DNA from: Bacteroidota bacterium
Lineage (GTDB): Bacteria > Bacteroidota > Bacteroidia > Bacteroidales > JAHJDW01
Reading direction: 5' to 3'
Assembly: GCA_037139195.1 (NCBI GenBank)
Contig: JBAXGW010000008.1
Coordinates: 29,516 to 93,515, forward strand
Length of the DNA: 64,000 nt
Numbering within the stretch: position 1 is the first letter of the stretch; the number at the start of each line of letters is the position of its first letter. Both the position numbers and the translations under genes were made by a program. A model generated the notes under the pieces. The model was not told the DNA's origin, did no database searches, and saw only the letters and a list, made by a program, of their open reading frames with translations. Shown in pieces: positions 1 through 64,000 of the stretch.

Positions 1-1702
1 CTATAGAATCAACAACAGCTATAGGAAGAGAGAATGTTGTTGGAAGACATGTATTTTTAGTATTTACAATTTTATAAGGAAGTGCATTTGGATCAGCCAC
101 TTCTATAACTACAGCAGCAGAAGTAGTAATTGCACCTTTATTATCGTAAGATTTAGCAGTAATGCTAGCAGTACCTATTACACTTGTCCAATCGAAAGAA
201 TATGCTGAAGTAGCATCTTCACCTACTTTGATTCCATTTACATAAAACTCAACTTTTGTAATTGAACCATCAGAATCAGCAGCATTAGCTGAAATAGTAA
301 CAACAGCGGGAGCTAAAACAGATGAACCAGTTGTTGGAGCAGTAAGACTTACTGTTGGAGGAACATTATTTAATCCAGTAATATCAATTCTTGAAGAAAC
401 AGCAGTAAGACCTCTGTCATCAGTAGCAGTTGCAGTAATTGAATGAGCACCTAAAGTACTTGTATAAGAAGCTTCAAATGGAGAAGAAACATCAGTTCCT
501 ACAGAAGTTCCGTCAACAAAAAATTCAACAGATGCAACAGTACCATCAACATCGCTAGATGAAGCTGTAATAGAAATTACATCACCTATAACTGAAGTTG
601 AACCAGTAGAAGGTGCAGTGATGCTTACAGTTGGAGCTTGATTATTAGCAACACTTACAACAACAGCTGCAGAAGTAGTAAAATCGCCTTCATTATCAGT
701 TGCTTTAGCTGTGATAGATTGGTTTGCACCAGCAGTAGCATTCCAACTAATTGAGAATGGAGTTGTATTATCAACACCTAAAGAAGTAGCACCGTTGAAA
801 AATTCAACAGAAGCAACAGTACCATCAGCATCTGCAGCAGTTGCTGAGATAGTAACTGCATCGCCAGTAATGATACTAGCACCATTTGAAGGAGCAGTAA
901 TACTTACCGTTGGAGCTACAGGAGGTCCCCAAGTTTGAACTAAACTAGGTATAACTAATTCTCCATTTACAGGATTTTCAACAACATATTTTTCAGCTTG
1001 AAAAGCAGGATTTTGCAATTGAATATTTAGAGAAAAAGATAAAACACCATCTGTAGTAAATTGACCAATTAATACTTTATTGCTTGCACTTAAATCACTA
1101 GCACCTGCATTGTTTCCCCAAGAACCATTAGTAATAGAAAACAAATTACCACTTGTTGCACCAGCATCAAGCATAGATACATCTTGAGTACCAAAAGTTG
1201 CAATTGCAGGAACAGTTCCAGCAATCATTCCATCTTGAGTTGTAAGAGCAATACCCATTCTTGATGAAGTATTTCTAAGGCAATTGTTATCTATCACAAA
1301 ATTACCTACGCCATTGTCTTCTGTTTTCATTATACCATTATTGCCAGCACAAGCTCCACCAGCAGTAATATATGAATCAAGATTAGCAGTTCTCTTTTTA
1401 GCATTAGCAGCGCTTAATGTAGGAGAAACTCCACCATAGTTTGGTTCATTATAAAAAGAAGTGGTGGTACTAATTGAAAGGGGGTGTGTAGCACTACCAT
1501 ACGCCATTTTGAATTTATAGCCTGGCAACATGTCTACATACACTCTATAAGTAACTGATCCAATAGGAAGAGTTGGGTCTGCTGCATTATCAGCTGCATT
1601 GGCAATGTAGTATTTTTCAACTACTACGCCTTCTAGCCCGTTTTGCGCTTGTGCAAACGATCCAAGAAAGCAAAGTCCTAATCCAAAAAATATTTTTTTC
1701 AT
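1..1702 (-). CDS. Secreted surface protein, 5' part only (runs off the left edge). It has the N-terminal ~240-aa uncharacterised paralog-family domain (copy P1), then at least four Ig-like repeats.
   Basis: My own minus-strand translation starts at the ATG at 1702-1700 (MKKIFFGLGLCFLGSFAQAQNGLEGVVVEKYYIANAADN...GSVTYRVYVDMLPGYKFKMAYGS...). I checked the frame at both ends and at about 900-960 and saw no stops there. It is absent from the ORF track because no stop lies in the window. The N-terminus aligns with ORFs 10139-11248, 11263-12060 and 5596-6948. The downstream repeats (APTVSITAP..G....I.A.A.D.DG.V..VEF..G) look like bacterial Ig-like domains. Confidence 0.8.
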   Translation of the reverse strand, partial: MKKIFFGLGLCFLGSFAQAQNGLEGVVVEKYYIANAADNAADPTLPIGSVTYRVYVDMLPGYKFKMAYGSATHPLSISTTTSFYNEPNYGGVSPTLSAANAKKRTANLDSYITAGGACAGNNGIMKTEDNGVGNFVIDNNCLRNTSSRMGIALTTQDGMIAGTVPAIATFGTQDVSMLDAGATSGNLFSITNGSWGNNAGASDLSASNKVLIGQFTTDGVLSFSLNIQLQNPAFQAEKYVVENPVNGELVIPSLVQTWGPPVAPTVSITAPSNGASIITGDAVTISATAADADGTVASVEFFNGATSLGVDNTTPFSISWNATAGANQSITAKATDNEGDFTTSAAVVVSVANNQAPTVSITAPSTGSTSVIGDVISITASSSDVDGTVASVEFFVDGTSVGTDVSSPFEASYTSTLGAHSITATATDDRGLTAVSSRIDITGLNNVPPTVSLTAPTTGSSVLAPAVVTISANAADSDGSITKVEFYVNGIKVGEDATSAYSFDWTSVIGTASITAKSYDNKGAITTSAAVVIEVADPNALPYKIVNTKNTCLPTTFSLPIAVVDSI

Positions 1703-2014
1703 TTTATTTTTTTGTTTATATTTGTTAATAATTTATAAGTTAAATAATTAGTTCGCAAGATTTTTTATTGATTTATTTATTACTTCTTTATAAGTCAGTC
1801 CCGCGCTATTAATAGCTAGGACTGACTTTGAAGTTATAGCAAGTTTGTTAATTTCCCTTAATACCGTAAGTTTTTTTTGGTTTAACTTCTACTTTAGTTT
1901 ATCATGAGCCTATCGATAAGTTTTGTCTGATAGTTACTCCGAGAGTAGTTGAAGTTCATTTGCCATATTAGCGTTAAAAACTTGCATAAGGCTACCACTT
2001 GCATTAATTAATTA

Positions 2015-3781
2015 TTATTTTGATAAAGGAGCACCGAAAGCATTAACAAAAATACTTAAGTCGTCAACGTCCACATCTCCGTCATTATCTAAATCCGATG
2101 GAGTGGTTTGTTGAGAAGTTAAAACTTGGTTTAAAGCCCATTCCGACAACCAGCTAGTTTTGTTTGCATCAAAAGCACCTCTAAAATTTACTGCAGAGAA
2201 GAAACCATCTGCAGGTGCAGTAATTGTAGAAGCAATATTTGTTAAAGGAGTTACGTGGAAAGGATTTGTAGTATAAGAAGTATGAGCAGCAGTATTCCAA
2301 GCCCAATTAGCATCGATACCAGGAACAGAAGCTACTACAGAGTTGCCATCTGTTGTAGTAAATTGAGTTAAATCAGCAGCAGATGCAGCAGTTGCAGCTT
2401 TCCATATTTTATTGAAACCAGTAGAACCTGTTGCAGGATTTGTAGTCAAAGAACCTTTAGTAATAGGATATTGATTTGTAGGAGTATTACCAAAACCAAT
2501 AAATGTATTGTTTTTAACTATTAACGATTGATATTGAGAATTTCCACTTCCATTATTATAAGCGTTTGAAGTATTGGTCCAGTTATCATAGCCATCGCCT
2601 TTAGCAGTTGCAGTAGAACGAGAAGTTGCTAAATGCAAGCCTGATCTAAAACCTGCAAAAATTGAGTTATAAATTTCGCCTTGAGTATTTTCTTTTGCTT
2701 GAATTGCAGCAGCACCTGAATTATCAGAAGCAGGAATTACATGTCCATTACCAATTAAAGTTACATTATAAATAAATGGATGCGATTTTAACGTTCCATT
2801 AATAGAAAAATCAGCAAGATCTTTAGCATCGTCTGCATCTGCTTCAAAACCATTATCCGTAGAATGCAATCCAGTTATAGAATCACCAGCTATACCAAAT
2901 AAAAACTGAGCTTTACCCGACCAACCTAAGTCATAATCGAAAAAATCATCATTTCCAAATAATACAGAAGCGTACTTTATATTTACTTTACCCCCAAATA
3001 ATTCGATATTATCATCAGCACAAGCAATAATTTCAATATGTTCAATTGTAGTTCCGCTACCAACAGATCCTAAAGAAAGACCATTTAGTTCGTTACTAAC
3101 AGCTAAAATAGCACCTGCATTTCTAATAGAAACATATCTTAAAATTCCCGAATTATCAGCATCATCAGCCGTTGGAAAAGCTGCATCACCAGCACCATAT
3201 AAATCTCTTCCATTTGATGCAGAAAAACCTTCAATGAAACCAACACCATTTGTACCTCCATAATAAGTATTTCCTACTTTTAAATTATTTGTTGCTTTAC
3301 CTAAAAGAACAACACCACCCCATTGACCCACATTTGTCATTGAGTAAGTTCCGTCCATAGGATCAGCAGCAGCAGCAAATACAATTGGGCATTCTTTTTT
3401 TCCATCAGCAATAATTTTACCGCCTCTTTCAATGATAAGAGCAGTAGCATTAGCAGGGTCTGCAGCTGTTGCTCCTTTGATTAATGTTCCAGGTTGAATT
3501 GTTAACGTAATGCCATTAGGCACATAGATTTTTTGATCTAAGGTATAAACATTACCACAAGTAAGTGTTTGATTAGCTAATAGTTCTCCATTGGCGTTTA
3601 CTCCTAGAGTGCTCATAAGTACAGTTGCTCTAGAGCTAACAACAGGGCATCCGCATTCTGCACCTAAATTTGTTTGAGCAAAACCAGTTGTAATTGTCAT
3701 CGCTGCAATTACAGCCGACGAAATTAAATTTGTAAAAGTGTTCTTTTTCATAAAAAATAAAATTAAGTTTAAAGATTTCAT
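2015..3781 (-). CDS. Secreted protein or lipoprotein, probably beta-helix-like, with a C-terminal dockerin/EF-hand-like Ca-binding motif. Function unknown.
   Basis: 588-aa ORF. A signal peptide is present (the alternative start at M11, position 3751, gives MKKNTFTNLISSAVIAAMTITTGFAQ). The sequence is Gly/Asn/Asp-rich and repetitive (NELNGLSLGSVGSGTTIEHIEIIACADDNIELFGG...). The C-terminus is DLDNDGDVDVDDLSIFVNAFG. A TAnnTTTG -7 box lies upstream at 3813-3820. Confidence 0.75.
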   Translation of the reverse strand: MKSLNLILFFMKKNTFTNLISSAVIAAMTITTGFAQTNLGAECGCPVVSSRATVLMSTLGVNANGELLANQTLTCGNVYTLDQKIYVPNGITLTIQPGTLIKGATAADPANATALIIERGGKIIADGKKECPIVFAAAADPMDGTYSMTNVGQWGGVVLLGKATNNLKVGNTYYGGTNGVGFIEGFSASNGRDLYGAGDAAFPTADDADNSGILRYVSIRNAGAILAVSNELNGLSLGSVGSGTTIEHIEIIACADDNIELFGGKVNIKYASVLFGNDDFFDYDLGWSGKAQFLFGIAGDSITGLHSTDNGFEADADDAKDLADFSINGTLKSHPFIYNVTLIGNGHVIPASDNSGAAAIQAKENTQGEIYNSIFAGFRSGLHLATSRSTATAKGDGYDNWTNTSNAYNNGSGNSQYQSLIVKNNTFIGFGNTPTNQYPITKGSLTTNPATGSTGFNKIWKAATAASAADLTQFTTTDGNSVVASVPGIDANWAWNTAAHTSYTTNPFHVTPLTNIASTITAPADGFFSAVNFRGAFDANKTSWLSEWALNQVLTSQQTTPSDLDNDGDVDVDDLSIFVNAFGAPLSK

Positions 3782-3812
3782 ATTTAGAGATTCATCGTTA
3801 TGATGAACAGGG

Positions 3813-3820
3813 CAAATTTA
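3813..3820 (-). promoter_or_regulatory. Bacteroidota-type -7 promoter box (TAAATTTG) for gene 2015-3781
   Basis: Plus-strand CAAATTTA is TAAATTTG on the minus strand, matching the TAnnTTTG consensus established for Bacteroidetes sigma-A promoters. It lies 32 nt upstream of the ATG at 3781. Confidence 0.5.
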
Positions 3821-3999
3821 TAAACCTAATGTTAAGTAGATGTATGATTTGTGTTATTTAATGATTGCTTTTTCGTTAATTAATTGGTTCCAAAAAATTG
3901 AATTTTTAACAGTTAAATAACAAAGTATTAACATGAAAACAACATTGGTTTTTGAAGTGACTGATTTTGTAGCACAATAGAAAAATCATAAAACAACAA

Positions 4000-4029
4000 A
4001 ACCCCAATATTCTGAAAAATATGGGGTTT
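4000..4029 (-). terminator. Probable terminator after the 87-aa ORF
   Basis: The stem CCCCA(A)TAT / ATATGGGG is followed by TTTTGTTGTTT on the minus strand. Confidence 0.5.
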
Positions 4030-4077
4030 ATATTTTATTGCGAAACTAATCACAAATCAATTTGCTATGCTAAATAT

Positions 4078-4341
4078 TTATTGAAGGAGCATTTTTCTTT
4101 GTTCAATCATTAGCATTCTGGCTTCACGTCTTTCCTTATTCTCAATATTGTTTTTTTGAGTTCTATTTTCTAATTCTTTTATATCTTCAACCAAAAGTCT
4201 ACGCATTTCACGCCTATACCTTTCTGCTGTTAGATATTCAGCCTGATCTATATTGCGAACTAAATAGCTAGCTGAATTAGCATCAACTTGATTGATAGTT
4301 TTACTATTATTTTTTTCAACTTTATTTATTTGTTTTTTCAT
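4078..4341 (-). CDS. Small hypothetical protein (87 aa), highly charged with a Lys/Arg/Glu-rich C-terminus
   Basis: Isolated ORF with its own downstream hairpin plus T-run at 4000-4029. I recognise no family. Confidence 0.45.
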   Translation of the reverse strand: MKKQINKVEKNNSKTINQVDANSASYLVRNIDQAEYLTAERYRREMRRLLVEDIKELENRTQKNNIENKERREARMLMIEQRKMLLQ

Positions 4342-4530
4342 ATATTTATAGTTTTTGGTTCAATGAAATTATTTGTTATTTATTTTATTATGACCCATCT
4401 GCGCTCTGCAAACCAAATAAAACAGGCTAATAAGTGTCTTTCCTTAAATCAGCAAGCTATTTGTTCTTTTTCTAGATAGTCTCCGCTCAGTCTGCGTGAT
4501 TAAAGTCGATGTTTTTCTAAACCCAACATA

Positions 4531-4580
4531 GTGGCTGTTTAGAAACTTCGTAATCGAGACGGAGTTTATGGACAGCCTCT
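4531..4580 (-). mobile_element. MITE-like repeat family B, copy B3 (internally deleted, hairpin-only form)
   Basis: The reverse complement reads AGAGGCTGTCCATAAACTCCGT|CTCGATTACGAAGTTTCTAAACAGCCAC. That is the left end of family B joined to the right end, lacking the central ~75 bp. It begins 2-3 nt after the TAA stop of the FISUMP gene. Confidence 0.7.
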
Positions 4581-4582
4581 AA

Positions 4583-5359
4583 TTAGTCCTTTATACACCT
4601 AATACTAAAACCATAGTTTTTAGGTCCATAATATCTGAAAACAGATGATTTATTGTAATCTAATCCACGATAATAAGCTTCGTTTCCATTTAATGACGAA
4701 GACCACCAAAAGCCAATTTTTGTGGTAGATGGAATACTCCAAACACCATTAAACATACAAGCTCCTCCGCCTTTGGCATTGAAACCACTTTCATTAGTTC
4801 CCCATACAACGTATTTGTCGTACGATTCCGACCAGCCAATTTGTTCTTTTAGTTTATCTCCTTCTTTTGCACCTCTCCAATTAAGCTTATCTAATTCTGA
4901 AGCATTCATTCCCAAAAACAATTCTAATTCTTTCCATTCACTATCGCTTGGTATATGCCATCCATCAGGAGCAAGGTTTCTTGTGTCTTCAACAGCAAAC
5001 CAGTTATACAGATAACCATATTTGCACCCTTTGTAATTCTGTGAATTTGCATCTATATTCTCAATAACACAATATGCACCAGAGTCTGAATTATTCCAGA
5101 AAGCAGTATCAAACATTTGCCCGATTTGAGGCAATTTTATAGTGTCTCCATTTGAATATCTAGAAACTTTTAAATTTTCCGCCATCCACCATTTATTACC
5201 AATCTTAACGGTTTTATAGGTATTGCCATCAATATCGGTCATGGTGCCAGTTTCAATTTTTGTTGTTGCTTTTTCCTTTTTGCAGCCATTGGCAAATACT
5301 ACAAATGCTATTGCAACAAGGATAAAAACGAATGAGCTAAATTTTATTGTATTATTCAT
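4583..5359 (-). CDS. Lipoprotein with a Fibrobacter succinogenes major paralogous (FISUMP) domain
   Basis: The signal peptide ends in a lipobox-like FANGC. Motifs DIDGNTYKTVKIGNKWWMAENLK, YGYLYNW and APDGWHIPSDSEWKELE are characteristic of the FISUMP domain (TIGR02145), recalled from memory. Confidence 0.85.
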   Translation of the reverse strand: MNNTIKFSSFVFILVAIAFVVFANGCKKEKATTKIETGTMTDIDGNTYKTVKIGNKWWMAENLKVSRYSNGDTIKLPQIGQMFDTAFWNNSDSGAYCVIENIDANSQNYKGCKYGYLYNWFAVEDTRNLAPDGWHIPSDSEWKELELFLGMNASELDKLNWRGAKEGDKLKEQIGWSESYDKYVVWGTNESGFNAKGGGACMFNGVWSIPSTTKIGFWWSSSLNGNEAYYRGLDYNKSSVFRYYGPKNYGFSIRCIKD

Positions 5360-5417
5360 AATCTACAATTGATAAAAATTAATCTTAGTTCTGTTCTATA
5401 ATATTTTAGTTTTATTT

Positions 5418-5575
5418 GTTGCCTTAGGCAACTTTTATATTGCACAGTGTAACACAGTGTTTTATCACAGAGTTTCACTGTTTTCTTGGTTTTCTCTGTG
5501 CAACACTGTGTTTCTACTCTGTGTCACACTGTGTAATTAGAGTGCTTGCTTTAGCAAGCTTTTGCCCCGGAACCC
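5418..5575 (+). repeat. Repeat family A, copy A1 (~158 bp structured CACAGTGT element)
   Basis: The element reads GTTGCCTTAGGCAAC...TGCACAGTGTAACACAGTGTTTTATCACAGAGTTTCACTG...CTCTGTGCAACACTGTG...CTCTGTGTCACACTGTGTAA...GCTTGCTTTAGCAAGC...CCCGGAACCC. It has two terminal mini-hairpins plus long internal inverted repeats. It lies ~20 bp after the P2 stop codon. Confidence 0.85.
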
Positions 5576-5595
5576 ATATTCTTTAAAACACAACC

Positions 5596-6948
5596 TTAGT
5601 CTTTAATAAATCTTTCGCTTAATACAGTATTACCACAATAAACTCTAATTAAATAAATACCTGGATTTAAATTCGTAGCATCTATGTTTTCACTAATATC
5701 TCCTGAAATTTTCCCAAGTTTTTCCCCAATTTCAATATTCCCAAACGAATTATAAACCTCGTATCGAGTTTCTTCATTTTCAATATTGTTTGTTTCTAGC
5801 GTAAACAGCGAATGAACAGGGTTTGGATAAAGTTTAATTTTTTTGTCTTGATTGCCTAAATTTGGGCAAACCAAACTAATATCTCTATTTAAACACGATC
5901 CAGGGTAACAACATAATGTGTCTATATTAAAATTTGCATTTTTATCGTAATTGCAAGCCAAAGGATCCATACAGCCAACATAACGACGGACTTTGCACGA
6001 ATCATTAGAATGAATAGCAAAAACAGTATCGTTAAATTCATTATAATTAACATTTAAACATCCACATAAAAACGGATACGTTAAAAACGGTGAGCGATAT
6101 TCGCCATTTTGAAAATCAGCATTTTTAGCAACATAATTTTGAATAGTAGGATTCTGCCCTTTTGGTTTTGGATTATAAACTTGCAAGTTTAGTTCAAATG
6201 ATATTTCGCCTTTGGTAGTAAGCTGTGCAACCAAAATATAATTAGAATCTACATTAACACCCTTAACGCCCGTGCATTGAAGTGATGCTGAATTGCTAAT
6301 AAACTCAGTTTTAGTTTTAGAAGAACCAAAAATTGTAGAATCAGTAAATCCAGAGCCGAGCCATGAGCTAGGAACACTATCCATTATAGAAATACCATCG
6401 GCATTTGTTAAAGGAACTCCAGCAAGAGCATCATTATTAGTGAGCAAGCCTCCAACAATAGATGCACTTCCTCCGTCGTTATTGGCTCCACCAACAAAAG
6501 AGCCATCATTATCCATAAATTTGGGAACACCTGCATAAGTTAGGGTCGCCTTCTTTGAAATTTGACCTATTGTTATCCAAGAATCAAGAGCTACAGTATT
6601 AGAGCCATAATAATTTTTAATAATATCCTTTGCAAATAGGGTTCCTCTATCGCTATTATTAAAAAATGCATGAGTACTCGAAAATTTAAGCGTATGATTT
6701 GAATTACCATATATTTTCTTCAGTTTGCACCCTGGTTTTAATTTAACATAAATTCTATACGTTTTTGTTCCAACTTCAATTTTGCCACCCGTAGTATCTG
6801 TTGCATCATTAGCATTAGCTACATAGTAAGTTTCAACTAAAACATTTTTTATAGCATCTTGAGCCTGAATAGAAAAGGCAAAAAATAAAAATGCTATTAA
6901 TAATAAAGCAGGTTTCATACAATTAATTTTAATAATTTTTGATTTCAC
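5596..6948 (-). CDS. Paralog-family protein P2: uncharacterised N-terminal domain, a Cys-rich module and a type A T9SS C-terminal sorting domain
   Basis: Has a signal peptide. Family motifs are VLVETYYVAN, GTKTYRIYVKLKPGCKLKKIYG and ILVAQLTTKGEISFELNLQV..YVAKN. The Cys-rich stretch is GCMDPLACNYDKNANFNIDTLCCYPGSC. The C-terminus is KLYPNPVHSLFTLE...GIYLIRV. The start lies 12 bp after the TBDT stop. Confidence 0.85.
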   Translation of the reverse strand: MKSKIIKINCMKPALLLIAFLFFAFSIQAQDAIKNVLVETYYVANANDATDTTGGKIEVGTKTYRIYVKLKPGCKLKKIYGNSNHTLKFSSTHAFFNNSDRGTLFAKDIIKNYYGSNTVALDSWITIGQISKKATLTYAGVPKFMDNDGSFVGGANNDGGSASIVGGLLTNNDALAGVPLTNADGISIMDSVPSSWLGSGFTDSTIFGSSKTKTEFISNSASLQCTGVKGVNVDSNYILVAQLTTKGEISFELNLQVYNPKPKGQNPTIQNYVAKNADFQNGEYRSPFLTYPFLCGCLNVNYNEFNDTVFAIHSNDSCKVRRYVGCMDPLACNYDKNANFNIDTLCCYPGSCLNRDISLVCPNLGNQDKKIKLYPNPVHSLFTLETNNIENEETRYEVYNSFGNIEIGEKLGKISGDISENIDATNLNPGIYLIRVYCGNTVLSERFIKD

Positions 6949-6960
6949 GTAATTAGTATA

Positions 6961-9900
6961 TTAAAGTTTATAGGATAATGAAAACACATAAGTAGTGCCG
7001 TATTTATATTGATCAAAAATTAATATTTCCTTGTTATCATATATATAAGAGCGTGTTATTGATGTGCTTAAAAGATCTTGAATTTTCAAACTAGCATTAA
7101 AATGTTTTCCAATGGTTTTCGATATTTTGAAATCGATCATATTTCTTGGTAATTCATAAATATCTGGCAAGAAACTTACACCAACTATAACAAGTCGACG
7201 ACCCTGAACATTATAACTTAATCCAGCAACTAGCCCTTTTTCTTTGGATGTATAAGTTAACATGCCATTTAAAATATAAGGTGCCTGACCTAACATAGTA
7301 GATTCTGTGGTTTTACCAGGAATTCCAAACTGCAAACCAGAAGTAGTTATTAATGATCTATTTAATTTTGAATAGGAATTAACAAAAGTTACATTTGCCT
7401 TGAATTCAAAATTCTTTGATAAAGACTTTTTACCTTCTATTTCAATCCCCCTAATCCAGGCCTTGTTTTCGTTATTTTTCCATATATATCCACCAAGCGG
7501 TCCGAAATACATCATTTCAATATGATTTTTAAAATCCTTATAAAATCCGCTGATAGAAATATTGTCGCCATTTTTAAAATATTTTTCTACCCTTAAATCA
7601 TAATTATTAATTTGTGCCATTTTCAAATCCGAATTTCCTCTAACAGGTGCACTGAATTCTTGATCGTAAATTACATTATCCGAAAGTTCACGCATATTAG
7701 GGCGAGCAACTGATTGACTAAAATTAGCTCTGATATTAATTGGCGAAATTTCATCGGCTTTTAATTTATATATTATATTAATACTTGGCAAATAACTAAT
7801 TTCATTTAAAACTCCTGGGTTAACTTTAACATCACCTAAACCTACGCCGGCTGCAAATTGTCGTCTAGGGTCATCAGCCGCTAAGCCTAATGAATCGAAA
7901 AGTTGACAATCGGTATAGGTTTTAGCTTTTTCAACTCGCAAACCACCAGATACTCGTAATTTTTGGATAATCGAATAGTCAACCATACTATAAGCTGCCA
8001 TTACACTGCTATTTCCAAATATATCATTTGAAGGATATCTATATCTAGAATAGTACTCTTGTACTGAGCGAAAAGGCTGATCATTATTAGTCCCTGAAAG
8101 CTGAGTGGTAACTATATCAAACCGGTCTCTTCCATATGGATCGGCATTTGGCGAAGCATTTCTAATATTTTCAGAACCAATACCTTCCCATAATTGATAA
8201 TAATATTGAGTACTTTCTCTATGGTTATTTTGATAAGCAATACCCATTTTTAGTTTTCTAACCAAATCAGGCTTATTATACAAAGGCAATTCTGCACTTA
8301 ACCTAGAGTCGAAAACATTATCAGTTAAATATCTAAAATACCGTCCTGTTCCATTTGATGTGGACATGAAAATAGGTTGATTTCGAGGGATTGACTGATC
8401 ATCAAGAATTATTGCTTTTAAATCGGGAGCCGAACTTTTCCCATTGGTATACGATGAATTTAATGCAATTTTTATTTTTCTTTTAGGCAAATAATGCTCT
8501 GATTTCAACTGATAAACAAACTGTTGGCGTGATTCATAAAACTGATTGATTCGAGTTGAATAAGTACTATCATCACTATTTGCTTTATAATACATTGATT
8601 TTCTGACATTATTTATTCCAGTTACATTGGGCATAAATAATAAAGACAAACTATGATTAGGGTTGTATTTATAGGCAACATTAACTAGAGCACTCCAACT
8701 ATTAACTTCTTTACTAACTTGCTGAAAAGAAGAATCAAATGCAGGAATACTAGTAGCAGAGTCAACACCTATACATTTATTAGCAATAGAATTAGCATCA
8801 CTTTGCGTTGATGTAGAATATCTATAACCTACCAAAAATCCAAGCGGTTTCCCAAAAAGTTTTGTTTGGTTTCCAATCGAAAAACTCTGACTATTGCTTA
8901 AAGGAGCTTTACGTATTTTATAATTCCATGTATTGGGCAATGATTGCGAAAATGCTACCGCATCAGCATTTATTTTATTAAAGGCGTCGCCTTTATATTG
9001 AAGAGAATTGTACTGTTCAATTGCATTATCATAAGCTACTTGGTCATTATACTGAGCAGTTCCCAACAAGCCTAATTGTATTAAACCTAGCTTTGTATAA
9101 TCGTTGTTCCATGCTGAAGTACTTGTAATTCCTTGCGATTTTAGATAATCGCCCAAACCCAATGCAACAAATTCTTGATACATTGTAGGATTGCTATAAA
9201 ACTCTGAATAAGAACTATGGTCGATATTTCGCTTGCTATTATCATAACCAAGCCAATCGGTTGAGCTTCTTTCAGATGTTAGTACATCTTTAAAAGATGT
9301 TTGAGGATTATAGCCAAATGAACTTTCTAAACCAATAGAAAGTGAGTCGGGATAATCTTTTGTCTCTACCGATATATAGGCACCAGCCCAATCGCCAGGC
9401 AAATCGGGGCTAGCGGTTTTTGTAATTAAAATATTATCTATTAAGCTAGCTGGAAAAATATCCAATTTAATATTATTTGTAAAAGGGTCTAGGGTTGGGA
9501 TTTTAAAACCATTAATAGTTGTTTTTAAATATCTATCGCCAATACCTCGCACAGTAATAATGCCTGTACTGCTTGTTGAAACGCCAGTTACACGAGCAAT
9601 TGCAGCACCAACATTTGCATCGCCTGTTTTTTTAATAGTTTCAGCCGAAATAAAATCCATCGTTGAAGAGGATTTTCTTTTCATTACTTCAAGCTGATTG
9701 TCATTGTTAAATCTTGATTTTGCTGTAACTACTACTTCTTTTAATGCAGATGATTTTGATTCTAACACATAATTTTTTATAATTAAATCGCCTTTTTTGC
9801 AATTAATAGTATCAAGTATAACATTATAGCCAATATAACTAATATTTAAAATTTGAGGTGTTGACGTGTCTTTTAATTTTATGGAATAATTGCCATCCAT

Positions 9901-10062
9901 ATCTGTAAATACGCCAATTGGAGGATTTGTTTTAATAAAAACAGTAACACCAATTAACGTTTCACCATTATTATCAGAAACTTTGCCCCTAATCTCACAT
10001 TGAGCCAAAATAGTTGTTACAAAAATAAAATTAAGAAAAACAAATGTCAGTAGAGCTTTCAT
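6961..10062 (-). CDS. TonB-dependent outer-membrane transporter (1033 aa) with an N-terminal CarboxypepD_reg domain. The plug does not look SusC-like.
   Basis: Has a signal peptide. CarboxypepD_reg-like segment: IRGKVSDNNGETLIGVTVFIK...DMDGNYSI. Plug motif: ITVRGIGDRYLKTTINGFKIPTLDPFTNNIKLDIFPASLIDNILITKTASPDLPGDWAGAYISVETKDYPD. The rest is a long beta-barrel with an aromatic-rich C-terminus. No SusD-like gene follows. Confidence 0.9.
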   Translation of the reverse strand: MKALLTFVFLNFIFVTTILAQCEIRGKVSDNNGETLIGVTVFIKTNPPIGVFTDMDGNYSIKLKDTSTPQILNISYIGYNVILDTINCKKGDLIIKNYVLESKSSALKEVVVTAKSRFNNDNQLEVMKRKSSSTMDFISAETIKKTGDANVGAAIARVTGVSTSSTGIITVRGIGDRYLKTTINGFKIPTLDPFTNNIKLDIFPASLIDNILITKTASPDLPGDWAGAYISVETKDYPDSLSIGLESSFGYNPQTSFKDVLTSERSSTDWLGYDNSKRNIDHSSYSEFYSNPTMYQEFVALGLGDYLKSQGITSTSAWNNDYTKLGLIQLGLLGTAQYNDQVAYDNAIEQYNSLQYKGDAFNKINADAVAFSQSLPNTWNYKIRKAPLSNSQSFSIGNQTKLFGKPLGFLVGYRYSTSTQSDANSIANKCIGVDSATSIPAFDSSFQQVSKEVNSWSALVNVAYKYNPNHSLSLLFMPNVTGINNVRKSMYYKANSDDSTYSTRINQFYESRQQFVYQLKSEHYLPKRKIKIALNSSYTNGKSSAPDLKAIILDDQSIPRNQPIFMSTSNGTGRYFRYLTDNVFDSRLSAELPLYNKPDLVRKLKMGIAYQNNHRESTQYYYQLWEGIGSENIRNASPNADPYGRDRFDIVTTQLSGTNNDQPFRSVQEYYSRYRYPSNDIFGNSSVMAAYSMVDYSIIQKLRVSGGLRVEKAKTYTDCQLFDSLGLAADDPRRQFAAGVGLGDVKVNPGVLNEISYLPSINIIYKLKADEISPINIRANFSQSVARPNMRELSDNVIYDQEFSAPVRGNSDLKMAQINNYDLRVEKYFKNGDNISISGFYKDFKNHIEMMYFGPLGGYIWKNNENKAWIRGIEIEGKKSLSKNFEFKANVTFVNSYSKLNRSLITTSGLQFGIPGKTTESTMLGQAPYILNGMLTYTSKEKGLVAGLSYNVQGRRLVIVGVSFLPDIYELPRNMIDFKISKTIGKHFNASLKIQDLLSTSITRSYIYDNKEILIFDQYKYGTTYVFSLSYKL

Positions 10063-10078
10063 TTAAATAAATTATTAA

Positions 10079-10119
10079 AAACTAATCAACTAAATTATAG
10101 GAATTTAGCTGATTAGTTT
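10079..10119 (-). promoter_or_regulatory. Intercistronic hairpin between P3 and the TonB-dependent transporter (attenuator or processing site candidate)
   Basis: A 16-bp stem with one mismatch, AAACTAATCAACTAAA / TTTAGCTGATTAGTTT, is followed on the minus strand by TTTTAATAATTT. Confidence 0.5.
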
Positions 10120-10138
10120 AATTTCGTTTTTATAACAA

Positions 10139-11248
10139 TTATTGTTTTATTAACTTGTTAGTTGATTTTTTTCCATCAATAGAAACCTCAACAAAGTACA
10201 TTCCTTTAGATTGGTTTTTCATATCAATAAGCTCTTTGTAATTAGCAGAAGTATTTTCAATTTTTTTCTTAAAAATTACATTTCCAATAACATTATAGAC
10301 GGTATAATAACAATTTGAATTAATATCTAATGAATTAATACTAAGAGTAAAACTATCGTTTGTTGGGTTTGGAAATATTGAAACAACTGATTCAGGTTTT
10401 TTGTTAAAATTATTTTTTATTCCATTTGTTGTAGTGTCAATAGAAGAATATGTTAAACTATCAAATACTATTTCAGCTGCTAAAGGATTTTTAGCAACAT
10501 ATTTTTCGATGGCAAAATCTGGCGTTTGTAATTGAATATTTAATTCAAAAGAAAACACACCATCTGTAGTAATTTGAGCTATTAAAACTTTGTTAGTGCT
10601 ATCATAGCCAGTTGCTCCCGACAAACAATACCATGCACCATTTGAAACAGAAAGCGAACCTCCCACTTGGCTTAAAGCATCAATAACAGGAGTAATAGTA
10701 TCCATGCCAAGCGTGCCAACTTCACCAGGAGCGCCAGCAATAAAACCATCTTGAACTGTTAATGGAATTCCAAGAGCAACTGAGTCGTTTGCTAAAATAT
10801 TATCGGCATTTACAACAGTTGAAACGCCATCATCATCGGATTTTAATATTCCAAAATTTCCAATACAAGCAGCGCCAGCAGAAAGCCATGAATCCAACAT
10901 TACTGTATTATTTTTAGCTTGAGCTTTTGTGAAATTAGGCGATATACCACCTCTATCTTCATTGTTAAAAAATGTAGTTGATGTCTTCATAAAAAGTTCA
11001 TGAGTAGAACTTCCATACGCCATTTTGAATTTATATCCTTGTTTCATATCTAAAAATATTCGATATGTAACAGAACCAACAGGCAATATGCCGCCAGCAT
11101 TATCAGAGCTAGCAATTGAATCTTCTTTATTAGAAATATAGTATTTTTCAACAATAACTCTTTCCAACCCATTTTGTGCGCTTGAAAAGCCAACAGAAAA
11201 CAGCATACTTAAACTTAAAATAAAAACTTTTGTAAAATCCTTTTTCAT
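10139..11248 (-). CDS. Paralog-family protein P3: uncharacterised N-terminal domain plus a type A T9SS C-terminal sorting domain
   Basis: Family motifs are RVIVEKYYISN, GSVTYRIFLDMKQGYKFKMAYGSSTHEL and VLIAQITTDGVFSFELNIQLQ..KYVAKNP. The C-terminus is VSIFPNPTNDSFTLSI...GMYFVEV. Confidence 0.85.
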   Translation of the reverse strand: MKKDFTKVFILSLSMLFSVGFSSAQNGLERVIVEKYYISNKEDSIASSDNAGGILPVGSVTYRIFLDMKQGYKFKMAYGSSTHELFMKTSTTFFNNEDRGGISPNFTKAQAKNNTVMLDSWLSAGAACIGNFGILKSDDDGVSTVVNADNILANDSVALGIPLTVQDGFIAGAPGEVGTLGMDTITPVIDALSQVGGSLSVSNGAWYCLSGATGYDSTNKVLIAQITTDGVFSFELNIQLQTPDFAIEKYVAKNPLAAEIVFDSLTYSSIDTTTNGIKNNFNKKPESVVSIFPNPTNDSFTLSINSLDINSNCYYTVYNVIGNVIFKKKIENTSANYKELIDMKNQSKGMYFVEVSIDGKKSTNKLIKQ

Positions 11249-11262
11249 AATTATTTAGTTAT

Positions 11263-12060
11263 TTAATTAATTTTTAAACCATTGAATTGTATTTCAGAAT
11301 TAGATGGATTTTTTGCAACAAATTTCACAAAACCTCCAGTTGGAGTCCCAATTTGAATATTTAGTTCAAAAGACAAATACCCATTGGTAGTAAGTTGGGC
11401 TATTAAAACGCAGTTTGAGTCTGTAGAACCTTGAACTCCGCCTAATGCAGCCCATGCAGAATTATTTGAAGAGAAAATTGAATCCTTATTGTTAAATCCA
11501 AACGCTTTCAAATCGATATTGAAAACCTGAAAATTAGGCATTGTTCCATTAGCAAAACCATCATTTTTAAAAAGACTTTCTCTGTTCGCCACAAAACCGC
11601 CTCCTGTATCTTCCGATTTTTGTATTCCAACATGTATTCGATTAGCTGCTGCCAATGTAATCCAACTATCTAAAGCTACATTTCCAATATGTATTTTTTT
11701 TGCATCAACTTGAAAAGCTGTTTCTGCCCCACATATAGAATCATTATAAAAGTAAGTGCTTGTTTTAATTGATAACTCATGTTTCGAATCTCCATAAACC
11801 ATCTGAAGCTTATAACCAGGCTTCATTTTAATAAAAACTCTATATGTTACTGAGCCAACTGGTAGTGTTTTGTCTAGCGAATCATTTGGATTAGAAATAT
11901 AATATTTTTCAACAATTACTTCTTCCAGAGCAAGACTGTCTTCATGACTAGGAATATAATAGTTTTGTGCAACTAAATAACTTTGGCTTGCAAAACAAAA
12001 ATAAATAAATATAATTAAGCTGTATATTCTGGTATTATTGTTCAAAGCTTTTGTTTTCAT
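11263..12060 (-). CDS. Paralog-family protein P4: domain-only member (265 aa) with no sorting domain
   Basis: Has a signal peptide. Motifs are EVIVEKYYISN, GSVTYRVFIKMKPGYKLQMVYGDSKHEL and VLIAQLTTNGYLSFELNIQI..FVAKNP. It ends 14 bp before the P3 start. Confidence 0.8.
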   Translation of the reverse strand: MKTKALNNNTRIYSLIIFIYFCFASQSYLVAQNYYIPSHEDSLALEEVIVEKYYISNPNDSLDKTLPVGSVTYRVFIKMKPGYKLQMVYGDSKHELSIKTSTYFYNDSICGAETAFQVDAKKIHIGNVALDSWITLAAANRIHVGIQKSEDTGGGFVANRESLFKNDGFANGTMPNFQVFNIDLKAFGFNNKDSIFSSNNSAWAALGGVQGSTDSNCVLIAQLTTNGYLSFELNIQIGTPTGGFVKFVAKNPSNSEIQFNGLKIN

Positions 12061-12265
12061 ATTATGTATTAATAATTATTATTATGAAAACAAATTTCTT
12101 AAATATTAAAGCAATAGCAATTAAACTAATATTATTACATCATTAATTTTAGGTTAATGAACAAGAGTAAATTACCTTGAAATTTAATTTAATGTTACTA
12201 TATTCCTAATTTCAAACAATTAACGTAACACTAACTTCATATATTATTGATGTTATATTTACTTA

Positions 12266-12307
12266 AAAACAAAAAAAGCCTTGATAATCAATTACTATCA
12301 AGGCTTT
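12266..12307 (-). terminator. Rho-independent terminator after phoU
   Basis: The stem AAGCCTTGATA / TATCAAGGCTT (12277-12287 and 12297-12307) is followed, on the minus strand, by a T-run (plus-strand A-run at 12268-12277). It lies 20 bp after the phoU stop. Confidence 0.8.
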
Positions 12308-12326
12308 AATTTAATGTAAATTAACA

Positions 12327-13019
12327 TTAATCTTTTTGTGCTGCTCTTATATCTTTTTTAGCTTGCTTGTCATGTTTTAATACTTTGGCTTCTACGTGGA
12401 AGATAATTTCTTCTGCTACGTTGCTTAGTAAATTGCCCGTACGTTCTAAGCGAGCTTCGGTTGCGTATAGTAAAATTATATCATCGCTTGCTTGGTTTAT
12501 CTTTGAAATTTCTTCTTTTAAAACTTTTACAGATTTTTTAAATGATTTATTAATGTCTTTATCTTTCTTAAATGTATTTCGAGCAATTTGAGTGTCTTGA
12601 CAATTCATTGCCATAATCACATCGTCGAAAAGCTCAATAGTACTATCAAACATAGCCGACATATTTATATTCTCAACTAGCACCTTATCAAAAGGCTCTG
12701 TTCGGTCTAATAAATTTTTAGCAATAAAAACTGCATGATCGCCAATGCGTTCAATATCCGAAACCGATTTGAAAATTGACAAGATAAAGCGTAAGTCAGC
12801 AGCTACAGGCTGATACAGTGCAATTATATTTTCGCATTCTTTTTCAATATTTAATTCCAAGGCATCAACTCGCGATTCTGTTCTAAGAATTGATTCGGCT
12901 ATACCATGATCAAAATTTAAAATAGCCGTTTTTGAACTTAAAATTTGATTGCGTACAATTTCCATCATTTCAACAGAAAGTTCTCTGAGGTATTGTAGTT
13001 CTTTATCTAAATGATTCAT
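12327..13019 (-). CDS. phoU: Phosphate signalling complex protein PhoU
   Basis: 230 aa. Shows the two-repeat PhoU pattern (RFILSIFKSVSDIERIGDHAVFIAKNL). It is the last gene of the pst operon. Confidence 0.9.
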   Translation of the reverse strand: MNHLDKELQYLRELSVEMMEIVRNQILSSKTAILNFDHGIAESILRTESRVDALELNIEKECENIIALYQPVAADLRFILSIFKSVSDIERIGDHAVFIAKNLLDRTEPFDKVLVENINMSAMFDSTIELFDDVIMAMNCQDTQIARNTFKKDKDINKSFKKSVKVLKEEISKINQASDDIILLYATEARLERTGNLLSNVAEEIIFHVEAKVLKHDKQAKKDIRAAQKD

Positions 13020-13059
13020 ATATTATTTCTTTTTTTATTTATTTGATTGTGTGAAAATT

Positions 13060-13815
13060 TTAACCAAAATGACCCGAAACATAATCTTCTGTCCTTTTAA
13101 CAGATGGATTAGTAAAAATCTTTTTGGTTTTATCCATTTCAATTAATTCGCCCATATAGAAAAATGCGGTAAAATCGCTTACACGACCTGCTTGCTGCAT
13201 ATTGTGTGTAACAATAATTATTGTATATTGAGTTTTCAATTCGTGAATTAATTCTTCAATTTTTGCTGTTGAAATTGGGTCGAGTGCAGATGCAGGTTCA
13301 TCCATCAATAAAACAGATGGCTCAATTGCTAAAGCTCTTGCAATACACAATCGTTGCTGTTGACCACCTGATAATTCAAATGCCGATTTCTTTAATTTGT
13401 CTTTTACTTCATTCCAAAGCGCAGCTTTTTGAAGCGAGGTTTCTACTCGCTCTGTTATAATATTATTGTCTTTTACGCCATTTACACGTAAGCCATAAGC
13501 CACATTCTCGAAAATAGATTTAGGAAAAGGGTTTGGTTTTTGGAAAACCATACCTACATTTTTTCTAAGCTCGTCCACATCTTGTTGCTTACGATAAATA
13601 TCATTGCCATCAATCAAAATTTCCCCTTCAATTTTCACATTGTCAATAAGGTCGTTCATTCTATTAAGCAATCGCAAATAGGTAGATTTTCCGCAACCCG
13701 AAGGTCCAATTAAAGCCGTAACCGTGTTTTCGCTAAAATTCATGCTGATGTCTTTCAAGGCTTGAAATTCGGCATAATGAAGATTAACGTTTCGTGTAAT
13801 TATTTTTTCCATCAT
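13060..13815 (-). CDS. pstB: Phosphate ABC transporter ATP-binding protein PstB
   Basis: Walker A is GPSGCGKST, the signature is LSGGQQQRL, and Walker B is [12 protein letters not shown]. The length (251 aa) and operon context fit PstB. Confidence 0.95.
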
Positions 13816-13823
13816 TTTTTATT

Positions 13824-13894
13824 GGTTCATGGTTCTCAGCGTATGGTTCACGGTAAAGGGTTTGCCCTGCACCTTTAACCTTGTACCTTTAACC
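13824..13894. repeat. Repeat family D hairpin (intact copy) just upstream of pstB
   Basis: GGTTCATGGTTCTCAGCGTATGGTTCACGGTAAAGGGTTTGCCCTGCACCTTTAACCTTGTACCTTTAACC is an imperfect palindrome built from GGTNNA/TNNACC units. The same arm types are seen split apart at 20015-20043 and 20487-20537. Confidence 0.7.
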
Positions 13895-13896
13895 GT

Positions 13897-14061
13897 TTAA
13901 TTCATTTTTACTTTCTTTCATTTGGCCTCAAGAACCTCAGCCGCCGTCAGGTAATCCGCAGTTAGGTCATCCGTCTGGTGCCACACTGAGCGAAGTCGAA
14001 GTGCTTCTTGATTCTGGCTTCTGACTTCTTGATTCTAATTAATTCATTTTTACTTTCTTTC
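13897..14061. repeat. 23-bp perfect direct duplication of the pstA 3' end, flanking a 119-bp repeat insertion
   Basis: TTAATTCATTTTTACTTTCTTTC occurs at 13897-13919 and at 14039-14061. The second copy contains the real pstA stop and last codons. The interval 13920-14038 consists of repeat modules (GGCTGAGGTT-type, TCAGGTAATCCGC/TTAGGTCATCCGT, a half family C arm and the family E arm). Confidence 0.85.
14004..14036. repeat. Repeat family E arm (copy E2), abutting the pstA stop codon
   Basis: CTTCTTGATTCTGGCTTCTGACTTCTTGATTCT ends 2 nt from the pstA TAA. It has the same arm and the same orientation relative to the stop codon as E1. Confidence 0.7.
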
Positions 14062-14905
14062 CATAAAATCTTCTCAACGCATTTGCCACTAAATTTATTA
14101 TTAATACTATTGAAACCAGCACCAATGCCGTTCCATAAGCCATTGGCAAGGATTCTTTCATATTAGTTCCACTGGTTGATAACACATATAAATGGTATGG
14201 CAATGCCATAGCTTGATCGTATATTGAATGCGGCAGCTTTGGTAAAAAATATGCAGCAACTGTAAACAATATTGGAGCGGTTTCGCCTGACACACGTCCA
14301 ATAGAAAGAATTAAACCAGTTATAATGTTTGGAAATGCCATTGGGAAAACTACTCTGCGAATTGTTGTTAATTTAGAAGCTCCTAGTGCATAACTTCCTT
14401 GACGAAAAGAATCGTCAATTGCTTTTAAGGATTCTTCTGTAGTTCTTATAACCACAGGAAGTATCATTAATCCGAGCGTTAAAGAGCCCGCAATTAATGA
14501 ATCGCCAAATTTTAACGTATTGACAAATAGCGACATTCCAAAAAGACCAAAAACAATAGAAGGGATGCCAGACAGGTTATTTGTCATAACTCTTATAAAA
14601 CTTTTCAATTTTCCTGCTTTAGCAAACTCATTGATATAAATAGCGGATAAAATTCCTATTGGGAAAGCAAATGTGATGCTTCCAAGAATTAAATACAAAG
14701 TGCCAATAATTGCAGGATAAATTCCACCTTTAGTCATTCCTTCATCTGGCATTGCTGTGATAAATTCCCAACTAATAACTGAGAATCCTTTATAAATAAT
14801 AAAAGTAAGAATTGCAGCCAAAACACCCAAAACCATTAAGCTTAATATTCTAAAAATATTGAATGCTATTATTTGATTTAATTTCTTTTTATTGCTTAGT
14901 TTCAT
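14039..14905 (-). CDS. pstA: Phosphate ABC transporter permease PstA
   Basis: Multi-TM permease with an EAA-like loop. I place the start at MKLSNKKK (14905). The 18 extra N-terminal codons of the track ORF (to 14959) are read out of a palindromic repeat module. Confidence 0.88.
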   Translation of the reverse strand: MKLSNKKKLNQIIAFNIFRILSLMVLGVLAAILTFIIYKGFSVISWEFITAMPDEGMTKGGIYPAIIGTLYLILGSITFAFPIGILSAIYINEFAKAGKLKSFIRVMTNNLSGIPSIVFGLFGMSLFVNTLKFGDSLIAGSLTLGLMILPVVIRTTEESLKAIDDSFRQGSYALGASKLTTIRRVVFPMAFPNIITGLILSIGRVSGETAPILFTVAAYFLPKLPHSIYDQAMALPYHLYVLSTSGTNMKESLPMAYGTALVLVSIVLIINLVANALRRFYGKKVKMN

Positions 14906-14922
14906 TTTTATGTAGATTAACC

Positions 14923-14964
14923 CTTCGATTCCGCTCAGGGCAACAGCCACTCTGAACACCGAAG
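14923..14964. repeat. Repeat family C hairpin (copy C3) in the pstC-pstA junction
   Basis: CTTCGATTCCGCTCAG-GGCAACAGCCACT-CTGAACACCGAAG has the same architecture as C1 and C2, with a degenerate right arm. Confidence 0.65.
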
Positions 14965-14976
14965 AGTAGTGAATGT

Positions 14977-16179
14977 TTAATTATGTTTTGCATTTCGTTT
15001 AGAAATATATTCAACCATTAAATTTATGAAGAAGGTTATAATAAATAGAATGCAACCAAGAGCAAATAGCGATTTATAATGCAATCCGCCTTGAGGTGCT
15101 TCGCCTAATTCGGCAGCAATTGTAGCTGGAATTGTTCTTACAGGCTCTAAAAAAGTATGAGGAATTACTGCCGCATTACCTGTAACCATAAGCACTGCCA
15201 TTGTTTCGCCAATAGCACGCCCAATTCCTAAAATGGCAGCAGCTGTTATTCCTGAAATTGAATAAGGTATTATTACTTTATAAATTGTTTGAAAATGACT
15301 TGCTCCTAAAGCTAAACTAGCTTCTTTCATGCTTCTAGGTGTTGTTCTAATGGCATCTTCCGAAACTGTTATTATTGTAGGCAAAGCCATAATAGCTAAT
15401 ATTATTGAACCCGCTAATGCAGTTTCGCCAACGGGGATTTTAAAAACTTGCTGAACTAATGGAACTACTATAATTAAACCAAAAAAACCATAAACAACCG
15501 AAGGTATTCCTGATAAAAGCTCAATTATTGGTTTTATTGTATTTCTAATTTTAGGACTGGCAACCTCTGCCATGTATATTGCTACTGCTAAGCCCAAGGG
15601 CAAAGCTAAAAGAATTGCACCTAAACTTACCCAAAGTGTTCCTAATATTAAAGGCAAAAAGCCCATTTGGGCTGCTGGTTGAGCAGTTGGGAACCATTCT
15701 TTGCCAGCAAACATGTTAGTAAGCGAAATATTATCGATGGGCAAAACGCGTCCCTTAAAATTTTTAGTGATATTTTTTTCGGAGAAAAATGCTATAATTC
15801 CAACATTATTTTGAATTATTGAATCAATTTTTTGTGGAAGAAATTCAAAATTTGGTCCCAATTCTTCTTCCGAACAATAATCGCCAATATTATCTAAACG
15901 AAAAACAATTATTGAATCGTTTGTGCCGCCAATTTCTTTCCAATTGGTTATTTTTACATCAAAAATGTCTTTGATTTGAGCTGCTGTAACTTTTTTAATA
16001 TTATTACCTGAGTTCACTGCAATTACAAATCCTTGCTCAACAGGTTTTTCGCCATAAATTGCCAATCCTTCTTTAAACAGGAAAACAATAATAAGCACAA
16101 CCGTTAAACTGGTGATTGTGCTACTTAAAAAAAGAATTCCTTCTATGAATTTGGTCCAGAAATTTTTGAAGAATTGCAT
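14977..16179 (-). CDS. pstC: Phosphate ABC transporter permease PstC, carrying a PstS-like insertion in its first periplasmic loop
   Basis: 400 aa with a permease core (EASLALGASHFQTIYKVIIP). Residues ~45-165 (VTAAQIKDIFDVKITNWKEIGGTNDSIIVF) resemble PstS residues ITREQAEGIFTGKITNWKDVGGSDMSIVVY from the neighbouring gene. Confidence 0.9.
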   Translation of the reverse strand: MQFFKNFWTKFIEGILFLSSTITSLTVVLIIVFLFKEGLAIYGEKPVEQGFVIAVNSGNNIKKVTAAQIKDIFDVKITNWKEIGGTNDSIIVFRLDNIGDYCSEEELGPNFEFLPQKIDSIIQNNVGIIAFFSEKNITKNFKGRVLPIDNISLTNMFAGKEWFPTAQPAAQMGFLPLILGTLWVSLGAILLALPLGLAVAIYMAEVASPKIRNTIKPIIELLSGIPSVVYGFFGLIIVVPLVQQVFKIPVGETALAGSIILAIMALPTIITVSEDAIRTTPRSMKEASLALGASHFQTIYKVIIPYSISGITAAAILGIGRAIGETMAVLMVTGNAAVIPHTFLEPVRTIPATIAAELGEAPQGGLHYKSLFALGCILFIITFFINLMVEYISKRNAKHN

Positions 16180-16299
16180 TAGTATATTTTTATGTTTTTA
16201 TTATTTCATGAATGGTTGTTGCAATATCTTTACTAATATTTATTCAAGTGAACTTTAAGATACTGCAACTTCCAGTTTTTTTTGAAAGGCTAAGAAATA

Positions 16300-16388
16300 A
16301 TCTATTTCAAAACTACTTCTTAACCTCTCTAAATCTTTTCTCAACCTTAACCTCAGTCTAAATTTCAACCTCAGCCTCTTTTTAACTC
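16300..16388. repeat. GAGGTT-type repeat module abutting the pstS stop codon
   Basis: In minus-strand sense, directly after the pstS TAA: GAGTTAAAAAGAGGCTGAGGTTGAAATTTAGACTGAGGTTAAGGTTGAGAAAAG.... It shares GGCTGAGGTT with the module at 13925-13945. A further long-loop inverted repeat, GTTGCAATATCTT/AAGATACTGCAAC, lies at ~16218-16272. Confidence 0.6.
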
Positions 16389-17210
16389 TTAATTCAACGG
16401 AACATAACCCACATTCTCAACTGCTTTTTGACCTTCAGCTGATAAAACGAAATCAATATATGGTTTCACTGTTTTCTCAGAACTTGCTAAGTAGTAATAT
16501 TGTAAAGGACGAGTGATAGGATAGGTTTTGTTTTTTGCATTAGCTACTGAAGGAGCAACAAAGGTTTTACCTTTATCATAAGATACTTTTAGCGCTTTTA
16601 CTTCTTTTTCTAAATAAGCAACACCTACATAACCAATAGCACCTTTAGTTTGACTAACCGACTGAACAATAGCACCTGTAGCAGGCATCATCATAATTTT
16701 AGGGCTGTAATTTTTATTTTTAAGAACGTTTTCTTTGAAAAATTCATAAGTTCCAGAGCTCGATTCGCGAGAATAAACAACTATCGACATATCTGAACCA
16801 CCCACATCTTTCCAGTTTGTTATTTTCCCTGTAAAGATTCCTTCAGCTTGTTCGCGAGTAATTTGAGAAACACCATTTGAAGGGTTTACAATAATACTAA
16901 GTGCATCTTGAGCCACTACCACTTCTTTGTATGCTTTGCCAGCTTCTTGAAGTTTTAATTTTTCACTCATCTTAAGTTTTCTCGATGACATCGCGATGTC
17001 AGTTGTGCCATCTAATAAAGCTGCAATTCCAACACCGCTACCTCCGCCTACAACAGAAATGCTAGTTCCTGCATTTTTCTTCATAAAGATTTCTGCTTCC
17101 TTTTGAGATATTGGAAGCATAGTGTCACTTCCTTTAATTTTTATAGTTGTTTGCATTGTTGCCGACATTCCTATAAATACTATTGCTATTAATGCTAATG
17201 TTTTTTTCAT
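16389..17210 (-). CDS. pstS: Phosphate-binding periplasmic protein PstS
   Basis: Has a signal peptide. Motifs GSDTMLPI, VVGGGSGVGIAAL and SSRESSSGTY are typical of the PstS family. Operon context agrees. Confidence 0.9.
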   Translation of the reverse strand: MKKTLALIAIVFIGMSATMQTTIKIKGSDTMLPISQKEAEIFMKKNAGTSISVVGGGSGVGIAALLDGTTDIAMSSRKLKMSEKLKLQEAGKAYKEVVVAQDALSIIVNPSNGVSQITREQAEGIFTGKITNWKDVGGSDMSIVVYSRESSSGTYEFFKENVLKNKNYSPKIMMMPATGAIVQSVSQTKGAIGYVGVAYLEKEVKALKVSYDKGKTFVAPSVANAKNKTYPITRPLQYYYLASSEKTVKPYIDFVLSAEGQKAVENVGYVPLN

Positions 17211-17256
17211 TTTTATATGTTTATTTAATGTTAAGTCTCTATTAAATTGATTGACA

Positions 17257-17264
17257 CAAATTTA
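17257..17264 (-). promoter_or_regulatory. -7 promoter box (TAAATTTG) for pstS
   Basis: TAnnTTTG match, 47 nt upstream of the pstS ATG. Confidence 0.5.
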
Positions 17265-17305
17265 CTTTGCTAATATTAATTTAATGTTAAATGGGCTTGA
17301 TGTTT

Positions 17306-17314
17306 ATGTTAAGT
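17306..17314 (-). promoter_or_regulatory. Shared 9-mer ATGTTAAGT (gene-sense ACTTAACAT), pstS upstream copy; candidate regulator site
   Basis: The exact 9-mer also occurs at 17228-17236, 18818-18826 (porin upstream) and 3829-3837 (upstream of gene 2015-3781). All copies have the same orientation relative to the downstream gene. A variant, ATGTTAAAT, lies at 17284-17292. Confidence 0.4.
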
Positions 17315-17322
17315 TTATTATT

Positions 17323-17430
17323 GAATCAAGAATACAGAAGTAAGAATACAGAAATGTTTATTGCAATAAGGATTATTTTCTTGGTTCTGGCTCTTTTCTT
17401 CTTAATTCTTGATTCTTACTTCTTGATTCT
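17323..17430. repeat. Repeat family E long hairpin (copy E1), abutting the porin stop codon
   Basis: GAATCAAGAATACAGAAGTAAGAATACAGAA...TTCTTCTTAATTCTTGATTCTTACTTCTTGATTCT has ~30-nt inverted arms. The element ends 1 nt from the porin TAA (17432-17434). Track ORF 17291-17485 is read out of it. Confidence 0.75.
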
Positions 17431-17431
17431 A

Positions 17432-18733
17432 TTAAAATTTATACTGCATTCTAATTGTCAAAACATTGTCTTTTACATCGTTTAAATATCCAGCAAGTAA
17501 TGTAGATTCATTTTTAACCATATCATAATATACCGTTAGTTTAAGGTTTTGGTCATATTTATAAGTTAAACCCAATCCCAAAGTGCTATATTTAATATCT
17601 GCAGCTGATAATTTAGTTGATTTAAGTGATAAAGTTTTTTCAAATATTTGATTTCCCGAAACGCTTGTATTTGGATCGTACCAATCGTATTTAGCAACAA
17701 ATTGGAATTTTGTTTGCATAATATTTTGAATAAAGTAAAAATAAGCACCATTAAAATTGCGGAAATAAGTATCTGTTGATTGAGCAGTTGGTGTTTTTGT
17801 ACTTGATGATGTTCCTGGTTGAGTTCCTTGAATTAACTCAGCACGAAGAACTGTTATACCAATTGGCAAATCTAAATTTAATTGCATGTCAACACCCATA
17901 TATTCTCTTTTTGCATACAATCCGTTATTTGTGGAAGTTGAATCAACTATAAAACCATTATAATCGCCAACTAATCCATTGTTATACACAAATTTTGAAC
18001 CCTGGCGCATTGCTCCATTAAAATAAGAAACTCCCAAACCAAAATTTATTTTTTCTGATTTATTTGATTTATTATAAGTCAAATGTCCAATAATATCTTT
18101 TTGCTTGTCGTATTCCGAAGCATTATTTCCAGTACCGTTAAATAAACCTGCTTCTAATTTAAGAGCGTTCCATTTAGATGATTTTGGACCTTGAACAGTT
18201 AACATTGCTCCCAAATCATATTCTCCTGGAAAAATAATTTGAGAAAGCATCCCTCTTTCAGGACTTTCGCATGAGCTTGAAGAATAAGGAAGTTCGAAGC
18301 CGAAAGGACGGTTTTGACTACCAAGTGTTAAACTGAACATCTTGAATTTAGTATCGGTAATTTTTGCGTACATTTCTTTTATAGTAAAGCCTTTTTCGCC
18401 AGCATCGAATTGAAAAACAAATTGAGTATTATTATTTGTATAGGTTGCTTTAATACGAGATCTTCTTAACAAGAAACGTTTATCAGAAAATGAAGGAAAA
18501 TCGCCTCCAGCATAAGATTTTGCGCCAGAAGAATCGGCATATTGAAATTGTGGTTGAAAATAACCTGAGAATTTAAGTTTTTCGAAAATGCCTAATTTCG
18601 ATTCAATTTCTTTTACACTTGTTGCAAGGGTGTCAATAGGCGAACGTGTTTCTTCTTGTGCTGAAACAATGCCAGTAAAGGCAATGAAAATAAAAAATAA
18701 AAATGATTTTTTAAAAGATAAATTTGCTTTCAT
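17432..18733 (-). CDS. Outer-membrane porin, phosphate-selective porin O/P-like
   Basis: Has a signal peptide, alternating beta-strand composition and a C-terminal ...IRMQYKF. It sits directly upstream of pstS. The family assignment is by resemblance and context only. Confidence 0.7.
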   Translation of the reverse strand: MKANLSFKKSFLFFIFIAFTGIVSAQEETRSPIDTLATSVKEIESKLGIFEKLKFSGYFQPQFQYADSSGAKSYAGGDFPSFSDKRFLLRRSRIKATYTNNNTQFVFQFDAGEKGFTIKEMYAKITDTKFKMFSLTLGSQNRPFGFELPYSSSSCESPERGMLSQIIFPGEYDLGAMLTVQGPKSSKWNALKLEAGLFNGTGNNASEYDKQKDIIGHLTYNKSNKSEKINFGLGVSYFNGAMRQGSKFVYNNGLVGDYNGFIVDSTSTNNGLYAKREYMGVDMQLNLDLPIGITVLRAELIQGTQPGTSSSTKTPTAQSTDTYFRNFNGAYFYFIQNIMQTKFQFVAKYDWYDPNTSVSGNQIFEKTLSLKSTKLSAADIKYSTLGLGLTYKYDQNLKLTVYYDMVKNESTLLAGYLNDVKDNVLTIRMQYKF

Positions 18734-18756
18734 GTATATTTAATTTAAAGTTTATG

Positions 18757-18764
18757 CAAATTTA
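18757..18764 (-). promoter_or_regulatory. -7 promoter box (TAAATTTG) for the porin gene
   Basis: TAnnTTTG match, 24 nt upstream of the porin ATG. Confidence 0.5.
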
Positions 18765-18944
18765 TCGGTCAAATATGAAGCTAATATTTATTTCAGGTTA
18801 ATTAAATGTTATTTTATATGTTAAGTTAGCGTGAATTAATTGTGAAAATTTCAATTATGTAATTGAATAACTGGCTTATAAATAGAAATTCCATATTAAT
18901 ATTAAATTAACATGGAAATTTTTAAGAGTTTTTGTGTGTTTTTT

Positions 18945-19174
18945 CATTGTTGTCCGGAAAAATAATATAAGATTCCTCCATTTCGACTCACGCTCAATGC
19001 ATCGCCTGCGGTCGGAATGACAACAAGTTGAGGGAAAAAAGGAGAGAGGGGGTTGTCGGTGGCTTTACCACCGACAACCCCCTCTCTCCTTGGCATAATA
19101 TATTGATAGTCATTTCGAACGAAGTGAGAAATCTTTGAAGTTTTTGTTTAATAACATTTTATCGGACAACAATG
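18945..19174. mobile_element. 230-bp composite palindromic element bounded by 12-bp perfect inverted repeats
   Basis: The outer inverted repeat is CATTGTTGTCCG (18945-18956) and CGGACAACAATG (19163-19174). Inside is a 22-bp perfect GC-rich stem, GGAGAGAGGGGGTTGTCGGTGG / CCACCGACAACCCCCTCTCTCC (19041-19062 and 19068-19089, loop CTTTA). Also inside are CATTTCGA-type modules, including GTCATTTCGAACGAAGTGAGAAATC. Confidence 0.75.
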
Positions 19175-19184
19175 TGTTTTTATT

Positions 19185-19514
19185 TCAACTTTTTAGTTTT
19201 TCATTATTCTTATGCCTATCGCTGTCTCTATTGGTTTTCTTTTCTAAATTCTTAACTAAGGCCTCGGTTAAATCAACACCAGTTTGGTTTGCAATGCAAA
19301 TTAAAACAAATAGTACATCGGCTAATTCATCCGAAAGCTCTTTTCCCTTATCCGATTCTTTAAATGATTGTTCGCCATATTTGCGGGCAATAATACGAGC
19401 TACCTCTCCTACTTCTTCGGTTAGTATAGCCATATTAGTAAGTTCATTAAAATAACGCACGCCAGTAGTATTTATCCACTGGTCAACTATCTTTTGGGCT
19501 TCGTCAATTGTCAT
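19185..19514 (-). CDS. MazG-like nucleotide pyrophosphohydrolase
   Basis: 109 aa. Motif LTEEVGEVARII...ELADVLFVLICIAN is typical of the small MazG family. It lies 5 bp downstream of dtd. Confidence 0.85.
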   Translation of the reverse strand: MTIDEAQKIVDQWINTTGVRYFNELTNMAILTEEVGEVARIIARKYGEQSFKESDKGKELSDELADVLFVLICIANQTGVDLTEALVKNLEKKTNRDSDRHKNNEKLKS

Positions 19515-19519
19515 TTTAG

Positions 19520-19972
19520 CTATTCTTTGTTTTTTGAATCTATTATTATTGTAACCGGACCGTCGTTTATTAATTCTACTTTCATATTTGCACCAAAAAC
19601 TCCTGTTTGTATTTTCCTTTGAAATACTTTTTCTAAATGCAAAATAAATTTCTCGTATAAAGGAACTGCAATTTCGGGCTTTGATGCTTTCAAATACGAA
19701 GGACGATTTCCCTTTTTCGTGCTTGCATGAAGCGTAAACTGGCTTATTAAAAGTATTTCTCCATTAATGTCAGTAATCGATAAATTCATAATACCATCAG
19801 CATCATCAAAAATTCGCAAACGCAAAATTTTGCCTACTAGCCATTCAATATCTTCCCCATCATCAGCATCTTCAATGCCTAATAATATCAGTAATCCTGC
19901 ATCTATTTTCCCATTGCAGGCACCGTCTATTACAACCGAAGCTCTGCTAACTCTTTGTATTACAACTCTCAT
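19520..19972 (-). CDS. dtd: D-aminoacyl-tRNA deacylase
   Basis: 150 aa. Starts MRVVIQRVS and contains SQFTLHA..KKGNRPSY and NDGPVTI, the classic Dtd signature. Confidence 0.95.
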   Translation of the reverse strand: MRVVIQRVSRASVVIDGACNGKIDAGLLILLGIEDADDGEDIEWLVGKILRLRIFDDADGIMNLSITDINGEILLISQFTLHASTKKGNRPSYLKASKPEIAVPLYEKFILHLEKVFQRKIQTGVFGANMKVELINDGPVTIIIDSKNKE

Positions 19973-20009
19973 AGCTTTTTTATTGTTCCCTTGCGACTTG
20001 GTTTTGCAA

Positions 20010-20545
20010 CTGATACACGGTACATGGTAAATGGTTCACGGTGTTTCCAAATATTAGATTCCGAGTTGTTCGCATATTAACTAGTAAAAAGATATTTGCC
20101 ATGCAAATTTTATTTTAACAAATGTAATAAATTTATCAAATTACTCGTCAACAAAAAAAACCACATAACGCATAGTGTCTTGTCCTAAAAGAGTTCACAT
20201 AAGTTTCTTCGCTTACTTCTACTCCGCTCAGTGACAGTTGCGAAGATTTCATCCGCCGTTTCACGGTTTTCTTTATTACCTTATCTGCTGTTGCCTTAGC
20301 AACTTTTCTTGCACAGTGTAACACCGTGTTTATCACAGAGTTTCATTGTTTTCTTTGTTTTCGCTGTGCAACACTGTGCTTTAACTCTGTGTCACACTGT
20401 GTAAATAAAGCGCTTGCTATAGCAAACTTTTGCTCCGAAACTAACCCTTTTGCGAAGATTCCTGTCCGCCATCAGGTCATCCGTATGGTGTTACCCTGTA
20501 CCGTTCACCTTGCACCTGTCACCTTTTACCGTGCACCTATTATCC
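20010..20545. repeat. Compound repeat island between dtd and rsgA
   Basis: The two arms of a GGT-periodic hairpin module (family D) sit at 20015-20043 and 20487-20537. Between them lie an AT-rich stretch, a degenerate family C module (20209-20245), copy A2 and a TCCGCCATCAGGTCATCCGTATGGTG module (20464-20490). The track ORFs 20148-20336 and 20326-20649 are read out of these repeats. Confidence 0.7.
20290..20447 (+). repeat. Repeat family A, copy A2
   Basis: Collinear with A1 (GTTGCCTTAGCAAC...GCACAGTGTAACACCGTGTTTATCACAGAGTTTCATTG...GTGTCACACTGTGTAAATAAAGCGCTTGCTATAGCAAAC...CCGAAACTAACCC), with roughly 85-90 percent identity by eye. Confidence 0.85.
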
Positions 20546-21487
20546 TTATTCCCATTCTTCCAAATAATCTTCAACATTATTCAGAATATTTAAATAATTA
20601 TTATACCTATCAGGATGAATTTCATTATTTTCCACAGCTTGTTTTATAGCACATGAAGGCTCGTGAACATGGGTGCAATTATTAAATTTGCAACCTGCAA
20701 TTCGTTCACGCATCTCAGGGAAATAATGCGATACTTCCGAATGTTCAAAATCTACTACTCCAAACTCCTTTATGCCAGGCGTATCAATAATAAACCCACC
20801 AAACGACAAGTCGAGCATTTCGGCAAATGTAGTTGTATGTTTTCCTTTGCTGTGCACATCAGATATTTCGCCTGTTTTTTGATTTATCGTGTTATCAATT
20901 GCATTGATTAATGCTGATTTTCCAACGCCTGAATGCCCCGACATTAGAACAACTCTATCTTTTATTTCATTTCTTAACTCTTCTACCCCAAAACCGGTCT
21001 TTGCAGAAGTTAGCATGCATTTATAGCCTACTTCTTCATACATCTCGACATATTCAGCCAATAAATTCTGATTTCTTTCATCACTCATCAAGTCAAATTT
21101 ATTAAAGATGATGGTAACCGGAATATGATACGCCTCTGCTGTTACCAAAAATCTGTCAATAAAACCAGTTGAAGTTCGGGGCTGAGCAACCGTGGCAACA
21201 ATATATGCCATATCGATATTTGCAGCAATAATATGAGTTTGCTTTGATAAATTGGTCGATTTTCGGATTATATAGTTTGTTCGTGGATAAATTTTATGAA
21301 TCATCCCAATCTTCTTCTCATCCTGATAGTCAAATTCAACTAAATCGCCAACAGCCAAAGGATTTGTGCTTTTTATTCCTTTAATTTTAAAGTTTCCTTT
21401 AAGCTTTGCCTCAACTAAGTTGTTTTGTTCGTCTTTAACTGAGTACCAACTGCCTGTTGAACGTATTATTCTTCCTTTATTCGACAT
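20546..21487 (-). CDS. rsgA: Ribosome small-subunit-dependent GTPase A
   Basis: Has an N-terminal OB-fold region, the circularly permuted GTPase motifs (NKFDL ... GHSGVGKSALIN ... DTPG) and a C-terminal zinc motif (CKFNNCTHVHEPSCA). Confidence 0.92.
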   Translation of the reverse strand: MSNKGRIIRSTGSWYSVKDEQNNLVEAKLKGNFKIKGIKSTNPLAVGDLVEFDYQDEKKIGMIHKIYPRTNYIIRKSTNLSKQTHIIAANIDMAYIVATVAQPRTSTGFIDRFLVTAEAYHIPVTIIFNKFDLMSDERNQNLLAEYVEMYEEVGYKCMLTSAKTGFGVEELRNEIKDRVVLMSGHSGVGKSALINAIDNTINQKTGEISDVHSKGKHTTTFAEMLDLSFGGFIIDTPGIKEFGVVDFEHSEVSHYFPEMRERIAGCKFNNCTHVHEPSCAIKQAVENNEIHPDRYNNYLNILNNVEDYLEEWE

Positions 21488-21510
21488 AATTTGATTTGAA
21501 GTCTTTCCTG

Positions 21511-21518
21511 CAAAGTTA
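21511..21518 (-). promoter_or_regulatory. -7 promoter box (TAACTTTG) for rsgA
   Basis: TAnnTTTG match, 24 nt upstream of the ATG at 21487. Confidence 0.45.
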
Positions 21519-21550
21519 TACTAAATCTTAATAAGAAAATAAATAGAAAT

Positions 21551-21589
21551 AAAAAAAGCTGCACCTCAACCATAGATTTCAATGCAGCT
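21551..21589 (-). terminator. Probable terminator after the lectin/Ig adhesin gene
   Basis: The stem AGCTGCA / TGCAGCT is followed by a 7-nt T-run on the minus strand. The loop is long (19 nt). Confidence 0.55.
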
Positions 21590-21611
21590 TGTGAACTAAT
21601 AAAAAAAAGAG

Positions 21612-24600
21612 TTATTCCTTAATTATTTTTCGTGTCATTATTCCTTTATCCGTTTTAAGCACTATTGAATAAAACCCTTTTGACAATTTACTACAATCAA
21701 TTGCATATTCCATGCTGCCTTGTGTAAGATTAATGGTTTCATCATTAACTATCTGACCCATTAAATTTAAAATACTTATTTGCATTTCATTTGATTCAAG
21801 AGAAGTGATTAGCAAATTAACTTCATCACTTACTGGATTTGGATATATGCTTACTTGATTAATACCGTCAATTAAATCATCTACATTTGTCATTTGATCA
21901 ATTACAATCAAAATAGAATCTATATCTGTTCCGCAATCATTCACGGCTGTTAACTTTACCCAATATGAGCCTTTTGCAGTGTAATCGTGTATTGGATTAT
22001 TTCCCACGAAGGAAGCTGAACCATCACCAAAATCCCAAGTAAAATCTGTGCCAAAGAAAGTATAGTTATAAAAATGAACATTACTTTGAAATTTTTCGTA
22101 GCTAAAATAAACCTCTGGTTTAGGATCTACCACAATGGTAACAGAATCGGTTGCTTCTTTACATCCATAAAAGTCACTAACTGTAACATTGTAATTTCCA
22201 CTTTCAAAAGCAGATATAATATTTGTTGTTGAGCCTGTAGACCATTCGTAAGTGTGGTAAACTGTGTCGGTTATTAAGTCTACCCTTTCGCCAAAACAAA
22301 TTACTGAAGGACCATTTACTATTATGTAAGGATTTATTTCTGATGAATTTACTACACTATGCAAAGCAGAAATACTTTTGCATCCATTCGCATCTGTAAC
22401 AGTAACGGTATAATTCCCCGTTTGATTAACTGTAATTGTTTGAGTTGTTTCTGCATTCGACCATAAATAGTTCGCAAATCCAGATGGAGCATACAAATGC
22501 ACTGGCGCAGGATTATTATAACAAAATGCAGATGGCGATGATGATGTTATATTTGGTATTATAACTGGGAACACTTGTATAGAAATATTTGAAGTATTTG
22601 TACAGCCTAAATCACTTGTTACTGTTAAACTATAGTTTGTAGATGTAGTTGGATATATTGTTGGATTTGATATTTGACTATTGCTAATCATTCCATTGTT
22701 TGTCCATTGGTAGGTTCCGCCTCCAGTGGCATTTAAAACTAAAGTATCTCCATTGCATAATTGGGTTACGCCTGAAATCTGAATGTTCGGCTTAGGATTT
22801 ACGGTTACTTGAACCATATCAGTATTTGTACATGACGAAGCACCAGTTACAGTTACAACGTACGAACCTGATGAAGTAGGCACAAATGGTACATCTTGAA
22901 CTGCTCCACCGTTCCAAACAGGGTTATTATCACCTATCGCATGGAGTGTAACCGAATTACCAGAACATATAATAATTTCATTTCCTGCTTCAACTATTGG
23001 CTTAGGAATTACGTTAACTATAATATTGTCGGTATTTGTACAACTATTTGCATCTGTTACTGTTACAGTATATGTGTTTGTTGCTGTAGGAAAAAATGCA
23101 AGACCGTTTGTTATTCCATTATTCCATACAGGAGTTCCACCACTAGCGATTAATGTGACACTTGCTCCAATACAAATCGATTGTTCTGCACCTGCTTCTG
23201 CAATAGGCAATGGATTTACTGTTACGGATACTTGACCCGTAACAGTATTAAATCCATCGCTCACTGTAACTGTAAAAACAGTGGAAATAGTTGGTAGCAC
23301 TATTGGATTTTGAATATTTTGATTTGAACCATTAGCAGTCCAGTCATAAGAAGGAGAGGCAGACCACAAATACGAATATAAACCAGAACCACCTGAGGTA
23401 TTTGCATTTAATTGGGTCTGCCCTCCTGTACATAAAATTGAATTGCTAGTATTAGTTATTACGTTTAAAGGACTTCCTGTTATTGATATTACAACAAAAT
23501 CAGAAGCAGTACATCCATTAGCATCGGTAACGGTAAGATTATAGGTTGTATTACTCGACAAATTAGTTGTTTGAGGATTTTCAATATTTGAATTTGATAA
23601 ATACAATGATGGATTCCATTGATAATTATATGTTGGAAGTCCGCCGCTAACTGATGGATCCAATGTGGTATTTGTTCCATTCAAAATAGTTTGATTTCCA
23701 CCAGCATCAACAGTTGGCGTATTAAAAACATTAACAATTGCTGTAGCATCATCTGTACAACCAAATCCATTAGTTACAACTACTGTATATGTGGTGTTTT
23801 GGGCTGGTGATATAATTGGGTTTTGCAAGTTTGAAGTAAAACCAACCGGGTTTGACGTCCAGCTATAGCTTACACCGCCGCCTCCATTTATACTAGTTGT
23901 TAGCCCGTTGCAAATACTTCCACTTGTTGCTGAAGCAGTTGCTGAAGTCATTGGGTTAACCGTTACTATAGCTGTTGCATCATCTGTACAACCAAATCCA
24001 TTTGTTACTACTACTGTATATGTGGTGTTTTGAGTTGGTGATATACTTGGGTTTTGCAAATTTGAAGTAAAACCGACCGGGTTTGATGTCCAGCTATAGC
24101 CTGCACCGCCGCCGCCATTTAAACTAGTTGTTTGTCCATTGCAAATACTTGCACTTGTTGCAGAAGCAGTTGCTGATGACATAGCAGTTACTGTTACTGC
24201 AACAGTTGCATCGTCTGTACAACCAAAGCCATTAGTAACAACAACTGTGTAGGTAGTGTTTTGCGTTGGAGATATTGTTGGATTTTGCAAATTGGAAGTA
24301 AAGCCGACAGGGTTTGATGTCCAACTATAGCTTACGCCACCTCCACCATTTAACGTAGTTGTTTGCCCATTACAAATATTTGAACTAACAGCAGTGGCAG
24401 TTGCCGTGGGGAAACTACTAACATTTAACACAAAATTTTCGGTATCAGAACATCCATTGCCATCAGTTACTTTTAACGTATATGTTGTATTTGCTACAGG
24501 CGAAACTGAAGGATTTTGATTATTGGAATTAAATCCTGCTGGACTTGAGCTCCAAACATAACTACCTCCACCACTTCCACTAAGCACTACAGAATTTCCA

Positions 24601-25577
24601 AGACATAAATTTGGAGAAGCTGAAATAGCAGCAATTGGAGCTGGATTTACATTTATTTGAATTGAATCCATTCTATTGAAATTACAACCATCTTTGTAGC
24701 TCACATAATACGTTGTGGTTACTGGAGGAAATACCGTAGGAGTTATTGAAGTAATATCAGAAATACTGGTATTTGGTGTCCAAAGCACATTTGTTAAATC
24801 AGTACCAGAAAGGTTTAATTCTACCGATTCATTCTGACAAATTGTAGTATTACCATACAAAGCTACAAGCATATTGTTATCAAGGCATACTACTTGCTGA
24901 ACATGATATAAACCAGTAGCACCAGTAAAGCCAAACCATGCTTCGGTAGAGGGAGCAAAAATAGTTCTAATATTATAATTTAAATCTATTCGTAATTCGC
25001 AATCAAAGTATACTTTAAAATTGTTAGTAGCTGGATTCCACGAAATTCTAACTCTATGTGTGTTACCATCTGCAATATTTGTTGTTAAGGTTGTAGCTTG
25101 AACAGGTCCCGCTAAATTACCACCTCCAGTATGATCAGGATTGCCATTTTTTTGTACTGCAATATGGTCAGAAGATAAATCACCAAGCGAACTATTATCA
25201 AAAACATCAAATTCAACTCCTAGAGAAGGCGAAAAACCATCAAAACCCATTCCCTCTCCATCAAGTCCCATTGCAGTATTTCCAACTGTTTGTAAAACGA
25301 AAACCATACCATCAGCAGCAGGGTCGCCACCAGGGTCGCTAAACTGAATGTTAAAGTCAATATCGAATGGCGTATTCATATTGATTTTATTACTATACCA
25401 AATTGTTCCTTTTTGACTATTTAAATTAGGAGTAACATTAAAACAATCGCCTCCAATATGCGAAGCATCACCATTTAACGTATAGGAAGATTGAGCAAAC
25501 AAGAAAGAATTCGCTACATTAAAAAGAAAAACTAGAAATAAACTTATTATTAACTTCAAACTAACTATATTTTTCAT
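21612..25577 (-). CDS. Large T9SS-secreted adhesin-like protein: N-terminal L-type lectin-like domain, many Ig-like repeats, a PKD-like domain and a type A sorting domain
   Basis: 1321 aa with a signal peptide. The lectin-like N-terminus is YTLNGDA...QKGTIWY...ADGMVFVLQ...GVEFDVFDN...DHIAV. There are about 15 Ig-like units with a conserved C..G...L.A.GG..Y.W pattern. The C-terminus is VSIYPNPVSDEVNLLI...GFYSIVL. Confidence 0.88.
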   Translation of the reverse strand: MKNIVSLKLIISLFLVFLFNVANSFLFAQSSYTLNGDASHIGGDCFNVTPNLNSQKGTIWYSNKINMNTPFDIDFNIQFSDPGGDPAADGMVFVLQTVGNTAMGLDGEGMGFDGFSPSLGVEFDVFDNSSLGDLSSDHIAVQKNGNPDHTGGGNLAGPVQATTLTTNIADGNTHRVRISWNPATNNFKVYFDCELRIDLNYNIRTIFAPSTEAWFGFTGATGLYHVQQVVCLDNNMLVALYGNTTICQNESVELNLSGTDLTNVLWTPNTSISDITSITPTVFPPVTTTYYVSYKDGCNFNRMDSIQINVNPAPIAAISASPNLCLGNSVVLSGSGGGSYVWSSSPAGFNSNNQNPSVSPVANTTYTLKVTDGNGCSDTENFVLNVSSFPTATATAVSSNICNGQTTTLNGGGGVSYSWTSNPVGFTSNLQNPTISPTQNTTYTVVVTNGFGCTDDATVAVTVTAMSSATASATSASICNGQTTSLNGGGGAGYSWTSNPVGFTSNLQNPSISPTQNTTYTVVVTNGFGCTDDATAIVTVNPMTSATASATSGSICNGLTTSINGGGGVSYSWTSNPVGFTSNLQNPIISPAQNTTYTVVVTNGFGCTDDATAIVNVFNTPTVDAGGNQTILNGTNTTLDPSVSGGLPTYNYQWNPSLYLSNSNIENPQTTNLSSNTTYNLTVTDANGCTASDFVVISITGSPLNVITNTSNSILCTGGQTQLNANTSGGSGLYSYLWSASPSYDWTANGSNQNIQNPIVLPTISTVFTVTVSDGFNTVTGQVSVTVNPLPIAEAGAEQSICIGASVTLIASGGTPVWNNGITNGLAFFPTATNTYTVTVTDANSCTNTDNIIVNVIPKPIVEAGNEIIICSGNSVTLHAIGDNNPVWNGGAVQDVPFVPTSSGSYVVTVTGASSCTNTDMVQVTVNPKPNIQISGVTQLCNGDTLVLNATGGGTYQWTNNGMISNSQISNPTIYPTTSTNYSLTVTSDLGCTNTSNISIQVFPVIIPNITSSSPSAFCYNNPAPVHLYAPSGFANYLWSNAETTQTITVNQTGNYTVTVTDANGCKSISALHSVVNSSEINPYIIVNGPSVICFGERVDLITDTVYHTYEWSTGSTTNIISAFESGNYNVTVSDFYGCKEATDSVTIVVDPKPEVYFSYEKFQSNVHFYNYTFFGTDFTWDFGDGSASFVGNNPIHDYTAKGSYWVKLTAVNDCGTDIDSILIVIDQMTNVDDLIDGINQVSIYPNPVSDEVNLLITSLESNEMQISILNLMGQIVNDETINLTQGSMEYAIDCSKLSKGFYSIVLKTDKGIMTRKIIKE
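23730..24420 (-). repeat. Three near-identical ~231-bp (77-aa) tandem coding repeats inside the lectin/Ig adhesin gene
   Basis: The protein units share ICNGQTT.LNGGGG..YSWTSNPVGFTSNLQNP.ISP.QNTTYTVVVTNGFGCTDDAT three times. Confidence 0.8.
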
Positions 25578-25628
25578 ATCATTTCTGTTTAGTTAACGTT
25601 TAGTTATATCTAAAACGATTTAGGCTAT

Positions 25629-25636
25629 CAAATTTA
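25629..25636 (-). promoter_or_regulatory. -7 promoter box (TAAATTTG) for the lectin/Ig adhesin gene
   Basis: TAnnTTTG match, 52 nt upstream of the ATG at 25577. Confidence 0.45.
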
Positions 25637-25873
25637 TCTTCTTATTAAAGGATATTCAGCACTTATTATATCAACTGTTATTTTTATTATAATAACAACT
25701 TATATTTTCATAATTTTTGTTAAATATTTTCAAAAATCAATAATATAAAAGAAACTAAACGTATTTCATGTGTTTTAGACAAGTGTTATATTTATAAAAA
25801 TACATTTTGTTAAAAAAGATAAATAATTATCAATATTTTGTAATTTCGCAATTCATTAATAAATGTTTTCTTT

Positions 25874-26782
25874 ATGTCAATACAAGTTAGCAACATTACA
25901 AAACTCTATGGCGAACAAAAAGCGCTTGATAATATATCATTTTCTATTCAATCTGGTGAAATTGTAGGTTTTTTAGGTCCAAACGGAGCGGGAAAATCAA
26001 CTATGATGAAAATTATCACTTGTTTTATTCCTCAGTCAGAAGGCGATGTTAAAGTTTGTGAATTTGATGTTGTTACTCAATCAATAGATGTTAGAAGAAA
26101 AGTAGGTTATCTTCCCGAAAATAATCCATTATATTTGGATATGTTTGTTAAAGAATATCTCGAATTTGCAGGTGGGATTTTTAAAATTGCAAATTTAAAA
26201 AACCGCATCGACGAAATGATTTCTTTAACAGGCTTGGAACTTGAATACAAAAAGAAAATAGGTCAATTATCTAAAGGATATCGTCAACGCGTAGGATTAG
26301 CTCAAGCACTTATACATAACCCTGAAGTTTTAATACTTGATGAACCAACATCTGGTTTAGATCCAAATCAGATTGTAGAAATTAGGGAGTTGATAAGAAA
26401 TATTGGTAAAGAAAAAACAATTATGCTTTCAACGCATATTATGCAAGAAGTTGAAGCTATTTGTGATAGAGTAATTATTATCAATCAAGGAAAAATTGTA
26501 GCCGACGCACCTACAAAAGAAATTCATGCACTTTCTTCTTCAAAAAATATTATTCGAGTAGAATTTAACACTGCTTTCGATATTTCAAAACTATCAAGCA
26601 TTCAAGGAATTCTAAAAGTAATTAAATCAGGCGAAAACGAATTTCAAATTCACACAAATACTAATAAAGACATTCGTTCTGAAATATTTAAGTTTGCAGT
26701 AGAAAACAAACTAGAGGTTCTTTCGATGAATAAAGAAGAACAAAGTTTAGAAAATATTTTCCACCAACTTACTAAAAAGTAA
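25874..26782 (+). CDS. gldA: Gliding-motility ABC transporter ATP-binding protein GldA-like
   Basis: Starts MSIQVSNITKLYGEQKALDNISF..GEIVGFLGPNGAGKSTMMKI and has the signature LSKGYRQRVGLAQAL. The N-terminus closely matches my recollection of Flavobacterium GldA. Confidence 0.75.
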   Translation: MSIQVSNITKLYGEQKALDNISFSIQSGEIVGFLGPNGAGKSTMMKIITCFIPQSEGDVKVCEFDVVTQSIDVRRKVGYLPENNPLYLDMFVKEYLEFAGGIFKIANLKNRIDEMISLTGLELEYKKKIGQLSKGYRQRVGLAQALIHNPEVLILDEPTSGLDPNQIVEIRELIRNIGKEKTIMLSTHIMQEVEAICDRVIIINQGKIVADAPTKEIHALSSSKNIIRVEFNTAFDISKLSSIQGILKVIKSGENEFQIHTNTNKDIRSEIFKFAVENKLEVLSMNKEEQSLENIFHQLTKK

Positions 26783-26874
26783 AAAACACAATTCAAAATA
26801 GACATCATTTAAAGATTGTGATCTTTTGAATTTCTAGTTAGTGTTTGTCCATATAGTCGGCGTTTTTCAATAAT

Positions 26875-27003
26875 CAGCCTAGTGACTGTTTAGAAACTTC
26901 TTAATCGTAGCGAATAAAGTGTTAAAATTGAGAAGTTTACGTTTGCAAATTACTCAAGGGCAACACAACTTCAACGATGAGTATGGAGTTTATTGACAGA
27001 CTC
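26875..27003 (-). mobile_element. MITE-like repeat family B, copy B2
   Basis: The reverse complement reads GAGTCTGTCAATAAACTCCATACTCATCGTTGAAGTTGTGTTGCCCTTGAG...CGATTAAGAAGTTTCTAAACAGTCACTAGGCTG and is collinear with B1. Its first G (complement of 27003) completes the TAG stop of the DUF4249 gene. Confidence 0.8.
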
Positions 27004-27848
27004 TAGTTAGGGACAACTCCTTTTGCAATAGTAACATCAGAAGCATTGAACCAACCTAAACCACCGTTAGAAATATTAGTTTTAACATTTGCTGGCGGTC
27101 CACCAATTCCACCTTGATTCCATCGAGTTTCTATCATAAAGCTAATGATAAAATCGAAATAACCTTTTGTGGCTGAAATAGTCTCAACAGTGATAGTATC
27201 ACCAGGCAAAGCTGCCCCTGCAAAAATAGTAAATCCAGGCAAGTAGTTTCCATTTACCATATTATCATCTGAAAAAGCCAATTCATCAAGTGTATCTGAT
27301 TCAAGTATGCCATTTTTGTAATATTTCCAAACATAATAATCGCCAGTTGTTGATGGCTCCTGCCCCCAGCCATTTATTGCATAAATTGGCGGATATTTTA
27401 TACTATCAATTAGTTCAAATGAAATTGTGTCTAATGTTAGCACAGGTTTTAGCAAATCAGAAGCTGTATATTCTTCAGTTTTTCCATTTTTATCAATATC
27501 AACATTCGTTATTTTCAAAGTATAGGTTCTTCCAGCAATACCTTTAACATTTGCATCGGTATAATAAATACCTGAATTAGAAGGAATTTCAGTTAAAGGA
27601 AAAACATTTCCTAAATTATCGCTTATTGTAACTGTTGCACCACTAACTACAGGAGCAACTTGATTGTAGAAATAACTAGAAGACTCAGTAATAATAACTT
27701 TATGGGCTTTTGTTTCTGTGGTTATAGAACCTTCTACAACAATTCTTTTGTCCGAATCTTTAAGCTTAATATCTATCCGTTCTTCGCAAGAAGTAAAAAC
27801 AAAAATAGCAATTAAAAAAAGACAAATATTTATATAATAAGATTTCAT
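27003..27848 (-). CDS. DUF4249-like lipoprotein, partner of the upstream TonB-dependent receptor
   Basis: The lipoprotein signal ends FTSC, followed by RIVVEGSITTE as is typical of DUF4249. The start lies 13 bp after the TBDR stop. Confidence 0.7.
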   Translation of the reverse strand: MKSYYINICLFLIAIFVFTSCEERIDIKLKDSDKRIVVEGSITTETKAHKVIITESSSYFYNQVAPVVSGATVTISDNLGNVFPLTEIPSNSGIYYTDANVKGIAGRTYTLKITNVDIDKNGKTEEYTASDLLKPVLTLDTISFELIDSIKYPPIYAINGWGQEPSTTGDYYVWKYYKNGILESDTLDELAFSDDNMVNGNYLPGFTIFAGAALPGDTITVETISATKGYFDFIISFMIETRWNQGGIGGPPANVKTNISNGGLGWFNASDVTIAKGVVPN

Positions 27849-27861
27849 GTTTTCTAATATT

Positions 27862-30213
27862 TTAAAATTTGAAATTATATGTAATAGCAGGAATAATAGG
27901 GAATAAATAGGTTCGCCACGCCTGAGTTTCGGTATGATTATCTGGATTTTCTTTCAAGCTAATGCTATATGTATTATGTCGATTATAAGCGTTATAAACA
28001 GATACTGTAAGAGATCCATGATAACGTTTATTTGGTTTTTCTTTGCCTTCATAAGTCAATCCTAAATCTAAGCGATGGTAATCTGGAATTCTAAACGAAT
28101 TTCTATCAGAATAAACAGGAGCTACAACATTTCCATATACAAATCGTCCAGTTGGGAATGTAATAGGAGCACCTGAAGCATAAACCCAGGTAGCTGAAAC
28201 ATTAATCCGTTTTGTAAGATCATAACTCATAACAATAGAAATATCGTGCGGACGCTCGTAAGGAGCTGAATATGGATTTCCATTATTAATATCTTTAAAA
28301 GTCCTTTTTACTCTTGAATAGGTATAGCCAATCCAACCAGTAAATTTGCCTTCTTGTTTTCTAATTAAAAATTCAATACCATAAGCATTCGCTTTTCCAA
28401 ACCGCAATTCGCCTTCTATTTGCGGATTCATAAGCAGTTGAGCATGGTCTTTAAAATCAATTTGATTATGCATTTTTTTATAATACACCTCAATAGATGT
28501 TTCGAACATATTCTTTTTAAAATTTCTAAAATATCCAAAAGCAAATTGGTCGCCTTTCTGAGGTTTTATATTTGGAGTAGAGGGCAGCCAAATATCAAGT
28601 GGTGTGCCTACTGTAGAATTTGAAGCCAAATGGATGTATTGCATTGTTCTAGAATAACTGGCTTTGACAGAAGAGTTTTCGGTAAGTATAAACTTTGATC
28701 CTATTCTGGGTTCTAATCCGCCGTATGTATTAAAAATATCGCCTTTTGAATAAACTGTAGAATCAAGAGCATTATAATTTGCATCGAAATTATAAATAGT
28801 AGCTTTGCCCATATTTTGAAAAATTGAATACCTTAAACCATAATTAACAGAAAACAAAGCATTAAAAGCAACTTCATGCGACGCAAATATGCCATATTCT
28901 AAAGCATTAGATGCTGGTATTCGCATCTCGTTGATGAATGACTGCCCTCCTAATCCTTTTGTTATTCCAGGTTGAAATGTATGCATAGTTGCCGAAGCTC
29001 CAAATTTGACGGTATTGTCGGGATTTATGTAATAACCCATGTCTGCTTTTAATGTATAATCTTTAAGAGTAGAAGTCCATTTGAAACCAGAAACACTTGA
29101 TTCTACACCTAACCCATAGTTATAAATACTATTTATATATGAGAAATTAGAAAACAGTTTTTTAGAAAAAAGATGATTCCACCTAGCTGTGATTGTAGAA
29201 TTACCCCAGCTCATTTTAAAAGGATCAGTTTTGCCTACCGCAATAATGTCTCTACCATAATATCCCGAGAGAAACAAGCGATTATTTTGATTAAAAACAT
29301 GATTTAATTTAAAATTCAAATCATAAAAATACAATGTGTTATGTCTAACATCTTTATTTTTAGCAAAGGGCAAAAACAAGTCGGCATACGAACGACGACC
29401 AGCAATAAGGAAAGAAGTTTTATCTTTAATAATTGGACCTTCTAAAGTTAGTCGACTAGAAATTGTACCAATTCCACCTGTTGCACAAATTCGTTTTGAA
29501 TTTCCATCTTTTTGTCTAATATCTAATAAAGAAGCAAGTCTGCCACCATATTCAGCAGGAATGTCTCCTTTATAAAGTTTAAGTTCTTTTACCGCATCGT
29601 TATTAAAAACAGAGAAAAACCCCATCAAGTGCGAAGCATTATACACTGTAGCCTCATCCAGAAGAATTAAATTTTGATCCATTGAACCGCCTCTTACATT
29701 AAAACCAGAGCCTCCTTCTCCCGATGATTGAACACCAGGCATTAACTGAATAGCTTTAAGAATATCAACTTCGCCCATTAAAGCAGGAATTTTTTTTATG
29801 GTTTCCATTTTCATTAAAATTGTGCTCATTTGGTTAGAAGTAACATTTTCGTTAGTCCGTTCTGCTTGAATTACAACTTCTGATAAATCTTTTCTTTTGG
29901 GCAGAAGCTCAATATTAATAGAAGTGTTTTTTGATAAATCTATTTCAATATCATTAGACTCATAACCTATGTATGAATATTTAATAGTATATTTTCCAGG
30001 AATAAGGCTTATTGAATAAAAGCCGTAAACATTAGTTACCGTCCCAAATTTAAGTTCATTTACAAATAAAGCAGCTCCAATAAGTGCTTCGCCATTATCT
30101 TTATCTTTAATATATCCACTTAGGGTAACTTTTGCTATTTCTACTGGTGCCCCAGCGAAAGAAGAAAATGCAATTATTAAAAAGCAGCTTATTATTATTA
30201 TTTTTAACTTCAT
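27862..30213 (-). CDS. TonB-dependent receptor with a CarboxypepD_reg domain
   Basis: I prefer the start at MKLKIIIISCFLIIAFSSFAGA (30213); the track ORF extends to 30264. It shows LSGYIKDKDNGEALIGAALFV...YGFYSISLIPGKY, a plug, a barrel and a terminal ITYNFKF. Confidence 0.9.
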   Translation of the reverse strand: MKLKIIIISCFLIIAFSSFAGAPVEIAKVTLSGYIKDKDNGEALIGAALFVNELKFGTVTNVYGFYSISLIPGKYTIKYSYIGYESNDIEIDLSKNTSINIELLPKRKDLSEVVIQAERTNENVTSNQMSTILMKMETIKKIPALMGEVDILKAIQLMPGVQSSGEGGSGFNVRGGSMDQNLILLDEATVYNASHLMGFFSVFNNDAVKELKLYKGDIPAEYGGRLASLLDIRQKDGNSKRICATGGIGTISSRLTLEGPIIKDKTSFLIAGRRSYADLFLPFAKNKDVRHNTLYFYDLNFKLNHVFNQNNRLFLSGYYGRDIIAVGKTDPFKMSWGNSTITARWNHLFSKKLFSNFSYINSIYNYGLGVESSVSGFKWTSTLKDYTLKADMGYYINPDNTVKFGASATMHTFQPGITKGLGGQSFINEMRIPASNALEYGIFASHEVAFNALFSVNYGLRYSIFQNMGKATIYNFDANYNALDSTVYSKGDIFNTYGGLEPRIGSKFILTENSSVKASYSRTMQYIHLASNSTVGTPLDIWLPSTPNIKPQKGDQFAFGYFRNFKKNMFETSIEVYYKKMHNQIDFKDHAQLLMNPQIEGELRFGKANAYGIEFLIRKQEGKFTGWIGYTYSRVKRTFKDINNGNPYSAPYERPHDISIVMSYDLTKRINVSATWVYASGAPITFPTGRFVYGNVVAPVYSDRNSFRIPDYHRLDLGLTYEGKEKPNKRYHGSLTVSVYNAYNRHNTYSISLKENPDNHTETQAWRTYLFPIIPAITYNFKF

Positions 30214-30418
30214 ATTAAATGATATTTCCTTTTTAAAGATTGAAAAAACAAAAGTAAGTTGCATTTCTTTGATAAAAAATTTTTTTTCGGTAAAATGAAT
30301 AAATTAAAAGGTGAAAATTAAACATGAATTACGTATATAATTAGAAATTCAATCCATATTTAACAAATTTTAAATCAATGTTTACATATCATTAACAACA
30401 AGGCTTAGTATTTCTTAG

Positions 30419-30426
30419 TAAATTTG
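30419..30426 (+). promoter_or_regulatory. -7 promoter box (TAAATTTG) for the HMA-like gene
   Basis: TAnnTTTG match, 31 nt upstream of the ATG at 30457. Confidence 0.45.
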
Positions 30427-30456
30427 ATTCAAATATTAACTAAACCCTAATTAACC

Positions 30457-30837
30457 ATGAAAATTTTAAAAACTGTATTTTTGTTATTATTACCAATGAT
30501 AATGTTTGTTGGTACAACAAAAGCAACCTTTGTTAACGAAAACGAAGCTGAATTAAAAGTAAAAGTTGATTTCCACTGCCCAAAAGGGAAAGCACGTATA
30601 GAAGAAGGCTTAATGAAAGAAGCTGGCGTAATTTCTGCAGTAGCAGATTTAGAAACAAAAGTTGTAACTATTAAGTACGACCCAACAAAACAAAACAAAG
30701 ATTCTTTAGTTGCTGCAATTGAAAAAATTGGACACAGAACCGAATTTTCAAAAACTGAAACCCCAATTAAGAGTGCTTGTGAACACAGTAAAGAAGTTGC
30801 TACACCTGCTCAAACCACACCTGCACCAACTAAATAA
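30457..30837 (+). CDS. Secreted HMA-fold-like protein lacking the canonical CxxC motif
   Basis: Has a signal peptide. The pattern LKVKVDFHCPKGKARIEEGLMKEAGVISAVADLETKVVTIKYDP resembles a heavy-metal-associated fold, but only one Cys sits at the usual metal site. A strong terminator follows. Confidence 0.65.
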   Translation: MKILKTVFLLLLPMIMFVGTTKATFVNENEAELKVKVDFHCPKGKARIEEGLMKEAGVISAVADLETKVVTIKYDPTKQNKDSLVAAIEKIGHRTEFSKTETPIKSACEHSKEVATPAQTTPAPTK

Positions 30838-30854
30838 CATAAAATAAATAGAAG

Positions 30855-30892
30855 AAGAGTGATTAAGTTTCAAGTCTTAATCACTCTTTTTT
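30855..30892 (+). terminator. Rho-independent terminator after the HMA-like gene; possibly bidirectional, since pepP converges on it
   Basis: A 13-bp stem, AAGAGTGATTAAG / CTTAATCACTCTT, is followed by TTTTTT. Confidence 0.85.
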
Positions 30893-30940
30893 GTATATGT
30901 TTAAAATCTATTTATGAATTTATTATTGCTTTAATCTGAT

Positions 30941-32227
30941 TTAGTTTTTCATCAACTTCTCAATTTCATCAGCTTCAAAAGGTATTCCTACCATTAAATC
31001 AACAGAAATATCATCAACCATAATATCGTTTTCAATTCTTATTCCAATATTTTCGTCTTTGATATAAAGTCCTGGTTCGCATGTTAGCACCATTCCTTTA
31101 ACAAAAGGCGTTTGCTTTGTGCCCACATCGTGAACATCTAATCCCATAAAGTGAGTGGTGCCATGCATAAAATATTTTTGATATATTGGTCGAGTTGGGT
31201 CTTGTTTTGCTACATCTTCTATGGTAAATAAGCCAAGCCCTATTAATTCTTCTTCCATATATTTGTTGGTTTCGGAATTAACAAAATCGATGGTATTTCC
31301 AGGAACAAACAATAATTTCGCTTTTTTGAAAACACGCAAAACTGCTTCATAACATTGGCGTTGACGAGGCGTAAATTTGCCATTTGCAGGAATTGTTCTA
31401 GACAAATCAGAAGCATAATTACCATATTCTGCGCCAAAATCAAGCAATACCAAATCGCCATCTTGGCATTGTTTATCATTATTTTCGTAATGAAGAATAC
31501 ATGCACTTTTGCCAGATGCAACTATTGAAGAATAAGCATCAGTAGCTCCATTTCTGATAAACTCATGCATTATTTCAGCTTCAACTTCATATTCCCAAAC
31601 ATTCGGTTTTGTGAATTTAAGCACTTTTTCAAATGCTTTTGAAGTGATTTCGCACGCTTTTTTAATTTGATTTATTTCTTCTTCTGATTTTACAGTTCTT
31701 AATTCGTAGATATATGGCGTAACTCTGCCATATTTATGAGTTGGATATTCTTTTTTTATCCAGTTAGCAAAGCGTTGTTGCTTGGTTTCAACTGGCGTTT
31801 TGTATTTAGCTTGTTCGTTGCTTTGCAAGAAAATATGTTCTGAATTGAGCATCAAATCGAGCAATACTGTTTCAAACTCATCCGTCCAAAAAACAGTTTT
31901 AATACCCGATAGGTTTTGAACTTCTTTTTTTGAGTATTTCGAACCATTCCAAATTTCGGTGATTTCATCTGTACGCTTTGTAAAAACGATTTCGCGATAA
32001 TTTTTATTCGGATGCTCTGGACAAATACAAAGTATTGTTTCTGCTTGGTCTAGACCAGTAAGATAAAACAAATCAGAACTTTGACGAAACATGTAGTTTC
32101 TATCACCATTTCTTGGCATTTCATCATTGGATTGAATGATAACCAAAGATTTTGATTTTTTAAGATATTTATTTAATCGCTCGCGATTGTTTATATAGAA
32201 ATTGGATGATAGTGGTTGATAACGCAT
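30941..32227 (-). CDS. Xaa-Pro aminopeptidase (aminopeptidase P, M24B family)
   Basis: 428 aa. Contains FRQSSDLFYLTG, DLVLLDFGAEYGNYASDLSRT, HGTTHFMGLDVHD and EPGLYI...GIRIEND, which are M24B metal-ligand motifs. Confidence 0.9.
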   Translation of the reverse strand: MRYQPLSSNFYINNRERLNKYLKKSKSLVIIQSNDEMPRNGDRNYMFRQSSDLFYLTGLDQAETILCICPEHPNKNYREIVFTKRTDEITEIWNGSKYSKKEVQNLSGIKTVFWTDEFETVLLDLMLNSEHIFLQSNEQAKYKTPVETKQQRFANWIKKEYPTHKYGRVTPYIYELRTVKSEEEINQIKKACEITSKAFEKVLKFTKPNVWEYEVEAEIMHEFIRNGATDAYSSIVASGKSACILHYENNDKQCQDGDLVLLDFGAEYGNYASDLSRTIPANGKFTPRQRQCYEAVLRVFKKAKLLFVPGNTIDFVNSETNKYMEEELIGLGLFTIEDVAKQDPTRPIYQKYFMHGTTHFMGLDVHDVGTKQTPFVKGMVLTCEPGLYIKDENIGIRIENDIMVDDISVDLMVGIPFEADEIEKLMKN

Positions 32228-32369
32228 ACAAAATTGTTTTTACAAATATAATATGAATTAATGTAAAATCATTTAGAATTCTACCTTTTGTATACATCTG
32301 AAAAACAGTTGTTTCCATGTTTTTAAAAAATAATTACAAATAAACTTGACTTATTCAAAAACATTCACT

Positions 32370-32377
32370 TATATTTG
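32370..32377 (+). promoter_or_regulatory. -7 promoter box (TATATTTG) for the ABC/GntR cluster
   Basis: TAnnTTTG match, 39 nt upstream of the ATG at 32416. A divergent match (CAAATATA at 32243-32250) lies upstream of pepP. Confidence 0.45.
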
Positions 32378-32415
32378 CAGTGTATTAATGACGTAATACA
32401 CTAAAACAATTTGAT

Positions 32416-33252
32416 ATGATAAAAATAAAAGAATTAACATTCGGCTATAAAAAGAACCAGCCTATTTTTAGCGATTTAAATTTATCGCTCAATGCTGGTT
32501 CAGTTTGTGGTTTTCTTGGCAAAAATGGTGCAGGAAAAACTACCTTATTGAAGCAAATCTGCGGACTTACTTTTCCTCAGAAAGGAAACTGTTTGGTTTT
32601 AGGATACAATCCAAAAGACCGCAATCCTGAATTTCTAGAAAAAATTTTCATAGTTCCAGAAGAATTTGAAATGCCTTCGATGTCTATCTGTAGCTATGAA
32701 AAATTGTATTCGCCTTTTTATAAAAACTTCGATCACAATCAGTTTGATCAGTTTTTAAAAGATTTTGAGGTAGATAAAAACAATAAAATTCAGAATCTTT
32801 CCTTTGGACAAAAGAAAAAGATCATGCTCTCGTTTGGTATTGCGACTAATACTCCAATTTTAATATTAGACGAACCAACTAATGGATTAGATATTCCTTC
32901 AAAAAGCACATTCAGAAAAATTGTTGCATCTACTATTAATGAAGAACGCCTGATTTTAATATCAACACATCAAGTGCGCGATTTAGACAGCTTGATCGAC
33001 AATGTAATTATTGTTCACGAAAATAAAATTGCATTCAATCATTCAATAGAAGAAATAACAAATAAATTATGTTTTAAACATATTGTTGGTGATTCTCAGG
33101 AGACTGATATTATCTTCCATGATAATTCTATTTTTGGAGTAAATGCAATAAGCAAAAACACAAACAATTGCGACACCAGAGTTGATTTAGAACTTTTGTT
33201 TGGTGCTGTTATCAGCAATAATAATACAATTATTAATCATTTAAAAAACTAG
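32416..33252 (+). CDS. ABC transporter ATP-binding protein
   Basis: Walker A is GKNGAGKTT, the signature is LSFGQKKK, and Walker B is ILILDEPTNGLD. Confidence 0.9.
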   Translation: MIKIKELTFGYKKNQPIFSDLNLSLNAGSVCGFLGKNGAGKTTLLKQICGLTFPQKGNCLVLGYNPKDRNPEFLEKIFIVPEEFEMPSMSICSYEKLYSPFYKNFDHNQFDQFLKDFEVDKNNKIQNLSFGQKKKIMLSFGIATNTPILILDEPTNGLDIPSKSTFRKIVASTINEERLILISTHQVRDLDSLIDNVIIVHENKIAFNHSIEEITNKLCFKHIVGDSQETDIIFHDNSIFGVNAISKNTNNCDTRVDLELLFGAVISNNNTIINHLKN

Positions 33253-33256
33253 AATT

Positions 33257-33994
33257 ATGGATGCAATTAAAAACTTCAATATACGACGGGTTTTTCTTCT
33301 CTTAAAACTCAATTTTATGACTAATGCAAAACCATTTTTGTGGGCGCTAGTTGGTTACGTTGGCATGCTATTACTTATTTTAACTTTAGCTTTTTTAAAT
33401 AAAAACTATAATCAAATGATGGCTATTACATCTTCCATATTTTTCATGTTTATTTTTGGAGGGATTTTTACTAGTTTTTCATTCAATAATATTCATAAAA
33501 GCCAACATTCATTCTCATTTTTAACATTACCAGCTTCTTCATTTGAAAAGTTTTTTGTTTCGTGGCTTCTTTCTTCAGTTATATATATAATTCTTTTTGT
33601 TCTTTTAAGTATGCTTGCAATAGCTATGACAAATGGAATAGCGTATTTTACAATTGGCTCAAAATTCGACTTCCCTGATATGTCTTATTTTATTAGTGCA
33701 GCAAAATATTATATGCTAATTAACCTTATTTATTTGTATGGTAGTGCTCATTTTAAAAAAGCTCAATTTATTCTTACTTCAGTTTTTTTAGGTGCATTCA
33801 CTGTATTTTTAATTTTAGCATCTTTTTTTCTTTTCAAATATTCTATTACAGATATTGACGTTAGAGAAACTATTAATTTCGATGTTAGCGTGTTCATATT
33901 CAATAGCATTTTATTCAAAATTGTACTTGGAGTCATTTTGCCTTGTTCATTGCTAGTTGCAACATATTTCAGACTTAAAGAGAAAGAGGTATAA
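33257..33994 (+). CDS. Polytopic membrane protein, probable permease partner of the ABC ATPase
   Basis: 245 aa with about six hydrophobic segments. It starts 4 bp after the ATPase gene. I recognise no family. Confidence 0.65.
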   Translation: MDAIKNFNIRRVFLLLKLNFMTNAKPFLWALVGYVGMLLLILTLAFLNKNYNQMMAITSSIFFMFIFGGIFTSFSFNNIHKSQHSFSFLTLPASSFEKFFVSWLLSSVIYIILFVLLSMLAIAMTNGIAYFTIGSKFDFPDMSYFISAAKYYMLINLIYLYGSAHFKKAQFILTSVFLGAFTVFLILASFFLFKYSITDIDVRETINFDVSVFIFNSILFKIVLGVILPCSLLVATYFRLKEKEV

Positions 33995-33995
33995 G

Positions 33996-34352
33996 ATGGA
34001 ATTTAAAGAAAGCAAATCAATTTATCAGCAAATAGCAGACTATTTGTATGAGAACATTCTACTCAAAAAGTGGAAAGAAAACGAGAGAATTCCTTCAGTA
34101 CGTGAAATAGCAGTGATGCTTGAAGTAAATCCAAATACCGCTTTACGTTCATTCCTAATATTAGAAGAAAGAGGAATTATCTTTAACAAAAGAGGTGTTG
34201 GGTATTTTGTTAGCGAAAACGGGTATAAGAAAACATGTGAAGTGGTTAAAGAAGAATTTTTAAATAAAGAGCTTCCAGAAGTATTCAGAACCCTAAAATT
34301 GCTAAATATCTCAATTGACGAAGTGAAAACCCTTTATGAACAATATAAATAA
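33996..34352 (+). CDS. GntR-family transcriptional regulator (short YhcF/YtrA-like type)
   Basis: I place the start at MEFKESKSIYQQIADYL (33996), 1 bp after the preceding stop. The winged-helix motif is IPSVREIAVMLEVNPNTALRSFLILEERGIIFNKRGVGYFV. Confidence 0.85.
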   Translation: MEFKESKSIYQQIADYLYENILLKKWKENERIPSVREIAVMLEVNPNTALRSFLILEERGIIFNKRGVGYFVSENGYKKTCEVVKEEFLNKELPEVFRTLKLLNISIDEVKTLYEQYK

Positions 34353-34362
34353 ATAAGAAGAT

Positions 34363-35154
34363 ATGAAAACAAGTAATAAAATAATTTTAGGTGCAATATT
34401 ATTGGCAACAATAATTGTACTATATATTCCAGTGAAAGTTATTGGATTTGTAAATAAAAGCGTTGAGGAATCTGGCAGTTTCGAATTATATCAGTATTCA
34501 GATACAGATGTAAGAGATTTTATTTCTGACAGTAGCTTTAAAACAACTATTGGTCAGGGAAATGAAGTAAATAAAACCGTAAATATTGATAAAAGTTTTG
34601 CACATTTAAAAATTTCAGGGGCAGCAAGAATAGAGCTTTATCAAAAACAAAATATCAGCGTAGAACTTTCAGACTATGAAAACTTAATCGCACTAACTGA
34701 AATAAAAGTTGTTGCTGATACGCTTTTAATTAAATACAAAGATGAAATAAATCTTAAAAACCTGAAAACGAAAGTAAAAATTTCATTGCCTAATTTAAAA
34801 TCTATAACATGCGAAAACAACAGAAATGAAATAAAAACTGTTGGAGACTTCAATTTCGATACTTTAGATTTGTCAGTAGCTGGATCGTCTAATTTCAGAA
34901 TGAGAGGAAAAGTAAATAATTTGAAGCTAAATGTAAGTGGCAAATCGTATGCACAAATCAGAAAGTTAATTTGCAAAAATGCATCGTATGATATATCAGC
35001 AACAGGCAATGGAACAATTGAGACAACTGTAACAGACACTATGAATGCTGAAATTAGCGGATATGGCAGAATTTTTTATAAAGGAACGCCCAAAAAGATT
35101 AATAAAAACATATCGGGTGGAGGTGATATTATTGAATATCCATTAACAAAGTAA
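34363..35154 (+). CDS. DUF2807/head-GIN-domain-like protein (putative adhesin-like beta-solenoid) with an N-terminal TM anchor
   Basis: Repetitive beta-strand pattern (ISGAARIELYQ..., VAGSSNFRMRGK..., ISGYGRIFYKG). This is a common partner of GntR/ABC clusters in Bacteroidota, as I recall. Confidence 0.65.
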   Translation: MKTSNKIILGAILLATIIVLYIPVKVIGFVNKSVEESGSFELYQYSDTDVRDFISDSSFKTTIGQGNEVNKTVNIDKSFAHLKISGAARIELYQKQNISVELSDYENLIALTEIKVVADTLLIKYKDEINLKNLKTKVKISLPNLKSITCENNRNEIKTVGDFNFDTLDLSVAGSSNFRMRGKVNNLKLNVSGKSYAQIRKLICKNASYDISATGNGTIETTVTDTMNAEISGYGRIFYKGTPKKINKNISGGGDIIEYPLTK

Positions 35155-35172
35155 ATTGAGTTTTTCTTCACA

Positions 35173-35206
35173 AAATCCTGTTGATTAAATATTCAACAGG
35201 ATTTTT
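35173..35206 (+). terminator. Rho-independent terminator after the DUF2807-like gene
   Basis: An 11-bp stem, AATCCTGTTGA / TCAACAGGATT, is followed by TTT. Confidence 0.75.
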
Positions 35207-35792
35207 AATGGTTTATATATCAAAAATAGTTGATAAAAATTTTATCTAGCCCAAGATATAGTGGTGATAAGAAAGTTTATTGTAATTCGTTTCAATAAAA
35301 AATTTATATGCAGAAAACAAGAAAAAACGAAAATCTAGCTAACTAAAAATCCTTAAAGCATGGCTAGCATGGAATTACGGAGTATAGTAAAACTGCTTTA
35401 CCTAATTGATGATAAAGACAAATATATTGTTCATTGGCACTAATGTTATGCTGATTATGTAAATCAAAAAACTTAAAAAACTCAAACAGTTAGATACGAT
35501 TATACACACAAAGATATTAGAAAGTGTTTATTCATATAGGACTTTCAAAAGAGTATTACAAATACAATGTTAATTGTTATCTTTTCTTATAAAATCATAG
35601 AGATTTTATAACCATAGAGAATACCTATAACGAAAAAGGAATCTAAATATAGACTCCTTCTTCATTATTGTATTTTCAAAAATTTGTTGCTGATGAGTTG
35701 CTCTATAGCAGAGCTCATTTTCTCTTCACCTTTAGGGGCGTAAAGTAAAAAATCTTTTAGCAAAAACATCAACTATTTTTGATATCATTACA

Positions 35793-38330
35793 TTATTTAA
35801 ATATAGATATTCTTTTAGTAACAACCTTGTCATTATTTAGTATTGTAACATAATAAATTCCAGACTCAACATTATTTAATGAAATTGTTGAAATTTTATT
35901 CGTTGTTTCTGAATATTTATTTTCAGTTATAAGCGATCCCATATTGTTGTATATTCTAACAATAGCATTTCCAGAAAAATTGCTTCCATAAGCAATATTT
36001 ACTTCGCCGTTAGTTGGATTAGGATAAACCATTACATCGTTTAAACCTAATGTTTCTTCGCTTCCTACAGTACCACTACAAACTATTGGGAAAATTGCTG
36101 CTGAAATTTTAGTGCCATTCCAATCTGCCTCAATTGTACTCCAAGTTCCACTATATAACTCCCATGCTGAACCTGTAGTAACGTCGCCATCAGTATTTGA
36201 ACAAAGAGCTAATGTATCGCCATTAGTACCACTTGGGATAGAGGTTGCAATAATCATTCCACCTGTTGGAATTGCTATATCAGGAACAAAATCTACAATT
36301 ATCGATCCACCTGGCTGACCGCCATAAGCTGTAACAATTGATGAAAGGGCAATAGATGTAGATCCAGCTGTAGTTGTTCCATTAGAGTTAAGAACTGAAA
36401 ATGTTATGTTTCCTGTCGACCCAGATGCTTTAGCTAAAGTATAAATTGCTTTGTCTACTTTAGTGAATCCAGCTGTTTCTGTGCTTGAGAAATATTCTCC
36501 GTTTCCAGCAATACCATAACCATTTGTCCCAAGCATATAGCCATAATATGCATTATTAGCGTCTGACGCAGCATAATACGTAAGCGTTCCAACTAAAGGA
36601 TAGTGCAATGTGTCGCATCCTCCAGTGCTAGGAGAAGTAACAGTAATTGTTGCAGTGTGAGTTGCAGAAGCTGTTCCATTTGAAGCAGTTAATGTTACAG
36701 TATATGAACCTGCGTTGTTAAATGTATGAGATTGTTGCGCCAAAGTAGTTACAACAGTATTTGCTGTTCCGTCTGCCCAAGCCCATGTATAAGAGTTTGG
36801 AGTAGGCGTTCCTGATGAAGTGTTTGTAAATTGAACACTTAAAGGAGCATTGCCAGAAGTAACTGATGGTGTAAACATTGCAGTAATGCCAGACGTAGAG
36901 GGCACACAGCCTAAAGCGGCAGAAGCATTAATAATTCCATTACCTGTTGAAATAGTATTTGACCCTGTAGCTAAAGCTTGATCAGTAGATTGTAAGCAAC
37001 TTAATATTTGTGTTGGAGTAATAGTAGAATTTTTTGATAACATTAAAGCGCATAAACTTGCAGTTATTGGGCATGCCATTGAGGTTCCTTGCATAACATC
37101 ATATTTGCCAGATAAAGGGCCGCTTCCACTAAAAACATAATCAACAACTGAATTTTCAACGTAAGTTGTACTCAATTGAGAGATTCCATAAGTAGCATAA
37201 CTTGCAGTTTGTGAACCACCTGGAGCAGCTATGTCAACCCAAGTACCGTATTGAGAAAAGCTAGAAAGTTTTTTATCACCATCACATGAAGCAACAGAAA
37301 TAACATTATTATAAGCAGCAGGATAAGATAGGGTTGTAACACCATCATTTCCAGCAGCTGCAACAACTGTTACGCCATTGTTAAAGAGAGAAGTGAAAAA
37401 TGTTTGTTCTGTTGCACTAGATGTTGATCCTCCAAGTGATAAGCTTATTACTTTACAACCTTGATTTACGCACCAATTTATTCCGTTGGTAATATAATTG
37501 CTATACATTCCGCTTCCGCCATCAGCTCTTGCAGCATATAGTTGAACCCCAGATGCCTGAGTGCCGTTTCCGCCAGCTAAAGAAGCAACACCCACTCCAT
37601 TGTTATTAATAGCCGCAATATTTCCAGCACAATGTGTACCATGCGACCATTCATAAGAAGGGCATGTATTAGGATCTGCACATTGCGTTTGTGTAATTGT
37701 TGTAGGTGGCGCTGAGCTACCAGCAGTTTGAGTTGCACCATTATATTGTTTTGATGAAGGTATTTGTAAATCAGGATGTTCTCCCCAAATAGCATTATCA
37801 ACAAGACCAACTTTAACCGTATTAGATCCTTTTTGAATATCCCAAGCAGCTTCTGCATTTATTAAATCTAAATGCCAAGCCCAATTAATTGTTCCAATTC
37901 CAGTAGTAGAATTTAAAGTATAATATGGGTCGTTTGGAGCCCATAAAGGATATCTCCTCGGGCATTTTTCTGCAAATTCAATAATGGCAACATTTTCAAG
38001 CTCTTTTACTAATTCATCAATCTTTCCAATATTATCAAAATAAACAATAAAGATTTTCAAAAGTTTTGAATCATTAAATGCATCATAAGGGCGTTGAATT
38101 TGTTTAATCGCATATTTATTTGCAAGACGATTTAAAAAGCTTAATTGATTAATATCTACAGTTTTGTCTTCATTAACTTTAATTCTTATGTGGACGTCGT
38201 CTTTGATTTTAAAGTGAATTGCACCATCAAGGTAGTCTTTATTCACCGTTTGGGAGGTTGAAGCTAAGGGTATTATGGCAATAAAAATTGCTACCCATAA
38301 ATTTCTAAAACTAAATGTAAATTTTCTCAT
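35793..38330 (-). CDS. Secreted subtilisin-family (S8) serine peptidase with a PKD domain, an extra ~250-aa domain and a type A T9SS sorting domain
   Basis: Catalytic motifs are VGLVDNAIW (Asp), HGTHCAGNIAA (His) and GTSMACP (Ser). PKD-like region: APLSVQFTNTS...GSYTVTLTASN. C-terminus: VMVYPNPTNGEVNIAYG...GIYYVTI. Confidence 0.92.
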   Translation of the reverse strand: MRKFTFSFRNLWVAIFIAIIPLASTSQTVNKDYLDGAIHFKIKDDVHIRIKVNEDKTVDINQLSFLNRLANKYAIKQIQRPYDAFNDSKLLKIFIVYFDNIGKIDELVKELENVAIIEFAEKCPRRYPLWAPNDPYYTLNSTTGIGTINWAWHLDLINAEAAWDIQKGSNTVKVGLVDNAIWGEHPDLQIPSSKQYNGATQTAGSSAPPTTITQTQCADPNTCPSYEWSHGTHCAGNIAAINNNGVGVASLAGGNGTQASGVQLYAARADGGSGMYSNYITNGINWCVNQGCKVISLSLGGSTSSATEQTFFTSLFNNGVTVVAAAGNDGVTTLSYPAAYNNVISVASCDGDKKLSSFSQYGTWVDIAAPGGSQTASYATYGISQLSTTYVENSVVDYVFSGSGPLSGKYDVMQGTSMACPITASLCALMLSKNSTITPTQILSCLQSTDQALATGSNTISTGNGIINASAALGCVPSTSGITAMFTPSVTSGNAPLSVQFTNTSSGTPTPNSYTWAWADGTANTVVTTLAQQSHTFNNAGSYTVTLTASNGTASATHTATITVTSPSTGGCDTLHYPLVGTLTYYAASDANNAYYGYMLGTNGYGIAGNGEYFSSTETAGFTKVDKAIYTLAKASGSTGNITFSVLNSNGTTTAGSTSIALSSIVTAYGGQPGGSIIVDFVPDIAIPTGGMIIATSIPSGTNGDTLALCSNTDGDVTTGSAWELYSGTWSTIEADWNGTKISAAIFPIVCSGTVGSEETLGLNDVMVYPNPTNGEVNIAYGSNFSGNAIVRIYNNMGSLITENKYSETTNKISTISLNNVESGIYYVTILNNDKVVTKRISIFK

Positions 38331-38439
38331 TGTGGTTAGTTTTGGTTGTTGGTATGTTTTTTTTGTTAAATATAAAAGTAAAACTGGTAAAATACAACAA
38401 GGATTTTTTATTTTTGTAAATACTGGATTTATTTTTGTT

Positions 38440-38470
38440 TAAAAAGCTTTATCCTTTCAGAATAAAGCCT
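38440..38470 (-). terminator. Probable terminator between the two S8 peptidase genes
   Basis: The stem GCTTTAT / ATAAAGC has a T-run on the minus strand (plus-strand AAAAA at 38441-38445). Confidence 0.55.
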
Positions 38471-38534
38471 TTTATAATATGGCAATAAAACTACATTTTA
38501 ATAAAAATTGCTATAGTAATTGAGTCTATCTTTG

Positions 38535-40268
38535 CTACTTAACAATGGATAATCTTTTTGTAATTGCATTTTTATCATTTATAATAGACACATAGTATAT
38601 ACCTGAATCAGTGTTGTTCAAAGAAAACGAAGAAACTTTATTTTTAGATTCTGGAATAAAATTTTCAAGAATCAATGAACCAACATTATTATAAACTCTA
38701 ATGATAGTTGTTCCTGTAAAATTATCACCACAAACTAAATTAAACTCACCTGTTGTTGGATTAGGATAAATTGATACGTTGCTTGTTTCTACCAAATCGT
38801 CATCTCCTGTCCCTAAACACTGCAGTGCTGCCTGAGCATTTATAATGCCGTTTCCAGTCGATATTGCATTTGAACCAGTTGCTAATGCTTGGTCTGACGA
38901 TTGTAGGCAAGATAATATTTGTGTTGGAGTTAAGTTAGGCTTTTTTGAAAGCATCAAGGCACATAAACTAGCAGTTATGGGACAAGCCATAGAGGTTCCT
39001 TGCATAACATCATATTTTCCAGATAAAGGGCCGCTGCCACTAAAAACATAATCTATTATTGTATTTTCAACGTATGTTGTACTTAACTGAGAAATTCCAT
39101 AATTTTGCATATTTGTAGAATTATATCCACCTGGAGCAGCGATATCTACCCATGTGCCATATTCTGAAAAGCCCGATAATTTCTTGTCGCCATTAGCTGA
39201 AGCAACAGAAATAACATTTGCATATCCTGCGGGGTAGCAAATGGCATTTGCATTTGCGGCATCTTCAGCTCCATCTCCATTATTACCTGCTGCGGCAAGA
39301 ACTGTTACGCCAGCATTGTAAGCTGCATTAATTACTAATATATCTGATTGGCTTTGTGAATAGCCTCCTAAAGATAAACTTATGACTTTACAGCCTTTAT
39401 TTACGCACCAATTTATGCCATTGTTAATGTAGTTATTGTACATTCCACTTCCTCCGTCTGCTTTCGCAGCATAAAGTTGAACCCCCGAAACTTGAGATCC
39501 ATTTCCTCCAGCTAAGGAGGCAACACCTACTCCATTATTATTGATTGCAGCAATATTTCCTGCACAATGTGTTCCATGACTCCATGTATAAGCATCGCAA
39601 CCATTATTTGGGTCGGCGCACTGTGCTTGAGAAACTGATGATGGAGGAGCAGAGTTTCCTGTAACTTGAGTAGCGCCATTGTATTGGTTTGCTGATGGTA
39701 TTTGCAAATCGGGATGTTCGCCCCAAATAGCATTATCAACAACTCCAACTTTTACAGTGTTAGAACCTTTTTGAATATCCCATGCCGCTTCAGCTTTTAC
39801 AAGGTCTAAATGCCAACTCCAATTTATTGTTCCAGCACCTGTAGTGGAATTTAGGACATAATAAGGATCGTTAGGCACCCAATATGGGTATCTTCGTGGA
39901 CACTTTTCGGCAAATTCAATATCACTATTATTTTCTAGCTCTTTTACAAATTCATCGATTTTATTAATATTGTCAAAATATACAATAAACATTCTTTGAA
40001 GCTTTGAATCGTTATTTATATCATAAGGTCGTTGTATTTGCTTAATAGCATATTTTGAAACTACACGAACCATGAAATCCATTTGATTTATATCAACTGT
40101 TTTATCTTCATTTACAGTTATATTTGAAGAAACATAATCTTTAATTTTAAAATGTATTGCTCCGTCTAAAAAGTCTTTATTAACTGTTTGAGCAAATAAT
40201 AACACAGGAAAACAGCTTATAACCAAAGCAATAAAAAAAGGGTTAAGTTTAAATGTAGATTTTTTCAT
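38535..40268 (-). CDS. Secreted subtilisin-family (S8) serine peptidase with a type A T9SS sorting domain; the shorter tandem paralog
   Basis: It has the same prodomain and catalytic motifs as 35793-38330 (HGTHCAGNIAA, GTSMACP). DNA is near-identical in places (for example 38991-39050 versus 37081-37140). C-terminus: VSIYPNPTTGEFNLVCG. Confidence 0.92.
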   Translation of the reverse strand: MKKSTFKLNPFFIALVISCFPVLLFAQTVNKDFLDGAIHFKIKDYVSSNITVNEDKTVDINQMDFMVRVVSKYAIKQIQRPYDINNDSKLQRMFIVYFDNINKIDEFVKELENNSDIEFAEKCPRRYPYWVPNDPYYVLNSTTGAGTINWSWHLDLVKAEAAWDIQKGSNTVKVGVVDNAIWGEHPDLQIPSANQYNGATQVTGNSAPPSSVSQAQCADPNNGCDAYTWSHGTHCAGNIAAINNNGVGVASLAGGNGSQVSGVQLYAAKADGGSGMYNNYINNGINWCVNKGCKVISLSLGGYSQSQSDILVINAAYNAGVTVLAAAGNNGDGAEDAANANAICYPAGYANVISVASANGDKKLSGFSEYGTWVDIAAPGGYNSTNMQNYGISQLSTTYVENTIIDYVFSGSGPLSGKYDVMQGTSMACPITASLCALMLSKKPNLTPTQILSCLQSSDQALATGSNAISTGNGIINAQAALQCLGTGDDDLVETSNVSIYPNPTTGEFNLVCGDNFTGTTIIRVYNNVGSLILENFIPESKNKVSSFSLNNTDSGIYYVSIINDKNAITKRLSIVK

Positions 40269-40321
40269 TAAATTAAGGTTTTGTTAGTAGTGGTGGATTA
40301 TGTGGTTCGATTTAATTATCT

Positions 40322-40329
40322 CAAATATA
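40322..40329 (-). promoter_or_regulatory. -7 promoter box (TATATTTG) for S8 peptidase 38535-40268
   Basis: TAnnTTTG match, 54 nt upstream of the ATG. Confidence 0.4.
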
Positions 40330-40515
40330 TGAATTGTGTTAATTTTTAGTTCGTTTTTTTATATAAAAGTACTGTTTTTTACAGCTATTTGTTAATGATT
40401 AACTTTTGTTAACATTACTCCGCAATTACTTTAACAGTAATGGAAAGTAAATATCTGAAAGTTCACAAATTTTATGTCATATAATTTAAAAATAGTTGTA
40501 TAAAATTTTAAGCAA

Positions 40516-40550
40516 TAAAAAAAGGCTTTACCGTATTCCGATAAAGCCTT
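40516..40550 (-). terminator. Rho-independent terminator after the MFS gene
   Basis: The stem AAGGCTTTA / TAAAGCCTT is followed by a T-run of at least 7 nt on the minus strand. It lies 18 bp after the stop. Confidence 0.8.
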
Positions 40551-40567
40551 GCTTATATATATAGATA

Positions 40568-41926
40568 TTATTGTTCCATATTAGGAAGTTGTAAGCCATA
40601 GCCTTTTTTCTTGTCTTCAAGTTTAAGCAAGTATGCAACTAATAAAGCTAAGATACTTAAGCCCATAAAAATTAACATCGGGATGGTGTAATTATAAGTA
40701 GTATTTCCTTCAATAGTTTTTCCTGTTACACAATAAGCATCAAGTACCCAGCCAATAAGCGCAGGAACTCCCATTAAGCCCCAATTCTGAACCCAGAAAA
40801 TTAAAGCATAAGCAGTACCAAGTTGTTTTTCAGGAATGATTTTTGGAACAGAAGGCCACATTGCAGATGGTACTAATGAGAACCCGATACCTAAAATTAG
40901 AATTAATGCAATTGCCATAATCCAGTTATTAATAAATGGAATAGCAAACATTGCATGAACAAATATTAAAAGAGTAGCACCAATAATCATAATTGTAGCA
41001 CCTTTTCCTTTTCTATCATATAAATTTCCAAAGAAAGGAGTTAAAAACATTGTTCCAAAGGGCAACATTCCAGGAATAGTCCCAGCTAATTCGGGGTCAA
41101 CATTAAATTTTTGAACCATTAAATCAGATGCATATTTTAAAAATGGAAATACTGCAGAATAGAATAAAACGCAAAGTATTGCTAACAACCACCAGCCTTT
41201 ATTCGTAACAATTACCAAAATGTCAGATAATTTAAATGCTTCTTCTTCTTCTTTCATTCCAGCTTCAGATGCATCTAATTTTTTATCCATAAATGTATAT
41301 ATGAAAAAAGCAATTAATCCAATACAAAGCATTATTAAACAAAGTAGAATTGGAGTAGAAACGCCTCCAAATGCCTTAGCAATTGGATAAGATGTTGATA
41401 AAGCAAGAGTAGTTCCAATACGAGCAGTTGCCATTTCTAGTCCCATTGCAAGTGCAAGTTCTTTCCCCTTGAACCATTTTACGATAATTTTTGAAACTGT
41501 AATACCCGCAATTTCAACTCCAACACCAAATGTAGCATATCCTAATGCAGCAATTACAACTTGAGCTTTCATCCCAATAATAGTAGCTCCATCTAAAGAA
41601 TGAGTTGTTATTGCCCAGTATTTTACGCCTGTACCAATAACCATTATTATTGCAGCCATCATTCCAGTAAAACGAACACCCATTTTGTCAAGAATAATAC
41701 CTCCAAGGATTAGCATCATCAAAAATACGTTGAACCAGCCATAAGCACTTGTGAAAAATCCGTATTCGGTACTATTCCATAGTTTTTCAGTTTCTAAAAG
41801 ACCTTTCAAAGGTGCCATTACATCTGCCAAATAATATCCGCAAAGCATTGTAAATGCAACAACTGCTAGTGCGGTCCATCTTGCAGCTTTTGATTCTCTG
41901 AGTGATTTTTGTATTGTTTCTGTCAT
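40568..41926 (-). CDS. MFS transporter
   Basis: 452 aa with about 12 TM segments in a 6+6 arrangement around a charged central loop (MDKKLDASEAGMKEEEEAF). Confidence 0.85.
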   Translation of the reverse strand: MTETIQKSLRESKAARWTALAVVAFTMLCGYYLADVMAPLKGLLETEKLWNSTEYGFFTSAYGWFNVFLMMLILGGIILDKMGVRFTGMMAAIIMVIGTGVKYWAITTHSLDGATIIGMKAQVVIAALGYATFGVGVEIAGITVSKIIVKWFKGKELALAMGLEMATARIGTTLALSTSYPIAKAFGGVSTPILLCLIMLCIGLIAFFIYTFMDKKLDASEAGMKEEEEAFKLSDILVIVTNKGWWLLAILCVLFYSAVFPFLKYASDLMVQKFNVDPELAGTIPGMLPFGTMFLTPFFGNLYDRKGKGATIMIIGATLLIFVHAMFAIPFINNWIMAIALILILGIGFSLVPSAMWPSVPKIIPEKQLGTAYALIFWVQNWGLMGVPALIGWVLDAYCVTGKTIEGNTTYNYTIPMLIFMGLSILALLVAYLLKLEDKKKGYGLQLPNMEQ

Positions 41927-41953
41927 AATTATTTTATTAAAATTTTAAGTTCG

Positions 41954-41961
41954 CAAATATA
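41954..41961 (-). promoter_or_regulatory. -7 promoter box (TATATTTG) for the MFS gene
   Basis: TAnnTTTG match, 28 nt upstream of the ATG at 41926. Confidence 0.45.
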
Positions 41962-42010
41962 ATTCAAGTTTTTATATTGTTTTATCTTTTTATACTTTTT
42001 TTTAGATTTA

Positions 42011-42979
42011 TTATGATAATGCTTGATTAACCTTAGAAGATTCTTCCATAATACGTTGATATTCTTCGGGTGTAATATCCATATAAAAGTAATTTACTGG
42101 ATTAATAGTTGATCCATTTTTCAATACCTCATAATGTAAATGAGGAGCAGTTGATAATCCGGTACTTCCAATATATCCTATTAAATCGCCTCGTTTAACT
42201 CTTTGTCCTTGTCTAACTGCAGCTTTTGATAAATGGGCATATTTTGTTCTGTAACCGTATCCATGATTGATATTTACTGCAATTCCATAACCGCTATCTT
42301 GTCCAGATCCAACAACTACACCGTCGCCAGAGGCATATACTGGTGTTCCCTTAGCAGCAGCTATGTCAATTCCTGTATGCATACGCATTGCTTTGAAAAT
42401 TGGATGAATTCTATAGCCATATCCCGATACAATACTTGCTCGTTTTAATGATACCGGAAGTATAGCAGGAATTGATGCAAGCATTTTTGTTTTGTTTTTT
42501 ACTAAATCAAAAATTTCATCAAACGATTTTGATTGAACATATAATTGCCTAGATAGCTTATCAATCTTCTTGGTTGTTTCTTCTAGCAAATCCGAGTTTG
42601 AATATCCTTGTAGCTTTTCATATTTATCGGCTCCACCGTAACCTGCATTTCTAACGCTTTTGGGTACAGGCTCAGCTTCAAAAATCATTCTATAAATATT
42701 GTCATCTCTACTCTCTAAATCTTTTGATACCAAACTAAGCTTATTAATTCTATCATTCATTACTTTAAACTGATACTTGTACAGCTCTATCTCTTTTTTT
42801 AATACTTTTTCTTTAGGAGAATCAACAACAGAGTACAAAACAACTAAAATAGCAGTTGAAAAAACCAAACTAGATGTAATAAAGGATAAAAACTTGAAGA
42901 ATTTTTGCTTAAAAGACACACGAACCTTCTTGAACGTTAAAGTATTGTAATCAAAGTGGTATTTGTGTTTTTTTGCCAT
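42011..42979 (-). CDS. M23-family metallopeptidase with an N-terminal membrane anchor and a coiled-coil region
   Basis: Contains HTGIDIAA and GSTGLSTAPHLHYEV, the M23 zinc ligands. Confidence 0.9.
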   Translation of the reverse strand: MAKKHKYHFDYNTLTFKKVRVSFKQKFFKFLSFITSSLVFSTAILVVLYSVVDSPKEKVLKKEIELYKYQFKVMNDRINKLSLVSKDLESRDDNIYRMIFEAEPVPKSVRNAGYGGADKYEKLQGYSNSDLLEETTKKIDKLSRQLYVQSKSFDEIFDLVKNKTKMLASIPAILPVSLKRASIVSGYGYRIHPIFKAMRMHTGIDIAAAKGTPVYASGDGVVVGSGQDSGYGIAVNINHGYGYRTKYAHLSKAAVRQGQRVKRGDLIGYIGSTGLSTAPHLHYEVLKNGSTINPVNYFYMDITPEEYQRIMEESSKVNQALS

Positions 42980-43064
42980 TAGCTAAATATCAATAATATA
43001 ATAGGTTAACTACTTTTTTGTTAAAATTTAATTTCGCAAGATTACAAAAATAATAAAATAAACT

Positions 43065-43072
43065 AACTTTGC
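43065..43072 (+). promoter_or_regulatory. -7 promoter box (TAACTTTG) for alaS
   Basis: TAnnTTTG match, 59 nt upstream of the ATG. A divergent match (CAAAAATA at 43045-43052) lies upstream of the M23 gene. Confidence 0.45.
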
Positions 43073-43130
43073 AATGGATTTTAACTATTCGTTAAGATAC
43101 TTTAATACGAAATAAACATTCAAAAGTTAT

Positions 43131-45737
43131 ATGGAATCGAAAATAATTAGAGAAAAATTTCTGGAATTTTTTAAAAGTAAAGAACATGAAATTGTATCAT
43201 CAGCACCAATGGTGTTGAAAAATGACCCTACATTAATGTTTACAAATGCAGGAATGAATCAATTTAAGGATTTATTTTTAGGCAACTCAACAATAAAATT
43301 TCCTCGCATAGCAGATACTCAGAAATGCTTGAGAGTTTCGGGAAAACACAATGATTTAGAAGAAGTTGGACACGATACGTATCATCATACCATGTTTGAA
43401 ATGCTTGGTAATTGGTCGTTTGGAAATTATTTCAAAAAGGAAGCTATCGATTGGGCTTGGGAATTACTAACCGAAGTTTATAAAATTGACGAAAATATTA
43501 TTTATGCTACCTATTTTGGTGGCGACCCAGCTGAATGTTTAGCTCCAGACATAGAAGCATTTGATTTATGGAAACAATATCTTCCAGAAGAAAGAATTCT
43601 TCCAGGTTCTAAAAAGGATAATTTTTGGGAAATGGGCGATCAGGGACCTTGCGGTCCTTGTTCCGAGATTCATGTTGATTTGCGTGATGAAGCAGATAAA
43701 AAATTAATTTCTGGTCGCGAATTAGTTAATGAAAGCCATCATTTGGTTATTGAAATTTGGAATTTGGTTTTCATTCAATTTAACCGAAAAGCAGATAGTA
43801 GTTTGGAGCAATTGCCCAATAAACATGTTGATACAGGAATGGGCTTTGAAAGATTATGTATGGTTCTGCAACATAAGAAATCAAATTATGATACCGATGT
43901 TTTCCAGCCATTATTGATGAAAATTGCTAGTCTTTCTAATCTATCTTATGGCAAAGACGAAAAGAAAGATATAGCAATGCGTGTAATTGCTGACCATGTT
44001 AGAGCCGTATCTTTTGCTATTGCAGATGGGCAACTTCCTTCAAATACTGGAGCAGGTTATGTTATTCGTAGAATTTTAAGAAGAGCCATTCGCTATGGAT
44101 TTAGCTTCTTAGATATGAAATCGGCATTTATTTGCAATTTGGTTCAAGTTCTTTCAGAACAAATGGGTAGTCAGTTTCCTGAAATTCGCTCACAAAAACA
44201 ACTTGTAGAAAGAGTTATTAGAGAAGAAGAAGAATCGTTTTTAAACACCCTAGATAAGGGAATTGCTAAATTTGAAAACTATATAAAAGTAAATACAAAC
44301 AAGCTAATTGATGGACAATTTGCTTTTGAACTATATGATACTTATGGATTTCCAATAGATTTAACAGAACTTTTAGCTAAAGAAAAAGGATTTGAAGTTG
44401 ATATGACCGAGTTTTTAAAATCGTTAGAAGCTCAAAAAGAACGCTCTCGTAAAGCTACAAAAGTTGAAACCGACGATTGGCAAGAATTATTTACTGCACA
44501 AACCGAATTTGTTGGTTATGATAATTTAATGTGCGAAGCAAAAATTGTAAAATATCGTAAAGTTAAGTCTCAGAATAAAGAATTGTTTCAACTTGTTTTA
44601 GACATAACGCCCTTTTATGCAGAATCAGGCGGACAAGCTGGCGACAAAGGTTGGCTGATAAATGGCGATGATAAAGTAGCTATTCTCAACACCATTAAAG
44701 AAAATAATCTCACAATTCATATAACTGAAGCATTGCCAATTGCATTCGATTCGGTTTTAACTGCAAAAGTGGATGAAAACAAGCGTAGATTAACGGAAAA
44801 TAATCACTCTGCAACGCATTTAATTCATGCTGCACTTAAAAAAGTTCTTGGAACGCATGTTGAGCAAAAAGGCTCGCTGGTAAATGACGAACGTTTGCGT
44901 TTCGATTTTTCTCATTTTTCAAAACTTAGCGATTCGGAAATTGCTGAAATAGAAATGATTGTAAACACTAAGATCAGAGAGAATATTAAATTAGAAGAAA
45001 ATAGAAATATGCCAATTGCTGAAGCTCAAAAATTGGGAGCTATGGCTTTATTTGGCGAAAAATATGGCGATTCGGTTAGAGTAATAACATTTGACAAGAA
45101 TTATTCGATTGAACTTTGTGGAGGCACGCATGCTTCGGCAACAGGTAATATTGGAATGGTTAAAATAATAAGCGAAAGTGCTATTGCAGCAGGTATTAGA
45201 AGAATTGAAGCAATTACTTCAGATACTGCTGAAGCATTTATCAATTGCGAAATAGAAGCCTTAAATAATATTCGCCAATTGTTTAAAAACAATCAGAATG
45301 TATTTAAAAATGTGTCGGACTTAATTGATGAAAATGCAAAACTCAATAAATTAGTTGAGGAATTCAATAAAGAAAAAGCTAAAATAATAAAATCAGAATT
45401 AGCAAATAAATTTGAAATGATAAATGGTTTTAGATTTATTGCTACAAAACTTGATGCTGATGCTTCTACTATTAAAGATATTGCTTTTCAGCTGAAATCT
45501 CAATTCAACGATTTGTTTTTAATTATTGGCTCTGAAAGCAATGGAAAAGCTAATATTGCAGTAGCACTTTCGGATGATATTGTTAAGAAAGGACTAAATG
45601 CATCTGCTATAATTCGAGAGTTATCTAAAGAAATTAATGGCGGCGGCGGCGGCCAACCTTTCTTTGCAACAGCAGGTGGAACTAATATTGCTGGAATTGA
45701 TAATACTATTGAAAAAGCCAAAGCATTTTTGAAATAA
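43131..45737 (+). CDS. alaS: Alanine--tRNA ligase
   Basis: 868 aa. Contains FTNAGMNQFK, CLRVSGKHNDLEEVG, the editing-domain HxxxH motif (HSATHLIHAAL) and a C-terminal GGGGG motif. Confidence 0.97.
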   Translation: MESKIIREKFLEFFKSKEHEIVSSAPMVLKNDPTLMFTNAGMNQFKDLFLGNSTIKFPRIADTQKCLRVSGKHNDLEEVGHDTYHHTMFEMLGNWSFGNYFKKEAIDWAWELLTEVYKIDENIIYATYFGGDPAECLAPDIEAFDLWKQYLPEERILPGSKKDNFWEMGDQGPCGPCSEIHVDLRDEADKKLISGRELVNESHHLVIEIWNLVFIQFNRKADSSLEQLPNKHVDTGMGFERLCMVLQHKKSNYDTDVFQPLLMKIASLSNLSYGKDEKKDIAMRVIADHVRAVSFAIADGQLPSNTGAGYVIRRILRRAIRYGFSFLDMKSAFICNLVQVLSEQMGSQFPEIRSQKQLVERVIREEEESFLNTLDKGIAKFENYIKVNTNKLIDGQFAFELYDTYGFPIDLTELLAKEKGFEVDMTEFLKSLEAQKERSRKATKVETDDWQELFTAQTEFVGYDNLMCEAKIVKYRKVKSQNKELFQLVLDITPFYAESGGQAGDKGWLINGDDKVAILNTIKENNLTIHITEALPIAFDSVLTAKVDENKRRLTENNHSATHLIHAALKKVLGTHVEQKGSLVNDERLRFDFSHFSKLSDSEIAEIEMIVNTKIRENIKLEENRNMPIAEAQKLGAMALFGEKYGDSVRVITFDKNYSIELCGGTHASATGNIGMVKIISESAIAAGIRRIEAITSDTAEAFINCEIEALNNIRQLFKNNQNVFKNVSDLIDENAKLNKLVEEFNKEKAKIIKSELANKFEMINGFRFIATKLDADASTIKDIAFQLKSQFNDLFLIIGSESNGKANIAVALSDDIVKKGLNASAIIRELSKEINGGGGGQPFFATAGGTNIAGIDNTIEKAKAFLK

Positions 45738-45862
45738 AGTAAGTTTTTATGATTGGATTTTTATCATTCCATTCAACTTTGTTGACAGGATAGAGAGTAA
45801 TGCCTACTATTATATTAAGTGAAAATATAAAATTGTTTTTCTATGTGGTTCTTAATCTAGAT

Positions 45863-46393
45863 TTATTTTAATCGCGAAAACATAGTCATATCATAATGCT
45901 TTTCATTCCAGAACATCCAATCTCTTAAAATTCCTTCGCGATAAAAACCTGCTTTCTCTAAAACTTTTTCCGAAGCAATGTTTCCTTGCATAACTTCTGC
46001 TTCTATGCGGTTAATCTCAAGTTTTTCAAAACCAAATTGAATAACTGGTTCTAGAGCTTCAGTTATGTAGCCATTATTCCAATAATCTGGATGTAAATCG
46101 TACCCAATATTTGCACGGTGATTCTTAGTGTAATTATTAAACCCAATAGTCCCTATTATTAAAGAAGAATTTTTTAGTGTAATTCCCCATCTAATAGCTA
46201 GGTTTTGCTCAAATCGGTTATGATACCAATCTATAAATCTCTGAGCGCTTGTTTCTTCCTTAAAAGGAAGCAGATTGTAATATTGGGTAACTCTCTCATT
46301 ACTAAACAAATTATATATGTCAACTTTGTGTTTCGAACTTATTTCAATTAAGTTTAAGCGATTTGTTGCTAGTTCAGGAAAATTATCAATCAT
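45863..46393 (-). CDS. GNAT-family N-acetyltransferase (RimJ/RimL-like)
   Basis: 176 aa. Shows an acetyl-CoA-binding-like pattern (GYITEALEPVIQFGFEKLEINRIEAEV...N..S.KVLEKAGF). Confidence 0.85.
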   Translation of the reverse strand: MIDNFPELATNRLNLIEISSKHKVDIYNLFSNERVTQYYNLLPFKEETSAQRFIDWYHNRFEQNLAIRWGITLKNSSLIIGTIGFNNYTKNHRANIGYDLHPDYWNNGYITEALEPVIQFGFEKLEINRIEAEVMQGNIASEKVLEKAGFYREGILRDWMFWNEKHYDMTMFSRLK

Positions 46394-46405
46394 GTTTTTT
46401 AAAAT

Positions 46406-47059
46406 TTAGAACCCAAATCCCATCCAAAATGCTATATACATGCCCATGATAAAAAGACTTATTAACGTAATTAATTTACCATGAAAGCGGTCGCTTTTAG
46501 TGTATATAAAAACTCTATCGCCATTTGGCAATGTTCGTTTTGCAGTCCAAAGCGAAAGACCTATGCCTACGCCAATTATACCTCCAAAAAATGCAAAAAT
46601 ATACCCAACCGATTTCCAAACAGAGCCATCTTTTTCTTCAACCGATAGCTGTTTTATACGTTTATCGAACATTGTTTTTTCTAGCGAACTCGAAATTTCG
46701 ATACCTCTTTGGTTTAATATTTTTTTTGCTAGTTTTTTATCAAATTCGCACCATGCTTCAGGTTCCGAAATAATTTCTAATAATTCCTCGTTTTCAAAAG
46801 CAAATAAATAATAATCGGCATCCACATTTTCAATTTCTGTTTGAGCCTGATTATCCATGAATTCATTAACGATAGTAAAATCAGAAGATTTAATTTTTAT
46901 CAATACCTTACTTTGAGTGTCTTGACCGATATAAAAATCAGCAATAGCTCGTGAATTATCCTCTACTAAATATGGAATATTTTTTTCATTTAACAAATCG
47001 ATTAATTCCGACGCTTGCTCAATATCAAGAAATTTTTTATACGTAAGAAACTCACTCAT
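46406..47059 (-). CDS. Hypothetical protein with a soluble N-terminal domain and two C-terminal TM segments
   Basis: 217-aa ORF, 12 bp upstream of the GNAT gene. No family assigned with confidence. Confidence 0.6.
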   Translation of the reverse strand: MSEFLTYKKFLDIEQASELIDLLNEKNIPYLVEDNSRAIADFYIGQDTQSKVLIKIKSSDFTIVNEFMDNQAQTEIENVDADYYLFAFENEELLEIISEPEAWCEFDKKLAKKILNQRGIEISSSLEKTMFDKRIKQLSVEEKDGSVWKSVGYIFAFFGGIIGVGIGLSLWTAKRTLPNGDRVFIYTKSDRFHGKLITLISLFIMGMYIAFWMGFGF

Positions 47060-47287
47060 AGATTTTGGTTTTCATTGAACAGCTAAATTACAAAGTATTA
47101 ATTGTAAATCAGAATCAAATAAAAAAAATATTTTTAAACGATTGATGTACTAAAACTTATTATTGCAAATAAATTCAATTTTATCTAGAAATAATAAGGG
47201 AAATATACTTTTTTTTAGGCAATGACGTATGCAAATGTCTTTATCGATTAGATCTATTCCTAAGGTTTATTTGAACGAAATATTATG

Positions 47288-47372
47288 AAAAAAGCTTCGA
47301 TGCACAAGCAATTAATTTGTTTGGAATGCATCGAAGCAAAAGAAGCGAATGCTTAAATACATTCGCTCTTTT
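47288..47372 (-). terminator. Tandem hairpin terminators downstream of the type-B adhesin gene
   Basis: Hairpin 1 is GCTTCGATGCA / TGCATCGAAGC (47294-47304 and 47327-47337), followed by TTTTTT on the minus strand. Hairpin 2 is AGCGAATG / CATTCGCT (47344-47351 and 47360-47367), with T-runs on both strands. Confidence 0.65.
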
Positions 47373-47487
47373 TAATTAAACGCGAAACTAGATTGAAGTA
47401 ACTAACCAAAACACTCAAATCTAATCTTTTCAAAACCCTGAGAGGTTTAAATTCATTATTATTCAGTTGACGAAATCAATGCCCCAT

Positions 47488-50400
47488 TTATAATAGTATT
47501 GTAACGCTTCCCGATTTTTGATATTTAACAGAATGGTAATCTGCGTAATCAATAATATAATAATATGTTCCAGATGGGCAAATGTTTCCATTCATTCTTC
47601 CATCCCAACCATTTTCTATGTCGTTAGATTCATATATCTTTTGACCCCATCTATTAAAAATATAAATAGTAAAAGCAGAAATATTTTGAGCAACTACTCT
47701 AAAATTATCATTTTTGTTATCGCCATTAGGAGTGAAGCAATTTGGAATAAACATGTCTGAAAAACAACTATCAATTAATACTATTGTATCGCTGCTTTTA
47801 CATCCATTATTATCAGTCACGCTTAGCGAATACGAATTAGCACTATTCGCTATTATTTCAGCGGTAGTATTTCCCGTCGACCATAAATAGCTTGCATATA
47901 TGTCAGGGACATTAATAATTATATTATCTATACAACCTGTGAAATCGTTCCCAAGGTTTATACTTGGCATTGATAAGTAAGATAAGTTAATGCTATCAAT
48001 TGCAGTTCCACATAAAGCAGATGAAACTGTAACGCTGTAATTACCAGCAGCTGAAACTGAAATAATTGGAGTTGTTTCTTGAGTAGACCAGTAGTAATTA
48101 TAATTTGTATTACCTGCATTTAATAATGTTGAATTTCCTTCACAAATTGAGACGTCAGCGCCAAGATTAACTGTTGGTATTGGTTCAACAGAAACAGTCG
48201 CCATAGCCGAGCTTGAACAATTGTTTGCGGTTCCTGTTACATAATAAGTAGTGTTTGCATTTGGGGAAACAGTAATAGTGCTATTTCCTGAATAACCAGC
48301 CCAAATATACGTTGTTGCACCTGCAATATCGCTTATTGCATTTAAATCTATAGAAGATCCTTGGCAAATACTTGGAGAATTTGGCAATATGCTAATTGTT
48401 GGTATCGGATTAACTGTAACAACTACATCGGCCGTATTTGAACATCCATTTAACCCAATTACAGCAACAATATAAGTTGTTGTTATTGTTGGATTAACGA
48501 TAGGATTAGAAATTAATGAGTTCGCTAATCCTATAGTTGGGCTCCAAGAATAGCTATTACCACCTGAAGCAGATAAATTTGCAGAATTTCCCTTGCATAT
48601 TGAGATTGGAGCGCTTACATTGATATTTGGAGGTGTATTATTTAATGAAACTAATACACTATCAGTTGCAAAACATCCGTTGTTTGAGTTTGTAACAGTC
48701 AAAACATAAGTCCCACTAAGGTTAACAACTGGTGATTTTGTAAGTTCCCCAAAAAGAATTGAACCTGACCAAGAATAATCTATTCCTGTACCTGATTCAG
48801 AAAGTGTTCCATCTAAAACTACAGAAGGAATTAAACAAGTTATTGTTTTATCTGGTCCAGCTTCTGCAAGTGGAATTATTTTATTTACTGCTATTACTAC
48901 ATTGTCAGTGGCAGTACAAAGACTTAAACTATTTGTGGTTGTAACAGTATATGTAGTAGTTGCAGTAGGTGTTGCAGTAGGGTTTGAAATTGAAGAACTA
49001 CTTAAGTCAGAAGTAGGATTCCAAATATAAGTATAAGCTGTATTATTAGTTGCTCCAATTGTTATACCACTCAAATTTTGCGTACAAGTAATTGTTCCAG
49101 CATTTCCTGCTTCAGAAATTGGCAAAATCTTATCAACAGTAACAATAACATTATCAGTACTTGAACAACCATTAGCCGTTGTGGTGGTTGTAACCGTATA
49201 AGTTGTAGTTGCCGTAGGGTTTGCATTAGGATTGGAAAGTGTAGGGCTGCTTAAACCTAAAGAAGGATTCCATAAGTACGTTTGTGCCACCAAATTTGCA
49301 GCTCCTATCACTAATCCATTTGTATTTTGTATGCAAGTAATTGTTCCTGCGTTCCCAGCTTCTGATATTGGTAAAACTTTATCAACAGAAACAATAACAT
49401 TATCAGTAGCTGTACATCCATTTGAATTTGATGTTGTAGTAACTATATATGTTGTAGTTGCAGTAGGCGTTGCTATAGGATTTGAAATAGTAGAATTGGT
49501 TAAGTCAGATGTTGGATTCCAAATATAAGTATAAGCTGTATTATTCGTTGCTCCAATTGAGACTCCACTTAAATTTTGCGTACAAGTAATTGTTCCTGCA
49601 TTTCCAGCTTCGGAATTTGGCAAAATCTTATCAACAGTAATAACTACATTATCAGAACTTGAACACCCATTAGCAGTTGTTGTAGTTGTAACAGTATATG
49701 TAGTAGTTGCAGTAGGTGTAGCAACAGGATTTGGAATAGTAGAATTGCTTAAATCAGAAGAAGGATTCCAAATATAAGTATAAGCTGTATTATTTGTTGT
49801 TCCAATGGAAACTCCACTTAAATTTTGAGTACAAGTAATTGTTCCAGCATTTCCTGCTTCAGAAATTGGCAAAATCTTATCAACAGTAACAATAACATTA
49901 TCAGTACTTGAACAACCATTAGCCGTTGTGGTGGTTGTAACCGTATAAGTTGTAGTTGCCGTAGGGTTTGCATTAGGATTGGAAAGTGTAGGGCTGCTTA
50001 AACCTAAAGAAGGATTCCATAAGTACGTTTGTGCCACCAAATTTGCAGCTCCTATCACTAATCCATTTGTATTTTGTATGCAAGTAATTGTTCCTGCGTT
50101 CCCAGCTTCTGATATTGGTAAAACTTTATCAAAAGTAATAACTACATTATCTGAACTTGAACACCCATTAGCAGTTGATGTAGTTGTAACCGTATAAGTT
50201 GTAGTTGCAGTAGGTGTTGCAGTAGGGTTTGAAATAGAAGAACTACTTAAGTCAGAAGTTGGATTCCAAATATAAGTATATGCAGCATTATTAGTTGTTC
50301 CAATTGTTATTCCACTTAAATTTTGTGTACAAGTAATCGTTCCAGCTGAGCCTGCTTCAGAAGAAGGAAGTGTTTTGTTAACAGTAACAACTACATTATC

Positions 50401-51819
50401 TGTAGCAGTACATCCTGTAGAGGTTGTGGTGCAGGTGACTGTATAAGTGGTGCTTGTAACTGGATTTGCCGTTGGACTTGAAACGACAGAATTACTTAAT
50501 CCAGCTACTGGACTCCAAGAATAAGTTTTCGCAGGATCATTTGCTTCTCCAATAGCTATTCCACTTGTATTTTGTATGCAAGTTATAGTTCCTGCGGCTC
50601 CTGCTTCTACTGAACATGTTATACAAGAACTTGGAGCATTGTAAGATGTAGTTTTAGTACAAGTTGTTGCTGAAAAGGAAGCAGTAATATTATGCGAAGC
50701 ACCATCAGAAGTTAATCCAGTTAGTGTAAAGGCTTGAGGGCTGTTGAAAGGAGGGTTAAAAGTTTGAGAATGACCATTACCATCTGAAACGGTCAGAGTT
50801 CCTGTTGTTGGTGGGTTATTAAAAGTAATTGAGCCTGAAACAGAATATTGATTATTTGTAGTATTACATGCAGAAGGATTAGCAGTAAGTGCTGAAATAT
50901 CGCATGGAATTACAATGCTACAATCGGTTGCTCCTGCTCCAACACCTGAATTAGTTTGGTTGAAAGTTATATTTGAAGCCACATTAGCATAATTTGCAAT
51001 GCACAGTAAATAATACTGTCCAATAGTAGCATTATTAATATAACAATTCTCAGTTGCGTCTATACTAAAGCTGCAATCAACAATGTTTGTTCCCGCAGGA
51101 GGAGGTGTATGAGGATTATTCATACTTGTATAACTATTATCATCTAATCCAGCAATGCAATTGCTAGTTGGATTTGTAAATGGTCCCCAGCAAATAAAAT
51201 CAACATCGTTTCCGCCATTAGAGCCTTGACTTGAAATATTTATTACGATGTTTCCTGCAGTTCCAATTTTCAAATAATAATATGCAGGATTATCAAAAAT
51301 TCCACAGCCCGCACCATAAGGAAATTCAGATGCTGCATTTGTAGAAGCCGGGTAAGTTATTGGTAAGCCTGTGCAAAATGGACCAGCACCAGCACAAATG
51401 CTTGGGTCTAATGTAATACAAGATATTGCAGCAACCCAGCCTGCTCTTGCTGTTGTTGCATCTGATGTAAATTTAAATGTTAAACATCCTGTAGTTGAAT
51501 TTACAGCAAAAGGAGTATTTCCAGAGTAAGTTCCTATTACTGTTGCAGAAGTTGAATTTCCATCATAAACTGTTAGAATGTCTAAATTTGCTTGTGTGTT
51601 AAAAGTTGTAAAATCAAACTTTATTTGATCTCCAGGCGTTGACGAGCAAAAGGTCATTGTGTATGACTCATTGTTAGTGTAATTTGCAGTTGTCCCTGAA
51701 TCATAAAATGTACCAGCGCAAGTACTTACAGATCCGCCAGTGCTTATTTTATATGTTTGAGCATTAATTGTATTAAAGCCCAATATCGTTATTGCTAAAA
51801 ATGTGTATAGCTGTTTCAT
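47488..51819 (-). CDS. Giant type-B T9SS substrate: CUB-like N-terminal domain, tandem ~83-aa Ig-like repeats and a gliding-motility-associated C-terminal domain
   Basis: 1443 aa with a signal peptide. CUB-like region: CAGTFYDSG...ILTVYDGNS...FKFTSDATTARAGW. The repeats have the pattern EAGNAGTITC.QN..G..IG......YTYIWNP. C-terminus: IPNCFTPNGDNKNDNFRVV...GWDGRMNG...GTYYYII. Confidence 0.92.
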   Translation of the reverse strand: MKQLYTFLAITILGFNTINAQTYKISTGGSVSTCAGTFYDSGTTANYTNNESYTMTFCSSTPGDQIKFDFTTFNTQANLDILTVYDGNSTSATVIGTYSGNTPFAVNSTTGCLTFKFTSDATTARAGWVAAISCITLDPSICAGAGPFCTGLPITYPASTNAASEFPYGAGCGIFDNPAYYYLKIGTAGNIVINISSQGSNGGNDVDFICWGPFTNPTSNCIAGLDDNSYTSMNNPHTPPPAGTNIVDCSFSIDATENCYINNATIGQYYLLCIANYANVASNITFNQTNSGVGAGATDCSIVIPCDISALTANPSACNTTNNQYSVSGSITFNNPPTTGTLTVSDGNGHSQTFNPPFNSPQAFTLTGLTSDGASHNITASFSATTCTKTTSYNAPSSCITCSVEAGAAGTITCIQNTSGIAIGEANDPAKTYSWSPVAGLSNSVVSSPTANPVTSTTYTVTCTTTSTGCTATDNVVVTVNKTLPSSEAGSAGTITCTQNLSGITIGTTNNAAYTYIWNPTSDLSSSSISNPTATPTATTTYTVTTTSTANGCSSSDNVVITFDKVLPISEAGNAGTITCIQNTNGLVIGAANLVAQTYLWNPSLGLSSPTLSNPNANPTATTTYTVTTTTTANGCSSTDNVIVTVDKILPISEAGNAGTITCTQNLSGVSIGTTNNTAYTYIWNPSSDLSNSTIPNPVATPTATTTYTVTTTTTANGCSSSDNVVITVDKILPNSEAGNAGTITCTQNLSGVSIGATNNTAYTYIWNPTSDLTNSTISNPIATPTATTTYIVTTTSNSNGCTATDNVIVSVDKVLPISEAGNAGTITCIQNTNGLVIGAANLVAQTYLWNPSLGLSSPTLSNPNANPTATTTYTVTTTTTANGCSSTDNVIVTVDKILPISEAGNAGTITCTQNLSGITIGATNNTAYTYIWNPTSDLSSSSISNPTATPTATTTYTVTTTNSLSLCTATDNVVIAVNKIIPLAEAGPDKTITCLIPSVVLDGTLSESGTGIDYSWSGSILFGELTKSPVVNLSGTYVLTVTNSNNGCFATDSVLVSLNNTPPNINVSAPISICKGNSANLSASGGNSYSWSPTIGLANSLISNPIVNPTITTTYIVAVIGLNGCSNTADVVVTVNPIPTISILPNSPSICQGSSIDLNAISDIAGATTYIWAGYSGNSTITVSPNANTTYYVTGTANNCSSSAMATVSVEPIPTVNLGADVSICEGNSTLLNAGNTNYNYYWSTQETTPIISVSAAGNYSVTVSSALCGTAIDSINLSYLSMPSINLGNDFTGCIDNIIINVPDIYASYLWSTGNTTAEIIANSANSYSLSVTDNNGCKSSDTIVLIDSCFSDMFIPNCFTPNGDNKNDNFRVVAQNISAFTIYIFNRWGQKIYESNDIENGWDGRMNGNICPSGTYYYIIDYADYHSVKYQKSGSVTILL
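48860..50620 (-). repeat. Intragenic tandem coding repeats (~249 bp / 83 aa units) with a 747-bp higher-order duplication
   Basis: The 304-bp blocks 49082-49385 and 49829-50132 appear identical base for base on reading (offset 747 bp, or three units). This also explains the identical antisense track ORFs starting MESVGLLKPKEGFHKYV. Confidence 0.85.
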
Positions 51820-52457
51820 TAGTATTGAGATTTAAAGGTTTGATTTTTCAATTGATTATATGTGAAATCATCAATATTTTCTAATCCCGTCATTTTTTTA
51901 TATTCTTCAGGGTTGAAACGGATCCACTTTTGTTGGGCAATATCAAAATTCAAATCATCTAATTCTTTATTTCCAGTATTAATCCTTTTAGGGTATGATT
52001 CTGGATAAAGCCAATTTACAGGGTCGACAGGGGCTTTTATAGCAGAATACTTGGGGAAATAGGCTTTTTTATTTTTTAATTCTGTAGCAATGTTCTTGTC
52101 ATTAGTACTTATTGTTATTATATCAAAATCTAAATTTGTTGTTAGAAAAATATTTCTCAATTCTAAGATATTCAAGTTGTTATCAAAAACAATTAGACAT
52201 CTTCTTTCATAAAAAATTTTGAAAGAAATTACTCCTGGCAATTTCAACACATAGTTTTCTAATTGTTTTTTGTCAAAGGTTCCAATATTTCCAATTATAC
52301 CAAAGGTGGCAGCATTGTAGTTATCGGATTTGAAATTATCCACAAAAAAGATTTGCTTATCTTGGGATTTTAATTTTGTTGGGATAACTAATAGCATTAA
52401 AAATATCCCACATAAAAGAAGATTATATCCTCTTTTTACAATGAAATTTGTTCTCAT
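51819..52457 (-). CDS. Hypothetical secreted or anchored protein, translationally coupled to the adhesin gene
   Basis: I prefer the start at MRTNFIVKRGYNLLLCGIFLMLLVIP (52457); the track ORF runs to 52499. Its stop TAA (51821-51819) overlaps the adhesin ATG (51819-51817) by 1 nt. I recognise no family. Confidence 0.6.
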   Translation of the reverse strand: MRTNFIVKRGYNLLLCGIFLMLLVIPTKLKSQDKQIFFVDNFKSDNYNAATFGIIGNIGTFDKKQLENYVLKLPGVISFKIFYERRCLIVFDNNLNILELRNIFLTTNLDFDIITISTNDKNIATELKNKKAYFPKYSAIKAPVDPVNWLYPESYPKRINTGNKELDDLNFDIAQQKWIRFNPEEYKKMTGLENIDDFTYNQLKNQTFKSQY

Positions 52458-52761
52458 GTTTTTATTAACGTTAGTGACGAGGTAAAGATAATATAGCAAT
52501 CTTTATTAAATCAATTAGTTGAAGTTTGAATAAATGCTATTTTGATTTAGTTTATATAAAATTGGGTTTAGCGTATTTTTTTCTGCCAATTCTTTATACC
52601 AAATTTCAAAAAAATGAAAAATTTAATTTTTTTTCAGTGTTTAATTTGCCATTTTTTCCTCAAATTCGGACTTAAATTTTTATTTTAAATTGATTCTTTA
52701 AATTAGGTGTTAATCTTTTGTTAATTTAATATTGATTGCACCTATACATTGATTGTTGTTT

Positions 52762-52769
52762 TATATTTG
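52762..52769 (+). promoter_or_regulatory. -7 promoter box (TATATTTG) for the metal-island leader gene
   Basis: TAnnTTTG match, 30 nt upstream of the ATG at 52799. Confidence 0.45.
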
Positions 52770-52798
52770 TAAAATCAAGATATTTTAATAAAAAACCA

Positions 52799-53191
52799 AT
52801 GTTTAAAAAAGTTAGTCATATTAGTTTAATAGTTCTTCTCCTTGCTTATACAATGGGACTAACTATATATAAACACTACTGTGGCAGTGCTTTTGTAAAT
52901 CAAACTGTTTTAGTGGAGCCTCACCGTTGTTGTGGTGATGCTTGTACACATTGTCACGATGAAGTTAAACAGTTTAAAATAACCGATAGCTTTGAGAATT
53001 CTGATTTTAGTTTTAATATTAAATCAGAATTAAACCAATTTTTTGAGCAATTATTTGTTCCAATTTCTGTGAATATTGCAACAATAAACCAAGTTTTTTC
53101 TAATTGCTTTTTCTATAAAGCTAAAATTTGCGAGAATAATTCGCATCCCTCTAGTATTTCTTTCTCTTTTTTACAGTCATTTCGTTTATGA
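52799..53191 (+). CDS. Small membrane-anchored Cys/His-rich protein (HYC...CC type)
   Basis: I prefer the start at MFKKVSHISLIVLLLAYTMGL (52799), 30 nt after a TATATTTG -7 box. Motif: KHYCGSAFVNQTVLVEPHRCCGDACTHCHDE. It resembles what I recall being annotated as the HYC_CC_PP family next to TBDRs. Confidence 0.6.
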   Translation: MFKKVSHISLIVLLLAYTMGLTIYKHYCGSAFVNQTVLVEPHRCCGDACTHCHDEVKQFKITDSFENSDFSFNIKSELNQFFEQLFVPISVNIATINQVFSNCFFYKAKICENNSHPSSISFSFLQSFRL

Positions 53192-53322
53192 TTTTTTTAA
53201 TGCTATTTAATTATTTAATAAATAGATTGTTAAATAATTAGATCCTATATTTTGCTTTTATTTTCAATTTTGCTTTGAAAATAAAATTCAATTTTTAAAT
53301 TAAATGCATTAAAAAAACTAAG

Positions 53323-55710
53323 ATGACAAAATTTAAAATACTAATAAGTTTTTTGTTGTTACTATTGTTTTATGTAACCACAAATGCTCAGACAATTAAA
53401 GGCAGAGTAGTTGAAATAGGAGACAAAAAAGAAAAACTTGCAATTGCAGGAGCTACAGTTGTTTGGATTGGAACAACACATGGAATAGGAACAGATTCTG
53501 ACGGATACTTTCAAATTTCAAAAAGTGGAATTTCGGACCAAAGATTGGTTGTTAGTTTTTTGGGCTATAAAAATGACACAATACCTGTTAAAAAAGAAGA
53601 TGTTTACTTTGAAATTGTTATTGTACCATCATCTACTCAATTAAAAGGTGTTGTAATATCCGAAAATGCAGGCAGTTATATATCAAAAATGGATCCACGA
53701 AAGGTTGAAAATATAACTACTGGCGAGTTATATCGAGCCGCGTGTTGTAATCTTTCCGAGAGTTTTGAGACAAATGCATCAGTTGATGTATCGTATAGCG
53801 ATGCCATAACTGGTGCAAAACAAATTCAAATGCTTGGATTATCTGGAATATATAGTCAATTGCAAACCGAAAATATTCCTTTGCTTCGTGGAATGGCTTC
53901 TACTTATGGCTTAAATTATATTCCGGGCTCTTGGATGGAATCTATACAAATTTCTAAAGGGACATCTTCGGTAGTTAACGGATACGAATCAATTACAGGT
54001 CAGATAAATGTTGAATATAAAAAGCCTGCTACTAGCGACAAGCTATTTGTGAATATTTATGCTAATGAGCATCAACGAATGGAAGCGAATGTGAATGTGG
54101 CTCATAATTTCTCCGAAAAATTTAGCACAATGCTTATGCTTCATGGCGATGACTTTCAAAATAAAATAAACAATGTAAATACAACACAAATAAATTCGGG
54201 AGGTCAAAAAGTTACTATGCCCGAAAACTTCATGGATTTGCCTTTGCTTCGCACGCTAAGTATTTTCAATCGTTGGGATTATATCAACAAAGGAAAATAT
54301 GTTTCACGCTTCGGTATTAAATATATGAAAGAAGATAGAACTGGAGGAACAATAGATTTTAATAAAAATACATTTGAGCTTGATACGGCAAAAATTAATG
54401 CAAAAACTTTACCGTATGGATTTGGCTTAAAAACCGAACGTGCCGAAGCATTTTGGAAAAATGGAATTATGTTTGCCAACAAACCTTATAAAAGTATAGG
54501 ATTAATTGTTTCGGCTGTTTCACATAATCAAAGTGGTTTTTTTGGAGTTAATAATTATAGTGGACACGAACAAAGTTTATATGCAAATTTGATTTATCAG
54601 TCGATAATAAATAATACAAACCACAAGTTTAGCACTGGTTTTAGCTATTTGTATGATAAATATAGAGAAGCTTATGACCAAACTCAATTCCGATATATTT
54701 ATCAGGTTGCAACGTATTTGCCAGGTGAAGCCGCTTCAATGCATGATATAACTTCACTTTATGATTATAAGCGAGTAAAATACAATTGGGATAGAACAGA
54801 GTCGGTACCTGGTGCTTTCTTCGAATATACGTATACTCCATCTGCTAAATTTACTGCAATTGCTGGAATACGTGCTGATTATCATAATAAATATGGTGCT
54901 TTTGTAACTCCTCGCATAAATTTAAAATACAAAATAGATTCAACTACTATTATCAGGGGTTCTGCTGGTTTAGGCTACAGAACAGCCAATATCATTGCAG
55001 AAAACATGTCGATACTAGCTAGTCAACGAATAATTGAAGTAGTTGGAAATTTAGATCAAGAAAAAGCAATTAATTTTGGTGTTAATTTGAGTAAGTCGTT
55101 CAAACTTTTTACTCGCAAAGCAGAATTTGATGTAGATGTGTATCGTACAAATTTCATGAATCAAGTGGTTGTAGATATGGATAAAGACCCAACAACAGTG
55201 TATTTTTATAATTTAGATGGAAAATCGTATGCTAATAGCTATCAAGTGCAGGTTTCGTTCGATCCTTTTAAAAGATTTACTACATTATTAGCATTTAGGA
55301 TTAATGATGCAAAATCATCTTCAGATGGAATTGTTCAGCCAAAGCTTTTGCAAAACAAATATAAAGGTTTGGTTTCGTTATCTTATGAAACAAAATACGA
55401 TAAATGGAAATTTGATTTAACAACTCAAATTATTGGACCAGCAAGAATTTCGCCTCAAAGCAAAATGCCCGAAATTGTTCGCCGTGATTACCAAACAACA
55501 CCTATTTACAGTTTGGTAAATGCACAAATAACTCGAAAATTCAAATATTTTTCTGTATATTTAGGTGCAGAAAATGCATTAAATTATAAACAAAAAGATC
55601 CAATAACCGAACCTTTCATTCCGTATCATACTCATTTTGACACAACAATGGCTTGGGGTCCAATTATTGGAAGAACAGTATATGCAGGATTTAGGTTTTC
55701 AATTAAATAG
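53323..55710 (+). CDS. TonB-dependent receptor with a CarboxypepD_reg domain and a double-Cys plug motif
   Basis: 795 aa with a signal peptide. Contains IKGRVVE...GATVVWIGTTHGIGTDSDGYFQI. Plug: LYRAACCNLSESFETNASVDVSYSDAITGAKQIQMLGLSG. Barrel ends YAGFRFSIK. Confidence 0.9.
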   Translation: MTKFKILISFLLLLLFYVTTNAQTIKGRVVEIGDKKEKLAIAGATVVWIGTTHGIGTDSDGYFQISKSGISDQRLVVSFLGYKNDTIPVKKEDVYFEIVIVPSSTQLKGVVISENAGSYISKMDPRKVENITTGELYRAACCNLSESFETNASVDVSYSDAITGAKQIQMLGLSGIYSQLQTENIPLLRGMASTYGLNYIPGSWMESIQISKGTSSVVNGYESITGQINVEYKKPATSDKLFVNIYANEHQRMEANVNVAHNFSEKFSTMLMLHGDDFQNKINNVNTTQINSGGQKVTMPENFMDLPLLRTLSIFNRWDYINKGKYVSRFGIKYMKEDRTGGTIDFNKNTFELDTAKINAKTLPYGFGLKTERAEAFWKNGIMFANKPYKSIGLIVSAVSHNQSGFFGVNNYSGHEQSLYANLIYQSIINNTNHKFSTGFSYLYDKYREAYDQTQFRYIYQVATYLPGEAASMHDITSLYDYKRVKYNWDRTESVPGAFFEYTYTPSAKFTAIAGIRADYHNKYGAFVTPRINLKYKIDSTTIIRGSAGLGYRTANIIAENMSILASQRIIEVVGNLDQEKAINFGVNLSKSFKLFTRKAEFDVDVYRTNFMNQVVVDMDKDPTTVYFYNLDGKSYANSYQVQVSFDPFKRFTTLLAFRINDAKSSSDGIVQPKLLQNKYKGLVSLSYETKYDKWKFDLTTQIIGPARISPQSKMPEIVRRDYQTTPIYSLVNAQITRKFKYFSVYLGAENALNYKQKDPITEPFIPYHTHFDTTMAWGPIIGRTVYAGFRFSIK

Positions 55711-55832
55711 AGTCTGTCCATAAACTCCGTACTCATCGTTGAAGTCGTGTTGCTCTTGAGTCATTTACAAACGTAAACTCCTCAATTTCAACACTTCCTT
55801 CGCCTCGATTACGAAGTCTATGAACAGCCTCT
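55710..55832 (+). mobile_element. MITE-like repeat family B, copy B1 (~123 bp, imperfect terminal inverted repeats)
   Basis: The element reads GAGTCTGTCCATAAACTCCGT...CGATTACGAAGTCTATGAACAGCCTCT. Its ends are inverted repeats (AGAGTCTGTCCATAAAC versus the complement of GTCTATGAACAGCCTCT). Its first G completes the TAG stop of the TBDR gene (55708-55710). By eye it is ~88 percent identical to B2. Confidence 0.8.
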
Positions 55833-55881
55833 GTTGCGTTTGAAAAATATATTGACCTTATAGACAAATACGAAATAGATT

Positions 55882-58077
55882 ATGTCAAATATAAAATTAA
55901 ATATAAAAGTTTCAGGTATGTCATGCGCCTCATGTTCAATGAGTGTGCAGACAATACTTGAACATATACCTGGCGTAAAATCTGCATTTGTTAATCTAGC
56001 TATGAATACAGTGCTTATTCATTATGACGATGAGAAAACTTCTCTTTTTGAAATGAAGAAAGAACTCAAGAAAGCTGAATTTGATTTAATTTTGAATGAT
56101 GAATATCAGACAGTAGAGAAATTAAGATTGAAAAAATTAAAATATCGCCTTTATGTTTCGATAGTATTTTCTTTGCCAATATTTGTGCTTTCTATGTTTT
56201 TTATGCATAGCATCGAAAATCTTCATAGCATCCTGCTAGTACTTTCAATCCCAGTAATTTTCTTTTCTGGAAAGGATTTCTATATTGCTGCTTATAAAAA
56301 AGCAAAGCAACTTTCGGCTAATATGGATACATTGGTGGCATTAAGCACTGGAATTGCATTTGTTTATAGTGCTTTTAATACATTGTTTCCCTATGCTTTT
56401 GAAGGAATGGGGACAGAAGTGTATTTTGAATCTTCAACTGTAATTATTACGTTAATTATTGTTGGAAAATTTTTAGAAGAAAGAGCAAAATCAAATGCTT
56501 CAGCTGCAATTAAGAAGCTAATAAGCATTCAAACAAAAACGATTTCGGTTACAAGAAAAGATACGCAAATAGAAATTGGAATTTCCGAAGTTAAAAAAAA
56601 TGATGTTGTGCAGGTTAAGCCAGGCGATATAATTCCAGTAGATGGAATAATTTTATCAGGGATATCAAGCATAGATGAAAGTTCTATTTCCGGAGAGCCT
56701 ATTCCAAAAGATAAATCTGAAGGAGATAAAGTTTTTTCTGGAACTATCAATCAAAATGGGGTATTAATTATTAAAGCCACCACAGCAGGAAGCAATACCG
56801 TGTTGTCTCAAATTATTGAGCAAATAGAATCGTCACAATACAGCCGACCACCGATTCAAAAATTAGTTGATAAAGTTTCTTCATGGTTTGTGCCAACAGT
56901 ATTGGTTTTGAGCATTATAACTTTTTGCTTATGGTATATTTTTGGACCCGAACCCGTTTTGCATTATTCTATGTTAACTGCAATTTCGGTATTAATTATT
57001 GCTTGTCCTTGTGCACTTGGATTAGCAACTCCAACTGCATTAACAGTTGGAATTGGCAAGGGTGCTGAAAATGGCATATTGATAAAAGACGCACAGAGCT
57101 TAGAATTAGCAAATAAAATTAATATAATTGCCATGGATAAAACTGGAACGCTTACAGAAGGCATTCCATCTATTACTAGAGGCGAATTTTTGAGTCATAC
57201 AAATTCAGATTTCTATGCTGCTATAATTTTTTCAATTGAAAATAAGTCGTCGCATCCTATTGCAAAGGCTTTAACTCAATATTTAAGTCTAAACTATACT
57301 GATATTCCTGAAATTACAGTAATTCAAAATATTCCGGGCATGGGAACTGTTGCCGATTTTAATAATGCAAAATATTTAATAGGCAATCTAAAATTAATGA
57401 TGGCGAATAATATTCAAGTTCCTTCAGAAATTATTGACAATGAAATTAATGATAGTACCAAAGTTTATTTTGCAGAAAATCAGAGTCTTATTGCATATTT
57501 TGAAATAGAAGATATTTTAAAGTTAGAAAGCATTAGTGCAATCAATTCATTAAAAAAGCTAGGTATTGAAATAGTAATGTTGACAGGTGATAGCGAAAAT
57601 TCTGCTGCAAAAATCGCTAAGAAATTGGGCATTAACAGGTATTTTGCAGGAATTCTTCCTACAGAAAAGGTTGATTATATTAAACAACTTCAAATGAATA
57701 ACAATGTAGTAGCAATGGTTGGCGATGGAATAAATGATGCAGCTGCCATGAGTCAAGCTAATTTAAGTTTTGCTATGGCTACTGGTGCTGATATTGCTAA
57801 AGAAAGCGCAGGTATAACATTGCTTCGATCTAATATTACAGATGTTTACAAATCAATAATTTTGTCACGCTATATTTTAAAGATTATTAAGCAAAATTTA
57901 TTTTGGGCTTTTGCTTATAATGTGCTTTCAATACCAATAGCAGCAGGTGTTTTATTTGCTTCCACTGGTTTGTTGCTAAGTCCTATGATAGCTGGAGCTG
58001 CAATGGCAATGAGTTCAGTGTCGGTAGTTTCTAATAGTCTTAGAATTAAAAATTTAAATATGAAACCAATATCCTGA
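55882..58077 (+). CDS. copA: Copper(I)/silver-translocating P1B-type ATPase
   Basis: N-terminal HMA motif GMSCASCS, TM CPC motif (IACPCALGLATP), DKTGTLT, GDGINDA, YNVLSIPIAAG and MAMSSVSVVSNS. This motif set is the P1B-1 (Cu+/Ag+) signature in the Arguello classification. Confidence 0.93.
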   Translation: MSNIKLNIKVSGMSCASCSMSVQTILEHIPGVKSAFVNLAMNTVLIHYDDEKTSLFEMKKELKKAEFDLILNDEYQTVEKLRLKKLKYRLYVSIVFSLPIFVLSMFFMHSIENLHSILLVLSIPVIFFSGKDFYIAAYKKAKQLSANMDTLVALSTGIAFVYSAFNTLFPYAFEGMGTEVYFESSTVIITLIIVGKFLEERAKSNASAAIKKLISIQTKTISVTRKDTQIEIGISEVKKNDVVQVKPGDIIPVDGIILSGISSIDESSISGEPIPKDKSEGDKVFSGTINQNGVLIIKATTAGSNTVLSQIIEQIESSQYSRPPIQKLVDKVSSWFVPTVLVLSIITFCLWYIFGPEPVLHYSMLTAISVLIIACPCALGLATPTALTVGIGKGAENGILIKDAQSLELANKINIIAMDKTGTLTEGIPSITRGEFLSHTNSDFYAAIIFSIENKSSHPIAKALTQYLSLNYTDIPEITVIQNIPGMGTVADFNNAKYLIGNLKLMMANNIQVPSEIIDNEINDSTKVYFAENQSLIAYFEIEDILKLESISAINSLKKLGIEIVMLTGDSENSAAKIAKKLGINRYFAGILPTEKVDYIKQLQMNNNVVAMVGDGINDAAAMSQANLSFAMATGADIAKESAGITLLRSNITDVYKSIILSRYILKIIKQNLFWAFAYNVLSIPIAAGVLFASTGLLLSPMIAGAAMAMSSVSVVSNSLRIKNLNMKPIS

Positions 58078-58109
58078 AATAATTATATAAATCTTAAAAC
58101 TATGAATAT

Positions 58110-58322
58110 ATGGAAATTTTAAAATTCAAAACCACTATTAAATGCAATGGATGTTTGAGTAAAGTGGAAAAACCATTAAATAATTTTAGCGAAATTAAAA
58201 ATTGGGATGTAGATTTAAACAATCCCGATAGAATTCTAACAGTTGAAGCTGATAATGATATATCAGAGCAAATAATCGAAGAATTAGAAAAACTAGATTT
58301 TGAAATAGAAAAAATTAACTAA
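58110..58322 (+). CDS. Small HMA-domain metallochaperone-like protein (CopZ-like)
   Basis: 70 aa with a CNGC motif near the N-terminus and a beta-alpha-beta-beta-alpha-beta-like pattern. It lies directly after copA. Confidence 0.75.
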   Translation: MEILKFKTTIKCNGCLSKVEKPLNNFSEIKNWDVDLNNPDRILTVEADNDISEQIIEELEKLDFEIEKIN

Positions 58323-58336
58323 ATAAATTTTAAATT

Positions 58337-58699
58337 ATGAAAACACTAAAAACAATTGTATTATCTTTTTTGTTATTTTCTTTTGGCTTATTTGGCTGTG
58401 CACAAACTGCAGGAACTGTAGAAAAAACGTTTAAAACATCTGGACAGTGTGGCATGTGCAAGGACCGAATTGAAAAAATGCTTGCGTATGAAAAAGGCAT
58501 TGTATCATCAGATTTCAATGTTGAAACAAAGGAATTAACCGTAAAATACAAATCGAACAAAACGAATGAAGCAGAAATAAAAAAAGCTGTTAGCAAGCTA
58601 GGTTACGACATTGACGATGTTATGGGCGACCAAGTAGCTTATGAAAAATTGCCTCCTTGTTGCAAAAAACCAAGCGATCCAAATCATGTAAAACATTAA
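58337..58699 (+). CDS. HMA-domain lipoprotein with a Cys-rich C-terminal tail
   Basis: Lipobox LFGC, HMA motif GQCGMCKDRIEKML, and tail LPPCCKKPSDPNHVKH. A terminator follows at 58708-58746. Confidence 0.8.
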   Translation: MKTLKTIVLSFLLFSFGLFGCAQTAGTVEKTFKTSGQCGMCKDRIEKMLAYEKGIVSSDFNVETKELTVKYKSNKTNEAEIKKAVSKLGYDIDDVMGDQVAYEKLPPCCKKPSDPNHVKH

Positions 58700-58707
58700 T
58701 TTAAATA

Positions 58708-58746
58708 GGGAAGTAGATTAAACATAAAATTACTTCCCTTTTTTAC
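58708..58746 (+). terminator. Rho-independent terminator ending the copA-HMA-HMA unit
   Basis: The stem AGGGAAGTA / TACTTCCCT is followed by TTTTT. It lies 9 bp after the stop. Confidence 0.8.
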
Positions 58747-58789
58747 CATAAATCAGCACGCATTATATAACGCTCATATTATGAAAGCT

Positions 58790-58834
58790 CTTCGACTACG
58801 CTCAGTCTGACAGTCACTCTGAGCGTTGTCGAAG
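58790..58834. repeat. Repeat family C hairpin (copy C1)
   Basis: CTTCGACTACGCTCAG-TCTGACAGTCACT-CTGAGCGTTGTCGAAG has 16-nt arms with one mismatch. Confidence 0.8.
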
Positions 58835-58944
58835 TATAAAATTGATTACAAAAAAAGCCCTTGCGGAATTTCAGGTTTTTTTTAAACCAATTTCTAATGT
58901 ATAATTTTTTTGTATCGATTAATCAAATTTGATATATTTGCCGT

Positions 58945-59244
58945 ATGAAAATTCTCTGTTATTTATTATCTATATATATAATTTGTTTGCTTGGTGTTCC
59001 TTGCCAAGATACATGTGATATGTCTGATAATCATAAAACAGAAGAACCAACTAGCCATGATGAAAAAGATTGTCATCAATGTTCACCATTTTGCCATTGT
59101 AATTGTTGTCATGTAAATACAATTGTTAGTTTGAAAATTATTTTAAATGCGATAGAAACCACACCATCTGTGTTTGTTAGCATTTATAAAGAAATACCTG
59201 TTAAAGATATTATCTTACATATTTGGCAACCGCCTAAGCTCTAG
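58945..59244 (+). CDS. Small membrane-anchored Cys/His-rich protein upstream of the RND pump (DUF6660-like as I recall it)
   Basis: 99 aa with an N-terminal hydrophobic segment, then CQDTCDMSDNHKTEEPTSHDEKDCHQCSPFCHCNCCHV. Confidence 0.6.
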   Translation: MKILCYLLSIYIICLLGVPCQDTCDMSDNHKTEEPTSHDEKDCHQCSPFCHCNCCHVNTIVSLKIILNAIETTPSVFVSIYKEIPVKDIILHIWQPPKL

Positions 59245-59367
59245 TCAATTTTATTGTTATTATTTTTTATCTATATTGTTTTAGCAATATAGATTAGACT
59301 GTGTTATTTCAGAAAATCTGATTAACAAGTAATTGTAATTATTTTATTGATTAAAGTTTAAGTTATT

Positions 59368-62300
59368 ATGATAGAAGCAATAATTCGTTTTTCTATTAAA
59401 AACAAAATTATTATTGGTCTGTTTGTTTTGGCACTAGTTGTTTGGGGAGTTTTTTCATTGAAAGAATTACCTATTGACGCAGTTCCAGATATAACCAATA
59501 ATCAGGTGCAAATTATTTCTGTAGCTCCAACGCTTGCAGCAAACGAGGTAGAACAGTTTATTACAGCACCTATAGAAGTTTCAGTTGCCAATATTCCCGA
59601 CATAGTTGAGTTGCGCTCAATATCACGTTTGGGATTATCCGTAGTAACCGTCGTTTTCAAAGACAACGTAGATATTTATTGGTCGAGGCAGCAAATTTCT
59701 GAACGTTTGAAAGAAGCCGAAAGAAATATTCCCGCTGGAGTTACCGAACCAGAAATGGCCCCTATTTCTACAGGTTTGGGCGAAATATACCAATATATCC
59801 TAAAAGTAAAACCTGGATTCGAGCATAAATATAATGCAACTGAATTAAGAACTATCCAAGACTGGATTGTTCGTCGCGAAATGCTTGGTACGCCTGGCGT
59901 TGCCGATGTAAATAGTTATGGTGGTTTTCTGAAACAATTTGAAATTGCAGTAAATCCAGATCAGCTAAAAAGTATGAATTTAAGCCTTTCTGATATTTTT
60001 TCAGCGCTAGAAAAAAACAATGAGAATACTGGCAGTGCTTATATCGACAAAAAACCCAATGCCTATTTTATCAGAGGATTAGGTTTGGTAAAGACATTAG
60101 AAGATATTGAGAATATAGTAGTTAAAAGCTCTGCAAATGGAACTCCAATTTTAATTAGCGATGTGGCTAAAGTTCAGATTGGAACAGCTCCTCGATACGG
60201 CGCCTTTATTGTAGATACTACTGGCGAAGCAGTTGGGGGGGTTATTATGATGCTTAAGGGCAAAAACGCATCGCAAGTAATTGATGGTATTAAGGAAAAA
60301 ATAAAAATAATTCAGAAGTCACTGCCAGAAGGTGTTTCTATTGAACCATTTATTGATAGAACAGATTTGGTAAATAGAGCCGTAGGAACAGTATCTACTA
60401 ACTTAATAGAAGGTGGACTTATCGTTATCTTTATATTAGTTTTATTGCTTGGCAACTTCCGTGCAGGACTCATTGTTGCTTCAGTTATTCCATTAGCGAT
60501 GCTTTTTGCAATTTCATTGATGAATCTTTTTGGCATTTCTGGAAATTTAATGAGTTTAGGGGCTATCGACTTTGGATTGATTGTAGATGGAGCTGTAATT
60601 ATTGTTGAAAGCGTCGTCCATCGAATAACGCAAAGTAAAACTCATCATCAAGGAGTTAAAAAACTTAGTTCCGAACAAATGGATAATGAAGTCTTTGCCG
60701 CTGCTAAACGTATGATGAATTCGGCAACCTTTGGACAAGTAATAATTCTAATTGTGTATTTGCCAATTCTTGCATTAGTAGGTATTGAAGGCAAAATGTT
60801 CCGTCCTATGGCGCAAACAGTAAGTTTCGCAATACTTGGCGCATTAATTTTATCGCTTACTTATGTACCTGTTGCTTCTGCCTTATTCCTTAGCAAAAAA
60901 ACAGAACGTAAAAGGAATATTGCCGATAAAATAATGGATCGTATTAACCAACTATTCATGCCTTTGTTGGAAGTTTCATTAAAGCATAAAATCACGGTAG
61001 TTATTGTTTCAGTCGCTTTGTTCTTAGGAAGTTTTCTAGTATTTAATTCATTAGGCGGCGAGTTTATTCCGCAACTTGAAGAAGGCGATTTGGCTTCTGG
61101 CGTAATGACTTTGCAAGGAGGTTCGCTTTCTAATACCATAGAAACTGTTGAAAAAGCGAATAAAATCTTAATGTCGAAGTTCCCTGAAGTGAAACATGCA
61201 ATTTGCAAAATCGGGACTGGAGAAATTCCAACCGACCCTACTCCTATGGAAACTGGCGATTATATCATAGTGATGAAAGATAAAAGCGAGTGGACTTCAG
61301 CAAAAACCCGAGAAGAAATGATGGAGAAAATGCAAGAAGAGCTTTCTGTAATGAAAGGCGTTGTTTTCACATTACAACAGCCAATTCAAATGCGTTTTAA
61401 CGAATTGATGACGGGTTCAAAACAAGATGTAGCTGTGAAAATTTTTGGTGATAATCTTGAAACACTTTCTCAAAAGGCAGAAGAAATAGAAAAAGTCATT
61501 AAAAATGTTGAAGGCGTTGAAGAAGTTGGAGTTGAACAAGTTACAGGTTCCGGGCAAGTTCAAGTTACCTATAATAGAAAGCTCATTGCTCAATATGGAC
61601 TTAATATTTGCGATTTGAATGATATTTTAAAAACAGCTTTTGCAGGAAGTGCAGCTGGTGTAGTTTACGACGAAGAAAAACGCTTTGATTTAGTTGTCAG
61701 ACTTGATAAAGAAAACCGTCAGGATTTGGATAATATTAAGAATCTTTTCGTTCCGTTACCAAACGGAGGTCAAATTCCACTTGAACAACTTGCAACTGTT
61801 GAAATTAAAACAGGAACTGCGCAAGTTTCTCGCGAAAGCACAAAACGTAGAATCACTGTAAGCTTTAATGTTAGAGGAAGAGATGTTGCCTCTATTATCA
61901 ATGAAATAAGACCGTTGATTGATTCAAAGGTTAAACTTCCTGCTGGTTATTATGTTACTTATGGGGGACAATTCGAAAACCTTGTAGCTGCTAAAAACCG
62001 ACTAGCAATTGCAGTTCCAGTAGCGCTATTATTAATTTTTGTGCTTTTATTTTTCTCATTTCGCTCGATAAAGCAAACCTTATTAATTTATTCGGCTGTT
62101 CCACTATCAGCAATTGGCGGAGTAATTGCACTTTACTTGCGCGATATGAATTTTAGCATTTCGGCTGGCATCGGTTTCATTGCCTTATTTGGCGTAGCGG
62201 TACTTAATGGCATTGTTCTCATTGCCGAATTTAACCGACTAGAAATTGAAGAAGGTATTGCTGACATCTATGAACGCGTTCGCTTAGGAATTAAATCACG

Positions 62301-63735
62301 ACTTCGTCCAGTTATAATGACAGCAACAGTTGCTTCTCTAGGATTCCTACCAATGGCTATATCATCTTCTGCAGGTGCTGAAGTACAAAAACCATTGGCA
62401 ACCGTTGTTATTGGAGGTTTAATTTCTGCTACCCTATTAACACTAATAGTTTTACCTGTTTTGTATGTTCTATTCTCCAGAAGAAGAAAGATAGAGCTCA
62501 CGCCAGAAATCAAAGCTTTAATGATGTTAGTTGTTTGCGGAACTCTATTTTTTATTCCTTCTCTTTCAAAAGCACAAACAGGCAACACAAAAAGTTATAC
62601 GCTGGATGAGGCGATAAAACAAGCCTTAGCAAATAATGGAAGTATTAAATCTGCATCGCTTCAGGTTGATTACCAAAAGAAAATCAAAGCTGCAAGCTGG
62701 GAGTTTGGAAATACCGATGTGGAATATGTTTATGGACAAACGAATTCAATAGTGAAAGATAATAATCTTACAATTTCACAGTCGTTTAAAAGCCCTGGGA
62801 TGAATTTCGCACAATCGAAGCTTGCAAAAGAAAATGTTAAAAGTGCTGAAATTGACGTAAAACTAACCCAAGCGGAAATTATTAGCGCCGTAAAATCAAA
62901 TTTTTATCAGCTTCAATATTTGTTGTCTAATTTGAAATTGCTTAATTATCAGGATAGTATTTATACAAATTTTTTAAAAGCAGCTGAATTAAAGGTTGAA
63001 AAGGGAGAAAGTCCGATGCTCGAAAAACTATCGGCACAAACACGCCAGATGGAAATTAAAACTCAGATAAATCAAGTTAATTCGGATATTATCAGTTCGA
63101 AAAACAGATTGAAAGCACTTTTAAATGAGTCGAATGATTTTGCAATAGCAAACACAGAACTTAAAAAAGAATCACTTTCTATTTCTACTGATAGTTCGGC
63201 AATTGCAAATAATCCTATTTTGGCTTTATATCAACAACAAATAAATATCAGCAATTTGGAAACTAAAGTTGAGCGCTTAAAACTATTACCTGAATTTTCT
63301 GTAGGCTATTTCAATCAATCAAATAAGGACTTGAAAGCAGACTATCGTTTCACGGGTATTCAAGCTGGCATTTCTATTCCATTGCTCTTCTTTTCGCAAT
63401 CTGCAAAAATTAACGCTTCGAAAATCAATAACCAAATAGCTCAGAGCAATTTTGAATATAATAAATCAATGCTATTTGCCGAATTTCAATCGCTTTTGCA
63501 AGAAAATGTGAAATACAAAACAAGTTTGGAATATTACGAAACGGCTGCTGTTCCACAAGCAGATTTGATAATTTATCAAGCTTCTAAAAGCTATGCGGCT
63601 GGGAATATTGATTATGTTGAGTTTGTTCAAAACGTTGATAAAGCTCTGGAAATAAAATCGAACTATTTGCAAACGCTTAATCAGTTCAATCAGTCTATAG
63701 TGGATATATATAAGTTCTTAGGAATATCAAATTAA
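59368..63735 (+). CDS. CzcA/CusA-family heavy-metal RND efflux pump fused in frame to a TolC/CzcC-like outer-membrane factor
   Basis: 1455-aa ORF. Residues 1 to ~1040 are a complete 12-TM RND pump (MIEAIIRFSIKNKIIIGLFV...LIVLPVLYVLFSRRRK). A signal-peptide-like segment follows (ALMMLVVCGTLFFIPSLSKAQ). About 400 aa of OMF-type sequence then follows (YTLDEAIKQALANNGSIKSASLQV...). Confidence 0.9.
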   Translation: MIEAIIRFSIKNKIIIGLFVLALVVWGVFSLKELPIDAVPDITNNQVQIISVAPTLAANEVEQFITAPIEVSVANIPDIVELRSISRLGLSVVTVVFKDNVDIYWSRQQISERLKEAERNIPAGVTEPEMAPISTGLGEIYQYILKVKPGFEHKYNATELRTIQDWIVRREMLGTPGVADVNSYGGFLKQFEIAVNPDQLKSMNLSLSDIFSALEKNNENTGSAYIDKKPNAYFIRGLGLVKTLEDIENIVVKSSANGTPILISDVAKVQIGTAPRYGAFIVDTTGEAVGGVIMMLKGKNASQVIDGIKEKIKIIQKSLPEGVSIEPFIDRTDLVNRAVGTVSTNLIEGGLIVIFILVLLLGNFRAGLIVASVIPLAMLFAISLMNLFGISGNLMSLGAIDFGLIVDGAVIIVESVVHRITQSKTHHQGVKKLSSEQMDNEVFAAAKRMMNSATFGQVIILIVYLPILALVGIEGKMFRPMAQTVSFAILGALILSLTYVPVASALFLSKKTERKRNIADKIMDRINQLFMPLLEVSLKHKITVVIVSVALFLGSFLVFNSLGGEFIPQLEEGDLASGVMTLQGGSLSNTIETVEKANKILMSKFPEVKHAICKIGTGEIPTDPTPMETGDYIIVMKDKSEWTSAKTREEMMEKMQEELSVMKGVVFTLQQPIQMRFNELMTGSKQDVAVKIFGDNLETLSQKAEEIEKVIKNVEGVEEVGVEQVTGSGQVQVTYNRKLIAQYGLNICDLNDILKTAFAGSAAGVVYDEEKRFDLVVRLDKENRQDLDNIKNLFVPLPNGGQIPLEQLATVEIKTGTAQVSRESTKRRITVSFNVRGRDVASIINEIRPLIDSKVKLPAGYYVTYGGQFENLVAAKNRLAIAVPVALLLIFVLLFFSFRSIKQTLLIYSAVPLSAIGGVIALYLRDMNFSISAGIGFIALFGVAVLNGIVLIAEFNRLEIEEGIADIYERVRLGIKSRLRPVIMTATVASLGFLPMAISSSAGAEVQKPLATVVIGGLISATLLTLIVLPVLYVLFSRRRKIELTPEIKALMMLVVCGTLFFIPSLSKAQTGNTKSYTLDEAIKQALANNGSIKSASLQVDYQKKIKAASWEFGNTDVEYVYGQTNSIVKDNNLTISQSFKSPGMNFAQSKLAKENVKSAEIDVKLTQAEIISAVKSNFYQLQYLLSNLKLLNYQDSIYTNFLKAAELKVEKGESPMLEKLSAQTRQMEIKTQINQVNSDIISSKNRLKALLNESNDFAIANTELKKESLSISTDSSAIANNPILALYQQQINISNLETKVERLKLLPEFSVGYFNQSNKDLKADYRFTGIQAGISIPLLFFSQSAKINASKINNQIAQSNFEYNKSMLFAEFQSLLQENVKYKTSLEYYETAAVPQADLIIYQASKSYAAGNIDYVEFVQNVDKALEIKSNYLQTLNQFNQSIVDIYKFLGISN

Positions 63736-63741
63736 AAAACT

Positions 63742-63786
63742 CTTCGATTTTGCTCAGAGGGACTGTCAGACTGAGCTTAGTCGAAG
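63742..63786. repeat. Repeat family C hairpin (copy C2), 7 nt after the RND-OMF stop codon
   Basis: CTTCGATTTTGCTCAG-AGGGACTGTCAGA-CTGAGCTTAGTCGAAG. Its loop is the reverse complement of the C1 loop. Confidence 0.8.
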
Positions 63787-63816
63787 TCAAAAAATAATTA
63801 ATTTAAATCAAAATAA

Positions 63817-64000
63817 ATGAAAACATTAATTTATTCTTTAATCATAGTTTCAAGTTTAGCAATTATTAGTTGCAAAAGCAAAACGAATGTTGCTGAAAAA
63901 GTAGAGGAAGAGTGCGTTCTTCCTGAAAATGTAGTTGAAATGAACGACGACCAAATAAAAATGGCAGCATTAGAATTTGGGACTATTGAACTAAAATCAA
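63817..64000 (+). CDS. Efflux RND periplasmic adaptor (CzcB/CusB-like) lipoprotein, 5' end only
   Basis: My own translation from the ATG at 63817 reads MKTLIYSLIIVSSLAIISCKSKTNVAEKVEEECVLPENVVEMNDDQIKMAALEFGTIELKS. It has a lipobox, the usual position after the pump gene, and an N-terminus typical of MFP proteins. It runs off the right edge. Confidence 0.7.
   Translation, partial: MKTLIYSLIIVSSLAIISCKSKTNVAEKVEEECVLPENVVEMNDDQIKMAALEFGTIELKS

Follow-up and report, generated by a model that had tools for sequence, protein, structure and literature searches.

The repeat family B, present in three copies (B1, B2 and B3) in the window, the whole 64-kb stretch of DNA that was analysed, is on its terminal repeats, target-site duplications, size and copy number a MITE of an ISNCY-family insertion sequence (IS), ISRm17-like and IS5-related. 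All three copies start on a stop codon or just past one. We consider it likely that this location arises mainly from the TA-NN-TA target of a MITE that has since decayed. Family B is an ordinary mobile-element relic and no new stop-codon device.

The three homologous copies lie where an initial annotation of the window had placed them. Identity between B1 and B2 is 85% over 129 nt (86% over 124 nt in a second comparison), and B3 is an internally deleted copy in which about 75 nt of the core are missing. The left terminal repeat is 19 nt long, GAGTCTGTCCATAAACTCC, and a search of the window with this 19-mer gives three matches at three or fewer mismatches, where 0.01 are expected. The right ends of the initial annotation are wrong: homology between the copies runs on beyond them to an outer repeat, of which 12-14 of 17 positions agree with the family consensus. 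The true right end is about 40 nt further out in B1 and B2, and about 95 nt further out in B3, where it is the probable end, placed by a 13/17 match. What had been taken for the right end is an inner right-end-like repeat, no worse a fit to the right-end consensus (13/17) than the outer repeat. The architecture is therefore one left end followed by two tandem right ends, inner and outer, and 9 of the 18 consensus matches in the window fall within the three elements. The part that was first delimited is an imperfect palindrome. The copies measure 146-163 bp, number three in the 64 kb and carry no transposase gene (Table 1).

At these outer ends the copies are bounded by 6-bp direct repeats: TAACTA/TAACTA for B2, TAAATA/GAAATA for B1 and TAATTA/TTATTA for B3. 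In B1 and in B3 only five of the six positions agree between left and right repeat. We also considered whether a TAANTAG that is conserved ahead of each copy is a part of the element, and discarded this: it consists of the target-site duplication and the element's first G.

Table 1. Coordinates of the family B copies, their parts and their host genes in the window. Gene names are Pfam labels.
Feature	Position	Strand	Remark
TonB-dependent receptor gene	53323..55710	+	stop overlaps B1 insertion site
B1 left target-site duplication, TAAATA	55704..55709	+	final TA + G55710 = TAG stop of receptor gene
B1 full element, 162 bp	55710..55871	+	
B1 left terminal repeat	55710-55728	+	
B1 inner right-end-like repeat	55815-55831	+	right end in initial annotation
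B1 outer right terminal repeat	55855-55871	+	
B1 right target-site duplication, GAAATA	55872..55877	+	5/6 vs left copy
DUF4249 gene	27003..27848	-	stop overlaps B2 insertion site
B2 left target-site duplication, TAACTA	27004..27009	-	TA + G27003 = TAG stop of DUF4249 gene
B2 full element, 163 bp	26841..27003	-	
B2 left repeat	27003-26985	-	
B2 inner right-end-like repeat	26898-26882	-	
B2 outer right repeat	26857-26841	-	
B2 right target-site duplication, TAACTA	26835..26840	-	6/6 vs left copy; then G
Fib_succ_major-domain gene	4583..5359	-	stop inside B3 target-site duplication
B3 left target-site duplication, TAATTA	4580..4585	-	bases 1-3 = TAA stop of Fib_succ_major gene
B3 element, 146 bp	4434..4579	-	
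B3 left repeat	4579-4561	-	
B3 inner repeat	4547-4531	-	
B3 extra segment, ~55 nt	about 4451-4505	-	
B3 probable outer right repeat	4450-4434	-	13/17 consensus match
B3 probable right target-site duplication, TTATTA	4428..4433	-	5/6

The terminal repeat connects family B to a complete insertion sequence. The 19-nt repeat is identical to one end of a 1.62-kb IS in a Spirochaetota metagenome-assembled genome (MAG; locus L016, ends at 802 and 2422) and matches the other end at 18 of 19 positions. The 465-aa open reading frame of this IS matches the ISNCY_1 model NF033593 at 368 bits, where the cut-off is 325, and also PF01609, and on these profile matches we assign its product to the ISNCY-family, IS5-related DDE transposases. 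The nearest named IS is ISRm17 (34% identity), which has the ends GTGCCCATCCATAAAC and is flanked by a 7-bp duplication, TAGCCTA. Family B and ISRm17 have the end motif ...TCCATAAAC in common, and both make a TA...TA duplication, of 6 bp in family B and of 7 bp (TA-NNN-TA) in ISRm17. The L016 type also agrees, with its 1.62 kb, 6-7 bp duplication and TA|G ends, with the traits that the ISfinder tables give for the ISDol1 subgroup of ISNCY: 1.6-1.9 kb, a duplication of 6-7 bp and ends TAG. We treat this agreement as a lead only. A literature search on ISDol1, ISNCY MITEs and stop-codon MITEs in Bacteroidetes yielded nothing usable.

The 19-nt repeat of family B also bounds dozens of MITEs in other phyla, mostly of 133 bp. 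When genome contigs were scanned with the 19-mer, it matched at 26 loci, of which no more than about 4-5 are true family members and the others single chance matches; the members include L016 and two loci with 133-bp MITEs of the same end (L014 and L023). Family B is close to these MITEs in size, but has one left and two tandem right ends, and its interior is unrelated to theirs save for the second, inner copy of the end repeat. Its internal sequence was absent from 78 metagenome loci, from about 5 kb past the window ends and from about 50 kb of the nearest relatives' loci, and scans of viral contigs, with two internal patterns and with the terminal repeat, gave no match. Unlike the ISNCY-family IS, family B has no transposase in the readable part (about 70 kb) of its genome. 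As had been stated before, the window has none of this family (no tblastn match with the L016-type transposase), and no autonomous copy was found in roughly 70 kb of the source genome. The homologues of this transposase number more than 2,600, chiefly on contigs of about 1.6-2 kb. Family B resides in a Bacteroidota MAG, and its 19-nt end is shared with carriers in the Spirochaetota, Nitrospirota and Thermodesulfovibrionia; this points to an IS family that moves horizontally and is very widespread, its transposase having thousands of homologues in metagenomes.

The relatives also define the target. In a metagenome scan of 78 loci with 75 unique ends, whose pattern itself fixed TA at positions -2/-1, TA is found at -6/-5 in 72 of the 75 ends and Y at -7 in 63. 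Among 34 complete relatives, the 6-bp duplication is perfect in 22 and 5/6 in a further 10, and the right duplication copy is followed by R in 18/22. From these counts we read the family target as Y-TA-NN-TA-R, with the central 6 bp duplicated.

Such a target meets stop codons readily. The first bases of B1 and B2, G55710 and G27003, are the third bases of the TAG stops of the receptor and DUF4249 genes, and B3 starts 3 nt past the stop of the Fib_succ_major gene, a TAA. Relative to its upstream gene, each of the three copies points the same way; both the starts and the orientation are as first described. It had also been claimed that these TAG stops are chimeras of host TA and element G. The G does belong to the element, but the element did not create the stop: the right duplications of both B1 and B2 are followed by G, so the empty sites already read TAG and the element's G merely replaced a G. 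The reconstructed empty sites, AAA TAG ATT ATG for B1 and AAC TAG AAA for B2, keep the TAG, and the predicted empty-site sequences are ...ATTAAATAGATTATG... and ...CCTAACTAGAAATTC.... After the right duplication of B1, G ATT ATG leads into the start of a P-type ATPase gene, and B1 went into the gap of 3 nt that separates the receptor gene from this ATPase gene.

The C-termini of the host proteins are unchanged. Orthologues at 66% identity end alike, in ...RFSIK for the receptor and in ...IPN for the DUF4249 protein. In two receptor orthologues (L114 and L115) the stop lies within an unoccupied T-TAAATA-A site, and the downstream gene follows 24-36 nt past the receptor stop, compared with 171 nt here. 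With the nearest relatives at about 66% protein identity, this comparison is one of C-termini, stop context and spacing. The elements are present in all four other assemblies of these loci.

We propose that an ISNCY-family transposase, one that is not encoded in the window and acts in trans, would recognize the terminal repeat GAGTCTGTCCATAAACTCC and insert at the roughly palindromic Y-TA-NN-TA-R, duplicating the central 6 bp. The unit that moved in the source genome is about 162 bp long, with one left end and the inner and outer right-end copies. A target with TA-R and TA-N often coincides with TAA and TAG stops ahead of A/T-rich sequence. Because of the element's initial G and the 6-bp duplication, a TAG or TAA always stays intact when a copy lands on it, and the protein does not change. 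These three features, the TA-R of the target, the stop-preserving duplication and the initial G, offer a simple and general reason for harmless landing on stops. Insertions within genes would be purged by selection, and this purging, together with the overlap between target and stops, would account for the surviving copies on stop codons. The copies are presumably old and inactive.

An alternative is that family B homes specifically to the stop codons or the 3′ ends of genes, or that its transcribed hairpin is retained as a 3′ UTR stabilizer or terminator. We think this unlikely. Under a uniform choice among the non-coding target sites of this AT-rich window, three of three copies on stops has a probability of about 0.002-0.015, and one about four-fold lower when the shared orientation is counted, a result that favours homing or retention but comes from only three copies. 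The target consensus by itself, however, places 13-24% of permissible sites on stops (16/123 of the non-coding TANNTA sites in the window and 11/45 of the non-coding YTANNTAR sites). The related MITEs elsewhere show no clear excess: stops hold 3 of their 17 non-coding insertions, where 9.6% is expected, and there is no orientation bias. They avoid long open reading frames, which hold 4 of their 21 insertions but 67% of TANNTA sites. Some extra bias or selection toward stops, beyond the site model, is possible. The targeting of stop codons that was first suggested holds in so far as target choice contributes, and finds no support as a general bias toward stops.

The sense RNA of B1 folds strongly over the stretch first delimited (-42.5 kcal/mol, z = -7.4), as a retained hairpin would. 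Its antisense strand folds better still (-60.6 kcal/mol), and the hairpin of B2 is no better than shuffled sequence (RNA fold -29.1 kcal/mol, z = -1.9; DNA-fold z = -0.6). With the B2 hairpin at background and the B3 core lost, the structure is not being maintained. No terminator-like sites, a G+C-rich hairpin followed by a T-run, were found at the elements, and the idea that the copies are kept as terminators is not supported by these results. Nothing in Rfam matched at the gathering threshold; a mir-986 match at 19.9 bits, where the cut-off is 70, was dismissed as hairpin noise. The right part of B1 contains no Bacteroidetes-type promoter motifs by eye, and a sigma-70 scan was at background level. 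Family B resembles REP-like and terminator hairpins in being a hairpin-forming repeat straight after genes, but it has IS-shared terminal inverted repeats and copy-specific duplications, lacks a T-run, and its hairpin differs between copies.

A more far-reaching idea is that family B, or the whole IS family in A/T-rich genomes, might be a ‘stop-codon-safe’ transposon that prefers stops and always rebuilds TAG. Such elements could build up at the 3′ ends of genes, all pointing one way, with a co-transcribed hairpin that may modulate the 3′ ends of mRNAs or uncouple neighbouring genes; B1 would be an example. We regard this as a long shot.

It is less probable again that the inner 123-bp unit is the true MITE, and that the extension of about 40 nt with its outer repeat belongs to a separate, older repeat that was hit each time. 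The 123 bp are near the family-typical 133 bp, the inner repeat is as good a match to the right-end consensus (13/17) as its outer counterpart, and head-to-tail MITE pairs with one common duplication are known at two loci (L046 and L089). Yet the duplications, which are specific to each copy (TAACTA, TAAATA and TAATTA), bound the composite and not the inner unit, so the composite was the last unit to transpose. A nested origin of the composite's ancestor is possible.

The ISNCY assignment also replaces the original reading of family B as an IS630/Tc1-mariner-derived MITE of 123-129 bp with a TA target duplication, to which we now give almost no credence: TA does precede all three copies and follows the originally delimited right end in two of them, but the copies stay homologous past that end, where the TA lies inside a longer unit bounded by 6-bp repeats; what follows the inner repeat (TAGGCT, TATGTT and TGTTGC) does not match the left flanks; 6-bp TANNTA duplications, perfect or at 5/6, also flank 32 of the 34 complete relatives; and an ISNCY/IS5-related IS has the identical terminal repeat, a PF01609/NF033593 transposase being all that the autonomous elements found with such ends encode. 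The annotation is corrected to composite MITEs of 146-163 bp, ISNCY/IS5-related and with a 6-bp TANNTA duplication, in place of mariner-type TA duplicators. TA-duplicating MITEs of bacteria include those of IS630/Tc1-mariner type and the Correia/NEMIS and ERIC elements. Family B is like them a small, palindromic, non-coding repeat beside TA in transcribed intergenic DNA, but differs in duplicating the 6 bp TANNTA and in having the repeats of a different transposase family.

Three copies of a repeat family, family B, are present in the window, as homology and end matches bear out for the positions given in the initial annotation. B1 and B2 share 85% identity over 129 nt (86% over 124 nt in a second comparison), and the 19-mer GAGTCTGTCCATAAACTCC is matched three times in the window at up to 3 mismatches, against 0.01 expected. 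Each copy lies downstream of a real gene (see the table). The third base of the TAG stop is G55710 for the TonB-dependent receptor and G27003 for the DUF4249 gene, while B3 starts 3 nt past the TAA stop of the Fib_succ_major-domain gene.

The stretch originally delimited is a long imperfect palindrome, and a copy-to-copy comparison reveals that the homology runs on beyond its right end. Another right-end repeat, oriented like this inner one, is found about 25 nt further out in B1 and B2 and about 80 nt further out in B3; the table scores these outer repeats against AGTTTATGGACAGACAC, the right-end consensus of the family. In all three copies the hexamer in front of the left end recurs immediately beyond the outer right end. 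There is no such repeat of the left flank after the inner repeats, where the hexamers are TAGGCT, TATGTT and TGTTGC. In the whole window the end consensus has 18 matches with at most 5 mismatches, nine of them contributed by the three elements, three ends apiece; shuffled windows contain 10-22 scattered matches. The outer repeats and flanking duplications thus define a transposed unit of 162 bp in B1, 163 bp in B2 and 146 bp in B3, with a single left end and a tandem pair of right ends in every copy.

Family B elements, their outer right repeats and duplications, and the upstream genes (matches are to the right-end consensus or between duplication copies)
Feature	Position	Strand	Sequence	Match	Remark
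B1	from 55710	+			present where first placed
B2	from 27003	-			present where first placed
B3	from 4579	-			both ends kept, ~75 nt of core missing
B1 outer right repeat	55855-55871		ACCTTATAGACAAATAC	12/17	
B2 outer right repeat	26857-26841		ACTATATGGACAAACAC	14/17	
B3 outer right repeat	4450-4434		GATTTAAGGAAAGACAC	13/17	
B1 target-site duplication			TAAATA...GAAATA	5/6	
B2 target-site duplication			TAACTA...TAACTA	6/6	
B3 target-site duplication			TAATTA...TTATTA	5/6	
TonB-dependent receptor gene	53323-55710				real gene upstream of B1
DUF4249 protein gene	27003-27848				real gene upstream of B2
Fib_succ_major-domain protein gene	4583-5359				real gene upstream of B3

The double right end could stem from a nested or head-to-tail pair of elements, followed by a deletion. 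Two metagenome loci, L046 (around 42-190) and L089 (around 1028-1180), host head-to-tail MITE pairs with one common 6-bp duplication and a right flank of TAATTAGAGTCT or TATTTAGAGTCT; this type of arrangement could produce duplicated-end elements such as family B. B3 also has roughly 55 nt (4451-4505) with no counterpart in B1 or B2. An 11-nt stretch of this segment, CGCTCAGTCTG (4484-4494), matches the palindromic repeat at 58790/63742. The segment may have arisen by nesting of a small repeat, or it may be ancestral and have disappeared from both B1 and B2.

When 185,579 species genomes, the source MAG not among them, were scanned for the left repeat, most matches were due to chance and a few were real. 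A 1.62-kb element in a Spirochaetota MAG (L016) has the family B repeat at its two ends, each perfect over 18 nt, and encodes a 465-aa ISNCY-family transposase (NF033593, 368 bits against a cut-off of 325) that also matches PF01609 and, more weakly, the IS5 and IS1182 models. MITEs of 133 bp with family B ends occur in Nitrospira (L014) and Thermodesulfovibrionia (L023). Over 2,600 homologues of this transposase are found at E <= 1e-30. Most lie on contigs of about 1.6-2 kb, which would be expected of a repeated IS. Among plasmids the nearest named IS is ISRm17 (34% identity), with ends GTGCCCATCCATAAAC and a 7-bp TAGCCTA duplication. The end motif and a TA...TA duplication (7 bp in ISRm17, 6 bp in family B) are thus traits of the whole family. 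The ISDol1 subgroup of ISfinder, with lengths of 1.6-1.9 kb, 6-7 bp duplications and TAG ends, would fit these data. Family B is a real repeat family, and its copies are MITEs derived from an ISNCY/IS5-related IS.

The 19-nt end is common to Spirochaetota, Nitrospirota, Thermodesulfovibrionia and this Bacteroidota MAG (L016, L014, L023, L005 and the 78 metagenome loci L032-L109). The transposase of its IS has close homologues in the thousands, and the 133-bp MITE is abundant. Many contigs carrying this end terminate inside the repeat.

The target site was characterized with a metagenome scan for the pattern TAGAGKCTGTCMATAAACTCC, in which TA at -2/-1 is fixed by the pattern and all other positions are independent. 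The scan gave 78 loci with 75 unique ends; TA is found at -6/-5 in 72 of the 75, and C or T at -7 in 63. There are 34 complete elements, 27 of them 132-133 bp long, and the 6-bp duplication is perfect in 22 and 5/6 in a further 10. A purine follows the right copy of the duplication in 18/22. The target is, as read from these ends, Y-TA-NN-TA-R with a 6-bp duplication. This rules out the TA duplication and IS630 origin proposed in the initial annotation, whose observation of three copies placed at stop codons stands.

How, then, do the copies come to lie on stop codons? The target has TA-N and TA-R on both strands, and so it readily coincides with TAA or TAG before A/T-rich DNA. Because of the 6-bp duplication and the G with which the element begins, a stop overlapping the target is always rebuilt (TAG/TAA), leaving the protein unchanged. 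Reconstructed from the duplications, the empty site of B1 reads ...ATT AAA TAG ATT ATG..., with the receptor stop 3 nt before the start of the P-type ATPase gene, and that of B2 reads ...CCT AAC TAG AAA.... TAG thus predates both insertions, the G of the element having only replaced a flanking G. In agreement with a pre-existing stop, thirty-odd receptor homologues end in ...R(F/Y)xIK, as does the window protein; the closest DUF4249 homologue ends in ...IPN (...VPN in the window); and the receptor gene of two relatives, at 66% identity, ends ATT AAA TAA within an unoccupied T-TAAATA-A site, with a heavy-metal-associated (HMA) domain gene 24-36 nt further on, compared with 171 nt in the window. 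No true empty site was found, as the databases hold no close relatives of the source MAG.

The receptor is directly followed by HMA genes in the window (53323-58699; a P-type ATPase and two HMA proteins) and in the relatives at 66% identity (L114, 4001-6781; L115, 680-3448). The arrangement resembles a conserved neighbourhood for metal uptake or efflux, into which B1 was inserted.

In the window, which is 33% G+C, 16/123 non-coding TANNTA sites and 11/45 non-coding 8-bp consensus sites overlap a stop, so the chance of all three copies doing so is about 0.002-0.015, or roughly four-fold less when their common orientation is counted. We compared this with the wider family, using 21 complete MITEs that have flanks of at least 300 nt. 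Fourteen are intergenic, 3 are on stops and 4 are in long ORFs, while 67% of all TANNTA sites in these loci are in long ORFs and 9.6% of the non-coding ones are on stops. The wider family has therefore been filtered out of genes, with no clear stop or orientation bias. A modest extra stop bias may exist in family B, with its three post hoc copies, but is not needed as an explanation; the stop-codon position follows largely from the target sequence combined with purifying selection.

The alternative, that the elements are retained as 3' UTR hairpins or terminators, draws on the B1 sense RNA, which folds at -42.5 kcal/mol (z = -7.4). However, the non-transcribed strand of B1 folds better (-60.6 kcal/mol), B2 RNA reaches only -29.1 kcal/mol (z = -1.9; z = -0.6 as DNA), i.e. 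its hairpin has decayed to background stability, and B3 has lost the core. A search for terminator-like sites found none, and family B has no match in Rfam. Nothing supports an exapted role. Divergence between copies of about 14%, imperfect duplications and degenerate right ends indicate that the copies are old and probably immobile. No autonomous copy was found in the roughly 70 kb covered of this uncultured Bacteroidota MAG. L111, from an independent assembly of this organism, begins at position 41 of the B1 element, a break inside B1 that suggests further family B copies elsewhere in the genome.

The window hosts other repeats. A second family (5461-5573 and 20329-20441; 113 nt, 88% identity, direct orientation) has many CACAGTGT motifs, and both copies are closely downstream of minus-strand gene stops (5596 and 20546). 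A 45-nt palindromic repeat, CTTCGACTACGCTCAGTCTGACAGTCACTCTGAGCGTTGTCGAAG, occurs twice in inverted orientation (58790-58834 and 63742-63786), both times 3' of genes and once 7 nt past a stop at 63735; it may be a family of REP-like or terminator hairpins. Two large ORFs contain tandem repeats, one (47488-51819) with a 249-nt unit (48933-50608, 6-7 copies) and the other (21612-25577) with a 231-nt unit (23727-24419, 3 copies); in the latter, Por_Secre_tail and PKD Pfam matches indicate that the repeats are probably Ig/PKD-type domain repeats.
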